Below are positions 1-64,000 of a DNA stretch of 64,000 bases, in pieces. Location of the stretch: NCBI GenBank assembly GCA_046154185.1, contig JBJXGE010000003.1, positions 21,144 to 85,143 of the forward strand, read 5' to 3'. A program made the translations under genes and the position numbers. This DNA comes from Planctomycetota bacterium. Its GTDB lineage: Bacteria > Planctomycetota > UBA8108 > UBA1146 > JAJFFE01. Under the pieces are notes generated by a model. The model searched no databases. It was given only the letters and a program-made list of their open reading frames with translations, and was not told where the DNA came from. Each line of letters begins with the position of its first letter. The first letter of the stretch is position 1.

Positions 1-567
1 GACTTGATACTCGGGCAGCTCGCCACCGATCGCGACTACTTGCGCGATGCCGGGCACGGCGAGCAAGCGATTCCGCAACTCGAACTCCGCGTAGGAACGC
101 AGCGCTAGAGGGTCGTTCTTGCCCTCGGGCGACGACAGAGCGAGCAGCATGATCTCGCCGGTGATCGACGTGACGGGGGTGATCTCCGCGTGTGCGTTCT
201 CCGGCAACACATCGCGGATCGCCGCCAATCGCTCCGCCACCAGTTGGCGGGCGCGATAGATCTCCGTGCCCCAATCGAATTCCACCCACACGAGTGAGAG
301 TCCGATCGCGCTCGCACTCCGCACGCGTCTCACACCCGTGAGACCGTTGACGGCGGTTTCGATCGGGAAAGAAATGTTCTGCTCGACTTCGTCCGCCGCA
401 AAGCCGCCGGCTTCGCTCAGTATCACGACTGTCGGCGCGTTCAATTCCGGGAATACATCCACCGGCATGCGTGGAAGCTGGTACACAGCGAAGGCAAGCA
501 ACAATGCGGCGACCATCAGCACCAAAGCCGAGTAGCGCAGCGAGAACGCGATGAGTTGACTGAGCAT
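1..567 (-). CDS. Heavy-metal efflux RND pump, CzcA/CusA family; N-terminal about 189 aa, with the rest of the gene beyond the window start
   Basis: Minus-strand translation from ATG at 567 gives MLSQLIAFSLRYSALVLMVAALLLAFAVYQLPRMPVDVFPELNAPTVVILTEA, typical of the first TM helix and periplasmic loop of CzcA/CusA. It lies 2 nt downstream of the adaptor stop (570-572), giving the operon order OMF-MFP-RND. It is absent from the ORF track because it runs off the window edge. Confidence 0.8.
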   Translation of the reverse strand, partial: MLSQLIAFSLRYSALVLMVAALLLAFAVYQLPRMPVDVFPELNAPTVVILSEAGGFAADEVEQNISFPIETAVNGLTGVRRVRSASAIGLSLVWVEFDWGTEIYRARQLVAERLAAIRDVLPENAHAEITPVTSITGEIMLLALSSPEGKNDPLALRSYAEFELRNRLLAVPGIAQVVAIGGELPEYQV

Positions 568-569
568 CG

Positions 570-1985
570 CTACTCTTCCTCTTCGCCAGCGTGAAAGGTC
601 CCGTCGGAGTGAAAGTGCCCGCCTTTGCGATTCGTGCCGGAACTCGCGAGCATCAGTTGATAGATGCCGTCGAGCACGACCTCATCGCCTTCTTTCACGC
701 CGCTTTCGATGGCGATCCAACGTCCGTCATCGATGCCGGCATCCGCCTCCATGCGAATCACGAAGTTCGGGTCTTTCGGATCGCGCCGAAACAGGACCAG
801 CGAAAGACCATCGTGAATGACCGCGGTGAGCGGCACGGCGAGCTGCGGGGCGGAATCGCCTTCGACCGTGACTTCGAGATGCGCCGCGACGCCAGCGCGC
901 GCCCAGCTCGCAAGGCGCGTCGGCGTCACAAGCAGGTCGATCGTGCGGTCGTGAGGATTTGCGGAAAGTCCCAACTTGAGGACGCCGGGCAGCGAATCCG
1001 CGAGCGCGATCGAGCCGCCCTGCGGCGGGACAATAAGCGCCGGCAACCCGTCGCGCAGTCGACCGAGATCGCTTTGCAGGCCGCGCGCGCTGAAACGCAG
1101 TTGATCGGGTGCGACGGTTGCGAGTACCAACTCCGACGAGTCTGCCCAGCCGCCGTTGGTAACGCCAACCGACTCGACAATTCCGGCCGCGAGAGCCCGC
1201 ACCTCGATGATTGGTATGCAGCGCCAGTGCGAGTGCTCGCCCAGTTCGTTGTGGAGAGTTTCCAAGAGTGTTGTACGCGAGACTCCGAGCATTACCGCTG
1301 CGCTATTCAAGAGCAGCTCGAGTCGCAAGCGCGAAGCGGATAGCAACGACTCGGCGTCGGCGCGCGCGTACTCTAGTTCGAGATCCTTCTCGAGCAATTC
1401 TGACAATTCGGCTCGACTTGCCAAAAGCGATGCTCTTGCCCGTGAGAGTTCCTCGCCACGGCCGCCGCCAGCCAGGTGAATCTCGTCGAGTTTCGCAATG
1501 CGGCCAGTCCACAATTCGACGCTTTCTCGCAGGTTTCGCTCGTGTTCCTCATGCGCGGTGAGTAGCGCCATGGTTTGCGAAACTCGCGAGTTCGCTTGCA
1601 CGATGGCGAGCTCCGTGTCGTTGAGCTGTTGCTGCAACGCCCGCCACTCGGGCGCATCGAGTCTATAAAGCGGAGCCTCCGGCTGAACGACGTCATATTG
1701 GTTGACGAGTAGTTCCACGCGACCCGCCGCGAGTGCGTGATACTCGCGGCGCGCTTGCGGCAGTTCCTCGAAACGGCCGGGCATGCGGAGCGTGCGAGTC
1801 ACCGCGCGCTTTTCGACGCGAGCGAAAGTGATGCCAAGGTTTTCACGCACGCTCGCCGGAATGGCGACGCGATTCGTGGGGGCGGTTGGCTCTTCTTTTG
1901 AGGCGTGCCGTGTCGGCGCGGCGACGTGATCGCACGCGCCGAAAGCGAACGACAGCACGCAGATTGCGAGTAAGCGGCAGTTCAT
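570..1985 (-). CDS. Efflux RND periplasmic adaptor subunit (membrane fusion protein, HlyD/CzcB family), lipoprotein
   Basis: 471 aa. Lipoprotein-type N-terminus (LAICVLSFAFGAC), a long coiled-coil and beta-barrel/MP domains typical of MFPs. ATGA start/stop overlap with the upstream OMF gene at 1982-1985. Confidence 0.8.
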   Translation of the reverse strand: MNCRLLAICVLSFAFGACDHVAAPTRHASKEEPTAPTNRVAIPASVRENLGITFARVEKRAVTRTLRMPGRFEELPQARREYHALAAGRVELLVNQYDVVQPEAPLYRLDAPEWRALQQQLNDTELAIVQANSRVSQTMALLTAHEEHERNLRESVELWTGRIAKLDEIHLAGGGRGEELSRARASLLASRAELSELLEKDLELEYARADAESLLSASRLRLELLLNSAAVMLGVSRTTLLETLHNELGEHSHWRCIPIIEVRALAAGIVESVGVTNGGWADSSELVLATVAPDQLRFSARGLQSDLGRLRDGLPALIVPPQGGSIALADSLPGVLKLGLSANPHDRTIDLLVTPTRLASWARAGVAAHLEVTVEGDSAPQLAVPLTAVIHDGLSLVLFRRDPKDPNFVIRMEADAGIDDGRWIAIESGVKEGDEVVLDGIYQLMLASSGTNRKGGHFHSDGTFHAGEEEE

Positions 1986-3364
1986 GGCTGTCGCCTTTCT
2001 TTGTCCGATTCTCTTGGAGTGGGCGTTGGACCGAGTAGCTCGAGAACTCTGCGCGCCGCGAGCGACTCGTCGAGTCGAACGGCGACGAGCGCTTGCTTAG
2101 CTTCGCGCCCGCGCAGGAGCGATTCGAGCGTCAGCACGGCGTCGAGTTCGCCAAGTTCGGCGATGCGCCGAATTTCGGCGTATTGCTCATCGACGAGCGG
2201 CACGAGTTCGCTCAGCAGGTTCGTGCGGCGTGCGCGTGCACTCGCTAGACGCAGTTCGGCAATCTCCAACTCGCTGAGGAGGCGCTCCATTTGCGCGGTA
2301 AATTCCGCGTGAGTTGCCGCGCGCTCCGCGCGCGCGCGCGCGATGCCGGCGCGATTTTGATTCCAAATCGGCAATCCGAGACCAAAGCGAAAGAGCGCGC
2401 GCGGATCGGCCTCATCCTCGCCATAGCCCGGACCTAGCGTGACGTCCGGGTATTGCTTCCGTACTTCTAGCCGCAGCGCGGCCTCGCTGGCGTCGTAGGC
2501 GGCGCGCATGACTTGTAAGTCGGCATTGCGCGCGAGCAGTGCCGCACGAGCTTCATCACGCGTCGCGGCTCTACATTCGGGCGGCGTGAGATCGGCGACG
2601 AGTTCGATGGGCGCTTCGGGCACGAGACCGATGAGCGCTTTGAGAGCGAGCCGCTGTTCGGCCTCATCCGCTTCCAGTCGGGATAGTTCGTCGGCGCGAG
2701 TAATCCGCTCGATTCTGAGCAGCCGTGCTTCCGAGCGACTGACTTCGCCCGTTTCCGCAAGGCGCGCGACGATGCTCTCGAGCGGTTCGAGCCGCTCAAG
2801 GAGCTCTCGAGTGACAGCGCAGCGCATCGATTGCGCGGACCACCGGAGCCACGACTCCCGCAAGCGATGGAGGAGTCGCCACTCGAGCGCCGCGAGCGCG
2901 GCGAGCGACTCGTCCGAGAGCGCTTCCGCGTGCGTACGTTCGAGATGCTTTCGACCGAATATAGGAATGGTGAGCTCCAGGACGCCGCCGACGACCCACG
3001 GATGATCGACACTGCGGAGGATTCGTTCGGCGTCGATCGAAAGCGTGGGGTCTTCCCAAAGCCCAGCGTAGCGCGCGCTCACCGCGACGACGCCGGCGCG
3101 CAGACGTGCGGCGCGCAGCTCCGGATTAAAGAACAGCGCGACGCACTCGGCCTCCGGCAAGGTGTAACCGTCGGACGGTTCGAAGATCGCGGAGTCCGAG
3201 TGGGTGAGCAATCGTTCGCTGAACGCGCGCAGCTCGTCGCACTCGGGATCACGCGCGACCGCTTTGCGCAACTCGACGGCCGGGTCGAGCGCAAGCGGAC
3301 GGTAACTCTGGCAACCGCTAACGGTCGCAAGCAGAATGCCTGCAATCACGGAGCATGGCCGCAA
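1982..3364 (-). CDS. TolC-family outer membrane efflux protein (CzcC-like), lipoprotein; TTG start
   Basis: 460 aa. N-terminus MRPCSVIAGILLATVSGC has a lipobox. Two repeated alpha-helical coiled-coil/beta-barrel OEP halves. The start codon at 3364 is TTG, with GGGAG six nt upstream. Overlaps the adaptor gene by 4 nt. Confidence 0.75.
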   Translation of the reverse strand: MRPCSVIAGILLATVSGCQSYRPLALDPAVELRKAVARDPECDELRAFSERLLTHSDSAIFEPSDGYTLPEAECVALFFNPELRAARLRAGVVAVSARYAGLWEDPTLSIDAERILRSVDHPWVVGGVLELTIPIFGRKHLERTHAEALSDESLAALAALEWRLLHRLRESWLRWSAQSMRCAVTRELLERLEPLESIVARLAETGEVSRSEARLLRIERITRADELSRLEADEAEQRLALKALIGLVPEAPIELVADLTPPECRAATRDEARAALLARNADLQVMRAAYDASEAALRLEVRKQYPDVTLGPGYGEDEADPRALFRFGLGLPIWNQNRAGIARARAERAATHAEFTAQMERLLSELEIAELRLASARARRTNLLSELVPLVDEQYAEIRRIAELGELDAVLTLESLLRGREAKQALVAVRLDESLAARRVLELLGPTPTPRESDKERRQP

Positions 3365-3496
3365 GGGCGACTCCCATTCTCAACAGGAATAGACTCACTT
3401 TGCCGCGAAACTTGCTCGACGCCGCTTCAGCACGTGGGGAAGCAAGGCGCGACACGAGTCGCAACGTTGTGGAACGAGTTGAAAAGTTGGATCCGT

Positions 3497-4018
3497 CTAG
3501 AGGCGCAGGAATACGCTGCGAAGGATCTCGAGACGCTGCGACGCAATATGAGCGCCGCGTTCTGCTGAGTCGTATCGGCCCGCCGATGAAGACCCGCGCG
3601 CCAAGTCCGCGGCGATCGTCGGAGTTGTCGCTCTTTGCAGCACCGCCGAGAGCAGCAACTTGAGTTTCGATCCGCTCAGCGCAACGGTCAAATCGAGGAG
3701 CGGCAAATCCGTGCACTCGCACTCGCCGGCACCAGCGAGCGTATCTTGCGAGTGCGCGCAGCAGTCGCTCGGCGCTTCGCAGTCGTGCCGCGCATCGTCA
3801 TCGTGAGCGTCTTGATCACATTGATGCTCGGACTCCGCGTGCTGTGGTTCGATCGCCAAATGACCGTCTTCGCTCCAGCACAGAACAAACCCGCCCTGCG
3901 GCGCCAGCGCCAGCACGCCGAAGGTGATAAGCAGCAACCAGGTGCCGGCCCGGCGTACTCCCGTGACGGGTCCGGACGTCTTGCGCTGGTGTGTCTGCTT
4001 CTGAGCCATGCGATGCAT
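3497..4018 (-). CDS. Small membrane-anchored His/Cys/Asp-rich protein, putative metal-binding, lead gene of the efflux operon
   Basis: ATG at 4018 preceded by AAGGA 5 nt upstream. One TM segment (GTWLLLITFGVLALAP) followed by EPQHAESEHQCDQDAHDDDARHDCEAPSDCCAHSQD. No family recognised. The true C-terminus is uncertain. Confidence 0.4.
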   Translation of the reverse strand: MHRMAQKQTHQRKTSGPVTGVRRAGTWLLLITFGVLALAPQGGFVLCWSEDGHLAIEPQHAESEHQCDQDAHDDDARHDCEAPSDCCAHSQDTLAGAGECECTDLPLLDLTVALSGSKLKLLLSAVLQRATTPTIAADLARGSSSAGRYDSAERGAHIASQRLEILRSVFLRL

Positions 4019-4072
4019 AATAGTCCTTCGGTTAGGAACCAGACAAGAAGTGAGATTATTTTGCGCGGACCC

Positions 4073-5284
4073 TTAGCCGCTTGCCATCCGGCGTAGTTCG
4101 CTGGCGAGGAACCGGTATTGCTCGGCGCTGTTGTAAAGCTGCGCCGAAACTCGCACGAGGCGGCGCGGCGGGCTTGGCCAGTTGATGATCGGCACTTCGA
4201 TGCGCGATTCCGCGAAAAGTCTATTTTGCAGCGGATCGAAGCCGTTGACGGGTGTTGCGTCGCTTGCGCACGCCGGTGTCGGCAGCGGCACCGCCGCGAG
4301 TGAGCCGATCATCTCGTCGGGCGCCGGTGTGGCGACGTCGAACTCGGCGCACAGCATGGCACGCGCGGCGAGCGCCAGCGCGCGGTTTTGTTTCATGAGC
4401 GCCGGCCAACCGCCTTTCACCATCGCGCCGAGCGTTTCGATTGCCGCCGGAACGCAGAGCGCGGCGCTCGGGTCATACGTCCCCGTCCAATCGAATTCGA
4501 CTCGGAAGCGCGAGCTCGCGCCGAGCGGTTGATTCGCTCCATGACTAATCGTGAGCGGTCGCACGAGCGCCTGGCGATCACGCCGCACATGGAGGAGCGC
4601 GGCGCCTTTTGGCGCGCACAGCCATTTGTGGCAATTGCCGGTGTAGTACGCGGCGCCAAGCGCGCGCAAATCGAGCGGCACCATGCCGGGCGCGTGCGCG
4701 CCGTCGACGAGCGTGTCGACGCCGCGCGCCGCGAACTCTTTGACAATGCGCGCCACCGGAAACACGAGACCGGTTTGACTCGTCACGTGATCGACGAGAA
4801 CGAGTCGCGTGCGCGCCGACGCGCGCGACACGATCGCATCCACGACCTCGTCGGCCGACGCGAGCGGAAACGGCACTGGCACGACAACCACGCGCGCGCC
4901 GCTCAATTCGGCGACATGGTTGAGCGCATTTCGGCACGCATTGTATTCCTGGTCGGTCACGAGCAGCTCGTCGCTCGGCTGAAAGCGCAGCGAACGCAAG
5001 ATCGTGTTCACGCCGCTCGTGGCATTCGCAACGAACGCGAGATCGTCGGGATCGGCGCCAACGAAGTTCGCAAGCGTGTCGCGCGCGTGCGCTAGCAGCT
5101 CCGGCAGCTCGCGCATCATGAACCGCACCGGCTCGCTTTCGAGCTGGTCGCGAAACGCGCGCTGGCGCTCGAGCACCGCGCACGGGCAAGCGCCGAAGGA
5201 GCCGTGATTGAGAAACACGACGCTGCGGTCGAGTCCCCAATGTCGAACGGGCTCAGCGAACTGCGGTTGCGGACGCGCGGTCAT
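4073..5284 (-). CDS. Aminotransferase class V-fold PLP-dependent enzyme (isopenicillin-N epimerase / cysteine desulfurase-like)
   Basis: Motifs for Gly-rich PLP binding and the SxHK lysine (YYTGNCHKWLCAPKGAALLHV). Start re-assigned to the internal ATG at 5284 (MTARPQPQFAEP...). The 92 codons upstream in the track ORF are an Arg/His-rich, non-protein-like extension. Confidence 0.8.
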   Translation of the reverse strand: MTARPQPQFAEPVRHWGLDRSVVFLNHGSFGACPCAVLERQRAFRDQLESEPVRFMMRELPELLAHARDTLANFVGADPDDLAFVANATSGVNTILRSLRFQPSDELLVTDQEYNACRNALNHVAELSGARVVVVPVPFPLASADEVVDAIVSRASARTRLVLVDHVTSQTGLVFPVARIVKEFAARGVDTLVDGAHAPGMVPLDLRALGAAYYTGNCHKWLCAPKGAALLHVRRDRQALVRPLTISHGANQPLGASSRFRVEFDWTGTYDPSAALCVPAAIETLGAMVKGGWPALMKQNRALALAARAMLCAEFDVATPAPDEMIGSLAAVPLPTPACASDATPVNGFDPLQNRLFAESRIEVPIINWPSPPRRLVRVSAQLYNSAEQYRFLASELRRMASG

Positions 5285-5334
5285 CGACAAGCGCCTCGAT
5301 TCTAAATCTGCAGTATGCAACGGAAGCGAACGAG

Positions 5335-5982
5335 CTACGGTTTCTTCATCACAAGCGGCAACACATCGGTGACGCCACCCACGATAATCTGCACCGCCAC
5401 GGCGGCGAGGATGAGTCCCATGAGTCGATTGAGAATGTTGAGGCCGGTGCGCTTGAGGCTGCGCTCGAGCATCGTCGCACCGCGCAGCATCACGTACGTC
5501 AACGCACCGGTGAGTAGAATCGCACCCACGACGACGCCGATGTGCATGACGTCCGGCCACGCTTGACTCATGAGCACTGTCACGGTGGCGATTGCGCCCG
5601 GGCCCGCGAGCATCGGGATGCCGATGGGGATGACCGCGACGTCCTCTTTTTCGATACCTTCGCTTTCCTCTTCGGGGCTCGTGCGTGTGCGCGATTTTTG
5701 CGCTCGCATCATGTCGAGCGCCATCTGGAAGAGCAGAATTCCGCCGGCGATCTTGAACGCGCCAATCGTGATACCGAAGAGTTTGAAAATGAGCCCGCCA
5801 GCGGCGGCGAACACCAGCAGCGTGAAAGTCGCCACGATGGCGGCGCGCAAGGCGGTGCGTTTTTTTTGTTCCAGCGTCTCGGCGCGCGTCATCGTGACGA
5901 ACAGCGGAATCGCCGCGATGGGATCGACGACGAAAAATATCGCGGAGAATGTCACCAGACTAAAGGACACCAGCTCGTACAT
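5335..5982 (-). CDS. MarC family (UPF0056) integral membrane protein
   Basis: 215 aa with six predicted TM helices. N-terminal FSLVTFSAIFFVVDPIAAIPLFVTMT and a central charged loop, as in the MarC family. Confidence 0.8.
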   Translation of the reverse strand: MYELVSFSLVTFSAIFFVVDPIAAIPLFVTMTRAETLEQKKRTALRAAIVATFTLLVFAAAGGLIFKLFGITIGAFKIAGGILLFQMALDMMRAQKSRTRTSPEEESEGIEKEDVAVIPIGIPMLAGPGAIATVTVLMSQAWPDVMHIGVVVGAILLTGALTYVMLRGATMLERSLKRTGLNILNRLMGLILAAVAVQIIVGGVTDVLPLVMKKP

Positions 5983-6578
5983 GGCGCGCGATTGTAGCGA
6001 CGGACAAAATTCGATCCATGCGGGTCAACCGTCGAACGCGACGGAACGTTTAAGTAACGCGCCGCTTTGGGTGTTTCACGCGTGCGCCGCGACTTTGTTT
6101 GCCGATCTTTCCAGGCCGACGTGCCTGTGCGGGCACTCAATTGTGCCGCCGGAGTTGCTCGTGTATCACGGGATCGCAGTGGGACTCGCATGGCTGGCGT
6201 TCATTTGCCACCCAAGCCCAAGATATTGGTGGCGCTTGGCGCTCGCGGCGCCAGTAATACTGTCGACGTACGTTTGGTGCTGCGATTGGCTCATCGCTCT
6301 CTTTGGCGAAGAGCACTGAGTCTCTCTCCAAGTTGACGAAGCGGTCTCTCCCGTGGATAGAACCGCCGCCAATCGCCGTTGGTGTCGGCTTTGGCGTCAC
6401 ATTGCGCGCTTGGCGTCGTCGGCGCCCCGGATCGCGTCCGTGCCCTCGGCTAAACACAAGCGCTGTAGTAACGTATCACTACGGCCATGGAATTTGACTG
6501 CGGAACCTCGGTCTCGAACTGAGCGTTCTTGGCACTCAGGCACTGGCTCGTTCTAGATTTTGACTTCGTGGCGGAAGA

Positions 6579-6601
6579 CAGACGATCACGGTGATCGTCT
6601 G
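6579..6601. promoter_or_regulatory. Perfect 11-1-11 palindrome CAGACGATCAC-G-GTGATCGTCTG, 33 nt upstream of the redoxin start; putative operator
   Basis: Read directly from the sequence. A TTGACT hexamer lies at 6560-6565 just upstream. Confidence 0.35.
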
Positions 6602-6633
6602 CTCAATCCAAGAGATCAACAGAAAGGATCTCC

Positions 6634-7209
6634 ATGCGAAATCGCTTTGCGATGTTTGCCGGCGCGTTGCTGGTGAGCATCTTGAGCCTCGGTTACGCCG
6701 GGGCGGATGACATGAAGAAAGACCCGCCGAAACCGAGCGACAAACCGCTCGACTTCGCGCTCAAGGATACGGATGGCAAAGACGTCAAACTTGCCGATCT
6801 GAAGGACAAGGTCGTTGTGCTGGAGTGGACCGAGGATGGCTGCCCTGCCATCGAAGGGTGTCTCAAGCAAGGCACAATGGCGAAGCTGGTGAAAGACTAC
6901 GGCTCGAAAGTCGTTTTCATCGGCGTGTGCACCGGTACGAAGAGTTCGCTCGAGGTCATGAAGAAATTCAAGGAGACGAACAAGATCGCGTACCCGATCG
7001 CCATGGACCCGACCGGCGAGGTCGGCAAGATGTTCGGCGCGAAGACCACGCCGCACATGTTCATCGTGAAGAACGGCAAGAAACTCTACGACGGCGCCAT
7101 CGACGACGCCAAGACCGAGCAAAAGGGCGTCAACTACGTCGCCAAGGCGCTCGACGAAATCTTGGCCGGCAAACCGGTCACGACCGCGTCGACCACGCCC
7201 TACGGCTGA
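6634..7209 (+). CDS. Thioredoxin-fold redoxin (TlpA/AhpC-TSA-like), secreted, with an atypical active-site motif
   Basis: AAAGGA SD 7 nt upstream. Signal peptide. Pattern VVVLEW..(C)..C...YG..VVFIGV....YP...D..G.....G....P..F of TlpA-like redoxins, but WTEDGCPAIEGC replaces the canonical WCxxC. Confidence 0.75.
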   Translation: MRNRFAMFAGALLVSILSLGYAGADDMKKDPPKPSDKPLDFALKDTDGKDVKLADLKDKVVVLEWTEDGCPAIEGCLKQGTMAKLVKDYGSKVVFIGVCTGTKSSLEVMKKFKETNKIAYPIAMDPTGEVGKMFGAKTTPHMFIVKNGKKLYDGAIDDAKTEQKGVNYVAKALDEILAGKPVTTASTTPYG

Positions 7210-7278
7210 CGCGTCAAATACCCGAAACCCAGCCCGTGAGGCTTGGGTTCCATTCAGCGTAGGTACCGCAGATAGCCG

Positions 7279-7333
7279 AGGGTCTGAAAGACCCGCAGGA
7301 TTAAAGCCCAGGGTTGGCCGGTCCGCCGGCCTA
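7279..7333 (+). terminator. Two stem-loops downstream of the redoxin gene: GGGTCT-gaa-AGACCC, and CCCAGGGTTGGCCGG-tcc-GCCGGCCTACCCTGGG with one mismatch
   Basis: Inverted repeats read from the sequence, 70-120 nt after the stop at 7209. Only a short TT follows. Confidence 0.4.
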
Positions 7334-7347
7334 CCCTGGGTTCATCG

Positions 7348-7470
7348 CATGCCCGAAACCGTCATCCCGCCCGCATCGCATGCCCGAAACCGTCATCCCG
7401 TCCGCATCGCATCCGCGAAACCATCAACCCGCCCGCACCGCATGCCCGAAACTTCAACCCTGAGTCATCG
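7348..7470. repeat. 31-bp direct tandem repeat, 4 copies (CATGCCCGAAACCGTCATCCCGCCCGCATCG consensus)
   Basis: Units at 7348-7378, 7379-7409 (1 mismatch), 7410-7440 (degenerate) and 7441-7470. The unit length is not a multiple of 3. The array is intergenic between convergent genes. Confidence 0.8.
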
Positions 7471-8589
7471 CGACGCGAGCAGTGCGAGCCGCGACGCATG
7501 CGGCAACCCCGCGCATCGCTCCAGCAATTGCCGCGCGAGGTCGCGGCCGCGAAGTTTTTCTAGGCGTGTCTTGCCGGCGCACAGCGCTTCGATCTCGGCG
7601 AGTTGTGCATCGATCTGTGTGGTGAGCGCTGCGCGCAGGCGATCTATGTCTCGCACGAACGCAGTATCAAACTTCGCGCAGCGCGCCAGCGCCCGATCGA
7701 GCAGTTGCAACGCATCCGCGTACCGCGTCCCGCTGGCGACAGTCGGCAACTGCATCAGCGTAGCGACGACGGCCTCGAAGTCCGCTCGCGGGAGCGGCGC
7801 GTGTGCGCCGCTCGAACGCGCCGCCTCGCATCGCGCTCGCCACTCGGCAACCAGTGCGTCGAGCGCCGCGCCATTAACCATTTCGCTGGCGACTGCGGTG
7901 GCGCAATCTGCGCGCGTGATGCGCATCGCGGGGAGCCGATAAGGAATTTCATCGACCGGGAGTTTGTCGAGCACCCAGGTCGGGGGCTCGGACTCGATCG
8001 TGCCGCGCAGCAACACGAACTCGCGCAGCTTCACTTGTTGCTCGGCGCTCTGCGTGACCTGCTCCATGCCGGTGCAGCGCGGGCACCAGGGGTTCGTGTA
8101 TTCCTCGAGCACAGGTCGGCCCGTGTAGAGCGCGAGCGCTTCGGCTTCCGCTTTCGAAGACAACCATCGATCTTCGGCGTACGCGGTCGGAAACGCCGGT
8201 AACTCAATTGAGAGTGGCGCGAGTGCGAGTCGCTCATGTTCCGCGAGTCGCTTCGAAGAGAGCAGACTCCACGAACCATAGGCCGCAAGCGTGAGGCCGA
8301 CGACCCACAGCGCGGCGCGCATCGCAGCGACGCGTCGCGTTCCGACGTGGGCCGGCACGGCGGTCGCGTTGGGACCAAACAACTTTGCGAGCAGTTTGGC
8401 GCAATCGGCCGGCGCAAGCTCGGGCGTCTCGCGGAGACCCGGCAAGCGCGAAATTTCCTGCACGCGCGCGAGCAACCGCGCGCAGTTTGGGCAGATGGCC
8501 AGATGCTGCTCGAACTCAACGACGTCGCGCGCCGCGAGTCGACCCGCGACGTATTCGGCGATCCCGAGCTCAGCATGCTTGCAATTCAA
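7465..8589 (-). CDS. Anti-sigma factor, zf-HC2 type, single-pass membrane protein; TTG start
   Basis: N-terminus LNCKHAELGIAEYVAGRLAARDVVEFEQHLAICPNCARLL (H-x3-C-x2-C zf-HC2). TM segment ALWVVGLTLAAYGSWSLL. TTG at 8589 overlaps the sigma stop as TTGA. The track ORF start at 8859 would overlap the sigma gene by 270 nt and is rejected. Confidence 0.7.
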   Translation of the reverse strand: MNCKHAELGIAEYVAGRLAARDVVEFEQHLAICPNCARLLARVQEISRLPGLRETPELAPADCAKLLAKLFGPNATAVPAHVGTRRVAAMRAALWVVGLTLAAYGSWSLLSSKRLAEHERLALAPLSIELPAFPTAYAEDRWLSSKAEAEALALYTGRPVLEEYTNPWCPRCTGMEQVTQSAEQQVKLREFVLLRGTIESEPPTWVLDKLPVDEIPYRLPAMRITRADCATAVASEMVNGAALDALVAEWRARCEAARSSGAHAPLPRADFEAVVATLMQLPTVASGTRYADALQLLDRALARCAKFDTAFVRDIDRLRAALTTQIDAQLAEIEALCAGKTRLEKLRGRDLARQLLERCAGLPHASRLALLASR

Positions 8590-9116
8590 CTGCGTCCCTC
8601 CGGCCGGCGCAGGTCGCCAGTAACTTTCATGAGCGCCAGGCGCAAACGAGATTCTACGGTCTTCACCGACTCCGTGGTGATGTCCGCGATTTCGCGACAG
8701 CTCAATTCCTCGATGCGATGCAACACAAACACGATGCGCTGCGCCGACGGCAACTTGTCGATCGCCCTCCACACGCGCTGGCGATCTTCCGCGCGATCGA
8801 TCGCTGGCGCGTCTTCGGGCGCCGTAACGCAGCGGTGGTCTGAACTCACTCGCAGCCAACGCTCGAGAAGCCGCCGCGCTCGACCCGCGCGCGTGCCGAA
8901 TTCACGCCACTGATTGAGCGCCACCTGGTAAACGTAAGTTCGACCGTTGCCAGTGCCCTGGTAGTTGCGCCGGTACTTCCAAAGTTTCAAAAACGTGCTC
9001 TGCAACAAGTCGTCCGCGGTGGCACGACAACCGCAAAGCCGCACGAAGAACCGCAGCAACGCCGCGTGGTGCTGCGCAAAAAGTTCTTCCATGGCGCTCT
9101 CGTCCGCGCGCGCCAC
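8586..9116 (-). CDS. ECF (sigma-70 family) RNA polymerase sigma factor
   Basis: Region 2 (LLRFFVRLCGC..DDLLQSTFLKLW) and region 4 (LPSAQRIVFVLHRIEELSCREIADITTESVKTVESRLRLAL). Exact start uncertain: GTG at 9116, or further upstream. The track start at 9461 adds a low-complexity extension. Confidence 0.75.
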   Translation of the reverse strand: MARADESAMEELFAQHHAALLRFFVRLCGCRATADDLLQSTFLKLWKYRRNYQGTGNGRTYVYQVALNQWREFGTRAGRARRLLERWLRVSSDHRCVTAPEDAPAIDRAEDRQRVWRAIDKLPSAQRIVFVLHRIEELSCREIADITTESVKTVESRLRLALMKVTGDLRRPEGRS

Positions 9117-9289
9117 CCGCAGGAGCAGTGAGCGAAACCCATCGTCCGGACCATCCGTCGCTGGCGTTGCGCTTGCGCTGATGGAACTTCGCGAACCGGG
9201 TCGCTCCTCAAATATCTTTGCGGAATCTGGTTGTTGTTGCAAAGGGGGCCGGCGGCGCGGCGTTGCGATCAGACAATCGTGGTCGATTC

Positions 9290-9316
9290 GAGTCGAGCCG
9301 AGTCGAGTCGAGTCGA
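9290..9316. repeat. Pentanucleotide microsatellite (GAGTC)n, 5 copies, in the sigma-factor upstream region
   Basis: GAGTCGAGCCGAGTCGAGTCGAGTCGA read from the sequence. Confidence 0.5.
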
Positions 9317-9523
9317 TACAGTCGTCGATCGCGGCGCTGTCGTCGTTCGAAGAGTTGCGAGGGATCGGAATCCTAACGCGAGACCGCGACCAGTGCGACG
9401 GCACGCACATTTTTTTGAGGGAGTCCGGGCGGTCGCGTGTCTCAACTATCACGGAGCGCATCCGTAATTCTCCCCAACGGGACTCTGAATCCCTCTAGGG
9501 TCCACAATACGGAAAGGACGTGA

Positions 9524-9727
9524 ATGCGTAAGTTTCTGGCGATCGCGCTCGTTGCTGTCGCGCTGCTCGTGCCCTGGTTCGCCGGGGTCGGCGCCGCGGG
9601 TGAGACGAAGAGCACGCGCTGTAATCAGCACGGCTGTCCGCTCGCTCAATCAGCATCGACGGATGGCTACCAAGCCATCGCGCAACTTCAGATCGGCACC
9701 GTCTCGGTCGCTGAGCTGGAAAAGTAG
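9524..9727 (+). CDS. Small secreted Cys-containing protein (67 aa), hypothetical
   Basis: AAGGA SD 5 nt upstream of ATG. Signal peptide MRKFLAIALVAVALLVPWFAGVGAAG. Mature part has CNQHGC. Confidence 0.4.
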   Translation: MRKFLAIALVAVALLVPWFAGVGAAGETKSTRCNQHGCPLAQSASTDGYQAIAQLQIGTVSVAELEK

Positions 9728-9865
9728 TGGCCACGGGGGCTGTGCACTGCTCGATGGGTCGGGTGTAGGCTCGTCTGGCTGGGCTGGCCCCTTTTCAATT
9801 TTCACGTTCGACCGCAATGTCGTCGGGCACCGCGCCCCGCTGCGAGAGTAAGAAGGAATCGCTTC

Positions 9866-10750
9866 ATGCAAAGTTCTCAGAAATCGAAGGGTCGGCCGCC
9901 GCGGCGGGCGAGACGTCTGCTGCGGGCACTCGGCGTCGCGCTGGTCGTGACGTTGTCGATGCTCGCGAGCGACGCGCTCGCGACGCGCGCGCCGACGGAC
10001 AATTCGCCTGCGTTCAAAGAGGCGTGGGATCTCTATCAAGCGGGCAAGCCGGCGCTCGCGAAGTTCGAGCAAATCGTCGCCGACGAGAAGGCGCCGAAAA
10101 AGGAGCGTTTCAACTCCGCATATGTGCTCGCCGTACTCGAACTCGCGCGCGAAAACGCCGACGCCGCGCTGAAGCATCTCGATCGCGCCGACGATCTCGT
10201 GGCGAGTCGACCCCAGGTCGCGACGCGACGAGGTGAGGCATTGATCTTGAAGAAAGACCTCAAGGGCGCGGCAAAAGTTTTGAAGGCGGCGGCCGCCGGC
10301 GTCAAGAGTGCGAAGAGCGCGGAGCTCAGCTTCACGCACGGCCTTGCGCTCACCCGACTCGAGATCGCGGCTGGCGAGAACGACGCTGCTCGCCAGCGAC
10401 TCGAGGCGCTCGCCCGCCAGCGACTCGAGCGCTGGGAGAGCTACTTCCAGATCGCGCTCCTGTACGAAAAACTCGACGATCCGAAGCCGGCGATCAGCAA
10501 CTACGCCGAAGTCCTGAAGCGCGACCCAGGAAAAGATCCCTTCGCGGGCATCTACGCCTACCAGCGGCACGCCGCGCTCAGTGTGGCATCCGACCCGGGC
10601 TCTTATGGCAAGAAACAGTTATTGACGGAGGCCAAGAAGAACTACGAGATCTTTTTGAAGCGCGCCGAAGCGAATGGGGTCGCCAGCAACTTGGTGGCGG
10701 TGACGACCAATGCAGTCGAGGGCATCAAGATGTTTCTCGGTGGTGGTTAG
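9866..10750 (+). CDS. Secreted TPR-like repeat protein, hypothetical
   Basis: AAGGA SD. Signal peptide. Helical repeat-rich sequence (AxxLxxAG motifs) consistent with TPR/Sel1-like repeats. Confidence 0.55.
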   Translation: MQSSQKSKGRPPRRARRLLRALGVALVVTLSMLASDALATRAPTDNSPAFKEAWDLYQAGKPALAKFEQIVADEKAPKKERFNSAYVLAVLELARENADAALKHLDRADDLVASRPQVATRRGEALILKKDLKGAAKVLKAAAAGVKSAKSAELSFTHGLALTRLEIAAGENDAARQRLEALARQRLERWESYFQIALLYEKLDDPKPAISNYAEVLKRDPGKDPFAGIYAYQRHAALSVASDPGSYGKKQLLTEAKKNYEIFLKRAEANGVASNLVAVTTNAVEGIKMFLGGG

Positions 10751-10915
10751 CCGGCGCGAATTTCGCCAGGGCGCGCTCGACGCGGCGGTGGACTTCCACC
10801 GCCGCCGGGCACGCCATTTGACGCTCGCTCGATTCCCCAGGTATCATCCATCGAGAGGTAGCGAGTGTTCGGTGCGGTGAACCGCCGAGCCGCTTGCTAG
10901 AGGGGGGATTGCCAG

Positions 10916-11158
10916 GTGCCAACCAAAATTCGGCCAACCTTCTGGTATGACGTCACGCGGGAAATGCGACAGCTCGTCCTGAAGGGCAAGCTGACCGCGG
11001 CGTTTCCCACGCGGGCGAGTGGTTTCGAACGGGCGCTGCTCGAAGGCGGGCGCATTGTTTACTCGCCAGACGAAGACGACTACTACCAAGAAATCGAAAT
11101 GGATCAGCTCTTCCAGGATCCGCAGACCGGAAGGACTTGCGGCGTTCGGAAAATCTGA
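10916..11158 (+). CDS. Hypothetical protein (80 aa), GTG start, immediately upstream of rpoN
   Basis: GAGGGGGG SD upstream of GTG. No recognisable family. Confidence 0.3.
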   Translation: MPTKIRPTFWYDVTREMRQLVLKGKLTAAFPTRASGFERALLEGGRIVYSPDEDDYYQEIEMDQLFQDPQTGRTCGVRKI

Positions 11159-11361
11159 GCTGTTCGACTTCGTAAATATACGAAACGGCTCGGCGCGCAA
11201 CCCGCGCTAAAGTCGGGCTGAGAAAAAGAGAGGGCGACGCGCGGCGGCGGCCAAGCGCGCCTCACACCACACCACGTCTCTCGATTCCACCGCCAGTAGC
11301 GCGCGTCGTTGCGCGACCGCAAGGTCGTTGCGACTCGGCGTGCGCACCGAGAGGGGAACCC

Positions 11362-12756
11362 GTGAGACTGCATCTGTCCGCGCGCATGGAGCAGCAACAA
11401 GTGCTCGCTCCGCAGATGATCCTGTCGATGGACATCTTGCTGCTCAATTCGCTCGATCTTGAGAATCGAATTGAGAAAGAGTTCATGGAGAATCCGGCGC
11501 TGGAACTCGCCGAGAACGAAGAGAGTAGCGAGCCGCGCGACGAAACGAGCGAACGTGACAAAGAGATCGCCGAGATTATGGATGTGCTCGGCGAGTACGA
11601 GCGCCGCTTCGGCGGCAACGATGTCCCGATGCGGCGCGGTTCAGACGGGGGCGGCGACGAGTCGAAGCAAGAGGCGCTCCTCAACCATGCGGATCGGCCG
11701 CCGACCTTGGTCGAACACTTGCGCGCGCAACTGCCATTCGCCGGTCTCGATCCGCGATTGCAGTATTTGACGCAAGAGCTCGCAGGGAATATCGACCACC
11801 GCGGCTATTTCATCGGCGAGCTCGAGGAGTTCGCGTCGGCATTGTGCGTGCCGCTCGAGCGCGCCGAGGCCGCGCTCAAATGCGTGCATGGTCTCGATCC
11901 GCGCGGCGTCGGCGCACGCGACCTACGAGAATGTCTACTGCTGCAACTCGGCGACGCGCCATCCGTGGAGCGCTCGATCGTCGCGGATCACCTCGACGAC
12001 TTGCTCGAAAATAGACTGCCGCGCATCGCCGAGCAATTACGAATCAGCATCGACGATGTGCAGGAGGCGCGCGAATTCATCGCGAAACTCGATCCGTGTC
12101 CGGGCGCGGGCTTCGATAGCAGCCGCGACGGCGTTGCGATTCCGGAGATGTTCGTCGACGAGATCGACGGCGTGTTCAAGGTGCGCATGGAGGAGACGCT
12201 CCTGCCGAACCTGCGGATCTCGCCGGCTTGCACGACGATGTTGCGCCAGGACGGTCACAATCCGCAGGTGCGCGAGTTCATCCGCCGCAAGCTAGAAGCT
12301 GCGCGCTGGCTGATTCACGCGATCGAACAGCGCCGTCGCACGCTTCTCGATATTGCGCAGGCGATCGTGGATGTGCAGAACAGCTTTTTCGTGCACGGTC
12401 CCGGCCACTTGAGCGCGTTGACGATGCAGGCGATCGCCGACCAGGTCGGGGTTCATATCTCGACGGTCAGCCGCGCGACGAACGGCAAGTACATCGAAAC
12501 GCCCTACGGCGTGTTCGAGCTGCGTCGCTTCTTCACCGGCGGCGTCGAACGCGAAGGCGGCGGCATCGAGAGCCGCGACAACGTGTGCCAACTCATCGAG
12601 GAGATTGTGCGCGGCGAAGATGCCCACCACCCGCTCAGCGACTCGCAACTCGCCGCGGCGCTCAAAGGCCGCGGCATCGAGATCGCGCGCCGCACCGTCA
12701 CGAAGTACCGCGAACGCGCTGGGATCCCGGCGTTGAAGTTAAGAAAAAAATACTAG
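11362..12756 (+). CDS. rpoN: RNA polymerase sigma-54 factor
   Basis: N-terminal Gln/Leu-rich activator-interacting region (MRLHLSARMEQQQVLAPQMILSMDILLLNSLDL), core-binding domain, DNA-binding HTH and RpoN box ARRTVTKYRE near the C-terminus. GTG start with GAGGGG SD. Confidence 0.95.
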   Translation: MRLHLSARMEQQQVLAPQMILSMDILLLNSLDLENRIEKEFMENPALELAENEESSEPRDETSERDKEIAEIMDVLGEYERRFGGNDVPMRRGSDGGGDESKQEALLNHADRPPTLVEHLRAQLPFAGLDPRLQYLTQELAGNIDHRGYFIGELEEFASALCVPLERAEAALKCVHGLDPRGVGARDLRECLLLQLGDAPSVERSIVADHLDDLLENRLPRIAEQLRISIDDVQEAREFIAKLDPCPGAGFDSSRDGVAIPEMFVDEIDGVFKVRMEETLLPNLRISPACTTMLRQDGHNPQVREFIRRKLEAARWLIHAIEQRRRTLLDIAQAIVDVQNSFFVHGPGHLSALTMQAIADQVGVHISTVSRATNGKYIETPYGVFELRRFFTGGVEREGGGIESRDNVCQLIEEIVRGEDAHHPLSDSQLAAALKGRGIEIARRTVTKYRERAGIPALKLRKKY

Positions 12757-13066
12757 GTCGGAGGAGGATATCTCTCGGCCTATCAGCGCGCGCGCAATGG
12801 CGGGACAATCTCCGTACTCGGACTCGTACGCGCGCGTTCGAATCTCAACACCGCTCGGGCGCTGCGAGAAAACTTCGCAAGCGCCCAGGCCGCAACTGGC
12901 GCGAGCAGCTCACGTGCACGCGCCGCTATCCACGCAATCGAAGCTATCGCGTGTCTTCGGTTCGGCGCCGCAGTCGGGATTCGGGCCGAACGGCGTCGTC
13001 CGGGGCAATACCTGAGACGACGAATTCGCCACTCGGCGCAAGAATGAGTCGTGCGACCAATCGCGG

Positions 13067-13480
13067 TCACTCCGTTCGCGTTCGTCCCTTGCGCCCGGGT
13101 CGACGCGGCGCGCCAAACACAAACGTCGCGACCACGAGCGCCCCGAATACCGAGTAGCCGAGTGTGAAGACCCACGGCTCGGCGCGAAAGAACATCGCAC
13201 TCTCCATCCAGTGCGCGACAAAGTCCCCTTGATAACTTGCGCCTCCCGCCTTGATTCGGAGCTCGTGTTCCCATGTTGTCAGCGGACACGTGATGCCGGC
13301 CCAGGATTCGCCGACCACGATGGCAATTGCCGTTAAGTGCGCCGCACGGAACCAAAAATTCCGCACCCATTGCCAGCGACAAAGCAGGCCGACGACGATC
13401 AACATCAATCCGACAACCACGAACGCGACGTAACTGAAATGGACGAGCAGCACGAGATCCGCGAGTATGCGATAGAGCAT
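13067..13480 (-). CDS. DUF2784 family membrane protein
   Basis: MLYRILADLVLLVHFSYVAFVVVGL... with the conserved CPLT motif (GITCPLTTWEHELR). Start re-assigned to ATG at 13480. Confidence 0.7.
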   Translation of the reverse strand: MLYRILADLVLLVHFSYVAFVVVGLMLIVVGLLCRWQWVRNFWFRAAHLTAIAIVVGESWAGITCPLTTWEHELRIKAGGASYQGDFVAHWMESAMFFRAEPWVFTLGYSVFGALVVATFVFGAPRRPGRKGRTRTE

Positions 13481-14061
13481 CTCAGCATCTTTCTGCTTTG
13501 AGGCCGGCGCGCTCGAGCGGGCTGACACTACCACGAAACTGCGCGAGCGCGAGCCACCAGCGTCACGTCCTCGCAAAGCGAACCCCGGCCGACACCGAAT
13601 CTTGACGGTCCTGTTTTGCGAAGTAGAAGAAGCTCGTCGCTTTCGATCGGAATTCTCCTCGGCAGCGGCGGCACGGCCTCCGGCCGGCTCGCCGATTCCG
13701 CAGGCAGGTAGCTAGGAATGTCGCTAGGAATGTAGCTCTCGGGCGGCCCCAGCCGACCGACAGCCGCCAAACACTGATCGCTCAAACTCAGTACCTGTAG
13801 TGCCAGCGAAGCACGATGGGCTCCACTTCCTTTGCAAAACTGAACGCGGCCACCGCCATGCACAAATTTCGTCCGGGGCTTGGCACGCCCGGGAACGGCG
13901 TCGAGTGCGACGGCGAGTGACGAGCGCGAGATCGGTGCGAGGTGCGGCGAAAGGATGTGCGTTGCGCGGGTCGAGCGCGCTCTCAGCTCGGCGCGCATTT
14001 CGCCAACGGAAAACGGGCTTGCGCCCGTTCCCGAATGGAAACTCTGGAAAGGACACAGCTC

Positions 14062-15045
14062 ATGCGCAGAATCGCGTTACTCCTGCTTTCTATTGCCGGC
14101 CTGATGACCGTTGGACTGTTCACGCGTGAGGCCGCTGCTCAGCTCGCGTACCCGAGTGGCGTCGAGGACTTCGAGTCACTCGTCGTCGGTGACAGTGTCG
14201 TCTCCATCGGTTGGATCGTCGTGAGCACGAGCCCGATGCCGAGCGACTTCGCTGTGATCGGCGCAACTCCTGGTTTCGCTTCCGCCACAGCAGTGCGCGT
14301 CGTCGACGTCGATTCCGGCGATGTGCAGAATCGTTTCTACAGTCCCGGCCTCCAGGCGCCCGTCGAATCAAATTACTCGTGGAGTTGGTATGTGAACTTT
14401 GAAACGCCGCCGCCGGGTGGTACTGCGGTCAAACCGCGGCTGACGATCCAGCACTTTGGAGTTGGATTCGTGAATTCCTGGGGGGTCGAGTTCGCGGACG
14501 ATGGCATGCGGTTGGTCGTCACCGGCAACGGCGGCCCGGCGGGTAGCGTGTTGCTGAACGGGCCGCCGGTCCTCGGGACCTGGCATCTGGTTGAGTTGTC
14601 GGTGGACTTCGATGCGGACACCGTGACCGCCGCGATCGATGGCGGCGTGCCCGCTTCGCTACCGATTGCGCTCACAGGTGATCCGACGCTCTTCCGCTTC
14701 TGTTATCGCGGTGAAGGCGTCGGCAACGTTGCGACTTTTCTCGTCGACCGGGTTTCGGTGGTCATCGATGAGGCGCCGAATTTCGTGCGCGGCGACTGCA
14801 ACAACGATGGCGGGAACGACATCGCGGATGCGGTGTTCGGTCTGAGCTTTCTGTTCAGCGCCGGTGCGGCCCCGGACTGCTCCGACGCGTGTGACGGAAA
14901 CGATGACGGCTCGCTCGACGTCGGGGACATGATTTCGATTCTTAGCGCGCTCTTCGGTGGCGGCCCACCGCTTCCCGCACCGAACTCATGTGGCCCGGAT
15001 CTAACTTCCGATTCTCTGACTTGCGATGCATTCAGTGGCTGTTAG
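14062..15045 (+). CDS. Secreted LamG/ConA-like jelly-roll protein with a C-terminal dockerin-like Cys-tail module
   Basis: AAGGA SD. Signal peptide MRRIALLLLSIAGLMTVGLFTREAAAQ. C-terminal FVRGDCNNDGGNDIADAVFGLSFLF...DGNDDGSLDVGDMISILSALFGGGPPLPAPNSCGPDLTSDSLTCDAFSGC, ending in a stop codon. Confidence 0.75.
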   Translation: MRRIALLLLSIAGLMTVGLFTREAAAQLAYPSGVEDFESLVVGDSVVSIGWIVVSTSPMPSDFAVIGATPGFASATAVRVVDVDSGDVQNRFYSPGLQAPVESNYSWSWYVNFETPPPGGTAVKPRLTIQHFGVGFVNSWGVEFADDGMRLVVTGNGGPAGSVLLNGPPVLGTWHLVELSVDFDADTVTAAIDGGVPASLPIALTGDPTLFRFCYRGEGVGNVATFLVDRVSVVIDEAPNFVRGDCNNDGGNDIADAVFGLSFLFSAGAAPDCSDACDGNDDGSLDVGDMISILSALFGGGPPLPAPNSCGPDLTSDSLTCDAFSGC

Positions 15046-15222
15046 CCCGTAGGACTCGCTCGGCAACTCGAAACCGGGGTGGGCCCACGAACTGCCCGCC
15101 CCGGTTCGCATGCCAGGGACCTGTGGACGTCCGTGTGAGGGAGTCGGGAGCAAATCGAGCCACCCGTTCCGTCCCGCAAGCGGGTGGCTCGATCGCAACC
15201 GTCAGAAGTCGTCGGCCGGTTG

Positions 15223-18200
15223 TTAGGGAACGATCGTCACCGTCCCGCAGTACTTGTCCGTGGGAATCGCAGTGCCGGATGTCCCCGTCACCACTGTCGC
15301 GACCGGACCGGCGCCGCCTCCGCCGATCGTGTCACAGAAGCACACGTCGGTTGTCGATCCTGCAACTCCGAGAATCGAGTAGTGCGCACGCAGAATCCAG
15401 TAGCCGGCGCCGGGCGGAAGCGAGTCGACGCCGATGAAATCGACAACGACTCCCATCGTGACGCCGTCACCCGGAATGACATCGACCACCGTCAGGTCGG
15501 CTGGCATACCGCCCGAGAGTACGCCGGCCAGCGAAATCGCCTCCGCCGTCGTGATCTCGATCACCGCTGAATCGTGGCAGACGCCGAAAGACCAACCCCC
15601 TAACGCCGTGTCCGTGTCGAGCACGATGTCGATCGAGACCGCCGAACCCTGCGATCCCGTCGCGTCGGTCAGCAGCACCGCTGGTCCAGCGCCCATATTG
15701 ATGATCCCGACGTCCGTGTAGCCACCGACGACTGGCGAAGAAACCTCGACCAATGCCTGCAGAGTCTCGCTCCCGCTCACAAGGCTACAGAGCAGCTCGA
15801 GTGTCGTACCTGTAAGCTCGACATCGACGATTTGGAATTGACCAGACGCCGCGGAAACGGCGCTGAATGCGGTCCCGACTACACTGATGGAGGCGCCGGG
15901 AAGCGGCGCACCGCTCGAAAGCATCGTGAACCCGACGATCGTGGTGCGCGGAATCGCCGGAATGATGCGAACAACGATCGACGCCAACGCGCCGTTGTTG
16001 GTGCCGCTAATCAGCACGAAGCCGGGATTGAGGCCGGCTACCAAGCCGGTTGGCGACACCGTCGCGATGGCGGAATTGGAAATGCGATAGGTCGTGCACG
16101 GATCGCTCGAGAAATCCGCCAGACTGCCGTCCGCAAGTTCTCCCAAGAGTTCGAGCTGCGCCGTATCCCCGACTTCGATGATGCCGTAGGACGGAGTTCC
16201 CGGCAGCCGCGAAAACTTGAGCGACTCGGGGATGGGCGGCGGATCGGTCGAGACCGTCATCCCTTGGACATCGATGGTCTGGCCTTGCGCGATCCGGAAT
16301 GGGCTGCTTGTCGCGTAGTAGCTAACACCGCCCACCGTCTTGGTCGCAATGGCCCGCACGCAGTCGTCGCTGACGAAATCGGGCGGCGACCCGGGTCCGC
16401 TGGGACCAAATTGGTCGGGCGCGGAAACGTTGCGGACCTTGTACGTGCCATGTGTTCCGATCTGCGCGCTCTGGCCGTTGACGACAACTTGCCAGGTTTC
16501 GTCGAGCACGACGCGCGGCGGTGGCTGTGTCGCCCAAAGCTCGATGCCATCCGTGGTGCCGTCGTCGTCCGAGTCTTCGTCGAACGGCAGCGTGCCGAAC
16601 AGCCGCTCCTGAATGTTGTTCAAGGAGTCGCCATCTTGATCGAGCATCGCGTCGGCCGAATCGGTGGGGTCGAGTCCAACCTCTATTTCCCAGTCGTCCG
16701 GCAGGATGTCTTCGTCGGCATCCGGGTACATCGGCGGCGGCGGTCCACCGCCCGAGCCGAGCGCGAGCCCGCCGCATTCTTCGCATCGACACGCTTCGTC
16801 TTGCGCCGACGAGAAAGCTCCAAAGCCGCCGACAGCGACGGCGGCGGCATAGATCGCCGCTTGAATCGAGCACACTTCGAAGGGCGGCAGGCCAGGTGTG
16901 AATTGGCCGGCGCAGATTCCCAAGAGATCCAACAAGAAAATCCCGTCGCAAGCAAACTTGGCAGTGAGCGCGCCGCACGCGCAAGTGCCGTAACAAATAT
17001 CGTGCGTGTCGCAGGCGGGCGTGAAGCACACCTGCCACACGAATACGTACGGGCACTCGGGCACCAGGCCTGCCGCCCATGGCGGATCGGCCGGACCGCA
17101 GCCGTTCGGCTCCGGCTCGTACTTGCAGCACTCGCCGGTCGCCGCATACGGCGGGCAATTGCAACCCCAGCCCGCGATGGTGAGGCCGGCGCCCGGATCG
17201 CTATTGATGAAGGCGCCCTCGGCATCGACGGTGCCGGCGCTGACGATCTCGAATCGATTGTTGATCGGGTTATAGCTCAAGAAATACGCGATCGAACCCG
17301 GTGCGAGTCCGGAGAAGTTCGGGTAGCGGATCGAGAGCGGCGGATCAAAGTGCGCACCCGCTGGCTGCAGCGTCCAAGCAAACGGCGGCGCCGCGCCATC
17401 GGGAATCGGCATTGGGACGTTGTCGTGGTGCACAGCGTTGAGCGACAGCGGCACGCTATTTCCGGAACCGGTCGCCACGATGGTTCCGTTCGGCAAAGTA
17501 ATTTCTGTTTCTGCGGCGACCAAGACTTCCAATCCATCAATGCCGTTTACCGTGAGTACGACATCTTGGCTGCCATCGAACTGTTGCACGTTCAGCGGAT
17601 TTAGCCGCGGCAACAATATCGGCTGCGGGAGCGTGTTTTCGGCGTTCGGCACCAGCACGACCAGATACCCGATCGAGGGGAACGTGCCGATCGCGACACT
17701 TTGGCTGCCGGCCGTGGTCGCGGTGGCGCCGTCGATGAAGAGCTGCCCGGAGCCCGCGCTCGGAACTTCGCTGAACTCGAATTGGCCGTCCGGACTGGTG
17801 GTCGTGAGTAACGTCGATGCTCCGACAGTCAAGCTGCAGGTCGCACCGCCAATCGGCTGCTGCGCGTTGTCGAGTACTGCGCCGTGAAAACTCGTCGGAC
17901 GATCAAAGTCGCGAGCAATTCCGTAGATGGTGAAAGTCGCGACCTTCGACATATCGCCGCTGAGGCGCACATCGACGACGTTGACTCCCGGCTGTGCGCC
18001 GGCCACAAGAACCGCTTCCGCGTGGCCGCTCGACATGGTGAGAAACGGAAAACTTGAAAGTCCATTGATCGTGCCGCCGCCTTCGACGACTTGGTAGACG
18101 ACCGCATAGTCGCTGACTCCGTTGACCCCATCTGACACCCATACGCGCAGCGGCAGCGGCACCGGTGCGCCGGCTTCGACAAACTGGTTATTACCATCGC

Positions 18201-19485
18201 CGATATTTATCTGCGTCGCGGTGAGTGCGACGCCGCTCGCGCAAAAAACCGCGGCGCCGAGCACATCGGCCGACGTCGCGATCACGCGATTGATGGCCTG
18301 GCCGGCGGTCGAACCGATACCCCAGCGCGCGCTGGCGAAGCCCGCCGCGTCGGTGAAAACGGTGAACGTTTGCGCGCCAGTGGCCGCACCATCCGCATTC
18401 AGCCAGCCGTTATTGCGGTCGATACGAAACTCGACCAGTTTGCCGACGAACGGCGAGCCATCGGACTCCAATAGCCGCACGGTGATCGGCGCCGGCAGCA
18501 TCGACCGCACCGGTCCGGACTGCGCGTCGCCGGAGAACAGCGTGAGTGTGGGCACGCCGGGCGGCGGAATCACACGCGTGACGGTGCGCGACACGGTCAC
18601 GGAGTTGCCAAGCGCATCGGCGCCAACGATCTGCAAAAGCGTCGGTGTGCCGAGCGCGAGTGGCACGCTCGCGGCGAGGAAACTTCCGGTCGTGCCGAGG
18701 CCTTCGTACACAGTCGCGACCACGCCGTTGACCGTGACTGTCATAGGCAGCACGCCGCTCAAGAGATCGCTGATGGTCCCCATAACCGCGATGGTTTCGG
18801 TGAGGACTTGCTCGTCAGCGAACGGGTATTGGACCGACACGACCGGTGGCTGAGTATCCTGAATGATCATGATCTGCGCCGGTGCGCTCGCGAGTCCATT
18901 TGCATCGAGCGCCGTGACGTAGATGTTATTCACAGAGTTTTCAAGCAGCGGAATGCCCACGGCGTTGAAGCTCCCGCCGACAACCGGCGCCGTGATCACG
19001 CCAGCAGGCGAACTCGCGGCAACCGTCACAGCGCCGGCCGCTGCTCCGGAAACGGTGATGGTGAATTCGTCGGTGAACTGAAACAGCGGATTGAGCGTCG
19101 GCGCCGGCGGCGGCACGGGATCATCGGGACACGCTGAACCAGGGCCCACGCAATCGAGCGCATCGGCCGTGAGATCGATCCCGCACGAACCGAAAGGCGG
19201 AGGTGGCTGCGGCCCCGCCGAGAAGAGATAGCTGAGCAAGTAAATGGCATCGGCGATATCGAGCGCGCCGCTGTCGTTGGAATCGAGCGCATCGCGGCAG
19301 GTGAGTGGTCCGGCGCTGAACAAGTAACTCAGACCATGGATGGCGTCCGCGACGTTCAAACTTCCGTCGAGATTGGCATCGCCTCGCTTGAAGGTCCAGT
19401 CCCCGCGCGCCGCAGTTGGCAGCGCCGCGCACAGTAGCACAGCAATCAAAAGAGCAGCGAAAAGCGCACGCGTCGAGTGTCGCAT
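15223..19485 (-). CDS. Giant secreted protein (1420 aa) with an N-terminal dockerin-like Cys-tail module, multiple Ig-like/Big_2 domains and a Cys-rich region
   Basis: ATG at 19485 with AGGAGG SD 8 nt upstream. Signal peptide. The module directly follows (FKRGDANLDGSLNVADAIHGLSYLF...DSNDSGALDIADAIYLLSYLFSAGPQPPPPFGSCGIDLTADALDC). Big_2-like segment near the C-terminus. Confidence 0.8.
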   Translation of the reverse strand: MRHSTRALFAALLIAVLLCAALPTAARGDWTFKRGDANLDGSLNVADAIHGLSYLFSAGPLTCRDALDSNDSGALDIADAIYLLSYLFSAGPQPPPPFGSCGIDLTADALDCVGPGSACPDDPVPPPAPTLNPLFQFTDEFTITVSGAAAGAVTVAASSPAGVITAPVVGGSFNAVGIPLLENSVNNIYVTALDANGLASAPAQIMIIQDTQPPVVSVQYPFADEQVLTETIAVMGTISDLLSGVLPMTVTVNGVVATVYEGLGTTGSFLAASVPLALGTPTLLQIVGADALGNSVTVSRTVTRVIPPPGVPTLTLFSGDAQSGPVRSMLPAPITVRLLESDGSPFVGKLVEFRIDRNNGWLNADGAATGAQTFTVFTDAAGFASARWGIGSTAGQAINRVIATSADVLGAAVFCASGVALTATQINIGDGNNQFVEAGAPVPLPLRVWVSDGVNGVSDYAVVYQVVEGGGTINGLSSFPFLTMSSGHAEAVLVAGAQPGVNVVDVRLSGDMSKVATFTIYGIARDFDRPTSFHGAVLDNAQQPIGGATCSLTVGASTLLTTTSPDGQFEFSEVPSAGSGQLFIDGATATTAGSQSVAIGTFPSIGYLVVLVPNAENTLPQPILLPRLNPLNVQQFDGSQDVVLTVNGIDGLEVLVAAETEITLPNGTIVATGSGNSVPLSLNAVHHDNVPMPIPDGAAPPFAWTLQPAGAHFDPPLSIRYPNFSGLAPGSIAYFLSYNPINNRFEIVSAGTVDAEGAFINSDPGAGLTIAGWGCNCPPYAATGECCKYEPEPNGCGPADPPWAAGLVPECPYVFVWQVCFTPACDTHDICYGTCACGALTAKFACDGIFLLDLLGICAGQFTPGLPPFEVCSIQAAIYAAAVAVGGFGAFSSAQDEACRCEECGGLALGSGGGPPPPMYPDADEDILPDDWEIEVGLDPTDSADAMLDQDGDSLNNIQERLFGTLPFDEDSDDDGTTDGIELWATQPPPRVVLDETWQVVVNGQSAQIGTHGTYKVRNVSAPDQFGPSGPGSPPDFVSDDCVRAIATKTVGGVSYYATSSPFRIAQGQTIDVQGMTVSTDPPPIPESLKFSRLPGTPSYGIIEVGDTAQLELLGELADGSLADFSSDPCTTYRISNSAIATVSPTGLVAGLNPGFVLISGTNNGALASIVVRIIPAIPRTTIVGFTMLSSGAPLPGASISVVGTAFSAVSAASGQFQIVDVELTGTTLELLCSLVSGSETLQALVEVSSPVVGGYTDVGIINMGAGPAVLLTDATGSQGSAVSIDIVLDTDTALGGWSFGVCHDSAVIEITTAEAISLAGVLSGGMPADLTVVDVIPGDGVTMGVVVDFIGVDSLPPGAGYWILRAHYSILGVAGSTTDVCFCDTIGGGGAGPVATVVTGTSGTAIPTDKYCGTVTIVP

Positions 19486-19746
19486 CACAGGCCTCCTCCT
19501 TTTCGCAAAATCCATCGTCGCCCAATACACGCCATGCAGGCCTGCGAATCGTAGTCAGCGCAGCAAAAACCTACAAGTCAGCGGTCAAAAGCCCGCGGCA
19601 ACTGAGCCCCAATTAGCTCGGTCAATCCACGCAAGATCTTGCTGCCACTGGCCGCCAAGACGGCGTATTGCTGCCGCGCCGTCCGCCGTCGCACGCGAGG
19701 CGCCGCGGGCGGCGCGAGTTAAGGAGTCAGTGTCTTCGGCGTGATC

Positions 19747-19780
19747 CCGACCCAGGGCCGCCGTCATCGGCTGCCCTGGG
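19747..19780 (-). terminator. Stem-loop GACCCAGGGC-(14 nt)-GCCCTGGGTC downstream of the beta-propeller gene
   Basis: 10-bp perfect inverted repeat. No U-tract. Shares the CCCAGGG/CCCTGGG core with the hairpin at 7299-7333. Confidence 0.35.
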
Positions 19781-19820
19781 TCGTTGCGAAAGACGAGTAT
19801 TGCTCGAGAGCGTCAAGCTC

Positions 19821-21686
19821 TCACTGCATGCATCCCGGCGTACTCACGCCGGGGTCGAGGCCGGGATTCGGGAAGGGTGGGGGCGGCGGCGCCATGGATT
19901 GAAACAGGTACGCGAGCAAATAAGTCGCGTCGGAGAGGTCGATCGCGTCGTCGTCGTTGGCGTCGATTGCGTCGAAGCACATCGACGGCGTGCCCGTGTA
20001 GAGGACGCGCAGTTGCTCGATGGCGTCCGAGATGTCTATCACGCCATTGCGATTCGCGTCGCCGCGCACGAACGGAGCCAAGTATCGGTAGGCGGCGAAC
20101 GCGGTCGCAGCGGCGCTCGCTTGCGACACCGTCACGTCGACGGCGCCGACGACATGCGCAGGTGCGGTCGCTGTGATCGACGACGCGGTCTGCATCGTCA
20201 CCACCGCGGACGCACCCCCAAAGACGACGGCGAGTGGCTGCGCGGCATCCCAACCGCCGCCGACAATTGTCACGCTGTTGCCGCCTGCTACGGCGCCGAA
20301 ACCGGGAGCGACGCTCTCGATGGCAAGAACCGGCACGGTGCTCAAGTAGGTGTACGCGGCAACCAAGGTACTGGCGCCGCTCGGCGCCTCGACGAGGACG
20401 TCGACGACGCTCGCGGTCGCCGCGGTCGGCGCAATCGCCGCAATATGCGAGTTGTCGACGATGCTAAAACTCGCCGCGTTCAATCCAAAGCGAACGGTGG
20501 AGGCCGCGCCGAGATCGCTTCCGAAGATGTCGACAACGTTGCCGCCCGCGACGGGTCCGCTGGTCGGCGCCACCGAAGTGATGACGGGCGGCTGCGTCAT
20601 TGGCCCGCCGGCGACGAACGCGATCGCCGACGGCGTCGACAACAACGCGCCCGCGTCGTCGAAGTACGGCCGTAGCTCGCCGAGGTCGAGCGCGTCGCCA
20701 TCCGCGTTCAAGTCTTCCGCGATGTAGAGTCGATCGAGTGTGCCATCCGCGAGCAGCAGACGGCCCGGCGCTATGAGCACCGCATCGTTCGGATCGTGAA
20801 CAATGGAACCGGCGGCGGCGCCGTCGAGAAACACTCTCGCCTCGCCAGGGTCGAGCGCATCTCCATCGCCGTTAGAGTTCAGCAAGTACAACACGGTGCC
20901 CGTGTCCTCGTCGATGACATAGACACCGCCCGCGGCATCGACCTGGAGCGCGTCGATGTCCGTCACCGGCACGCCGCCGGCGATCGAGTAGAAGATCGTG
21001 GCCTCGAGCGCATCCATCGCATCGCCGTCGCCGTTCAAGTCGGCGAGTCGAAACACAATGCCGAACGTGCTGTCGCCGACGTAGACGAATCCCGTCGTGC
21101 TATCGATCGCGATGGACTCCGGATCCGTGATCGGCTCGGCGGGCGAAAGCGCCGCTGAGTCGTAGAAGACGCTGAACTCGCCATCGTCGTTCGCATCGCC
21201 ATCGGCGTTGTTGTCGCGCATGCGCAAAATGGCGCGCACGGTTGTGCTGTCGTCACAGACGTAGAGCGCGCCATCGCTGCCGAACGCCATGCCGCCCGGC
21301 GTGCCGAGGTCGAGACCGAGCGAACTGTCATCGAAGAACACGGTAATCTCGCCCGCGTCGTTCGCATCGCCGTCCGCGTTGAGATCCTCGAGCGCGAACA
21401 CCGCGTCGAGCGTGCCGCCATCCAGCAGCAAGAGACGATTGCCGTTGTGGAGCAAGTGATTGGCGCTCGACAAGTCGGGACCGCTCGAAGTGTCATCGTA
21501 GTAAACCGACACTTCCGTCAAGGGTTCGATGCTGCCATCGCCATTCAAGTCGACGAGACGATAGACCACATCGTCCGTCGAGTCGGCGACGAACGTCACA
21601 TCCTGCGCGCGCGTTGGGCCCACGGCCGCGAGCAGGAAACTGAGCACGACGAGCGTGAGCGCTCTTTGAGAGCTGGCAAGAAACAT
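19821..21686 (-). CDS. Secreted FG-GAP-like Ca-binding beta-propeller protein with two IPT/TIG domains and a C-terminal dockerin-like Cys-tail module
   Basis: Signal peptide MFLASSQRALTLVVLSFLLAAVGPTRAQD. Repeated DLNGDGxxD / EDLNADGDANDxGE loops. IPT motifs (PVITSVAPTSGPVAGGNVVDIFGSDLG, twice). C-terminal FVRGDANRNGVIDISDAIEQL...DANDDDAIDLSDATYLLAYLF...PPPPPF. Confidence 0.75.
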   Translation of the reverse strand: MFLASSQRALTLVVLSFLLAAVGPTRAQDVTFVADSTDDVVYRLVDLNGDGSIEPLTEVSVYYDDTSSGPDLSSANHLLHNGNRLLLLDGGTLDAVFALEDLNADGDANDAGEITVFFDDSSLGLDLGTPGGMAFGSDGALYVCDDSTTVRAILRMRDNNADGDANDDGEFSVFYDSAALSPAEPITDPESIAIDSTTGFVYVGDSTFGIVFRLADLNGDGDAMDALEATIFYSIAGGVPVTDIDALQVDAAGGVYVIDEDTGTVLYLLNSNGDGDALDPGEARVFLDGAAAGSIVHDPNDAVLIAPGRLLLADGTLDRLYIAEDLNADGDALDLGELRPYFDDAGALLSTPSAIAFVAGGPMTQPPVITSVAPTSGPVAGGNVVDIFGSDLGAASTVRFGLNAASFSIVDNSHIAAIAPTAATASVVDVLVEAPSGASTLVAAYTYLSTVPVLAIESVAPGFGAVAGGNSVTIVGGGWDAAQPLAVVFGGASAVVTMQTASSITATAPAHVVGAVDVTVSQASAAATAFAAYRYLAPFVRGDANRNGVIDISDAIEQLRVLYTGTPSMCFDAIDANDDDAIDLSDATYLLAYLFQSMAPPPPPFPNPGLDPGVSTPGCMQ

Positions 21687-21976
21687 GGAGCGAGCTGCCT
21701 TCCGGTAGATCGTTGGTGAGTGCGGGGGGTAGCCGCAGCGGGGTGCGCATGCCGAGGGGAGCAATTTGAGCGCCAGCTGGCCCACGCGATGCGCGCCGCG
21801 CAAGTGTCGATGACGAAGCAACTAGCCGGACGCCGCCGCTACGCTGTGGCGACCGCATCCGATCGCCCGGGCGTGGAACGACCGGAGCCGGGCGTTCATA
21901 TGAATAGGGCGGGCCCACGAAGCGTTAGGAGTACGAATTCGTCGATCTTGAGCCCGAGTCGAAGCGGTGAGGAGGA

Positions 21977-22399
21977 ATGACAATGAAGCTGCGCTCGACC
22001 TCCGTTGCGCTGGTGTTGACCGGCGCGTTGATCCTGGCTGCCACCGGCTGTCACCATCGGAGTCACCGACATCATCATCACAACCCGGCGCCGGTCGTGA
22101 ATCCCGGCACTGTGTTCACCTGGGATGCGACGGTGCTCGGCTACTCAAACGACGAATCGTACTTTTGGAAGACGCCGTTCGACGACGCCATCGTCGAGTT
22201 CGAAGCGTTTGATTTCGAGGGCGCGTTCACGATCGAGATCTACGATCATTTAGACGAACTCGTGTACTTCGAGACCTTCTACGGTGACGGCGGCGACTAT
22301 TTCAGTAGCGCGATCACCGATCTCGGCGTCGATGGAGATTGGCTGATTTATCTGACGAGCGACAACGTCGACGGCGAACTGCACGTGTGGATCGAATAG
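21977..22399 (+). CDS. Lipoprotein with His-rich N-terminal tract, hypothetical
   Basis: GAGGAGG SD. Signal plus lipobox (ILAATGC) followed by HHRSHRHHHHN. Confidence 0.6.
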   Translation: MTMKLRSTSVALVLTGALILAATGCHHRSHRHHHHNPAPVVNPGTVFTWDATVLGYSNDESYFWKTPFDDAIVEFEAFDFEGAFTIEIYDHLDELVYFETFYGDGGDYFSSAITDLGVDGDWLIYLTSDNVDGELHVWIE

Positions 22400-22417
22400 C
22401 AGCCCGCGGCGTGCAGC

Positions 22418-23503
22418 TCACCGTGTGCGAGGGCGATCATCGCGTTGCGGCCGCGCCGGACGATTCGAGGTCGTTGGTCGCGGACGAGCCGGCGGCGCGG
22501 GCCGACTCGGACTTCCGGCCGACGCGGGTCGCGGACTCGAGGTTCGCGGATTCGGCGAGCGTTGACTTGACGGCCGCGGCATCGACGGTCGCTCCGCGGG
22601 CGTCCGACTCGGCGCACCACTTCGCCGATCCCGCGCGTCCGGCGTTCGCGTTCGGCGCTCACCGCCGCGCGGGTTGAAAGTGGGACGCGTTCCGGCTCGC
22701 GGAGCGCCGCGCGGGCGCGGCGCGACCAGTGGGGGTTCGATGCGATCGCGACGCGACGCGCGATCGTCGACTCGACCGACGAGTCCCGCGATTTCTGTTT
22801 CCGTGAGTTCGCGCCATTTGCCGCGCTCGAGATCGCCGAGTCGCAACTTCCCGATCGCGATTCGCTCCAGGTGCAACACTTTGATGTCCACGGTCGCAAA
22901 CATGAGCCGCACTTGCCGCTTCATGCCTTCGCGCAGAACAATGTGCGCAATGCACTTGCCGTTTGGTTGTGTCTCGACGAGCGTAACACGCGCCGACTGC
23001 GTCTCGCGCCCGACCTCCTCGAGAAACACGCCGCGTTCGAGTTGACGGACCTCGGTGGGTGACGGCGTTCGATTCAGGAGTGCACGATACTCCTTCTCGC
23101 CGCCGTAGCGCTTATGACTGACGCGATGCAATAGTTCGCCATCATTCGTCAATAAGATCAGACCTTCAGTTTCAAGGTCGAGTCGCCCGGCCGGCAGCAC
23201 GCCCGCCTCGACAATGGATCGCGGCAACAAGTCGAGCACCGTTGGTCGCTGGTGCGTGTCGTGCGTGCTGGTGATGAAACCCGCCGACTTGTTGAGCATG
23301 ATCGTCAACGTCTTCTTCCGCGCGATCTCCTCGCCATGAATCGTCACGCGGTCCGTGCCCGGCGTCACTTTCCAGCCTTGATCCTTGACCGGCTCGCCAT
23401 TGACGTGAACGAGCCCGTGATCGATGAGGAGCTCCGCCTTGCGTCGCGAGCAGTAGCCACAGTTGGCGATGTACTTTTGCAGTCGGACGCGTTCACTCTT
23501 CAA
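22418..23503 (-). CDS. rluB: 23S rRNA pseudouridine synthase, RluB/RsuA family, with Arg/Pro/Ser-rich C-terminal tail; TTG start
   Basis: S4 domain (LQKYIANCGYCSRRKAELLIDHGLVHVNGEPV) and pseudouridine synthase core (HRLDLETEGLILLTND). TTG at 23503 overlaps the NRDE stop as TTGA. Confidence 0.85.
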   Translation of the reverse strand: MKSERVRLQKYIANCGYCSRRKAELLIDHGLVHVNGEPVKDQGWKVTPGTDRVTIHGEEIARKKTLTIMLNKSAGFITSTHDTHQRPTVLDLLPRSIVEAGVLPAGRLDLETEGLILLTNDGELLHRVSHKRYGGEKEYRALLNRTPSPTEVRQLERGVFLEEVGRETQSARVTLVETQPNGKCIAHIVLREGMKRQVRLMFATVDIKVLHLERIAIGKLRLGDLERGKWRELTETEIAGLVGRVDDRASRRDRIEPPLVAPRPRGAPRAGTRPTFNPRGGERRTRTPDARDRRSGAPSRTPAERPSMPRPSSQRSPNPRTSSPRPASAGSPSRPAPPARPRPTTSNRPARPQRDDRPRTR

Positions 23504-24267
23504 ATGGCAGCTCCCCTTCGATCTCCCGCGAAACCGGCGTCGAGCGCGATGGCGACGAACGGCTGGCGATTCGGCGGCCCGTCCGAGTATTCATAGCGGA
23601 TCGCGCCACTCCGATGCACTCCGACGAGACTCCCGGACACAGTACCGCGCTCCACGCGCGTTTGCTTCAAAAGTGGCGGCAAATCGCCGTCCGGTTTGTC
23701 CTGCGCGAGGAGCCGCGCGCCGAGCCGCCAAAAATCTACTCCGGCAGCGATGCCGGCGCGCCATTCTCGGTGCGCGCGTGCGACCTCACCGAGCGCTCGG
23801 TCGTCGGCGGCACCTTTGTCCGTCACGACAATCGTGCCGGGACCGAACTCGCGCTGAGTGACTCGGTCACCGGCGGGTCGCTCGATCACGACGATACTGC
23901 TCGCGTCGCCGAACACCAAGTTGTACGGCGCGCACGGCGTGCGCGCCCAGTCTTCATGGACCGCCAGCGCGGCCGCGCCATCGCCCGCTTCGAGACACTC
24001 TCGCACGAGCTGACCGCGCGATCGCGCGCCTGGCAGCGGCGCTGCGGCGCTATCCGTGCGATTCGTGATCACGGCAAAAAAACCACGTTCATTGATTCCG
24101 ATCCAAGTGCCGCCGGCGAGCTCATCGCGCGGCGCGAGATAGCGCGTTCGCCCGCCCGGCTCAATGCGCGGCGGCGTGCTCGGCCGCGCGTAAAACTCAT
24201 CGCGATTCGCGGCCAGAAAGAGCGGCCATTCGAGATCGTTGCAATAGTCGATGAGAACAAAACACAT
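23500..24267 (-). CDS. NRDE family protein (TANGO2/DUF833-like)
   Basis: Begins MCFVLIDYC and contains the eponymous LFLAANRDEFYARP motif. Confidence 0.8.
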   Translation of the reverse strand: MCFVLIDYCNDLEWPLFLAANRDEFYARPSTPPRIEPGGRTRYLAPRDELAGGTWIGINERGFFAVITNRTDSAAAPLPGARSRGQLVRECLEAGDGAAALAVHEDWARTPCAPYNLVFGDASSIVVIERPAGDRVTQREFGPGTIVVTDKGAADDRALGEVARAHREWRAGIAAGVDFWRLGARLLAQDKPDGDLPPLLKQTRVERGTVSGSLVGVHRSGAIRYEYSDGPPNRQPFVAIALDAGFAGDRRGAAI

Positions 24268-24318
24268 GAACGGATGCTCGGTTTCGGCGACACAATCTTC
24301 AGTGTCGAAGTGCGGTGG

Positions 24319-25242
24319 TTACTGCTCGGCTTTTTTGCGGAACTCGGGTCCGCACTGCGCTTGGATGTCCGCGAGCAGGCTCGCCATCTCGTCACTCTTG
24401 CCGGCACCCTTTGCCGTCATATAACGCTTGAAGAGATCATCGTAGGCGGTCGCAAGCGCGTCTTTGAGATCGGTGCGGGCTTCCTCGAGCACTTTGAGGA
24501 CGCTTTCTGGCGCGCGTTGCGCGACGAGTTCCGCGAGCTTGCTCTCGAGAAAAGTGAGCGCGTCGTAGGGACCGTTATCTTTCTGCTTGCCATACGCGTC
24601 CGTGCGGAATCCCGCCGCCTTTGCCTTCAAGATTTTCAGTTCTTCTCCAGTGAGCTCGCGGGGTGGCGGCTCTTTTTCGGGCAGCGCTTTCTTCTTGAAC
24701 TCTTCTCCAGCCTTCGCCGCATCTTCTTTTCGTTCTTGCTCGGCGCGTTTTTTCGCCGCGGCCGACGGGCCCGACGCAATGGGCGTTTCGGCTTTGTTCA
24801 ACTCCATGAAGATAAAAATGAATACCCCGATGAGCGCCAAACCACCGAGGCAAATCATCACTATTTGCTTGGGGTCCGTCGGCGCGACTGGCGGCGGCTT
24901 ATGGTGATGGTGCGAATGCGCGTGCGCGTGTCCGCCGCCGCCGCCACCATGATGATGATGGCCATGCGCGGCGTGTTGCCGTTTGGTGCCGCGTGGTCCA
25001 GCCGCCGCGCGCCGCGGCGCCGCATCCACGACATGACCGGCCGCTCGATGCTCGATGGCTTCGGCGATGCGCGCGCACGCGTCCTTCTCGATGTAACCCT
25101 CGCGCAAGAGAAACGCGTCGATGCGCTCGGCTGGCTTCGCCGCTTCGCGGTAATACTTGAGCAGCTTGACGCCGTCTTCTTGACTGTAGAAGCCAAGTTG
25201 CACCGCCAAACCTAAGAACACTTCATCGCGTGAGGCTGTCAT
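24319..25242 (-). CDS. Single-pass membrane protein with poly-His/Gly tract and Lys/Glu-rich coiled-coil, hypothetical (possible metal-binding)
   Basis: AHGHHHHGGGGGGHAHAHSHHHHKPPP followed by a TM segment (IVMICLGGLALIGVFIFIFM). Divergent from selB. Confidence 0.5.
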   Translation of the reverse strand: MTASRDEVFLGLAVQLGFYSQEDGVKLLKYYREAAKPAERIDAFLLREGYIEKDACARIAEAIEHRAAGHVVDAAPRRAAAGPRGTKRQHAAHGHHHHGGGGGGHAHAHSHHHHKPPPVAPTDPKQIVMICLGGLALIGVFIFIFMELNKAETPIASGPSAAAKKRAEQERKEDAAKAGEEFKKKALPEKEPPPRELTGEELKILKAKAAGFRTDAYGKQKDNGPYDALTFLESKLAELVAQRAPESVLKVLEEARTDLKDALATAYDDLFKRYMTAKGAGKSDEMASLLADIQAQCGPEFRKKAEQ

Positions 25243-25398
25243 GACCGCAGATCCTAGGGCGCGCCCAGAGCATGGTCAAGCACCGACGCAAAGAGCCGTC
25301 GTTCCGCGGCAAGGAACCTTGAGCTTTGCACTCGCATGGGTTGCAATCGCGACTCGGTTTCAACCGGATCGATTTGCAAAGTGCCCGGAGGTGACGAG

Positions 25399-27333
25399 GT
25401 GACCGCGGATGCCATCTATAATGTCGTGCTCGGCACCGCCGGACACATCGACCACGGCAAGTCTTCGCTCGTTCGACAACTGACTGGCATCGATCCTGAT
25501 CGACTGCCGGAGGAGCAGGCGCGCGGTCTCACCATTGATCTCGGTTTTGCGCCGTTCGTCCTGAGCACCGGCGAGCGCGTCGGGATTATCGATGTGCCGG
25601 GGCACGAGCGCTTCGTCAAAAACATGGTAGCCGGCGCGACCGGCATCGACATAGTGGCGCTGGTCGTCGCCGCGGATGACTCCGTCATGCCGCAGACGCG
25701 CGAGCATATCGACATCATGACGTTGATCGGTGTGCGGCGCGGAGTGATTGTGATTAACAAGATCGACCTCGTCGAACCGGCGATGGTCGAGCTCGTCGAA
25801 GACGAAATTCGCGAGGCCGTGAAAGGTACTTTTCTCGACGGCGCGCCGGCGTATTACGTGTCGGCAACGACCGGAGCCGGAATACCGGAGCTGCGCGCCG
25901 CGCTCGAAACGCACTTGCGCGGTTTGCCGCCGCGCTCGACCGATGGCATTTTTCGGATGCCGATTCAACGGGTGTTTTCTGCGCACGGTCACGGCACTGT
26001 CGTGACGGGAATTCCGGTCAGTGGTCGCGTCGAGTTGCAGGATCGACTCGAAATTTTGCCGCTCGGTGTGACCGGTCGCGTGCGCGGACTGCAAGCGTAC
26101 AAGCAAACTGTGACGCAAGCGCGCGCCGGGCATTCGACAGCTATCAACTTGAGCGATGTGGATTTTCACGCGGTGCATCGCGGCATGGTGGCCGCCGTGC
26201 CAGGGTATTTCCAAGCGACCACGATGATCGAAGCGCGCGTGCGCGTGCTGGCGCATCTCGATCAGCCGGTGCGGCACCAAACGCCGATTCGCTTTCACAC
26301 GGGCACGGCCGAGGCGGCCGGCAAGATTTATTTGCTCGAAGACAAAGTCGTCGAGCCCGGCGCGGAGACCTATGCGCAGTTTCGGCTCACGGAGCCGATC
26401 GTCGTGGCGCCCGGCGATCGCTATGTGTTTCGACTCGAGTCGCCGATGATCACGCTCGGCGGTGGCGAGATCCTCGATCGCTCGGCGTGGCGGCTCAAAA
26501 CCGGGAAGGCGTACGTCGTCGAGCAACTGCGTCGCAAGGAGCAGGCGCTCGGCTCCGATTTGGAGTTCCTCGCGTCGCTCGTGGCCGAGACACCGCTCAA
26601 GATGATCGACGGCGCCGAGCTCGCGCGGCGCGCCGGCATGGCGGAAACCGAGGCGGCGAAGCATCTCGCGACCCTCGCGGAGCGCGGCGACCTGGTGCCC
26701 GTCAAGGGTGTGCAGCAATACTTGTCGCGCACAGGGCTCGAGCTCGCCGGAAAGCGCATCGAAGGTGCGCTCGACGAGTGCTATCGCAAATCGCCGTATC
26801 GTATTCACGTGCCGAAAGTCGAAGTGCTCGATGCTTGCCGACTCGACGCGGAATTTTGCGAGCATTGCCTCGCGAACCTAGCGAGCCGCGGCGTCGTGCG
26901 ACTCGAACGCGGCGGTCGGTTGTCATTGCCCGGTCGCGCGCTCAAGTTGAGTGGGGCGGAGCAAGAGGTCTACGATCTCATCGAGTCGACGTTTCGCAAG
27001 GACCTCCTCAATCCGCCGCGCCTCGACGAACTTGCTCAGCGCTCCGGTAAGCCGCTCAAGCTGCTCGAGAAGATGCAAGCGCTGCTCGTCGATCAAGAGC
27101 TGCTCGTGCGCCTCGCGCCCGATGTCGTGTTGTTGAGCGACGCGATCGACGGCGCCGCCGAAACGCTGAGAAAGTTGTTTCGCGATGAAGGCGCCTTCAC
27201 CGCATCGCGCGCCAAAGACGTCCTCGGCACCTCGCGCAAGTTCGCGATTCCACTCCTTGAATACTTCGACCGCCTGAAGATTACTCGCCGCCTCGGCGAC
27301 ACCCGCGAACTCGGCAGCGCGGGGGGTGGGTAG
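25399..27333 (+). CDS. selB: Selenocysteine-specific translation elongation factor
   Basis: GTP-binding domain ([32 protein letters not shown]), EF-Tu-like domains II/III and C-terminal winged-helix repeats. GTG at 25399 with GGAGG SD 7 nt upstream. Track start at 25336 also possible. Confidence 0.9.
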
Positions 27334-27495
27334 CCCGACCTAATTGTTCGATGACGATGCGGGCTCGTAGTCGCGCTCCGAACTCTATGGGACTATTGCG
27401 CTTGACCAACTCGAAAGAATCCGGACAACGATTCGAGGCGCTTGCGCGTGATGTATGTGAGCGGAGTGTTTCTCGTCGCGTCTAGGAGACGTTGA

Positions 27496-28041
27496 GTGGC
27501 TTGCGCAGACAGCAACAGAGATGAGAGCGATCGCCGCGCCGTCGCGGCGGCGCTCGATCACTGGCCGCGACTGCACGGTTTCGCCGCCGCGATTACCAAG
27601 GACTCGACGCGTGCGGATGATCTCTGTCAGACCGCCTACTTGCGGCTACTCGAACGCGCGAACACGATCGATTTCGACCGCCCGGTGCTGCCGCTGCTAC
27701 TAACCATCGTGCAGCGCGAAGCGGCGAGCGAGGCGCGGCGCGCGCGACCGCAGCCGCTCCCGGCTGACGACGGCGAGCGCGGGACGGCGCTTGTTGCCGA
27801 CAGCGGCGGCGAACCGTCCGAGTTGGCGGAGATCGCCGAGCGCCGAGTCGACATCCGCACGGCGCTCGAGACGCTGCCCGACAGTTGGCGAGCCGCGCTC
27901 TATCTCAAGGATGGGCTCGGCTGTTCCTATCGCGAGATCGGCGAAGTCATCGACGCGAGCTCCGACACTGTGAGGACCATGCTGCATCGCGCGCGTCGGC
28001 GCCTGCGAGCTCTTTGGACGGAGAGGACGGCGAGACAGTGA
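27496..28041 (+). CDS. ECF RNA polymerase sigma factor
   Basis: GTG start with AGGAG SD. Region 2 (DDLCQTAYLRLLERA) and region 4 (LPDSWRAALYLKDGLGCSYREIGEVIDASSDTVRTMLHRARRRL). Confidence 0.85.
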   Translation: MACADSNRDESDRRAVAAALDHWPRLHGFAAAITKDSTRADDLCQTAYLRLLERANTIDFDRPVLPLLLTIVQREAASEARRARPQPLPADDGERGTALVADSGGEPSELAEIAERRVDIRTALETLPDSWRAALYLKDGLGCSYREIGEVIDASSDTVRTMLHRARRRLRALWTERTARQ

Positions 28042-29165
28042 TGATCTGCGAGACCGTTGCCGAGCGACTGAGCGCGTATTTGGACCGCGAGCTCGATGCG
28101 CGCGAGCGCCTCGAACTCGATAGGCACCTCGACACCTGCGACGTTTGCCGGGCGGAGCACGAGGCCTTAGTTGCGCTGCGACATGCGACCGAGCAGCACT
28201 TTGCGCGACTCATCTCGTCGGCGTCGCGCGTCAGCGAGCCGGTTGCAACTCGTTGGTGTGAGCGGCGCGCGCGGAGCCCACGGCGCGCGCTCCGGTTCTT
28301 GAGCGGAATCGGCGCCGTCGCCGCCGCTGCCGCGATCGTCGTCATCACGCTCTACCCCGACTCACGGCTCGAGGGCAGCCCAGCGGAGCTGCTGCGCCGG
28401 GCAAGCGCGCGCTATCTCGCGCTCGCCGACGCGGAAGTGCGCCTCGTCGCCGAATCCGAAGCCCTGGAGGTATTGGGGAAATTGTTGGAGCGGAAACCGG
28501 CGAGCGAAGTCGGCGAGACCTCACCGGCCAGAGCCGGGGGTGACGACACGCCGAAAGCATTTCGAGTCATTCTCGGTGCGCCCAATCGTTTCTTGATCGA
28601 GCCGCTGGTCACGGGAGGCGTCGCGCTTCGCAGCGCCGATCTTTCGGGTTTTGATGGCCAAACGCTTTGGGAGTATCAACCGCAGCAGAATACCGTCGTC
28701 GTGCGCGGCGGTACCGAGCTACAAGCCGGCGGCTCGTTTGATCTCGGCTCCGCGGATTTCTTCGAGTTCCTCTCGTGGGGTTTCGTGCGCGAGATCAACA
28801 GTGCCGGCGACGATCTCGAAGTGATCGATGTCACGGGACCCTACGACCTGCGCGTCGGACGCCGCGTGTTTGAACTCGATCTTCGGCGCGGCGCCGCCGA
28901 GCGCGCGGCGGCGCCCGGTGCAGCGCCCGGCTGGCTCGCGATGCGGGTGCGAGTGTTTGTCGATCCGCGCGCGGACTTGATCGAGAAAGCCGTCTTCGAC
29001 GTCAACTTCGGCGGACTGAGTCTCGTGACGCTGCGCGCAGAACTGGTGTCGCTCGATTCAGGACTCGATCCGGCGGTATTCGATTTTCGGAGCCACGTGG
29101 GATCCGGAGTGCGAGTGGTGAGAGCCGACGACAAATCGGGCGCTCCGGCGCCCAAGCGCGAGTAA
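28041..29165 (+). CDS. Anti-sigma factor, zf-HC2 type, with periplasmic LolA-like/DUF4367-like domain
   Basis: ATG at 28041 overlaps the sigma stop (TGATG). N-terminus MICETVAERLSAYLDRELDARERLELDRHLDTCDVCRAEHEAL. TM segment FLSGIGAVAAAAAIVVITLY. Confidence 0.7.
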   Translation: MICETVAERLSAYLDRELDARERLELDRHLDTCDVCRAEHEALVALRHATEQHFARLISSASRVSEPVATRWCERRARSPRRALRFLSGIGAVAAAAAIVVITLYPDSRLEGSPAELLRRASARYLALADAEVRLVAESEALEVLGKLLERKPASEVGETSPARAGGDDTPKAFRVILGAPNRFLIEPLVTGGVALRSADLSGFDGQTLWEYQPQQNTVVVRGGTELQAGGSFDLGSADFFEFLSWGFVREINSAGDDLEVIDVTGPYDLRVGRRVFELDLRRGAAERAAAPGAAPGWLAMRVRVFVDPRADLIEKAVFDVNFGGLSLVTLRAELVSLDSGLDPAVFDFRSHVGSGVRVVRADDKSGAPAPKRE

Positions 29166-29191
29166 TACGGAAGGCTGACGAGGAGCAATCG

Positions 29192-30229
29192 ATGAGAACG
29201 CGGCGCATCAAGGTCTACATGTGGGGAATCACGGGGACATTTCTTGTCAGCCTGTTGACGGCGCGAACCGCCGGCGGGGACGAGTTCGCTCGTCTCGGGT
29301 CGGCGGAGCTCACGCAGATTCCGGTGGAGTTGCCGGTCGCAGGCGGTGTGCTCCACGGTGTCATCGATATGCCGAGCGGCAAGGGTCCATTCCCAATGGC
29401 GATCATCATCGCCGGCTCAGGCCCAACCGATCGCGACGGGAACCAGCCGAATCTCACGAACGACTGCCTCAAGCTGCTGGGGAGCGGCTTGGCGAAAAAG
29501 GGCATCGCGAGTCTCCGCTACGACAAGCGCGGCGTCGGCCTCAGCGCGGCGGCGGCGACTGCCGAGGAAGCCCTGCGCTTCGAGACGCTGGTCGCCGATG
29601 CTGCCGGCTGGCTGACGCTGTTGCGACAAGACCGCCGCTTCACACGCATCGCAGTCATCGGTCACAGCGAGGGATCGCTCATCGGCATGATGGCGGCAAG
29701 AGAGGCGCGGGCGCAGGCGTTTGTGTCGCTCGCCGGAGCGGGGCGTGGCGCGTCGGCGATTCTGCGCGAACAGCTCGAGCGCAATCTTGCGGGAGTTCCC
29801 GAGCTGCGCGCCGAGAGCGCGCGCATACTCGATGAACTCTGTGCGCGCCGGCGCGTCGCCAACGTGCCGCCGGAACTCGCCGCCGTGTTTCGGCCGAGTG
29901 TGCAGCCGTACTTGATCTCGTGGTTTCATTACGAGCCGACCGCCGAGCTTGCCAAACTGTCGACGCCGGTACTCATCGTGCAAGGGACAACCGATGCACA
30001 GGTGACCATTGACGACGCCGCACGCCTCGCCGCCGCTCGCAAGGGATCGCAACAGTTGGTGCTCGCGAACATGAACCACGTGTTGAAGCGCGCCGTCACA
30101 CCGGCGGAACAGAACGACTCCTACTCGAACCCGCGGCTTCCGGTCGACCCGCGACTCGTCGATGGGCTCGCGACCTTTCTGCTAAAGCACCTCGACGGCG
30201 GCCGCCGCGGCGTCGCACGCGCGGAATAG
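29192..30229 (+). CDS. Alpha/beta hydrolase fold protein (secreted esterase/lipase-like)
   Basis: GAGGAG SD. Signal/TM N-terminus. Nucleophile elbow GHSEGS. Downstream Asp/His-containing blocks. Confidence 0.75.
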   Translation: MRTRRIKVYMWGITGTFLVSLLTARTAGGDEFARLGSAELTQIPVELPVAGGVLHGVIDMPSGKGPFPMAIIIAGSGPTDRDGNQPNLTNDCLKLLGSGLAKKGIASLRYDKRGVGLSAAAATAEEALRFETLVADAAGWLTLLRQDRRFTRIAVIGHSEGSLIGMMAAREARAQAFVSLAGAGRGASAILREQLERNLAGVPELRAESARILDELCARRRVANVPPELAAVFRPSVQPYLISWFHYEPTAELAKLSTPVLIVQGTTDAQVTIDDAARLAAARKGSQQLVLANMNHVLKRAVTPAEQNDSYSNPRLPVDPRLVDGLATFLLKHLDGGRRGVARAE

Positions 30230-30341
30230 CAGCACTCGGGAAGTGGCGCGATCGCAGCGATTTCGTTCCATTTGCGATTCGCGCGAACGCGCGCCACTGC
30301 GTGCTCGATCGGAGACAACACACACCTCGGCCATTGGGGAG

Positions 30342-33300
30342 TTAAGGGGCCGGAGCTCCCGCTCCGTTGCGCTTCCACTTCCACTCCTCGACCGCGCAGA
30401 ACACGCACGGCACGATGAACAGGGTGATCAGGCTCACGGCCATCCCACCGACCGACGGGATCGCCATCGGCTGCATCACATCCGATCCGCGGCCAGTGGC
30501 CCAGAAGATGGGCATGAGACCGAAGACCGTGGTCGCGCTGGTCATGAGGCAGGGACGAATGCGTTTCAGACCCGCGTCGATAGTTGCCGCGCGGATCTCG
30601 GCGATGGATGCAAAGCGCCGATCCTTAAACGTTCCTTCCAAGTAGGTGGCGATGACGACACCGTCGTCGTCGACGACGCCGAAGAGAACCAGGAAGCCGA
30701 CCCACACAGCGACCGAGAGGTTCGCGCCCCACAATGCGAGCAAGACGAATCCGCCCGACGCCGAGACCAGCACGCCGAAGAAGATCACGGGGGCGATCCA
30801 CCAGCGCGTGAAGCCCAGATAGAGCATCACGAACATGATGGAGAGCGTGATCGGTACGAGAATCCGCATCCGCGCCGTCGCCCGGACCTGGTTCTCGAAC
30901 TGACCCGACCACTCCCAGTAGTAGCCCGCGGGGAGCTTCAGGCGTCCGTCCTCCACCGCCTGCTGGAGCAACGCTTCGGCGTCGTTGACGACCGATACCT
31001 CGTCACGGTCGCGGGTGTTCATGGTGACGTAGCCGACCAAAAGGCCGCGCTCGCCCTTGATCTCCTGGGGTCCCAAGACGGTGGTGATGGTGGCGAGCTG
31101 GGCGAGGGGCACTTGCGCACTCGTAGAGGTCGGCACGCTGATCCGCTGAATGGCTTCGGTGTCCTCGCGGAAATCGCGGGCAAGACGGATGCGGATCGGA
31201 TAGCGCTCCCGACCCTCGACCGACTCCATCAGGTTCATGCCGCCGAGCGCCATCTCGATGACATTTTGCACGTCGCGGATGTTGACGCCGTAGCGGCCGA
31301 TGCGGTCGCGGTCGATGTCGATCTGGATGTAAGGTTTGCCGACGATGCGGTCGGCGACGATGTCCGTCGCGCCAGGCACCTCGCGCAGGAGTTGCTCGAT
31401 CTGGAGGCCGATGCGCTCGATTTCGCGCAGGTCGGAGCCGAAGATCTTGACTCCCATCATCGCGCGGAAACCGGTCTGGAGCATGACCAGCCTCGTCTGG
31501 ATGGGCTGCAAGAAGGTCGGCAGCACTCCGGGGATGGCGGTTTTCTCCTGGAGCTCCGCGAGGATCTCGCCCTTGGTGATGCGACGTTCCTCGGACCAGA
31601 CCCAGGAGAGCGGCGTGCGGAGGAAGACGGGCCAGTCGGAGAAGAAGCGCTCGACCCTCGTTGTGCGCCATTCGTTTTCGGGCTTCAAGATGACGATGCT
31701 CTCCATCATTCCGATGGGTGCCGGGTCGAGAGCCGACTCGGCACGGCCGATCTTGCCCACGACCGACTCGACCTCGGGAACACTGGCGATGGCGAGATCC
31801 TGAGTGCTGTTCACCTGAATCGCCTGCGAGAGCGAGCCCTGCGGCAAGAGCGAGGGCATGTAGAGGAACGAGCCTTCGTCCAGCGGAGGCATGAACTCGC
31901 GGCCGATGCCGGGCAGGATGCGTCCTTCGCGGACGACGGTCGTGCCGGACGCGATCTCGGTGTCGCGCTCCTTCGGATCGGGTCGACGCCACGCGATGCG
32001 GAAGCGTTCATCGCCGTCTTTCTCACGCAAGCGTTCCCAGCGGAGTTGGTCGAACTCGACGAGTGGACGCTTGACGTCTTCGTCCGGCCGGGCGTGCATG
32101 AGGCGCTTCAGTTCGGCCGATGCTGGTGCGTGAGCAAAGAGGTTGATAGTGGCCTCGATCGGATACAGGGTCTTGCCCACACCGAGCCAGACGCTCAGGC
32201 CGATGAAGAGGATTGTCACGGGAGCAATCAGGAAGGCCTTCTTGTGCCCCAAGATCCACGAGAGCGTTGGGACGTAGGCTCTTGCGACCAGACGCGAAAC
32301 GCGATTCTCTTCGAGTGGCAGGAAGCGTTCGCGAGTCATCCGGACGACACACAGCGCGACTCCCACACCGACGGCCGCTGAGATCAGCCAGCCCTCGTCA
32401 TGTCCTTTGGCGAGGCCCCACATGAAGGCTGCATGGGTCGCGAGCATGGCGAGGACGCCGATGCCGATCGCCATTAAGGCCGTTACTTGCGCGCGCCACT
32501 TCACGGGCCGGAACAGCAAGTAGCACAAAAACGGGACCACGGTGATCGCGAGGACCACCGAGGAGCCGATGGCGAACGTCTTCGTGAACGCCAGCGGCTG
32601 GAACATCTTCCCTTCCTGGTCGGTGAGGAAGAAGACCGGGATGAAAGACACGATCGTGTTCGAGACGGCGGTGATGATGGCACCCCCGACCTCGGTCGCG
32701 CCTTCGTAGACGATTCCGAAGTGGCCCTTCTCTCGCTTCTCCTGCTCGGTGGCCGAGGCGATGCGGCGGTAGATATTCTCCGACATGATGATGCCCATGT
32801 CGGCCACGTCGCCGATCGCGATGGCCAGGCCCGCCAGTGACATGATGTTGCTGTCGACGCCGAACTGGTGCATCAAGATGAAGGTGAGGGCCACGGTCAG
32901 CGGAAGCGTGGCGAGAACTGTCACCGTCGTGCGCAGATGCAACAGGAAGAACAGGATCACGAGGCTCGCAAGCAGCGCCTCCTCGCCCAGGGCTTCCTTC
33001 AGCGTGTCGATCGTCTCGTCGACGATGGTCGTACGGTCGTAGAAGGGGACGATTCGGACCCGCGACTCGCGACCGTCGGCGAGGGTCTTGCTCGGCAGGC
33101 CGAGCTCGAGCTGCGTGATCTTGCTCTTGACCCGCTCCATCACCGCGCGCGGGTTCTCGCCGTAGCGCATGAGCACCACGCCGCCGACGGCCTCAACGCC
33201 GGCCTTGTCCAGAGCACCGCGCCGGAAGTCAGGGCCCAGTTGCACCGTCGCGACGTTGCGCAACGTGAGCGGCGTGCCACCCTGCTCGCGGATCACGACG

Positions 33301-34028
33301 CGCTCGAGGTCTTCGAGCGTCTTGATGAACCCGACGCCGCGGATGAAGAACTCGACACCGTTGTTTTCGACGACCTTGGCCCCGACGTCGATGTTGCTCT
33401 TGCTCACGGCCTCGTACACGTCCATGAGCGTGACGCGATGTGCGCGAAGCCTGTCGGGATGGATGTCGATCTGATACTGCTTGACGAAGCCGCCGATGCT
33501 AGCCACCTCGCTCACGCCCTCGACGGAATTAAGCTGGTAGCGCACGTACCAGTCCTGGATCGAGCGCAGCTCGGCGAGGTCGAAGCCCTCACCCTCCACC
33601 GTGTACCAGTAGATCTGGCCTAGCGCGGTCGCATCTGGCCCGAGCACCGGCATGACGCCCATCGGGAGTCGCTGCTGGGCGACGTTCATCCGCTCCAGGA
33701 CCCGCGAGCGGGCCCAGTAGTAGTCGACGTCGTCCTTGAAGATGACGAAAACCATCGAGAAGCCGAAGCCCGACATCGAGCGGATGGCCTTCACGCCAGG
33801 CGTGCCCGTCAGGCTCGTCGTGAGCGGGAATGTGACCTGGTCGTCGACGTCCTGCGGACTGCGTCCAGGCCAGTCGGCGTAGACGATGACCTGCTTTTCA
33901 CCGATGTCGGGGATTGCATCCACCGGCGAGCGCACGATGGCGAAGTAGCCTCCCCCGCACAGCCCGGCCACGATGAGCGCCATCAAGAAGGGGTTCTTGA
34001 GGCACCAGCGGATGACGGCGTTGACCAT
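30342..34028 (-). CDS. Heavy-metal efflux RND pump, CusA/CzcA family (1228 aa, longer than usual)
   Basis: ATG at 34028 with GAGGGA SD. Starts MVNAVIRWCLKNPFLMALIVAGLCGGGYFAIVRSPVDAIPDIGEKQVIVYADWPG. 12 TM helices. MPPLDEGSFLYMPS-type motif. Confidence 0.9.
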   Translation of the reverse strand: MVNAVIRWCLKNPFLMALIVAGLCGGGYFAIVRSPVDAIPDIGEKQVIVYADWPGRSPQDVDDQVTFPLTTSLTGTPGVKAIRSMSGFGFSMVFVIFKDDVDYYWARSRVLERMNVAQQRLPMGVMPVLGPDATALGQIYWYTVEGEGFDLAELRSIQDWYVRYQLNSVEGVSEVASIGGFVKQYQIDIHPDRLRAHRVTLMDVYEAVSKSNIDVGAKVVENNGVEFFIRGVGFIKTLEDLERVVIREQGGTPLTLRNVATVQLGPDFRRGALDKAGVEAVGGVVLMRYGENPRAVMERVKSKITQLELGLPSKTLADGRESRVRIVPFYDRTTIVDETIDTLKEALGEEALLASLVILFFLLHLRTTVTVLATLPLTVALTFILMHQFGVDSNIMSLAGLAIAIGDVADMGIIMSENIYRRIASATEQEKREKGHFGIVYEGATEVGGAIITAVSNTIVSFIPVFFLTDQEGKMFQPLAFTKTFAIGSSVVLAITVVPFLCYLLFRPVKWRAQVTALMAIGIGVLAMLATHAAFMWGLAKGHDEGWLISAAVGVGVALCVVRMTRERFLPLEENRVSRLVARAYVPTLSWILGHKKAFLIAPVTILFIGLSVWLGVGKTLYPIEATINLFAHAPASAELKRLMHARPDEDVKRPLVEFDQLRWERLREKDGDERFRIAWRRPDPKERDTEIASGTTVVREGRILPGIGREFMPPLDEGSFLYMPSLLPQGSLSQAIQVNSTQDLAIASVPEVESVVGKIGRAESALDPAPIGMMESIVILKPENEWRTTRVERFFSDWPVFLRTPLSWVWSEERRITKGEILAELQEKTAIPGVLPTFLQPIQTRLVMLQTGFRAMMGVKIFGSDLREIERIGLQIEQLLREVPGATDIVADRIVGKPYIQIDIDRDRIGRYGVNIRDVQNVIEMALGGMNLMESVEGRERYPIRIRLARDFREDTEAIQRISVPTSTSAQVPLAQLATITTVLGPQEIKGERGLLVGYVTMNTRDRDEVSVVNDAEALLQQAVEDGRLKLPAGYYWEWSGQFENQVRATARMRILVPITLSIMFVMLYLGFTRWWIAPVIFFGVLVSASGGFVLLALWGANLSVAVWVGFLVLFGVVDDDGVVIATYLEGTFKDRRFASIAEIRAATIDAGLKRIRPCLMTSATTVFGLMPIFWATGRGSDVMQPMAIPSVGGMAVSLITLFIVPCVFCAVEEWKWKRNGAGAPAP

Positions 34029-34044
34029 TGTGAATCCCTCGCCC

Positions 34045-35649
34045 TCAGTGCTTGTGTTGACTGGCGCCGCTGGGAGGCGTCGTGGGACTCTTCGATGGCT
34101 CCTTGGAAGCGGGCGAGGTCGACCCATCGTGCTGATGGCCAGTCGAGCCGCCCATGAGCCCGCCGGGGTAGAACAGGCTCGGATGCCCGGTGATCTGGAA
34201 CTGGCTGTCGATCAGGAATCCGCCACGAGTCACCACGTGCTCGCCGTCATCGAGCCCGTCGAGCACTGGAAAGAACGCTCCTGTGCGTGGTCCCAGAATG
34301 ACCTCCCGCGGTTCGAACAACCCGCGAGACTTCTCGACGTAGACGAGTCTCCGCGTTCCGCTGTCGAGCACCGCGGTCGCCGGTACGGAGAGCAGCCCGG
34401 GACCGGCAGGGGTCGGCGGCGCCACGAGCTCGAGCTTCATGTTGCAGACCGGGCAGTTTCCTGGTGCGGCAGAGGTCTTCGCGTTCTCGCACTTCATCGG
34501 GCACGCATATTCCGCAACGGCTGGAGGGGCCGGTTCCAGCCCTGGGATTTGCTCGAGCCGCATTTCGCAGATCGGGCACTCGCCCACCTTGTCACGCAGC
34601 ACTTGTGGGTGCATCGGGCAAGAGAACTTGCCTTCGACGCCCGTTGGCGCGGCGCGCCCATCACTTGCCAGGGCTGAGCGGACCACTGCGCTCACGAACA
34701 TGCCCGGCTTCAGCGTGTGGTCCTTGTTTTCCACGTGGACCGGCACTCGGATGGTGCGCGTCTCTTCCGTCACGATTGGCTGCACGAAGGTGACGAGCCC
34801 CTCGAATACGCGCCCCGGGAGGGCTTCCGCGACCAGGTCGACGCGCTGCCCATAGCGGACCCACGCCAGGTCGTATTCGTAGATGTCGAGGTACACCCAC
34901 ACGGTGTCGAGGTTGGCGATGCGATACAGCACGTCGCCGGTCATGAACGCGCTGTTCTCGAAGATCGACTTCTCGATGACCGTACCCTGGATGGGCGAGT
35001 ACAGCGTGACTCGGTCGGCGATTTGCTTCTTCTCGACCAACGCGGCGATCTGTTCCTCGGTGAGGCCCCAGCGCCGCAGCTTGAGTTTGGCCGTCTTCAC
35101 CAGCGGCTCGTTCTCGGCGTCCGCGCCGCCCTGGAGGGCGATCAAGAGCTCCTGCTGGGCGACGATCAGATCGGGGCTGTAGACCTCCGCCAGGTGATCG
35201 CCGGACTTGATCTCGACGCCAGTGAAGGTCACGAACAAGCGTTCAGCGTAGCCATCGACTCGCGCTGTGACTGTCGCGAGCGAGGACTCGTTGTATTCGA
35301 TTTTGCCGACCGCTCGTAGCTCCCGGGAGAGTTCCCGCCGGGTCACCGGCGTCGTTTCCACGGATGCCATCGCGAGAGCGTGGTCGGAGAGTTGGAGCAT
35401 CGGCTCTCCGCTCGACCCCGTCTCCGCAGCACTCGCGGGGATGAGGGGCATCTCGCAGATAGGGCACTTCCCGGGGCGGTCCAAGCGGACCTGCGGATGC
35501 ATCGAGCACGTGTAGACCTGTTGCGCTGCGGACGGAGCAGCTGCATCGGTCGAGGCGGACTCAGGCCGGTGAGTCGAGCGGCCGAGCATGAAACCGCCGG
35601 CGGCGGCGGCCACGACGACCAGCGCGATGAAGATGCAATTCCGGTTCAT
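34045..35649 (-). CDS. Efflux RND adaptor subunit, CusB-like, with three N-terminal C-x-MHPQV/CPMK metal-binding motifs
   Basis: ATG at 35649 with GAGGAG SD. Motifs YTCSMHPQVRLDRPGKCPICEMPL, FSCPMHPQVLRDKVGECPICEMRL, YACPMKCENAK..NCPVCNMKL. ATGA overlap with the upstream OMF. The track ORF start at 36237 is an artefactual extension. Confidence 0.85.
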   Translation of the reverse strand: MNRNCIFIALVVVAAAAGGFMLGRSTHRPESASTDAAAPSAAQQVYTCSMHPQVRLDRPGKCPICEMPLIPASAAETGSSGEPMLQLSDHALAMASVETTPVTRRELSRELRAVGKIEYNESSLATVTARVDGYAERLFVTFTGVEIKSGDHLAEVYSPDLIVAQQELLIALQGGADAENEPLVKTAKLKLRRWGLTEEQIAALVEKKQIADRVTLYSPIQGTVIEKSIFENSAFMTGDVLYRIANLDTVWVYLDIYEYDLAWVRYGQRVDLVAEALPGRVFEGLVTFVQPIVTEETRTIRVPVHVENKDHTLKPGMFVSAVVRSALASDGRAAPTGVEGKFSCPMHPQVLRDKVGECPICEMRLEQIPGLEPAPPAVAEYACPMKCENAKTSAAPGNCPVCNMKLELVAPPTPAGPGLLSVPATAVLDSGTRRLVYVEKSRGLFEPREVILGPRTGAFFPVLDGLDDGEHVVTRGGFLIDSQFQITGHPSLFYPGGLMGGSTGHQHDGSTSPASKEPSKSPTTPPSGASQHKH

Positions 35650-37064
35650 GGAAGCGTCTCCTCGGGACGGCTCGCGCCCCCTTCGAGGGTTGGTGCACCG
35701 GCGGGCGGAACGCCGGCGATGGCCAGCGACAGGGATGCGAGCGCCAGCTCGCGCTGCGTGCGAGCCTCGATGCCCGCAAGCTCGAACTCCAGTAGAGTAC
35801 GCTGGGCGTCGATGACGTCGAGGAAGCCGGCGCGGCCGTGCACGTAGCCCGCGCGCGCGGCATCGAGCGACTGCTTGGCCTTGGGCACGAGCTTGTCCCG
35901 CAGCAGGGCGTCGTTGCGGACGGACTCGCGGTACATGAAGAGCATGGAGGCGAGCTCGGCCGCGACTTGCACCTGTTCTGCGTTGAGGCGGGCTTGCGCG
36001 GCACGCTTGCCAGCCTGCGCGCCCGCGATCTGCGCGGCAATCTTGTCGCGCCAGATGGGTAGGCTCATTCCGGCCGAAGGTCTGAACATGGTTGGATCCG
36101 CCTTGACGTCTACCTCGAGGCCGAGGGAGAAGTCGGGAACGCCTGACTTGCGTGCGAGCCGCAGCGACGCCTCGGCTCGCTGCACGTCCTCTTTCATTCC
36201 CCGAAGGCTCGGGTTCCGGTTGAGGGCAGTGGACCACAAGTCCTCGGGCCGAGGATCTCCAGTGGAAGGCTCGAATGTCGAGGGGAGCGGCGGATCCGCG
36301 TCATCCGGGCCGAGGCCGAGCGCCGCCTTCATCTCCGCGACGAGCGCGCTTCGAGAGTCCTCCAGGTTCGTGATCTGGGTCTCGACTTGGTCGCGGGCGA
36401 TCTGCGCGCGGAGGACATCCTGCAGCGTCACCCTCCCCGCGGCGTTCTGCTGTTGCGCGAGCTGTTCGAGATCCGTGAGGAGCCCGAGCGTCTCGCTCTC
36501 AACTCGGATCGTCTCCTCGAGGAAGTGCAGCCTGTAGTAGGCCGTCTTGACGGCCAACGCGGTTCGGAGGATTTCACGCTCGAAGCCGTAGTAGGCGACG
36601 CGGCTCTCGGCCGCCATCACAGCGCCCGCCGCACGGAGCTTTCCGGGACCGGGCAGATCGACCATGAGCCCTGGCATGAGCGACATGACCGTGTCGGTGA
36701 TGTCGCTCTCGAAGGTGAGCCTCGGGTCGGGCAACGAGCGGGCGGACGTGATGCCTTCGACTGCCGCCACCCAGTCGTAGTACGCTGCTTCCACGCGTGG
36801 GCTGTTCAGCAGCGCAAGCCGCAGGTAGTCGGCCAGGGGCGATGCGGCGTTAAGTTCCGGGAGCTCGGGCCTCGCATCCTCGGGGCGGTAGCGCTTCGAG
36901 ACATCGTCCACGTCGGAACGGGCCGCTCGCTCCGAGGGCGTGGAAGTCCCAACGCAACCGACGGCCCCGATCCATGCCGCGAAGCCAACGAGTGCATAGG
37001 AGAGCGACACTCGACACGAATGGGGGAGGCGTCGAGGGCGGTGATGGCGACGGAGTGAAAACAC
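35646..37064 (-). CDS. TolC-family outer membrane efflux protein, lipoprotein
   Basis: OEP repeats. Lipobox AWIGAVGC. Start uncertain: GTG at 37064 gives VFSLRRHHRPRRLPHSCRVSLSYALVGFAAWIGAVGC. Track start 37172. Confidence 0.75.
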   Translation of the reverse strand: MFSLRRHHRPRRLPHSCRVSLSYALVGFAAWIGAVGCVGTSTPSERAARSDVDDVSKRYRPEDARPELPELNAASPLADYLRLALLNSPRVEAAYYDWVAAVEGITSARSLPDPRLTFESDITDTVMSLMPGLMVDLPGPGKLRAAGAVMAAESRVAYYGFEREILRTALAVKTAYYRLHFLEETIRVESETLGLLTDLEQLAQQQNAAGRVTLQDVLRAQIARDQVETQITNLEDSRSALVAEMKAALGLGPDDADPPLPSTFEPSTGDPRPEDLWSTALNRNPSLRGMKEDVQRAEASLRLARKSGVPDFSLGLEVDVKADPTMFRPSAGMSLPIWRDKIAAQIAGAQAGKRAAQARLNAEQVQVAAELASMLFMYRESVRNDALLRDKLVPKAKQSLDAARAGYVHGRAGFLDVIDAQRTLLEFELAGIEARTQRELALASLSLAIAGVPPAGAPTLEGGASRPEETLP

Positions 37065-37560
37065 GTCGACCTTGTCGTGGTTCGATTCCTGATCCTGACA
37101 CCGCGGCGCTTTTTGCAACTTGCCTGAGCCCAGCCGAGCCGCCCTCAGCTGGCGTGATCGCCGAGCGTACACTCAGCCATGTCGCGAGCTACCGTCTAAC
37201 GCCGAGTGCCAACCGAAAGTGCCCGCGCGCGGGAATCTAAGAATAACCGATTCGCCTCGCCTTCCGCTGGCGATCCATGGCGTAAGAAAAAATCGGGTAC
37301 GCCAGCGCCATTCAGCTCGCCGATTTGACAGCAATTGACCGGATAAAAGGAACCGCAAACTAATCCAGCGGCAATCGGCGAAACAAGCCTGCCGATTGGT
37401 CTTCGTTCCCGTTCATTCCTAGTCCGACTGCTAGGCCGCATTCAAGTCCATTGTGACGGGTCACTGATGTGACTATGCTTTCGCTCGTCAAGTATTCCGT
37501 TGCTTCTTGCCGTTCAGAACGAAATGGGTCGGCATGCTGCAAATCGCTGGAGCAGATACG

Positions 37561-39999
37561 ATGCGCGTTCGCGTGCGAGGTCGCGGCTTTCGAGCGTGGA
37601 TCGCCCTCTTCGCCTTTTCGGCGACGCTTGCCGGTGCATGCGTTTTGACGCCCGCCGCAGCGCAAGCGCCGATTCGCTACGACGGGCACGCGGTGGTGCG
37701 GGTCGCGATCGCGAACGAAGCGGAACTCGCACAACTGCTCGCGCTCAATCTCGACATTTGGACCGATGCGATTGGCATTGGCCCGCTCGACGTGCGCGTC
37801 GCTCCGGACGAATGGCCGAGCCTTTGGACGAGCGGGCTTCCTTTCGAGCCGCGTATCGTCGATGTGCAAGCGCTCATCGATGCCGCGACGGCGAGCAGCG
37901 CCGCCGCCGGCGCGCCGATTGGCGGCGGTCCCTTCGGTGGCGCACCGCTTGGCGGCGTCTCGTGGTTCGCGGACTACAAGACCTACGACGAGGTGCTCGC
38001 GCAGCTCGTCGAACTCGCGGCGGCGCGACCGGATCTCGTGACGCTCATCGATGTCGGGGTGAGCGTCGAGGGCCGGTTGATTCGCGCGGTGCGCGTGACC
38101 GGCACGGCCGGCTCAAACAAACCCGGCTTCTATATCGAAGGTTGTCAGCACGCGCGCGAGTGGGTCGCGGTGATGGCGCCGGTCTATGCCGCCTGGGCGC
38201 TCGTCGAGTTCTACGACCTCGACCCCGAAATCCACGCGTTGATGGACAGCGTCGAGTTTTTTATCGTGCCGATCGTGAATCCGGACGGCTACGTTTATTC
38301 GCACGCAGTCGATCGACTGTGGCGAAAGAACCGGCGGGTTAACGGCGACGGAACAATCGGCGTCGACTTGAACCGCAACTGGTCCTACGAGTGGGGTGGC
38401 CCAGGGTCGAGCCCCGCGACTTCGAGTCCGGTCTATCACGGCACCGGACCGTTTTCGGAGCCGGAGTCGAGCGCGGCGCGCGACTTCGTTCTGGCGCGAC
38501 CGCAAATCGCTGCGTTCCTCGATGTGCACAGCTACTCGCAGTTATTGTTGCAACCGTTCGGATACACGGTCGCGCTGCCGCCCGATCAAGATTTTTATCA
38601 CCCGCTTGGCGCGGAGATCACGGCGGCGATCGGCAGCGTCCACGGCGCGACCTACTTGCATGGGCCGGGCGGCCTCATTCTGTACGTCGCGAGCGGCACG
38701 GCGCAGGACTGGGGTTACGGCGTCGCCAGCGCGGTCGCGATGACGATCGAATTGCGCGACACCGGCCAATTCGGATTTCTGCTGCCGGCCGATCAGATCT
38801 TGCCGACGTGCGAGGAAGTGTTCGCGGGCTTGCGCGTGTTGGGGGACACCATCTCTCGCCCGTTCGCCTTCAATTTTCCACAGGGTCTGCCGGCGCGCGC
38901 GGCGCCTGGGGCCACGACGATGTTCCCGGTCGACGTGCACGCGATCGGCGGCGCCACGCTTGCGGCTGGGTCGCCGCGCATCCATACGCGCAGCACCGGC
39001 GGCGGCGCGTTCGTCGAATCGCCGCTCGAGTTCACGGGCGGTACGTTGTACACGGCGACGCTGCCGGCCGCGCCGTGTGGAAGTTCGATCGAGTTTTACT
39101 TCACGGCGGCGAGCGCGACGGGCGGCAGCGCAAGCGGTCCGATCGATGCGCCCGGCGAGGTGTATGCGACGCCGGTCGAGCTCGAGCTTGTTGCCTTCAG
39201 CGATGACGGCGAGTCCGAGCTTGGCTACGTCGTGTCGGGCGACGCGATCGCGGGAGTGTGGAATCGCGGCGTGCCGGCTGGCGGCGGCGATCGCGGCGAT
39301 CCGCCGTTCGACGCCGATGGCAGTGGGCAGTGTTATCTCACCGACTTAGCGGATGGCGACACCGACGTGGACGGCGGCAGCACGATTCTCACGTCGCCGC
39401 TTTTCGACGCGACGGGCGGCAACGCGACGCTCAGCTATTACCGGTGGTACTCGAATGTCGCCGGCGGCACGCCGGAGCAAGACGTGTTCGTCGTGGAAAT
39501 CTCGAATGACGGCGGGGGAAGTTGGGTCGTGCTCGAGGTCGTCGGACCCGCCGGGGCCGAGGTCCAAGGCGGTTGGATTGCGCGCAGCTTCGCAATCGCA
39601 GACACGCTAGCGCCCACCGCGGCGATGCGCGTGCGATTCACCGCGTCAGACGTGGCGCCCGGTTCGGTCGTGGAGGCTGGGGTCGACGGAATCGTAGTTG
39701 GTGTTTACGGCTGCCTCGCTGTGCCTCCGAGTTTCATACGCGGAGACGCGAACGCCGACTCGCATTTCAACATCGCCGACGCCGTGTTCACGCTCGTGTA
39801 TGTGTTCGGGGGCAACGCGAGTTCGTGCCAGCTCGCGCTCGATGCAAACGATGACGAAGCCGTAAACATCGCCGATCCAATCTTCTTGCTCACCCAACTC
39901 TTCGCGGGCGGCGCACCGCCGCCCGGCCCGTACCCGGGCTGCGGCATTGACCCGACGCCCGGATCGCTCACCTGTGATGCGTACGCGCCGTGCCCGTGA
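37561..39999 (+). CDS. Secreted zinc carboxypeptidase (peptidase M14) with C-terminal dockerin-like Cys-tail module
   Basis: M14 signatures: HAREW (Zn His/Glu), NPDGY, DLNRNW, HSYSQ. Signal peptide MRVRVRGRGFRAWIALFAFSATLAGACVLTPAAAQA. C-terminal FIRGDANADSHFNIADAVFTLVYVF...DANDDEAVNIADPIFLLTQLFAGGAPPPGPYPGCGIDPTPGSLTCDAYAPCP, ending in a stop codon. Confidence 0.85.
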   Translation: MRVRVRGRGFRAWIALFAFSATLAGACVLTPAAAQAPIRYDGHAVVRVAIANEAELAQLLALNLDIWTDAIGIGPLDVRVAPDEWPSLWTSGLPFEPRIVDVQALIDAATASSAAAGAPIGGGPFGGAPLGGVSWFADYKTYDEVLAQLVELAAARPDLVTLIDVGVSVEGRLIRAVRVTGTAGSNKPGFYIEGCQHAREWVAVMAPVYAAWALVEFYDLDPEIHALMDSVEFFIVPIVNPDGYVYSHAVDRLWRKNRRVNGDGTIGVDLNRNWSYEWGGPGSSPATSSPVYHGTGPFSEPESSAARDFVLARPQIAAFLDVHSYSQLLLQPFGYTVALPPDQDFYHPLGAEITAAIGSVHGATYLHGPGGLILYVASGTAQDWGYGVASAVAMTIELRDTGQFGFLLPADQILPTCEEVFAGLRVLGDTISRPFAFNFPQGLPARAAPGATTMFPVDVHAIGGATLAAGSPRIHTRSTGGGAFVESPLEFTGGTLYTATLPAAPCGSSIEFYFTAASATGGSASGPIDAPGEVYATPVELELVAFSDDGESELGYVVSGDAIAGVWNRGVPAGGGDRGDPPFDADGSGQCYLTDLADGDTDVDGGSTILTSPLFDATGGNATLSYYRWYSNVAGGTPEQDVFVVEISNDGGGSWVVLEVVGPAGAEVQGGWIARSFAIADTLAPTAAMRVRFTASDVAPGSVVEAGVDGIVVGVYGCLAVPPSFIRGDANADSHFNIADAVFTLVYVFGGNASSCQLALDANDDEAVNIADPIFLLTQLFAGGAPPPGPYPGCGIDPTPGSLTCDAYAPCP

Positions 40000-40218
40000 C
40001 CCGAGTCGCGAAGCCAACTCCGCGAGATCGGCCGACGGAGCATCTTCCGGCGACACAACGCCCTGCTGTCCTCAGGACATTCCGCGCTTTTTGCGCGAGT
40101 TCTCGCCACTTGTGGGCCGCGAACGACGCTCGTCGCCGGATCGGCAGTTCGGGCGGTGCAACTCAGGTTTGTGAGGCGAGGGCTGAGCGACGATGGTGAG
40201 CACGCTCGGCCGCGCCGG

Positions 40219-41892
40219 TCACGGGCATACCGAGCTTGTGCAGGCGAGCGTATCCGGTGTCGGATCGGCGCCGCAGTCCGTGGGTGGTGGCAGCGGCCCC
40301 CGCAGGGCGAATAAGGCCGTGAGTTGCGCGATAGCGTCGGAGATGTCGAGCGCGCCGTCATCGTTGCCATCGCAGCTATCTGAACAATCGAGTAGCGGCA
40401 ACGCGCCGAACAGGTACGCGAGCAGCGTGATCGGATCCGCGATGTTGATGCCGTCATCGCCATTACAGTCGCCGCGCTGGAATGGGAGCGACGACTCGCA
40501 CTCATCGGGAATGCCATTCAGATTGATGTCGGGGCTCGCGCCACTGAGGATGTCCTGGGCGTCGCCCGTGCCATTCTGATTGCAATCGGTGTCGCCGATC
40601 CGCAAGTAGTAGACATCTTGCTCGCCATTGAAGGTCGCCGCGTAGGCGACGTCGACGCCGACGAGGTCCGAGACCATATCGTAGTAGTCGCCGAGCTTCT
40701 GCTGCTGCGGCCAACCGAGATGCGGATCGAAGGCGATGCTCAGCGCTTGATTCGGCGACCAGCTCAGCCCGGCATCGAGCGACGAGCTATAGTAAAGCTG
40801 CGACCAGAACCCGCCCGGATTGGCGCGCGTGTCGTTCCAAATAACATCGAGTCGACCGTTGGGCGCCACCGCGAGCGTGCCGAACCACTGCCAATCGTTG
40901 CTCCCGAGCGGATCATCGTTTATGCGCACCGGTGGCTCGAAGGAGACGCCGCCATTGGTGCTGCGCACCAGATGCACGTCGAGCGGGTCGCTGCCAGGCG
41001 GATTGACCGAGCAGAGCACGTACACATAGCCACGCGTCGGGCCGGAGCTGTGGTCGACATCAATCCAAACCTGCCCGAGCAGTCCTCCGGGGTTGGGCCC
41101 GCCACCGTATACGAGCGCGCCGCCAAGATCGACCACCGTCGCGAAGTCGAAGGCGAGCGCCGCTCCGGGATCTGCGATGGTCGTCGACTTCGCCACCACG
41201 AACTCGTCGTACACCGGCGAACGTCGCCCGGCGATGTAGACTTCGCCATCCGGGCCAACGGCGACGACACCCCACACCGGCTGCTCAGGGATCGGCACCG
41301 GAGGCTCAAATGTCGCGCCGCCGTCGGTCGAGCGATTGAACCAGTTGTCGCCGCAGCAGCCAGCATAGTCCCACGCCGCGTAGATGTTGCCGTGCCCGGG
41401 ACCGCCGGTGCGATCGATGGCGATCCAAGCTTTGTCGCCTCCGTAGGCGTCAACACCTGTGTCCCACGTCGCACCGCCATCGAACGAGCGGAAAAGGTCG
41501 CACGAATAGCCGCCGCCGGCGGTGGTCAGGCTGTGGTAGTAGATGACGCCGTTGGCATCCGCCTCGAGCACAGGATCGGAGCGAAACACGCCCGGCTCGA
41601 TCACGCCGGGAAAAGTCCACGCAAGTCCGCCATCTATCGAGTAACCCCAACCTGCTTGGCGGAAATTGCTGGCGACCGTGTCGAATTGGCGCCAGCCGAT
41701 CGCGACTCGTAGCGGATTGGTCGGATCGACGGCGATCGACGGCTCGTTCGCGGCATCGCCGATCGTATTCATGCCGGCAGCATCGACGTTTACTTGCACG
41801 CTCACGAAACCGCCGAAGATCGATTGCGCATTCAGACGCATCGAGACTGCCAACAATAGCAGAACGAGTAGCGAGATCGGAGTGTTTCGCAT
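40219..41892 (-). CDS. Secreted BNR-repeat (sialidase/glycosidase-like) beta-propeller protein with C-terminal dockerin-like Cys-tail module
   Basis: Signal peptide MRNTPISLLVLLLLAVSMRLNAQS. BNR motifs SIDGGLAW, SFDGGATW, STDGGATF, STNGGVSF, LDAGLSW. C-terminal FQRGDCNGDDGINIADPITLLAYLF...DGNDDGALDISDAIAQLTALF...PLPPPTDCGADPTPDTLACTSSVCP, ending in a stop codon. Confidence 0.8.
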   Translation of the reverse strand: MRNTPISLLVLLLLAVSMRLNAQSIFGGFVSVQVNVDAAGMNTIGDAANEPSIAVDPTNPLRVAIGWRQFDTVASNFRQAGWGYSIDGGLAWTFPGVIEPGVFRSDPVLEADANGVIYYHSLTTAGGGYSCDLFRSFDGGATWDTGVDAYGGDKAWIAIDRTGGPGHGNIYAAWDYAGCCGDNWFNRSTDGGATFEPPVPIPEQPVWGVVAVGPDGEVYIAGRRSPVYDEFVVAKSTTIADPGAALAFDFATVVDLGGALVYGGGPNPGGLLGQVWIDVDHSSGPTRGYVYVLCSVNPPGSDPLDVHLVRSTNGGVSFEPPVRINDDPLGSNDWQWFGTLAVAPNGRLDVIWNDTRANPGGFWSQLYYSSSLDAGLSWSPNQALSIAFDPHLGWPQQQKLGDYYDMVSDLVGVDVAYAATFNGEQDVYYLRIGDTDCNQNGTGDAQDILSGASPDINLNGIPDECESSLPFQRGDCNGDDGINIADPITLLAYLFGALPLLDCSDSCDGNDDGALDISDAIAQLTALFALRGPLPPPTDCGADPTPDTLACTSSVCP

Positions 41893-42397
41893 CGGTTGCC
41901 CGGGGCAAAGCGTCCTGCTAATCGAGGCGATTGTCAAGCAGCAGGCGGCGGCGACGAGGGACACAGGGCCAGCTCGATCATGATTCTCGGTACTTCCAAT
42001 CTGTCGAGGCTCCCTCGCCAAAAAGGGCGCCCGCCTGATCGGGGTCCATATTTTCTCGTCCTGGATCGAGAAGGCGGCAACGCGGGGGTTGCCAGTGAGG
42101 TGCGGAGACACTACCTTTACCTTTAATAAATTGCCGGAGGGCTCGGCGAACACGGGAATAAGTCAGGGATAGCGAGTCAGCCGCTTGAGGTGTCCCGGTG
42201 ACGATTTGATCGCGTGGGATCGGCTTGCCCCAGGCATAGAGAGCAGAAAAACATGCGCCATCCAGTCATTCTTTCCGGCAATCGCTTCACCTGAGTTACG
42301 GGGCCGAACCGTTCGGTCCCGCCTTATTGCTGAGCACTCGAGGGGGAAGAAGGAGTAGAAGAATCCGATAATTCACTGACGAGGAAAGTGGGAAACC

Positions 42398-44716
42398 ATG
42401 CGTGCACTCGTACGGAGATGCTGTGTTGGCTCGGCGGTTGTATTGCTGCACTCGCTTGTGATCGTCATCGCTGTGCTGTCGACCACATTGGCGAGCGGCC
42501 AATACGCAACGACTTTCGACGCGCTCTTGGGAGATGCTGACGGCGAAACTCTGGTAGGTCAGGACTCCTACTATAATCCTGTCCCAGCGACCAGCGTCCC
42601 AGCGCTCGTCTATACCTATGCCGGCAACGTTCTCGGCGTGCCGGTGAACCCCACTGGCGGCGACAAATTCGCGGCTGGTGTCGGACCAGGTGGAAGCGTA
42701 TTCATGCGCACACAGCGCGACCTGGCATTTGGCGCCGGCACCGGCATTTGGTCGATCTCCTACGATGTCTCGGTGTCATTCATTGGTACCTTGCCGACGG
42801 CTCAAAATGCCGGCAGCGTTTCCACGCAAACGTTCCCGGGCGACAAAACTTTTATCGCCCTCAGCACCTGGACTGATATCACTACGGCCGCGGCCTGGAA
42901 CGCAGACTACGTTTGGTTCAACGCGACGGGCACGCAGCTACAGGAAATCGTGCCAGACCCGGCTTTCCAAAACCTCGTCGCGAACCAGTGGTATCGTCGA
43001 ACAACAATATTTAGTCTCGACACTTACCAGATACTCGAGGTCAGAATCACCGATCTCACGACCGCCATCACGACGAGCTACTCGCCGCCGGATCGCTACC
43101 TGTTCGGCGGCACGGCCTTCGCGCCGCCGTGCGATGGTTACCGCATTTTTGCCGGTGCCGCAACTGTCGCGGGCAATGTCGTCGCGTATGACAATGTCGT
43201 GATCGAGCAGATCATTCCGCTCTGCGCACCCATTGCGAGCTTAGTCTGCAGCGTAGACTGCGGTGCCGGCACCGTCGCGTTGAGCTGGCCCGGTGGGGCC
43301 TACACTGCGATCGAGGTTGAACGCGACACCATCTTGATTTCCACGCTCCCCGGAGGCGCCACCGGATTCGTCGACAATCCTGGTGTTTCCGGTAGCTATT
43401 CGTATCTGGTGCGCGGCATCTGTGCAGGCGGACCGGCGCTTTCAGGTCCGGTTTGCAATGCAGAAATCGCGATCGGCGGCGTCCAAGAAAACATCATCTG
43501 GGCGGGCGAGTCGGCCGCTCAAATCGATAGCGTGGCAGCGCTTGATGCGGCGATGACTGCGGCCGGCCTCGCGCACACGGTAGTGGCCGATTTGGGCAAC
43601 CTACCGTGTGGCGCAACGCTCACGCCATCAAACCGCGTGTGGGGCGCCATGGGTAGCTTCCCCAGCAATCACCCGATTTCGGTGGCCGAAGGCATGTTGC
43701 TGCGAGACCACGTTTTGGCGGGTGGCCACGTTTACATGGAGGGTGGCGATATTTGGGGTTTCGATCCGGCCACCGCCTTCAATACGGTCGATGGGATCGC
43801 CTCTCCGGCGGTCGACGGCGGCGATGACTTCACCGCCATGGTCGGATCGAGCTACGATGACGCCCAGTTCGCGGGATTGAATGCTGCATACAACCAGGAC
43901 CAAGCGGGCAACGACTGGACCGATCAGATCGCCGCCACCGCGACTGACATGGCGGGACCGAACGCCGGCGTGGTTTGGAATCGTGACGTGGGCGGCGGAG
44001 TCGCGGGTTACGGCACGGGCGTTTTCCACGCCAGCGACCAGCCTTTTGGTCGGGTGCTCAACCAGTCGTGGGAGTTCGGCGGCTACGGCGGCGACCAAAA
44101 CGCGCTGATACTCGCGTATGACGATGCGCTCCGCCGAGTGGGATCGCCGAGCGACCTTACTTGTTCGCAAGTGGGGACCACGGGTTCGGTGGATCTCGCC
44201 TGGACCAACCCGCAGAACTACGACAGCGTCAACGTCTACGTCGACGGTCCGCTCTACACCACGCTTGGCCCGCAGGCGGCGGGTTCGGCGTCCGCAACAA
44301 TTTCCGGTCTGTCAGTCCCCGGAGCTCACACCATTTGCATCCAAGGTGTGGTCGCGGGCGAATTGTCGCGACAAGTCTGCTGCATGGTCACTTTGGTCGC
44401 CCCGCCGGTCGACCTGATCAAGGTCGCCGACATCAATGGCGACGGCGCCGTCAACGTCGCAGACCCGATTAACATCCTCTCCGAGTTGTTCCCACCCATG
44501 CCTGGCCCGTCAGGCGGGTTCATAACTCTGGCCGGATGCCCAGCGGGCTTCGACTGCAATGGCGACAACATGGTCAACATCGCCGACCCGATTTTCTTGC
44601 TCAGTTGGCTGTTCTCGATGGGGCCGCCGCCGCCGGCCTGGCTCGGCACCGTGCCAGCTTGCAACCCAGCGAGCCCGATCCTCGGCTGCTTGTTCCCGCC
44701 GACTTCCTGCGATTGA
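42398..44716 (+). CDS. Secreted large protein with FN3-like Cys-containing repeats and C-terminal dockerin-like Cys-tail module, hypothetical
   Basis: Signal/TM N-terminus. Two FN3-like segments. C-terminal INGDGAVNVADPINILSELF...DCNGDNMVNIADPIFLLSWLFSMGPPPPAWLGTVPACNPASPILGCLFPPTSCD, ending in a stop codon. This is the most divergent copy of the module. Confidence 0.7.
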   Translation: MRALVRRCCVGSAVVLLHSLVIVIAVLSTTLASGQYATTFDALLGDADGETLVGQDSYYNPVPATSVPALVYTYAGNVLGVPVNPTGGDKFAAGVGPGGSVFMRTQRDLAFGAGTGIWSISYDVSVSFIGTLPTAQNAGSVSTQTFPGDKTFIALSTWTDITTAAAWNADYVWFNATGTQLQEIVPDPAFQNLVANQWYRRTTIFSLDTYQILEVRITDLTTAITTSYSPPDRYLFGGTAFAPPCDGYRIFAGAATVAGNVVAYDNVVIEQIIPLCAPIASLVCSVDCGAGTVALSWPGGAYTAIEVERDTILISTLPGGATGFVDNPGVSGSYSYLVRGICAGGPALSGPVCNAEIAIGGVQENIIWAGESAAQIDSVAALDAAMTAAGLAHTVVADLGNLPCGATLTPSNRVWGAMGSFPSNHPISVAEGMLLRDHVLAGGHVYMEGGDIWGFDPATAFNTVDGIASPAVDGGDDFTAMVGSSYDDAQFAGLNAAYNQDQAGNDWTDQIAATATDMAGPNAGVVWNRDVGGGVAGYGTGVFHASDQPFGRVLNQSWEFGGYGGDQNALILAYDDALRRVGSPSDLTCSQVGTTGSVDLAWTNPQNYDSVNVYVDGPLYTTLGPQAAGSASATISGLSVPGAHTICIQGVVAGELSRQVCCMVTLVAPPVDLIKVADINGDGAVNVADPINILSELFPPMPGPSGGFITLAGCPAGFDCNGDNMVNIADPIFLLSWLFSMGPPPPAWLGTVPACNPASPILGCLFPPTSCD

Positions 44717-44732
44717 TGGGCGTCGACAAGTC

Positions 44733-44766
44733 GGGGCGGCTCCGTGCGGGAGCCGCCCCGTTTGCT
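44733..44766 (+). terminator. Rho-independent terminator: GGGGCGGCTCC-gtgcg-GGAGCCGCCCC followed by GTTTGCTTG
   Basis: Perfect 11-bp stem 17 nt after the stop at 44716, followed by a T-run. Confidence 0.6.
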
Positions 44767-45109
44767 TGACGCTTGCCGTGTTGTCCGTCACGAAGCCTCG
44801 AGTTGTGGTAGGTAGCAGCGCCTGGTTCACACATTCTGGCGATTCAATTGGCCCAGAATCCTGAGGATCGAGTCGGGCGGTGAGAAAATTCGTACCTCTC
44901 CAGAATCGTGAACGGCCATTTAGTTGTGACCACGGCGGAGGGCAAGCGCCCGATGGGGTTGGGAAGTTCGAAAGGGTCTAGGATCGGACCGTGGGGTTGC
45001 TTGATCGGAGAGCTGGAAACGATCATGGCGCACGCGCGCAGGTAGTCAGCCCCTCCGACTCCGTGCACGACGCGATGAAGCTCATGAACGGGGGACACAT
45101 CCAATCGCC

Positions 45110-46249
45110 ATGAAAATGAGAACGACCGGAATCACGATGGCGATCGCCGCCATTTCAGTGGCGGCCTGGGTGGCTGGGGTCGAGTCTTCGAGCCTCCGGC
45201 CGGATGAGAGTCCGCCCGCAAACGAGACTGAGGATTCGAAGAATCGACCCCAGCCACCCGACGGAGGCGAATCGAAGGCTCGACCCCAACCGCCCGCGCG
45301 ACTGCCGGAAGGTCGGCGCGGAATCGCAGTCAAATATCCCGGTGACCGCGCGATCGAAAAGGACCCGCGCGTGATTTTTGTTGAGCGGTTCGATGCGGAT
45401 TCCATCGATGCGATTGCCAAACACTGGGACACGGCGTCGGCGACCGAGATCATGTCGTCGTCGCCGGACGTGCCTGCCGGGAGCGGCGATAACAAATCGT
45501 TGTTGATGTCGTATGTAGGCGGCGAGGGGACGGGCGGGCAATTCTATCGGCGGCTATTGCCGACGGCGAAGGATCCGACGAATCGGGTCACTACCTCGGG
45601 ATACGATCGGGTTTTCGCGCGGTTCTATGTGAAGTTCGATCCCGAGTGCGTACCGATACATCACTTCGGAACGCACCTCGGTGGATTCAATCCGGCGACG
45701 GCGTGGCCCCAAGGTGGCGCGGGCGAGCTGCCAGACGGCACTAAGCGATTTACCACCGGCGTCGAACCGTACGGCAAGGATTGGGAGTGGGATTTCTACT
45801 CGTACTGGCAGGGCATGCACGTGCACGGCGACGGCAATTACTGGGGCACGCCGTTTCTCGCCGGAGCGGCGAAGCCAAAGGTCGAACGCGGTCGTTGGAT
45901 TTGCGTCGAGATGATGGTGAAAGTGAACGATCCCCCGACCGAATCGAATGGTGAGCAAGCATTTTGGATCGACGGCAAACTGTGGCGCACCGGCGGCCAG
46001 ATCGCGAGCCACTTCGGCCCGGGCTTTCCGAACGGCCGCTGGACCGGCGGCTGGTGGAGCCCCGACCCCAAAGCGACCGAATCATTCGAAGGCCTCCGCT
46101 GGCGCGCGACGAAAGACCTCGCGGTGAATTACGTTTGGGCCTATCTCTACATCACGAAGTCCCCGCCCAAACACGTCAGCAAAGTCTGGTTCGATAACAT
46201 CGTCGTGGCGCAGGAATACATCGGGCCGATCGAGCCGATCGCTCGTTGA
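45110..46249 (+). CDS. Secreted hypothetical protein (possible ConA-like glycan-binding/lyase-like fold)
   Basis: Signal peptide MKMRTTGITMAIAAISVAAWVAG. Trp/Tyr/Gly-rich beta-rich sequence. No catalytic signature recognised. Start among ATG 45110, 45116, 45137 is uncertain. Confidence 0.5.
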   Translation: MKMRTTGITMAIAAISVAAWVAGVESSSLRPDESPPANETEDSKNRPQPPDGGESKARPQPPARLPEGRRGIAVKYPGDRAIEKDPRVIFVERFDADSIDAIAKHWDTASATEIMSSSPDVPAGSGDNKSLLMSYVGGEGTGGQFYRRLLPTAKDPTNRVTTSGYDRVFARFYVKFDPECVPIHHFGTHLGGFNPATAWPQGGAGELPDGTKRFTTGVEPYGKDWEWDFYSYWQGMHVHGDGNYWGTPFLAGAAKPKVERGRWICVEMMVKVNDPPTESNGEQAFWIDGKLWRTGGQIASHFGPGFPNGRWTGGWWSPDPKATESFEGLRWRATKDLAVNYVWAYLYITKSPPKHVSKVWFDNIVVAQEYIGPIEPIAR

Positions 46250-46998
46250 ACATGCCGTCGAGCCTTCGCTTTTCCCATATATCCCGATCAGAGCACCATC
46301 ACTTCGCGGTGAGCCGGCGAAGCGCGACCTTGCGCAACCGATAGCGTTCGCTGTCGTGATAGTCGAGTGCGGGTGTGGGTTATTGCCGCAACGTCACCCG
46401 AGAGCGGAACCGTGCCCGGCACACGCACGGGGTAATTCCAATAGGAAGCATCGGCCAGATAGCGCGTGGCGCGACTACGCCCGTTCAACCAGTTCTTGCC
46501 GACCTGCAGGCAGCACAGCTTCATCCAAAGTCCGGCATAGGCTTCCAACACGGCTTGCAGCTAGAAAAAGAATACTCTGTCGGGGTACGAGCCATTTCCG
46601 CGGATGACAAGCGATCAGTGGACACGGCGACTCGCTCTGCGGAAAGGGATGGTCACGATTGAAGGCGTCCGGCAGCAAGTAACAACGCGTGTTCGAGCCG
46701 GCGGCAGAAACCTGAAACGCGTGCAGTCGAGTGGATCGCTATTGATCGCGTGCATGACGTCGCTCCCGACGTCGCGCATTAGGTAATTCGCACACGGAAA
46801 GTAGGCTTCATTTGGACGGAACAGAATCTCTGGGACTCATTTCAGCTTGGCTGTTCACCTCGGAGAGCCGCGCGGATGCATCTTCAAACGTCACGCAAAG
46901 GGGAACAGTGACTCCGGCGTCTGGCTGGAGCTTTGACGCCGGAGACTTCACACGCGACGATCTCACCGATGTTGTCTCTCTCCGCGGAGGTAGGTGAC

Positions 46999-47868
46999 AT
47001 GGCGACCGCCCTGGTTCTCGCCGCGAATTTGCACGCGGCTTTGCAGTATTACCGGGACTTTCCCCAGGAGCCCATCAAGGCGTCGGGCCAGTTCGTGCAA
47101 GTGCGTCGTGCCTTGCCGACGGCCAACGACCAATTGGCAACGCTGTTGCGCGATATCGCCCGGAGCGAGAAGCACGGCGGAGACGTGGTCATCGTCTGCC
47201 ATGGAACCGATCTCGCCCTTCAGGTCAAAGCCGGCCCCGCCGGTCTGGGTGTCGACGTGATGCGCCTGATGATCTACGCAATGGACGGCAGGATCACAGA
47301 TGCGGACCTTGCGAGGCGTCTGGGCTTCGCCAGGCCGACCGAATGGCTCGACCTCAGGAAGCTGATCGAGGCCGTGTGGAAGCTGAACCTGAAGCGAGTT
47401 GACCTGCGCGCCTGTGAGGTGGGCAAGAACAATGCGACGATGTATTTCCTGCAGAGATTGTTCAACTGCAACGTCTGCTGCGCGCCAAAGGGATTTGATG
47501 TTTTCGGGACGATCCAGATGGGCACGCGGACGGTCAACGAGCGGGCGTGGACCGAATGGCAGCGACAGCATCCTTCAGCGTTGATCCTGGGCACCGGTGT
47601 CGATAGGTTCGCCCTGCAGTATCAAATCGGGGTCGCGGTTCAGATCGATGCGATGGCTGCGAGCGATCAGGCAGCGCGGAATTGGGTCGCACGTTATCTG
47701 CCACCAGGGAACTACAGGAACGGTCCGATCCACTACCATGCGTTGACGCCGGACAAGCGCACGCTCATCTTTGCTGGCGAGGCGCGCTATCGCGACATCC
47801 TCGTCGAGTCACATGCGGGCGCAGCCGAACCGAAGCTTGACCTCAACTCACCGCTAATCGCGCATTGA
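46999..47868 (+). CDS. Hypothetical protein with caspase/CHAT-like His (VVIVCHGTD) and Cys (VDLRACEVG) motifs, in a lower-GC islet
   Basis: ATG at 46999 with GGAGG SD 8 nt upstream. The His-Gly and Ala-Cys-Glu motifs are about 60 aa apart, as in the C14/CHAT catalytic dyad. Family assignment is inferential. Confidence 0.45.
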   Translation: MATALVLAANLHAALQYYRDFPQEPIKASGQFVQVRRALPTANDQLATLLRDIARSEKHGGDVVIVCHGTDLALQVKAGPAGLGVDVMRLMIYAMDGRITDADLARRLGFARPTEWLDLRKLIEAVWKLNLKRVDLRACEVGKNNATMYFLQRLFNCNVCCAPKGFDVFGTIQMGTRTVNERAWTEWQRQHPSALILGTGVDRFALQYQIGVAVQIDAMAASDQAARNWVARYLPPGNYRNGPIHYHALTPDKRTLIFAGEARYRDILVESHAGAAEPKLDLNSPLIAH

Positions 47869-48038
47869 CCGCGCTGTCCTACGTGCGATTAGGGATACAA
47901 GGGTCAGGGTTGTCGGGAGTGGCGATTAGAACGCGTAGAGTCGGGCATCGAGCGCGGTTTGGCATCGCGTACGAGTCAGACGTGGTCAAGAGGCCCGCGC
48001 TTCACCGCCCCGCGCAACGTGATGGATAAGCGACGTGT

Positions 48039-48320
48039 ATGTCAAAACCCGTAAGCTCCGAGCCGTTCCATGCCTTGGCCGCTTCGTTAAAGGAAAGCGG
48101 CTTTACCACTCACAGTGGTCGCCTGGAGACGATTCTCAATGGTACATGGACCACCTCATCAGAACTCATTGGTGAGCTTGGGCAGGCAGTGGTCGCCGTT
48201 CGCAAAGAGTGCAAGGCGCTCGACCCCGCTCAAAGGGCCCTGCTCAAGGACTGTCTGCGACAGGTCCGCAATGTGTGGCCTGGCTTTGGCCTATTCAGCT
48301 GGTTCCCTTTTCGCAGGTAA
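48039..48320 (+). CDS. Small hypothetical protein (93 aa) in the lower-GC islet
   Basis: ORF only. No SD. No recognised family. Confidence 0.3.
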   Translation: MSKPVSSEPFHALAASLKESGFTTHSGRLETILNGTWTTSSELIGELGQAVVAVRKECKALDPAQRALLKDCLRQVRNVWPGFGLFSWFPFRR

Positions 48321-48514
48321 TTCTTGAATGGTCGTGGTGGTAGATCAGCGCCTGCGCTTGCGTCCAACCGGCCGCAATCGAGACACGAGGATAGGCGAAA
48401 GAAGCTGGCTGAATTGAAAGTGAAACCGTTGAGAACGATGGCTCCCACAATCGCGTCGAGCGCAATGCGCGCGAAGAACGCATCGGCTCGCGCTCGGCTC
48501 GGCGCCTCGCTCCG

Positions 48515-49195
48515 CTAATCGATAGTCACCAGCGCATCCACGAGTTCGTTGGCATCGCTCCGCTCGCGCGGCATGACGAGCGCCAGTTGCTCACCGGCCG
48601 TCTCGATCGTGGCGCACAACGCTTCGGTGGGAGAGAGAGTCGCCAGCGACGTCGTCAGCTGCGTGCAGAGCGACTGTATTGCGTCTTCACCGAAATTCTT
48701 TACCACGGTTTGATCGCCGAGTACGGTAGCGACTCGCTCGAAGAGCGACACGTAGATGAGGAGCCCGCTCGCGCCGGCCGTGTGGTGCACACGTTTGTCA
48801 AAAAACACCGACCGGGCGCGAACGGCAACCTCATCGTGAAGCTGTGCGCGCGGCGTGCACAGTCGGCGCAGGGCCGGAATGCGGCCTGCGATCAGCGACC
48901 CGAGCACAAAACCGCCGATCACGGCGCCGATCATTGCCACGAGCTGCAAGCTCGCCGAGCTCTCGCTCCAACTGTCGCGGTCCGGCGCGCCCGGCGTGGG
49001 AAAGCCGAACCAGACGCCAGCCAAACACAACAGTCCTAGCCACAGACCGAAGATATCCTCGGCACGGTCGTATCGACCCGAGTCCGTGGCTACGACAGCC
49101 AAGATTTCAGCACTCGTCTTCGACTCGGCGGAGACAATCGCCCGATTTATTCGCGCGCGGTCTTCCGCTGTGAACATTTCGCTCGCTCGGCGCAT
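48515..49195 (-). CDS. TPM domain-containing protein (second gene of a TPM pair)
   Basis: MRRASEMFTAEDRARINRAIVSAESKTSAEILAVVATDSG... followed by TM segments. GAGGG SD. 12-nt gap after the upstream TPM gene. Confidence 0.65.
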   Translation of the reverse strand: MRRASEMFTAEDRARINRAIVSAESKTSAEILAVVATDSGRYDRAEDIFGLWLGLLCLAGVWFGFPTPGAPDRDSWSESSASLQLVAMIGAVIGGFVLGSLIAGRIPALRRLCTPRAQLHDEVAVRARSVFFDKRVHHTAGASGLLIYVSLFERVATVLGDQTVVKNFGEDAIQSLCTQLTTSLATLSPTEALCATIETAGEQLALVMPRERSDANELVDALVTID

Positions 49196-49207
49196 CGATT
49201 CGCCCTC

Positions 49208-50020
49208 TCACCAAGAGCCGGTGGCGCCGCCGCCGCCGGAAAATCCGCCGCCAAAACTGCCGCCGGAAAACGAACCTCTGCCGCGACGCGACTGGCTGAG
49301 CACTTGATAGAGAATCACGCCGAGAGCGGAAAACACCACGCCCCAAAAGACCCACGCCCAGCCGCGGCCACCACGACGCACAAGCGACACGATCGTAAAA
49401 ACCCCCATCGCGACCGCTCCAGCGATGAGCAGATAGTGCCAAGCTGGACGCGGCGGAACAACCGGCCCGGGAAGCGGCTTGCCCCGCGCCATCTGCGCTA
49501 GCGCCTCAACTCCCGCCACGATGCCCCGCGAAAACTCGTGTTGTTTGAATCGAGCAACAATCTGCTCATCCATGATGCGCTGCGCGAGATGATCTTGGTC
49601 GCGGCGCCAACCCGCACCGAGTTCGATGCGCGCCTTGCGGTCGCCGTCAGAGACCAGTAGCAGAATACCGGTGTTCCACAACTGCTGGTTGATCTTCTCA
49701 TGACCGATCTCCCACTCGTCGAATAGCAGCCGCGCAAACGTCTCGATGCGCAGGTCCGCGCCGCCGTGCCGAGACATGGACTCGATCGTAACGACGATAA
49801 TAGGCGTGCCAGTTTCGGTGAGCAGCTTGCCGCACAGCTCTCGAATCACCGATTCATCCGCGTCGCTGACCATCTCCGCGAGGTCACGCACGAACTCGCG
49901 ATCGGCAGGCCGCGCTAAATCGATGCGCTGCGCACCCGCCTGCTCGGCCAGCGCGCCACACATGGCCGACACCACCGCAACCAGAATTACTGGGCGCGAA
50001 ACTACTCGCTCGAAGATCAT
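49208..50020 (-). CDS. TPM domain-containing protein, YgcG-like, with C-terminal TM helix and Gly-rich tail
   Basis: Signal peptide. TPM core (IIVVTIESMSRHGGADLRIETFARLLFDEWEIGHEKINQQLWNTGILLLVSDGDRKARIELGAGW). C-terminal TM plus GSFSGGSFGGGFSGGGGATGSW. Confidence 0.75.
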   Translation of the reverse strand: MIFERVVSRPVILVAVVSAMCGALAEQAGAQRIDLARPADREFVRDLAEMVSDADESVIRELCGKLLTETGTPIIVVTIESMSRHGGADLRIETFARLLFDEWEIGHEKINQQLWNTGILLLVSDGDRKARIELGAGWRRDQDHLAQRIMDEQIVARFKQHEFSRGIVAGVEALAQMARGKPLPGPVVPPRPAWHYLLIAGAVAMGVFTIVSLVRRGGRGWAWVFWGVVFSALGVILYQVLSQSRRGRGSFSGGSFGGGFSGGGGATGSW

Positions 50021-50413
50021 GCGCTGAAGATAGCCGCGCGCAGAGGTAGTAGCAATTATGGACCGCGGTACATGCCAAACTGATGCGGGGCCGGAGCTGC
50101 CATGGTGCGAAGCTCAGACTCGCTTCTGACCAAGAAAAATAGCTGGCGAGAATCTGCGAAATGCCGAGCGCGATATGGCGCATGCACGTTCGGTCCGGTG
50201 ACTCGCGCGCGCAAATACTTCCCGCGCGCGTGAGCGATGTCTTCGCTCATGCCTCTGCATTGCTTTCCGCCGCTCGCGACACGGTGTCGCTGGTTCTGAC
50301 GTCTGATCGACGCCGCTGCCGTGCGCCGACCGGCGCGCCCACGGCCGCGGAGTCTCGATCAAAAATGTAACGACGTCGATGGTCTGCAGCTGCCCCGCGT
50401 CAGCCGGTGCGTC

Positions 50414-52033
50414 TCACGATCCCGAGTGCGTGGTGGCGCTGCGACCTCCATCCTGCACAGCACTCTCGGCAGCAGCCGGCTGCATCGAGGTCGAAGGATC
50501 CGGAACCGAGAGTTCGAGCCAACGGCTACCGTCGAAACACTCGATCGTGTGCCGCCCGTCGGCGCCGCGCGCGACGCGCTCCGGGATGGCGAGCGACTTC
50601 AGCAGCAGCCGAACGACCTGGCGCAGCGATTCGCGTGGCGGAAGCTGCAGGCGTGGTAGTGAAGAATCCGGCTCGAACTCTTCTACACGCGCGAGCACAG
50701 TCATGCCGCCGTCCGCGACCCCATCGCGCGGCCACGGGACGCGTTCCGCTTTGCCGGCGAACGCGTGGGTGTGCAGTCGTTCCGCGACCGCGACCTCGAC
50801 GAGTCGCTCGAGAGATGGCCGGCCATCCCGGGGATCGCGCGCGGCGTCGGCGAAGACGCGTAGGCGCTCGATTTCGCACGGTTCCAGCGGGCCGCAGGGA
50901 TCGGCGAAATCGACGAGAGCGCGAAGCGATTCGAAAGAGAGTTCCGCCAAGCGAAGCGACGAGAGCGATTGCAGCCAATGGATAACGACGCCCCATTGCG
51001 GATCGGGAATGGTGCCGATCTCGAGGGCCAGTGCCGCGGCAAGTCGCGCCGGTTGCGGATTCCAGACACGAACAATTTGCTCGAGCCGCGCGGCCGTCTC
51101 TGATGCGGCGATGCCTGCGTCGGGCGGCGTCGCGTCGATCGCCGCGGCCACACGCGCGGCGGTCATCGGCAATTCTGGAAATTCACGGTGCAAGAGTTCG
51201 CGCTCAAACTTCTGCAATGAGTGGCACGTGAGTCCGATGTCGACATGGCCAAGACCAGGATAAGACGAAAACAGGCCTCCGCTGCGTTCGACGACCGCGC
51301 GCAGTTGCTGCTGCTCAGCCGCAGGAAGAAACGCATCATTCGTCGCCGTGATCGCAAGGACCTGGCAGCGCGCGCGCCCAATCGAATCCAGCAAATCGAT
51401 GTCGGTCGGCCGACGCAGCCACGGCTTGATCAACCAGGGTAGCGGCCAAGAGTAGTGCCCATCGATATAGTGACCGACCGCCGTTTCCGCGCGGACCGGC
51501 GCGAGCAAAAAGATGGCGCGCGGTGCGGCGCCGTCGTCGATCAACGAGGCCGCCGGTAACGCGCCGATGGACAGCGAACGCACCACCACACGCGTCGCAT
51601 CGCCGCCAGCTCGACGCAGCGCCTCCCGCCACATCAACTCGGCATCTTCGCGCAGGTTCACGGGCGATAGAACACCCGTGGAAACACCGTTGCCGCGGTA
51701 GTCGAGCAACAGCGAAGCGAAACCGCACGCGCGCAAGTCGCATAGCACCTGATACGAGGGAAAACCGTGCGTGCCCTTGGCGACCGAGCCGCCCGACTCG
51801 AGAAAGTGCAACACGATCGGCGCGCCTGGATCGCCGGGTACGAACACACCGCGCAATTTGCTTCCATCAGGAACGGGCACTTCGACGGTTTCGGCGCCGT
51901 GCGGGAACTCGCCAAGCCAAATTCGATTCTCGACGGCGCGCCGAAGGAGGGGCGGTGTGATGCATCCCGCATTCGAAAGCAGCAGCGCAAAACCCGCTGC
52001 GACGATGAGCACGCGTGGCGCGGGCTTCCGCAC
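50414..52033 (-). CDS. Alpha/beta hydrolase (S9/peptidase-esterase-like) lipoprotein
   Basis: GTG at 52033 preceded by AGGAG (6-nt spacer). N-terminus VRKPAPRVLIVAAGFALLLSNAGC. Hydrolase core with SxSxG elbow (VVRSLSIGA). Track start 52177. Confidence 0.65.
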   Translation of the reverse strand: MRKPAPRVLIVAAGFALLLSNAGCITPPLLRRAVENRIWLGEFPHGAETVEVPVPDGSKLRGVFVPGDPGAPIVLHFLESGGSVAKGTHGFPSYQVLCDLRACGFASLLLDYRGNGVSTGVLSPVNLREDAELMWREALRRAGGDATRVVVRSLSIGALPAASLIDDGAAPRAIFLLAPVRAETAVGHYIDGHYSWPLPWLIKPWLRRPTDIDLLDSIGRARCQVLAITATNDAFLPAAEQQQLRAVVERSGGLFSSYPGLGHVDIGLTCHSLQKFERELLHREFPELPMTAARVAAAIDATPPDAGIAASETAARLEQIVRVWNPQPARLAAALALEIGTIPDPQWGVVIHWLQSLSSLRLAELSFESLRALVDFADPCGPLEPCEIERLRVFADAARDPRDGRPSLERLVEVAVAERLHTHAFAGKAERVPWPRDGVADGGMTVLARVEEFEPDSSLPRLQLPPRESLRQVVRLLLKSLAIPERVARGADGRHTIECFDGSRWLELSVPDPSTSMQPAAAESAVQDGGRSATTHSGS

Positions 52034-52173
52034 TTGCGACTCCTTGCAACTTACTGCGCGACGGGTACGCATACGAGCGCGATCAACGCGAACGCGGTGC
52101 CGTAGGCGGTGTGGTAATCGTTGAGCGGGTGAGCATCGTGCGAACCTGGGTTTCCAGTAGGCGACCGTCAGCT

Positions 52174-52521
52174 TCATCGGCTGGTCAGGCGACCGCGCGG
52201 GGCCGCCTCCTTCCGAATCACCGCACTCTTCGAGATGGCCCCACGGTCAGCGTCCTCCTGCAACCGGCGAACTTCATCGATAATCCGTATGAAGCGACGG
52301 CCGAAGGGCGTGAGCACGTACTCGACTTCGACGGGCGGCTTGTCGCCGAACACGGTGCGACTCACGATACCGAAGCGAAGCATCTTGCGCAGGCGCTCGT
52401 TCATTACCTTTGCGGACAGACCCTTGTGGGCCCGGAGGATGGCGCTGGGCCGACTACATCCTTCAGCGAGAAGCCGGAGCAGTCCTACGGACCATTTGCA
52501 TCCGATGATGCTCTCGACCAT
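52174..52521 (-). CDS. HxlR family winged-helix transcriptional regulator
   Basis: MVESIIGCKWSVGLLRLLAEGCSRPSAILRAHKGLSAKVMNERLRKMLRFGIVSRTVFGDKPPVEVEYVLTPFGRRF matches the HxlR pattern. Start re-assigned to ATG at 52521. Confidence 0.8.
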   Translation of the reverse strand: MVESIIGCKWSVGLLRLLAEGCSRPSAILRAHKGLSAKVMNERLRKMLRFGIVSRTVFGDKPPVEVEYVLTPFGRRFIRIIDEVRRLQEDADRGAISKSAVIRKEAAPRGRLTSR

Positions 52522-52708
52522 CGAGGCGACGGGAATGGCCTCGGCGTCGGCGCCCGCGATAACTGGATGAGCTGAGGGATCGTCTTGGACCATCGTGTAC
52601 CTACCTTACCAAAAGGTGCGTTCTTGGCTGGACCGCGCGCGCAGCGCATCCTCTCGTGTGGGTGGCGCGAGGCCACCACAAACCGTTCGAAAACAAAGGA
52701 GCAGAATC

Positions 52709-52945
52709 ATGAAGAAGAAGGCCGTCTTCTACCACGCCGGATGCCCCGTTTGCGTCAGCGCCGAACAGTCGGTGCTCGCAGCACTCGACAGGAACCGCTT
52801 CGATGTCGAGGTCGTGCATCTCGGGACGACCAAGAAACGCGTCTCGGAGGCGGAAAAGCTCGGCATCAAGTCCGTTCCCGCACTCGCGCTGGATGGCCAG
52901 GTCTTTCACATCAACTTCGGCGCCAACCTGTCCGCCCTCAAGTGA
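52709..52945 (+). CDS. Glutaredoxin/thioredoxin-like small protein (CPVC active site)
   Basis: AAGGAG SD 8 nt upstream. MKKKAVFYHAGCPVCVSAEQ... 78 aa. Divergent from the HxlR regulator, a common redox-gene arrangement. Confidence 0.7.
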   Translation: MKKKAVFYHAGCPVCVSAEQSVLAALDRNRFDVEVVHLGTTKKRVSEAEKLGIKSVPALALDGQVFHINFGANLSALK

Positions 52946-53365
52946 CCGCTCGGCCTAGCGCATGCTCTTGGAGGGGCGAAGCGGAAGCGCCCCTCCAGGC
53001 GCTTTGAACCCGGAGTCGAATCAAGCTGAGTCATCGGTCACTTCTCGGGTCGCCTAGCGGTTTGCCGTTAAGCTGCGGGCGGCCGTCTGCGGCCGACCGA
53101 CAGCATCAACGGCTTGTTAGCCAGTGCTGCTATTGTTCCAGAGTAATCTCCGATCCGAGAAACTTCGAGAACCCGCGTGCCGCCGTCCTGACGGCCGTGT
53201 CGCGTGACGCCGTAGATGACATCGTCCCGGATTGTGGATACAGCTCACCGAAGCGAGTTAGAAGTTCTGGCAGGCAGTGCGCAATCTGCCCGAGTACCCT
53301 TCGAAGAAAGTCGCCGTCTCCTTCTCGGGCATTCGTTTCGACGACAGACGCGCACGAGTGCGGAA

Positions 53366-53719
53366 TCAAGAGCCTCCCGGAGCTGCCAATGTGCGACCGA
53401 CAAAGACCTCGATTTCCGCAATCTGCTCGCCACGAAAGCGAATGTACTCCGCCATTCTCATCGGAGGCCGCGCCACCCCAGGCGCGGTCTCGTGCTCGTA
53501 TACGACGACGAACTCGGGACCATGCCCGAACACGCGCAGATTCGTTGCCCAGGCTTGGCCGACGGCGGGCAAAATCGCGTCGAGCATGGGGTCACGTTGT
53601 CGATACTCGCCGAAGCTGCTGACGAAGTGAAAGTCGGGAGTAAGCAGCGAACGAAGGCATGCGAGGTCGCGATCTCGGAACGCCCGATAGTAGCTCTGAA
53701 TCGCACCGTGGTAATCCAT
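53366..53719 (-). CDS. SnoaL-like / NTF2-like family protein
   Basis: 117 aa. MDYHGAIQSYYRAFRDRDLACLRSLLTPDFHFVSSFG... typical of ketosteroid-isomerase-like small proteins. Confidence 0.55.
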   Translation of the reverse strand: MDYHGAIQSYYRAFRDRDLACLRSLLTPDFHFVSSFGEYRQRDPMLDAILPAVGQAWATNLRVFGHGPEFVVVYEHETAPGVARPPMRMAEYIRFRGEQIAEIEVFVGRTLAAPGGS

Positions 53720-53893
53720 CTCGAATGCTCCTGTGCGCGGCGTTGTGGATGTGGTCTCAGTCCGGCGCTCTCGGCCGGCGTATCTCTTTAATCAAACTCT
53801 AGGGTGATCTGTGTCGAGCCCTGTATCAAGTCGAGAGGTTTCCGCGACTATTGGCGGTTTTTTGGTAATCACCAAATAGGCCCCGGTCTTTCA

Positions 53894-54793
53894 ATGCCCG
53901 TGTCGAAGTCGACATACTCGGCGTCCCAATCGGCGGTCGAACCGGGATCGATCGAAAACCTCACTATGCGCGCGAGCGAGCTAGCCGGATTCGTTGTCGA
54001 TGCCACGAGCAACGACGGCATCGGCGACGCCGAGATTTTCGCGAGCTGGTCGCCATTTCCGCGCGTGCCGGTGCCCAAGCCGGCAGATGGCGAGCCCACA
54101 GGATACGCACGATCGGCCGGTGACGGCAGTTTCGCACTCGCTCTACCGGATGAAGTCTCGTCGGTGCTGGTTCGCGCGTCTGGATACGTGGCCGCGAGAG
54201 TGCCGCTGCCTCTAGCGCTAGAAGCGGAGCTGCTGGAAATCGAGCTCGAGCCCGAGTCCATAATCCGCGGCCGGGTAGTCGATGCCGCGCACGTGCCGGT
54301 TGCCGGCGCGGCGCTGCGGCTAGTCGCGCGCGACGTCGAGCACGACTCGGCGTTTGCAATTACCTGTTCCACCGCCACAGATGGCAGTTTCGAGCTGCGC
54401 GGCGTCGCACGCGGGCGACACGCGCTTGCGGTCGATCAACGCGATTACGCCGAGCGAGTCGTTGATCTGGAAATCTCTGGCGATCACGACATCGGCGTAG
54501 TCATGCTCGCGCCCGCCATCCTGCTCGTCGGCGAGGTCCGTGCATCGAGCACCAGGACCTCAGGCACAATCACATTGCGCGGCGGCCCACGAGTGCTTCG
54601 AGCATATGTCGACGACAGCGGCCATTTCGAGTTTCCGCGGCTAGGTTTCGGCGACTATGTGCTCGATTACCACCGCGGGCGCTCGCAGGTGCCTATCGAG
54701 CGCAACCTCGTCGTAACCGCCGGCCCGATCCAGAGAATCGAGCTGGCCGTCGATTACCCGGATCTCGGCGTCGAAGTTCGGGTTGTTCGATAG
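53894..54793 (+). CDS. Carboxypeptidase-regulatory-like (CarboxypepD_reg) repeat protein, hypothetical
   Basis: Three repeats of the IRGRVVD..G.PV.GA.L.......T..DGSF.L pattern. No signal peptide recognised. Start uncertain (ATG 53894; track 53804). Confidence 0.5.
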   Translation: MPVSKSTYSASQSAVEPGSIENLTMRASELAGFVVDATSNDGIGDAEIFASWSPFPRVPVPKPADGEPTGYARSAGDGSFALALPDEVSSVLVRASGYVAARVPLPLALEAELLEIELEPESIIRGRVVDAAHVPVAGAALRLVARDVEHDSAFAITCSTATDGSFELRGVARGRHALAVDQRDYAERVVDLEISGDHDIGVVMLAPAILLVGEVRASSTRTSGTITLRGGPRVLRAYVDDSGHFEFPRLGFGDYVLDYHRGRSQVPIERNLVVTAGPIQRIELAVDYPDLGVEVRVVR

Positions 54794-54826
54794 CCGGGTT
54801 GAAGAGCGACGATCGGAGCGTGCGCA

Positions 54827-55320
54827 ATGACAAACTCACCGATCGACAAGGAACCGCCACGAGCCGGTGAGACAGGACCTGATCGTGCGAAGGACCGGGA
54901 GGGCCAGCACGACGAGGTCGATACGACGCGAACTGCGCCCAAACCCTCCGGCCCGCCATTCATGCCCGCCATTCCGACTCAAATCGGTCCGTATCGCATT
55001 CTCGAGAAAATCGGCGAAGGCGGAATGGGAGTCGTCTATTTGGCGGAGGAGCGCGGTGAAATCCGGCGACGCGTTGCCCTGAAGGTCATGCTTCCTGGAA
55101 TGTCGAACCGAAAAGTCATGGCGCGGTTCGCGAGCGAGCGTCAGACGCTCGCCATGATGAGTCATCCCAATGTTGCGAGAGTCTTCAACGCCGGATCGAC
55201 CGATGAAGGCCTTCCCTACTTCGTCATGGAGTATGTGGGTGGGCTCGCGCTCACGGCATATTGCAGCCTGAACCGACTTGACACCCGCGAACGACTCGCG
55301 CTCGTGAGCGATCACGATTC
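54827..55320 (+). pseudogene. 3'-truncated Ser/Thr protein kinase (N-lobe only, about 160 aa)
   Basis: Intact ATG with GGAG SD. Gly-loop and Lys ([20 protein letters not shown]...VALKV), hinge ([12 protein letters not shown]). Homology stops before the catalytic HRDLKPxN loop, exactly at the inverted repeat at 55305. The track ORF reads through into the opposite-strand gene. Confidence 0.7.
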
Positions 55321-55345
55321 TGCATGGCAGAATCGTGATCGCTCA
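55305..55345. terminator. Perfect 19-bp inverted repeat TGAGCGATCACGATTCTGC-atg-GCAGAATCGTGATCGCTCA followed by TTT; bidirectional terminator-like hairpin at the kinase breakpoint
   Basis: Read from the sequence. Lies 5 nt from the stop (55351-55353) of the convergent minus-strand gene. Confidence 0.7.
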
Positions 55346-55350
55346 TTTGG

Positions 55351-56454
55351 TCACGGGCACGGCGGAAAGGCGTCGCAGGTCAGCGCGCCGCTGGTGGGGT
55401 CCGCGCCGCACGCGCTCGGAGGCGGCGGCAGCGGCGCCCCGGCGACGAACAGCGCCGACAGCACCGAGACGGCATCCGCAATGTTGACACTCTCGTCGTC
55501 GTTGGCGTCGGCAGCTTGGGCGCATGGTAGGAATCCCATGCTGAACAGCCCGCTCAAGATGCTGATCGCATCGGCGATGTTGAATGTGCCGTCCGCGTTG
55601 GCGTCCCCGCGGCGGAACTCGTCTTGTACCGGGCCGGCTGTGAATGCGCCGCCCCAGACGAACAGCCCGCAATCGTAGTTGTCATCTGTGCTGTCTGCGA
55701 CTGCAAACTTAAGCGTGTTTGCGCCGGGCACGACTTGAGCCGTTGCGCTGAGATATCCCATGACGCCGAAGTAGTCCGGTGCGAGCGGATAGGCGTCGAG
55801 AACGAAATCCGGCGGCACGAAGGTGAAATCGCTCGACATCGCAATCACCGGGTTGCCATCAATCTTGAAGAGTCGTTGTTCGCCGTTGGCGAACACTGCG
55901 GCCACGTCGGGATAGGGCGACATGCCAAAACCGTACTCCTGGCTGCCATAGGCGGCGAGCAGCGAAATCTCTCCGGCGCTTGCCGAGTTGAACTCGATCA
56001 CCAGGCTCGAGGCATCGCCGGTGCTGGTGCTGAATCCAAACTCGCTGAGTAGCGCATCGAGATCGGCGTCGCCGGGTAGACCGAGCGAGCGGCCTGGAAA
56101 CGGGAAGTAACCGGGGAGCGTCGGCTGGATGTCGACGGCTCCGCCTGAGGTCAGCAACAAACCGGGCGGCTCGCCGGCGAAATATGTATCTCCCGGTGTA
56201 TACACTCCCGCACCGATCAGTGCGCCGGTGTACGTCACCGAAGTAATACTTATTCCGGGCGCGCTCACGAAGGCGAGTGTGAGCGCGAGATCGGTCGGCG
56301 TTGCTGTGGGAAGCGTCGTTACTGAAACGACGGGTTGCGCAGGCGCTGTGGAGACGAGTACGAGTCCCATTGCAAGCGCGAGCCCAAGACTTATAAGCCC
56401 CCGCCAACCGGCTGTGCGGCGTGCGCAGCACTCGAACTTTGTGAAGGCAAACAT
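55351..56454 (-). CDS. Secreted beta-rich protein with C-terminal dockerin-like Cys-tail module
   Basis: Signal peptide [42 protein letters not shown]-terminal [25 protein letters not shown]...[52 protein letters not shown], ending in a stop codon. Confidence 0.75.
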
Positions 56455-57193
56455 GGTTTCACCCCTTTCACGTCACTCCTAGGAATTTAGGCGGCAAGTC
56501 TACACCGAGTCACGCTCGTCGACGCCGGCTAAGTCGCCGCGCCGCCCCAATGGCGCGTCACGGCTCGGCTCGCTGTTCTCCGGTCAACGCCAACCCTCAC
56601 GTTGACTTCGATTTGTGCGTGTCTAGAGAGATTCTCTGTCAGAACGTCGTGCGTCGCTGCCTAGGATTGATCGGGACTCTCGGCGCATCTCGAGAGGGAG
56701 GCGATCATGATTCGACGCCTTCCATGAGTAGGCTCCGCCGCCAAGGCCAACGTGCTGGCCGGCAGAACAACGATGTCGTCACGTTGGTCGACTTGGTTGC
56801 AACGATACGATTCGCTGCTTGAGTTTTTTTGCCGTGAAGCAGGAACTCGCGATACCGTCAACCTGGAAACCGTTGGAGATCGGCGACTTTCTGGAGGCCG
56901 CCTGGAAACGCTTCACTCCGCCAACCGTTCAGGCTCCAGTGCATCCCTTCCTCAATGACAACGACGCTCGCATCTTTTTTTCCTTCGCTGCGGATCTGGA
57001 ACAGCGTTACTGCGTAGAGAAATGGTTGAGCGCCTGACGAAGTGCAGAGCCTTTGATTGTCATCCGGTCGCGTCGGCAACTTTCGCCGCTTTGATGTCAT
57101 TCCCGCGGCGCGATGTATTTATGTTGACTCAGTGCATCGGCACATCGAGACTTCGAATTCTCTGGGCTCGCAATGGGAATCGAGGGGAAATTC

Positions 57194-60100
57194 ATGCGCC
57201 GTATGCCATCACGGTTCGGGCTCTTGTCGGTCATTTTGATCGCGCTGAATGTGGTGGGATTATTTTGGATTCGCGATGCGCTATTGCATGCGCACCGGCC
57301 TCGCTTTCGCGTCTTGGCAGCTTCACCCGCGCGACAAGTCGATGACGCAGATCGATTCGAATTGCGCTTCGACGCGCCGGTCGCGCGACCGTCGGAGATC
57401 GGCGAGCGTCCTGCGCGCGCGCTGTTCGAGATCGAGCCGGAGCCGGCCGGCCACTGGCGGTGGGCGGAAGCCGATCGGCTCGAGTACCTGCTCGAGAATC
57501 GCCTCCCGCTTGGGCGCGAGTATGTCATTCGGCCAGCCGCGCATCTCGAAGCGGAAACAGGCCGCATTCTTGTTGGCACCTCCGAGTTTCGTTTCCGCAC
57601 GAGCGCGCTCGAGTTGCGGTCGTGCGAAGTGCGGTCGTCGGATCACGTGTACGTGCGACTGGAGCTGCGATTCAACCAGCTCGTCGATCCAGTGGCGCTC
57701 CTACGCCACCTCGAGGTCTACGACGGCGGTGACATATCGGGCGCGAACGTGCGCCATCATAAAGGCAAGATCGAAATCCACTCCCTCACACAAGCGCCGG
57801 CGCTCGACATCGTCGTACGCGTGAACCGTCCGCAATCGCATCGCCTCGTCGTGAAAGTGCTCCGCGACCTAACCGGCCATGGCGCACACCTCGGACTCGT
57901 CGAGACCAGCGTGCAAACTCTCGATGTGCTGCGCGATTTCAGGTTGGAAAACGCCTACGTGCCGACGCCCGGTGCCGACGATGCGGTGGAGGTGAGACTC
58001 CAATTTTCGGCGTTCTTCAGCGAAAAAGTCGACCCGCCCACTGTTGAAGTGCGTCCTCAAGTCGCCGATCTCCGCGTGCGCCGAAGCGGATCCGAACTCT
58101 GTCTCACGGGCGCATTCCAGTGCGGCGCGCGTTACACCGCAATCGTTGATCGCAACGCCGTGTCGGCGGACGGCCGACCGCTCGGTCGAGAACAGACCAT
58201 TGCGTTCAACATTCCTGACCGGGCACCCACGGTGGATCTCGCGGTGCGGCACGGCATCTTGATGCCGACCGGCAATCTCTCGCTCGATCTGCGACTCGTC
58301 AATGTCGCCGCGCTCGGGCTCGAGGCCTGGCGTCTCTACGAGAACAATCTCGTCGCGCATCTGCAAGGCAACGCGCGCGACGAGACTTCGCGGCAGGTCA
58401 TGCATCGAACGATTGCGCTCGGTCTCCAACGCAATGTGCCAAGCACGGTCGCGATCGACTTGCGTCAGTTGCTCGGCGAAGTGCCGACCGGAGTGTATGC
58501 ACTGACGGCGCGCGCGAGGAATCGCCATTGGGCGAGGGACGATGCGGTCGTCGCCGTGACGGACATCGCGCTGACGACGAAGCGCGAACGCGACGGCTAC
58601 TTGGTCTGGGCCACATCGCTCGCGACCGCCGCGCCGATCGCGAACGCGACGATCTCCGCACTCACCTATACCAACCAAGTGATCGCGACTGCGACGACGG
58701 CCGCCGACGGCGTCGCTCGGCTGCGCGTGCCAAAGAACTCCGCGGACGACCACGTGTGGTTGATCGCGGCGCGTCTCGCGGAGGATCTCAGCTTCATTCA
58801 ACCGGACCGCCGGCCCTGGGTTTCCGACGCGGTCGAGCAGTCCGGTCGTTCCTCGCCGACGGCTTACGATGTTGCGCTCTTCACGGAACGCGGCGTTTAC
58901 CGCCCGGGCGATGTCATCCATCTCAGTGGGATCGTCCGCGAACCCGACGGCGCGCTGCCGCCCGCGCTGCCGTTGACGATCCGCGTGTTGCGTCCGGACG
59001 GCAAGGCCGCGCACGAATTGCCAGTCGATGCCAGGCCCGACCAACAAGGGTTTTTCACGATCGCCATTCCGACGACGACCGACTCGCGCACCGGACCCTA
59101 CCGTTTCGTTGCGAGTGTGCGCGGCGCCGAGGCGGCGCTCGGCGAAACTTCGGCGCTCGTCGAGGCCTTTGTGACAGTGCGCATCGAACTCGACGCCGCG
59201 ATGTCGCAAGAAAAATACTGCTACGGCGAAGGCCCGCCGACGCTCGCGGTCGCTGGTCGCTACTTATTTGGTCAACCGGCTGCCGATCTCCAGCTCGCCG
59301 TGCCTGGCACCTACGCGTGGCGAAGGTATGAATCGCGGCGTTTCCCCGAGTATCAGTTCGACGATGCGACGCGTTGCGCGCACGGCCAATTGACAACGAT
59401 CGAGACGCGCCTCGACAAGGATGGCGCTGCCACCGTCGCGTTGTCGCTGCCGCCGCAACTCGCGGCCGGCGTGTGGCAAGCTTCGCTCACTGCAACGGTG
59501 ACGGAGGCCGGCGGGCGCTCGGTGTCACGCCATTGCGTGACGACGATCGATACCGCCGAATATCACATCGGCCTGCGCATTCCCAAACACACGTTCGCGC
59601 CCGTTGGCTTGCCGATCGACATTCCTTGGGTCGTTGTGACTTCAAACGATGCGCCCGCCGAGTCGACGAAGTTGGCTTTCGAGTTGACGCGCGTCGAGTT
59701 CGAGTCTGTGCTCGAGGAAGTACAACGCAAACTGAAATGGAAATCGGTCGAGCGATTGGTGCCGATCCAAGAGTTTGAGTTCGCTCAATCCGCGTCGGGA
59801 TCGATCTCCATCGCCTGTCCGTCCGCTGGTTACTATCGCCTCACAGCGGTCGAACAGCGCACGGGTCAACGCGCGCGCGTCGAGTTTTATGCTGCGAGTC
59901 AAAGTCACGACATACAGAGCTTTTCGCTGGCAGAACCGGAACGGCTCGAGATCTTGTGCGATCAAGAGCGATATCGTCCGGGCGAGCTGGCGAACATCGT
60001 CGTGCGGGCGCCGAGTGCGGGGACGATGCTGTTGACGATCGAGTCCGATCACGTCGTCGAGCATCGCGTAGTCACGATGACAACGAACACGGCGACCGTT

Positions 60101-62599
60101 TGCATGCCGGTGGACACGGCTCTTCGCGGCAGCGCGTTCATCAGTGCGACGGTCGTCCGAGCCGTCGATCCCAAGCAAGGAAGTTGGCTACCGCATCGAA
60201 GTCGCGGAATGGCGCGATTGCGAATCGATCACAGCGACGCGCGGCCGGAGCTGGTGATTCGTGCGCCGAGCCGCGTCGAACCCGGCGCGCGCATTCGGGT
60301 GGAAGTCGAGGCTCCGGCGGCCAAATCATCGACGCGCGCGGCGGTTGTGCAGCTGTGGGCGGTCGACGAAGGAATCCTGCTGACGACAGACTATCGCACG
60401 CCGGATCCTGGCGCGCATTTCTTTGCGCCGCGCAAATCCGAGATCGCGTCGGCCGACCTGTTCAGTGAATTGCTACCGGATCATCTTCGGCCCGAGAGCA
60501 TGGCGCGAATCGGTGCGGATCGCGGGGCTGCGGAGACGTTGCGGCGCGGTACCGGCAACGACCGCCAACGCCGCGAGTCTGCCGTGATTTGGTGTGAGCT
60601 CGCGACTCTCGACGCCGAGGGCTGCGCCGCCTTCGATCTCGAGTTGCCGAACATGACTGGCCGCCTGCGCGTCATGGCCGTGTTCGTCGATCAGGACACG
60701 TACGCATCCGCCGAGCACGACGTCACGCTGAGCGCGCCACTCCTTGTCGAAGCGAGTTGGCCGCGCTATCTGGTGACCGGAGATTCCTTTCAAGCGCCGG
60801 TGAAGCTTTTCAATTCGACGGACTCCGTGCTCGAAGCTGAACTAGAGTTCGACTTCACAGGTCCGCTCGAGATCAAGGTACCGACATCGGCTCGACGGGT
60901 CCGCGTCGCACCCAACGAGCCGGCCGTTGTTTGGCTCGACGCGCGGGCCGTCGGCATTGGACCCGCGACCGTGCGAGTTCGGGCGGTCGCGGAAGCAAAC
61001 GCAACGCATCCCGAGTTTGTCGCCGTCGCCGAGACGGACTTGCCGGTGCGAAGCGCTGCAGTCTTGCATAGCGAAGTTGAGTTGCTGCGACTCCGCGCCG
61101 GCGAGTCGCGGCGATTTGCGGCTTCGAGCGCGTTTCTACCCGCGGGTTCAGGGCGCGTGACGCTTTCCATCAGCACGGAGCCACAAGTCGAACTGTTGCC
61201 GGCGATCACGCAGCTGCTCGACTACCCGTATGGCTGTCTCGAGCAGACGACGAGCCGCTTGCTTGCGATTTTGCACGCGCCGAAGCTGCTCGATCGCGCT
61301 TTGCCAGGCGATGCCCGTGTTGATTCGGCCGGGAAAAAGATCGAGTCGGGGATTGATCGGCTGTGGTCTATGCAAACGCGAGACGGTGGGCTCGGCTATT
61401 GGCCCGGCGATAACAATTCGCATCTGTGGGGGACGGCGTATGCGGCGGAGTTTCTCGCGCGCGCGAGCCACGAGCAGTTCACGATCGAGCCGCGCTTTCT
61501 CGACGACTTGCTCAAATACCTGAAGCTCGAACTCGACAGACGCAATGACAACGACGCCGACGTCGTCGATGCGAACCTGCGTGCGCATCTGTGCTACGTC
61601 CTCGCCGCATTCGACATGCCGCCCGTCGCGTGGCTGGAACGGCTCGCCGAGCAGGTGGCCGAACTCGATATCGCCGGGCGCGCACACCTTGCGGGCGCAT
61701 TCGCGGCGAGCGGCCGCGCCGATCGCGCCATCGCGATTTTGCCAACTGGGACGATCAACACGGTCGTCGGAACGACAACGAGCGGCCGCATTACTTCGCA
61801 AGTGCAACAAGAGGCGGCGTTGCTGCACGTGTTGCTCGACATCGATGTTCAGCATGTCTGGATCCCGCGACTCGTCGAACGGCTCTATGCGGCGCGCAAG
61901 AACGGCTGGTGGGGGACGACACTCGCGACTGCGACGGCGATGGCGGCGCTCGCGCGTTACCAGTTGTCTACTCCACGCATTGCGAGCGAGTTTACCGGCG
62001 AAGTTGTGGCGCGCGGCGGACGCACCGAGCGCTTTGATCATCGCGCGGCGGCGCACTTGGGCTTCGACTTCAACGACTTGCCACTTGAACTCAAGTCGGC
62101 GGGAAGTGGCACGCTTTACGTCGTCGCAGCTATTGAAGGGGATGGGACCCCGGAGCTCGCGGCGCCGTTCGACCGCAACTTTGCGGTGCGCCGGCATTGG
62201 CGCGCGCGCAATGGCGCAGTCATCGATCCCGGGAAACTCCGCATTGGCGACCTCGTTGACGTCGAGATTGAAGTCAAGGCGACGGCCCGACCGGATCTTC
62301 GCGGCGTCGACAACATCGCAATTGTCGATCTACTGCCGGCCGGGCTCGAAGTCGTGAACCCGCGTCTAGCGAGTTCCGGGATGGCCACGCACTCGGTAGC
62401 GCGCGCTGATTGCGTCGAGTTCCTCGAAGATCGTGTGGTCATCTTCGCTTCCGAGGTCGGCGCGAGTTCGACGTTTCGCTATGCGTTACGCGCCACCGCG
62501 GTGGGCTCGTTCGCAGTGCCGCTAGTGACGGCTTCGTGCATGTACGATCCGGTCATCGCGTCGGCGCACGGCGCCGGTCGCGTGGAGGTTGCACCATGA
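57194..62599 (+). CDS. yfhM: Bacterial alpha-2-macroglobulin family protein (YfhM/ECAM-like), membrane-anchored
   Basis: About 1800 aa. MG domains. Thioester motif LDYPYGCLEQTTSRLLAI (CLEQ). Start at ATG 57194 with GAGGGGA SD (track 57173). Stop overlaps the pbpC start as ATGA. Confidence 0.9.
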   Translation: MRRMPSRFGLLSVILIALNVVGLFWIRDALLHAHRPRFRVLAASPARQVDDADRFELRFDAPVARPSEIGERPARALFEIEPEPAGHWRWAEADRLEYLLENRLPLGREYVIRPAAHLEAETGRILVGTSEFRFRTSALELRSCEVRSSDHVYVRLELRFNQLVDPVALLRHLEVYDGGDISGANVRHHKGKIEIHSLTQAPALDIVVRVNRPQSHRLVVKVLRDLTGHGAHLGLVETSVQTLDVLRDFRLENAYVPTPGADDAVEVRLQFSAFFSEKVDPPTVEVRPQVADLRVRRSGSELCLTGAFQCGARYTAIVDRNAVSADGRPLGREQTIAFNIPDRAPTVDLAVRHGILMPTGNLSLDLRLVNVAALGLEAWRLYENNLVAHLQGNARDETSRQVMHRTIALGLQRNVPSTVAIDLRQLLGEVPTGVYALTARARNRHWARDDAVVAVTDIALTTKRERDGYLVWATSLATAAPIANATISALTYTNQVIATATTAADGVARLRVPKNSADDHVWLIAARLAEDLSFIQPDRRPWVSDAVEQSGRSSPTAYDVALFTERGVYRPGDVIHLSGIVREPDGALPPALPLTIRVLRPDGKAAHELPVDARPDQQGFFTIAIPTTTDSRTGPYRFVASVRGAEAALGETSALVEAFVTVRIELDAAMSQEKYCYGEGPPTLAVAGRYLFGQPAADLQLAVPGTYAWRRYESRRFPEYQFDDATRCAHGQLTTIETRLDKDGAATVALSLPPQLAAGVWQASLTATVTEAGGRSVSRHCVTTIDTAEYHIGLRIPKHTFAPVGLPIDIPWVVVTSNDAPAESTKLAFELTRVEFESVLEEVQRKLKWKSVERLVPIQEFEFAQSASGSISIACPSAGYYRLTAVEQRTGQRARVEFYAASQSHDIQSFSLAEPERLEILCDQERYRPGELANIVVRAPSAGTMLLTIESDHVVEHRVVTMTTNTATVCMPVDTALRGSAFISATVVRAVDPKQGSWLPHRSRGMARLRIDHSDARPELVIRAPSRVEPGARIRVEVEAPAAKSSTRAAVVQLWAVDEGILLTTDYRTPDPGAHFFAPRKSEIASADLFSELLPDHLRPESMARIGADRGAAETLRRGTGNDRQRRESAVIWCELATLDAEGCAAFDLELPNMTGRLRVMAVFVDQDTYASAEHDVTLSAPLLVEASWPRYLVTGDSFQAPVKLFNSTDSVLEAELEFDFTGPLEIKVPTSARRVRVAPNEPAVVWLDARAVGIGPATVRVRAVAEANATHPEFVAVAETDLPVRSAAVLHSEVELLRLRAGESRRFAASSAFLPAGSGRVTLSISTEPQVELLPAITQLLDYPYGCLEQTTSRLLAILHAPKLLDRALPGDARVDSAGKKIESGIDRLWSMQTRDGGLGYWPGDNNSHLWGTAYAAEFLARASHEQFTIEPRFLDDLLKYLKLELDRRNDNDADVVDANLRAHLCYVLAAFDMPPVAWLERLAEQVAELDIAGRAHLAGAFAASGRADRAIAILPTGTINTVVGTTTSGRITSQVQQEAALLHVLLDIDVQHVWIPRLVERLYAARKNGWWGTTLATATAMAALARYQLSTPRIASEFTGEVVARGGRTERFDHRAAAHLGFDFNDLPLELKSAGSGTLYVVAAIEGDGTPELAAPFDRNFAVRRHWRARNGAVIDPGKLRIGDLVDVEIEVKATARPDLRGVDNIAIVDLLPAGLEVVNPRLASSGMATHSVARADCVEFLEDRVVIFASEVGASSTFRYALRATAVGSFAVPLVTASCMYDPVIASAHGAGRVEVAP

Positions 62600-64000
62600 A
62601 GCGCAGATTGCTACGGCGGTTGTTTTGGCGCTGGCGCTATCGACTCGGTCTCGCGGTGTTGGCGTTCGTTACGATTTGCTGCGGAATCTTCGCCTTGGCG
62701 TGGTTTCTGTTGCCGTTTCCGTATAGCACGCTTGAGAACTGGCCGACGAGTCCGTTGGTCACCGATCGCCATTCGACACCGCTTCTCGAGCGGGTCGGGA
62801 CTGACGATCAATGGCGCATTCCAGTTGCGCTTTCGCAGATGTCGCCCTGGCTCATCCAAGCGACGGTGGCCGTCGAAGACGAGCGGTTTTTCTCGCACTG
62901 CGGCGTCGATCCGTTCGCGGTCGTTCGTGCGATGGGGCAGAACTTGCGTAGGCTTCGTGTTGTGTCGGGCGCGAGCACCCTCACCATGCAAGTGGCGCGT
63001 ATGCTCGGTGGGCGTCCGCGCACGCTGCGCGCGAAAGTTTTCGAGTCGTTCCGCGCGCTCCAGTTGGAGTCCGGACGCGATAAGGAGACCATCATTGAGG
63101 CGTATCTGAATCTCGCGCCTTACGGTGGAAACCTGCGTGGCGTCGAGGCGGCGTCGCTCGCGTATTTTGGTCAGCATGCGGCAAACCTATCGCTGGCAGA
63201 AGCGGCGCTCATCGCAGGATTGCCGCAGTCGCCGGCGCGCTTGCGACCCGACCGCCACCCGCAGGCGGCGCGCGCACGCCGCGCGACCGTGCTGCGACGC
63301 ATGTGTGAGCTCGGCTATATCACGTCCGAAGCGCGCGCGCGCGCCGCGGCGGAACCGATCGCACTCGTGCGGCGACTCAATCTCAGCAGCACGGCGTCTC
63401 ACGTCGCGAGCATGGCGATGGAACGACGGCCGGCGGGTGGAGTGACAACGATCGACCTGCCACTCCAGAACTGCGTCTTGCGCGAGATCGAGACGCACGC
63501 CGCAAACTGGCCGCCCGAGAGCGATGCGGCGGTCGTTGTTATCGACATCGAGCGCAGCGAACTCGTTGTCGTCATCGGTTCCATCGATCATCTCGATGCG
63601 CGCGACGGGCAAGTGAATGGCGCGACCGCGCGGCGCAGCCCCGGCTCGACACTCAAGCCGTTCGTCTACGCCGCGGCATTCGAGAGCGGTCGGCTGAACG
63701 CGGAATCACACGTCTATGATGTCCCGATCGAGCGCGCCGGTTGGTCGCCGCAGAACTTCGATCGCAGTTTCGCCGGTGTCGTCACTGTCACGGAGGCGCT
63801 CGAGCGATCGATGAACGTGCCGGCGATTCTTTGCGCGGAACAAGTTGGACTTGCGCGCTGCTTGGGCGTGATCGAGGCGGTTGGCATCCGCTTGCGCGCC
63901 GACGCCGAGACGCGCGCCGGCCTCGCGGCGATCGTCGGCGCCACAGAAGTGTCGCTCGTCGATCTCACGAACGGCTACGCGACGCTCGGCCGTGGCGGCG
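62596..64000 (+). CDS. pbpC: Penicillin-binding protein 1C (transglycosylase/transpeptidase), 5' portion (continues beyond window)
   Basis: My own translation from ATG at 62596: TM anchor, glycosyltransferase motifs (EDERFFSHCGVDP, RVVSGASTLTMQ), transpeptidase SxxK (RSPGSTLKPF) and SxN (SMNVPA). Not in the ORF track because it is open-ended. Confidence 0.9.
   Translation, partial: MKRRLLRRLFWRWRYRLGLAVLAFVTICCGIFALAWFLLPFPYSTLENWPTSPLVTDRHSTPLLERVGTDDQWRIPVALSQMSPWLIQATVAVEDERFFSHCGVDPFAVVRAMGQNLRRLRVVSGASTLTMQVARMLGGRPRTLRAKVFESFRALQLESGRDKETIIEAYLNLAPYGGNLRGVEAASLAYFGQHAANLSLAEAALIAGLPQSPARLRPDRHPQAARARRATVLRRMCELGYITSEARARAAAEPIALVRRLNLSSTASHVASMAMERRPAGGVTTIDLPLQNCVLREIETHAANWPPESDAAVVVIDIERSELVVVIGSIDHLDARDGQVNGATARRSPGSTLKPFVYAAAFESGRLNAESHVYDVPIERAGWSPQNFDRSFAGVVTVTEALERSMNVPAILCAEQVGLARCLGVIEAVGIRLRADAETRAGLAAIVGATEVSLVDLTNGYATLGRGG

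Follow-up and report, generated by a model that had tools for sequence, protein, structure and literature searches.

In a 64-kb stretch of a Planctomycetota metagenome-assembled genome (MAG), hereafter the window, we identified an open reading frame (ORF) at position 54827 that carries the N-terminal lobe of a serine/threonine kinase and loses all resemblance to kinases 1 to 2 nt before the foot of a perfect 19-bp inverted repeat. Judged by its sequence, this ORF is a kinase fragment and not a kinase. The locus is probably best explained as a pseudogene remnant that was joined, by deletion or replacement, to a terminator hairpin common to two convergent transcription units. The features on which this reading rests are as follows.

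53804 to 54793, + strand: upstream gene with CarboxypepD_reg-like domains (Pfam PF13620, E = 1.8e-17; ORF list)
54815 to 54818, + strand: GGAG, a Shine-Dalgarno-like motif 8 nt upstream of the ATG at 54827 (read from the sequence)
54827 to 55303, + strand: Ser/Thr kinase remnant with a 55-aa leader, N-lobe, hinge, and alphaD, ending at L159 (Pfam, alignment, family hidden Markov model [HMM], PDB)
55304 to 55678, + strand: read-through tail (aa 160 to 283) with no kinase homology, crossing the hairpin and then running antisense to the neighboring gene (ORF list, Pfam and HMM coverage)
55305 to 55323, no strand: left arm of the perfect inverted repeat, TGAGCGATCACGATTCTGC
55324 to 55326, no strand: loop of 3 nt, ATG
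55327 to 55345, no strand: right arm, GCAGAATCGTGATCGCTCA; the local fold of the hairpin is -35.2 kcal/mol as RNA
55346 to 55350, + strand: TTTGG spacer, giving the hairpin a short T run on its + strand side
55351 to 56454, - strand: intact convergent choice-of-anchor L gene with a dockerin-like C-terminal module (MFN0056996.1; NCBIfam NF038133, E = 1.3e-15)

To characterize the kinase-like ORF, we compared it with protein families, structures, and homologous sequences. The first-pass annotation of this DNA had credited the gene with a proper start and ribosome-binding site, and the ATG at 54827 with GGAG 8 nt upstream bears this out. The upstream gene stops 34 nt before this start, and the two are probably cotranscribed. 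The Pfam kinase model (PF00069, Pkinase) matched only over positions 1 to 90 of its 263 (E = 7.8e-10; 39 bits against a cutoff of 31.7), while NCBIfam kinase models and PDB kinase structures aligned to query residue 168 at most. In an alignment with 13 of the best homologues, the Gly-rich loop GEGGMG (residues 63 to 68), K86, and E104 fall at invariant columns, and the remnant thus carries the GxGxxG loop, the VAIK lysine, and the alphaC glutamate by which a Hanks-type N-lobe is recognized. It lacks the catalytic loop HRDLKxxN, the DFG and APE motifs, and the remainder of the C-lobe (approximately profile positions 91 to 263). The N-lobe also matched positions 491 to 600 of the 612 in NCBIfam NF047741 (MAD6, a methylation-associated defence kinase; E = 5e-18), far below the cutoff of that model. 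We set aside an identity as a MAD6 defence kinase, regarding the match as generic N-lobe similarity that is no evidence for a defence system.

Similarity to the 13 homologues stops after ...TRERLAL, with the codon for L159 at 55301 to 55303, where the family sequence would go on as F..VC.AVQHAHQKGIIHRDLKP. A family HMM of 120 homologues gave the remnant 217.6 bits; past L159, the remnant agreed with it only at A166 and Q168, which we judged to be within chance. Residual kinase coding in the left arm and loop, whether in frame (the same A166 and Q168) or shifted ('FCMAE' against 'VCxAV'), was rejected on the same grounds. The end of homology at 55303 thus lies 1 to 2 nt before the stem foot. 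The first-pass annotation had carried kinase homology through LALVSDHD and had taken the next 41 nt to be the palindrome. The kinase part does end near the stem, but VSDHD is already the translation of the left arm (V160 is the codon at 55304 to 55306), and the placement of the palindrome after them was wrong. Truncation at the palindrome holds in the sense that homology is lost there, but no in-frame stop codon occurs at the hairpin. A TGA does occur at 55305, but in another frame, and the ORF continues to 55678, reaching 283 aa in total. The truncation of the kinase gene is a loss of homology, not a stop codon.

The rest of the catalytic domain was not recovered anywhere in the window. When four homologues reaching into the C-lobe served as tblastn queries, only 54974 to 55333 of the 64 kb matched. 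Using hmmsearch with a 318-position family profile against all six frames (filters off, E up to 10), we matched only 54923 to 55336. A frameshifted C-lobe downstream had been named as the finding that would speak against a kinase remnant; there is none in any frame of the 64-kb window, and the reading as a remnant is supported by this absence. Displacement of the C-lobe by the gene at 55351 to 56454, which had been offered as an alternative, gained no support, with no C-lobe in the 8.6 kb to the right, an ordinary composition in that gene (GC3 = 0.726), and a tetranucleotide correlation of r = 0.979 from one side of the junction to the other. Because there is no C-lobe within the window, a simple insertion of this gene into an intact kinase is likewise unsupported.

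Hanks-type Ser/Thr kinases are abundant in Planctomycetota, and truncated pseudogenes are flagged by NCBI as incomplete, missing the C terminus. In a database of 5.8 billion proteins, the best homologue of the kinase fragment had 66% identity. The same database includes the neighboring protein at 100% identity but has none for the kinase ORF itself, from which we conclude that NCBI lists no product there, the ORF having been either flagged as a pseudogene or left uncalled. Nor was the fragment recently copied in part from an annotated paralogue, since nothing exceeds 66% identity to it. Among 58 N-lobe columns with at least 90% conservation, the remnant departs from the consensus at 8, compared with a mean of 1.5 (standard deviation of 1.4, maximum of 8) for the 120 homologues, a count that is biased toward the homologues because they define the consensus themselves. 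Six of the eight departing residues never occur in the 120 homologues. The N-lobe has a GC3 of 0.67, compared to 0.69 to 0.785 in the other genes measured, and its ORF is free of internal stops and frameshifts. The departures are suggestive, without being proof, of relaxed constraint, and it is the missing catalytic half, not decay, that points to a loss of kinase function. With its clear N-terminal match, absent catalytic half, and lack of a listed protein product, the locus resembles truncated Hanks-type kinase pseudogenes. In contrast to these, its breakpoint lies 1 to 2 nt from the base of a 19-bp stem, and its ORF reads on without a stop; most truncated remnants end at frameshifts, insertion sequence (IS) elements, or contig ends.

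The perfect 19-bp inverted repeat reported in the first-pass annotation was confirmed. Its arms are complementary at 19 of 19 positions and enclose the ATG loop, for a hairpin of 41 nt in total (55305 to 55345). Pairing includes no G-T pair or mismatch, the GC content of the stem is 53%, and the arms start with 5'-TG and finish with CA-3'. A stem of this length far exceeds chance expectation. When we scanned all 64 kb for perfect stems with loops of 0 to 12 nt, it was the longest in the window, with a runner-up of 12 bp, and the maxima in 30 first-order Markov shuffles that served as a control were 9 to 14 bp. Among 46-nt local folds of the window, none is more stable than the hairpin, at -35.2 kcal/mol as RNA (-34 to -35 kcal/mol across estimates). 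The RNA fold around it reaches approximately -44 kcal/mol over 76 nt (z = -6.9 for the + strand and -8.5 for the - strand), and the hairpin alone folds as DNA at -23.7 kcal/mol (z = -9.2). It occupies the 47-nt gap that separates the kinase-derived part from the convergent choice-of-anchor L gene. Directly 3' of the right arm is TTTGG (55346 to 55350), followed by the stop codon of the convergent gene (55351 to 55353), in agreement with the earlier description of a TTT after the palindrome and a gene end 5 nt on. Covariance models from Rfam yielded no match at E ≤ 1 on either strand of 54600 to 57300. Two sets of shorter repeats near the junction were considered and rejected. A 5-nt direct repeat, CGCTC (55299 to 55303 and 55340 to 55344), and short inverted matches that link the junction with 56260 to 56290 both derive from Leu-Ala-Leu / Val-Ser codons that the sites have in common, and neither exceeds the level of chance (22 chance pairs in 2.2 kb).

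Several other genes in the window, many of them bearing the dockerin-like module described below, are followed by clean hairpins of -28 to -35 kcal/mol that lie 15 to 40 nt after their stops. Strong, clean stem-loops shortly past stop codons occupy the following positions, the last five of which are examples of these 3' hairpins.

7305 to 7342
10782 to 10805
15071 to 15107
15155 to 15193
19740 to 19780
44732 to 44760
52969 to 52997

For two of them, the transcribed strand continues with TTTGC; the hairpin at 55305 to 55345 is followed by TTTGG on the + strand. Such poststop stem-loops with very short T runs look like the terminator style of this genome, and by energy and position the hairpin beside the kinase remnant would group with these putative terminators. 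It is longer, perfect, and less GC-rich (53%) compared with the GC-rich stems of 10 to 13 bp in the other 3' hairpins, and for its longer stem and 53% GC it may have a different origin. The convergent pair of genes at 13942 to 15045 and 15223 to 19530 has one 3' hairpin per gene.

The first-pass annotation had proposed that the hairpin serves as a shared terminator, and this proposal held up in part. Stability and placement match those of the other 3' hairpins, but the T run is only three nucleotides long, and a scan with a terminator consensus did not call the hairpin at 55305 to 55345. As a stem-loop it has the makings of an intrinsic terminator (19-bp stem, 3-nt loop, -34 to -35 kcal/mol, 5 nt past a stop codon). 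A U-tract, defined as at least 5 T in 8 nt, is lacking on both sides, with TTTGG on the + strand and CGAGCG on the - strand. Overall, the arrangement resembles intrinsic terminators between convergent genes in its strong stem-loop, its 47-nt gap, its position 5 nt past a stop, and TTTG on one strand. It differs from them in the 3-nt T run, the absence of an A run opposite, and the perfect 19-bp stem, and it is a putative terminator only.

The stop codon of the neighboring gene lies 5 nt from the hairpin. Its product is 100% identical to MFN0056996.1 (P0121; 'MAG: choice-of-anchor L domain-containing protein [Planctomycetota bacterium]'), encoded on a contig of 92,132 bp. The dockerin-like module at its C terminus, approximately 90 aa in length, occurs in seven ORFs of the window, with 42 to 58% identity to the copy in the 55351 to 56454 gene. 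The copies are located as follows.

14779 to 15042, + strand
19392 to 19150, - strand
20072 to 19851, - strand
39733 to 39996, + strand
40482 to 40240, - strand
44402 to 44701, + strand
55650 to 55354, - strand

The module is C-terminal in most of these ORFs and apparently N-terminal in 15223 to 19530 (- strand), and the copy in the 55351 to 56454 gene has a Cys-containing tail. Database matches indicate that the module is joined to many unrelated domains in Planctomycetota, and it may be a sorting or anchoring domain. In a search for close relatives of the locus, matches to the neighboring protein other than its self-match covered little beyond the C-terminal module, and the upstream gene returned only partial matches of 35 to 42% identity in JGI metagenomes. 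None of the searched collections held an orthologous locus of the kinase remnant, with kinase relatives no closer than 66% identity. The ancestral state, an intact kinase next to the hairpin, is therefore unobserved. On the far side of the choice-of-anchor L gene, a 718-nt gap of lower GC (56455 to 57172; 0.54 to 0.56 versus about 0.63) with no sigma-70-like promoter match and no Rfam hit separates it from a divergent ORF at 57173 to 62599. That ORF encodes 1808 aa that appear alpha-2-macroglobulin-like on reading, with no NCBIfam family match.

We hypothesize that the ORF at 54827 is the dead 5' end of a Planctomycetota-type Ser/Thr kinase gene in which only codons 1 to 159 are kinase-derived. 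These codons encode the leader, the N-lobe and hinge, and the first part of the C-lobe helices. At least 170 codons of the catalytic domain would have been lost together with the stop codon through a deletion or replacement that joined codon 159/160 straight to the base of the stem-loop. We infer both this event and its mechanism, as well as a role for the stem-loop in ending the transcripts of both convergent units, as a terminator or 3'-end hairpin. On the + strand, the hairpin and TTTGG would end the transcript of the upstream gene and kinase remnant before it ran antisense into the neighbor, and on the - strand, the hairpin would act 5 nt past the stop of the neighbor. Of what had been proposed in the first pass, a deletion scar at a shared terminator thus survives as the best-supported reading, while its version by insertion or displacement is unsupported in the window.

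Two reasons, one or both of which may apply, could account for a breakpoint at the stem foot. First, longer deletions would destroy the terminator or the neighboring gene and so would be selected against. Second, hairpins in single-stranded DNA would stall replication, making slippage or a template switch more likely at the stem base. Deletions associated with palindromes, as well as quasipalindrome template switching, were reportedly described by Ripley in 1982 and by Glickman and Ripley in 1984. The locus resembles such cases in that a rearrangement endpoint falls at a hairpin foot and the arms are identical, as they would be after correction or inverted copying. It differs in that described short template switches involve segments much shorter than the one missing here, and the searched collections provided no orthologous sequence for the locus. 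The 19/19 pairing may be recent, or it may have been held perfect through template switching from arm to arm. Template switching maintains perfect inverted repeats (Lavi et al. 2018, PMC5941160), and a model of hairpin-stalled replication with slippage or template switching is reviewed in the same work (PMC5941160).

A related account, to which we assign some limited chance, is that the rearrangement itself made the hairpin. A short template switch, in replication or in the repair of a break, would have copied approximately 19 nt of nearby sequence in inverted orientation and resumed at a distant site, with the deletion arising in the same event and the terminator role coming later. The breakpoint 1 to 2 nt from the stem base is compatible with such an origin, and 19/19 pairing with no G-T pair or mismatch, along with a GC content (53%) that is low compared with the other 3' hairpins, is what a young inverted duplication would look like. 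Perfect inverted repeats of similar size are documented as products of short template switches (Loytynoja & Goldman 2017, PMC5453318; PMC10710096; see also PMC5941160). However, documented short switches return near their point of departure, and with at least 0.5 kb, and probably a longer segment, missing here, a second long-range jump would be needed. Furthermore, neither arm is demonstrably the original. Read in frame, the left arm agrees with the kinase consensus at A166 and Q168 alone, no more than chance would give, and the searched collections provided no outgroup sequence. In its boldest form, which we also consider an outside chance, the palindrome would have been born de novo at the junction by template switching and been at once a working terminator that shields the convergent gene, combining the 'birth of a terminator' with the death of a gene in one step; alternatively, it would be the smallest kind of mobile inverted-repeat element, truncating genes through adjacent deletion.

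Alternatively, the 41-nt palindrome could be a minimal mobile element or its footprint, consisting of two terminal inverted repeats separated by next to nothing, with the kinase cut by insertion and a transposase-mediated adjacent deletion, which we regard as improbable. Its perfect arms resemble terminal repeats with TG...CA ends, and the breakpoint falls exactly at the outer end of one arm. We found no target-site duplication, the flanks (...GCGCTCG and TTTGGTC...) being without a common direct repeat, and such a lack is expected after an adjacent deletion. In these respects, as well as in its location between convergent genes, the locus is comparable to repetitive extragenic palindromes (REP/BIME), miniature inverted-repeat elements (MITEs), and IS-mediated adjacent deletions. 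Unlike those elements, the palindrome is single-copy in all sequence searched, and kinase-like sequence does not resume past it, as it would after a simple insertion. At 41 nt, it is also shorter than known MITEs.

The copy number follows from searches for the arm, which the first-pass annotation had suggested as a check for a REP- or MITE-like element and which gave that idea no support. There were no further copies in the 64-kb window with up to 3 mismatches allowed, no matches in viral contigs, and only chance partial matches in plasmids. GTDB species representatives (596 Gb) contained three single-arm matches, all in coding sequence and none palindromic, and we judged them to be chance, being about the number estimated for a 19-mer in 596 Gb. 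Two of the three belong to a single conserved, homologous coding stretch present in two Gemmatimonadaceae MAGs (L002, 3800 to 3818; L003, 65 to 83), where the arm occurs once, in frame, and not as a palindrome (...MSDHDSAA...), an identity that we attribute to chance; the third is in Streptococcus uberis.

It is also conceivable that chimeric or fold-back reads produced the junction as an artefact of the assembly or library, in which case an intact kinase and the choice-of-anchor L gene would exist at separate loci. The source is a MAG with one contig on record, the break falls on a palindrome, which is a classic chimera site, and the junction is known from one genome only. Nevertheless, an artefact is unlikely, and we see little chance of it. 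Tetranucleotide composition correlates across the junction at r = 0.979, inside the range of 0.955 to 0.987 for left-hand segments, and GC is equal on both sides. With no compositional break in tetranucleotide and GC3 tests, we rejected a cross-genome chimera. In addition, the C-terminal module family occurs in genes on either side, and the hairpin occupies the kind of position that 3' hairpins take at other genes here. Because the left arm is not kinase-like, a chimeric join would fall at 55304/55305, where there is no common k-mer, and a graph assembler would presumably need spanning reads to make it.

Finally, we consider it very improbable that the ORF encodes a functional short or neofunctionalized protein, an N-lobe-only pseudokinase to which a new tail of 123 aa has been added, with translation or transcript length regulated by the hairpin: the 283-aa frame is intact, has a Shine-Dalgarno-like motif, and keeps the N-lobe motifs (Gly-rich loop, K86, and E104), but the tail is simply a real gene read in antisense, the N-lobe shows erosion at conserved positions, NCBI lists no product, an isolated kinase N-lobe is not a stable catalytic unit, and no homologue among those examined has the same architecture, with matches covering at most 89% of a 180-aa query and ending at the N-lobe.

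The feature is most likely ordinary, consisting of a truncated pseudogene beside a terminator hairpin in a poorly sampled lineage. Counts of signaling genes in this Planctomycetota MAG should enter the ORF as a fragment of a kinase pseudogene and not as a kinase, and no protein should be annotated for the 283-aa read-through ORF. The base-exact match between a gene breakpoint and the foot of a perfect hairpin is its one mildly instructive point. If confirmed in reads and in a sister genome, the locus would offer a clean natural case in which hairpin-associated deletion or template switching has shaped a 3' end, in a phylum that has received little study.

Many of the best-scoring kinase homologues (including P0027, P0049, P0017, and P0002) are themselves short, with homology lost in or just after the HAHQKGIIHRD region. 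The contigs that carry these four range from 97 kb to 2.7 Mb, and at least two of the cases resemble +1 frameshifts. Short homologues of this kind probably reflect sequencing or assembly frameshifts in long-read MAGs, or else a spot of recurrent pseudogenization.
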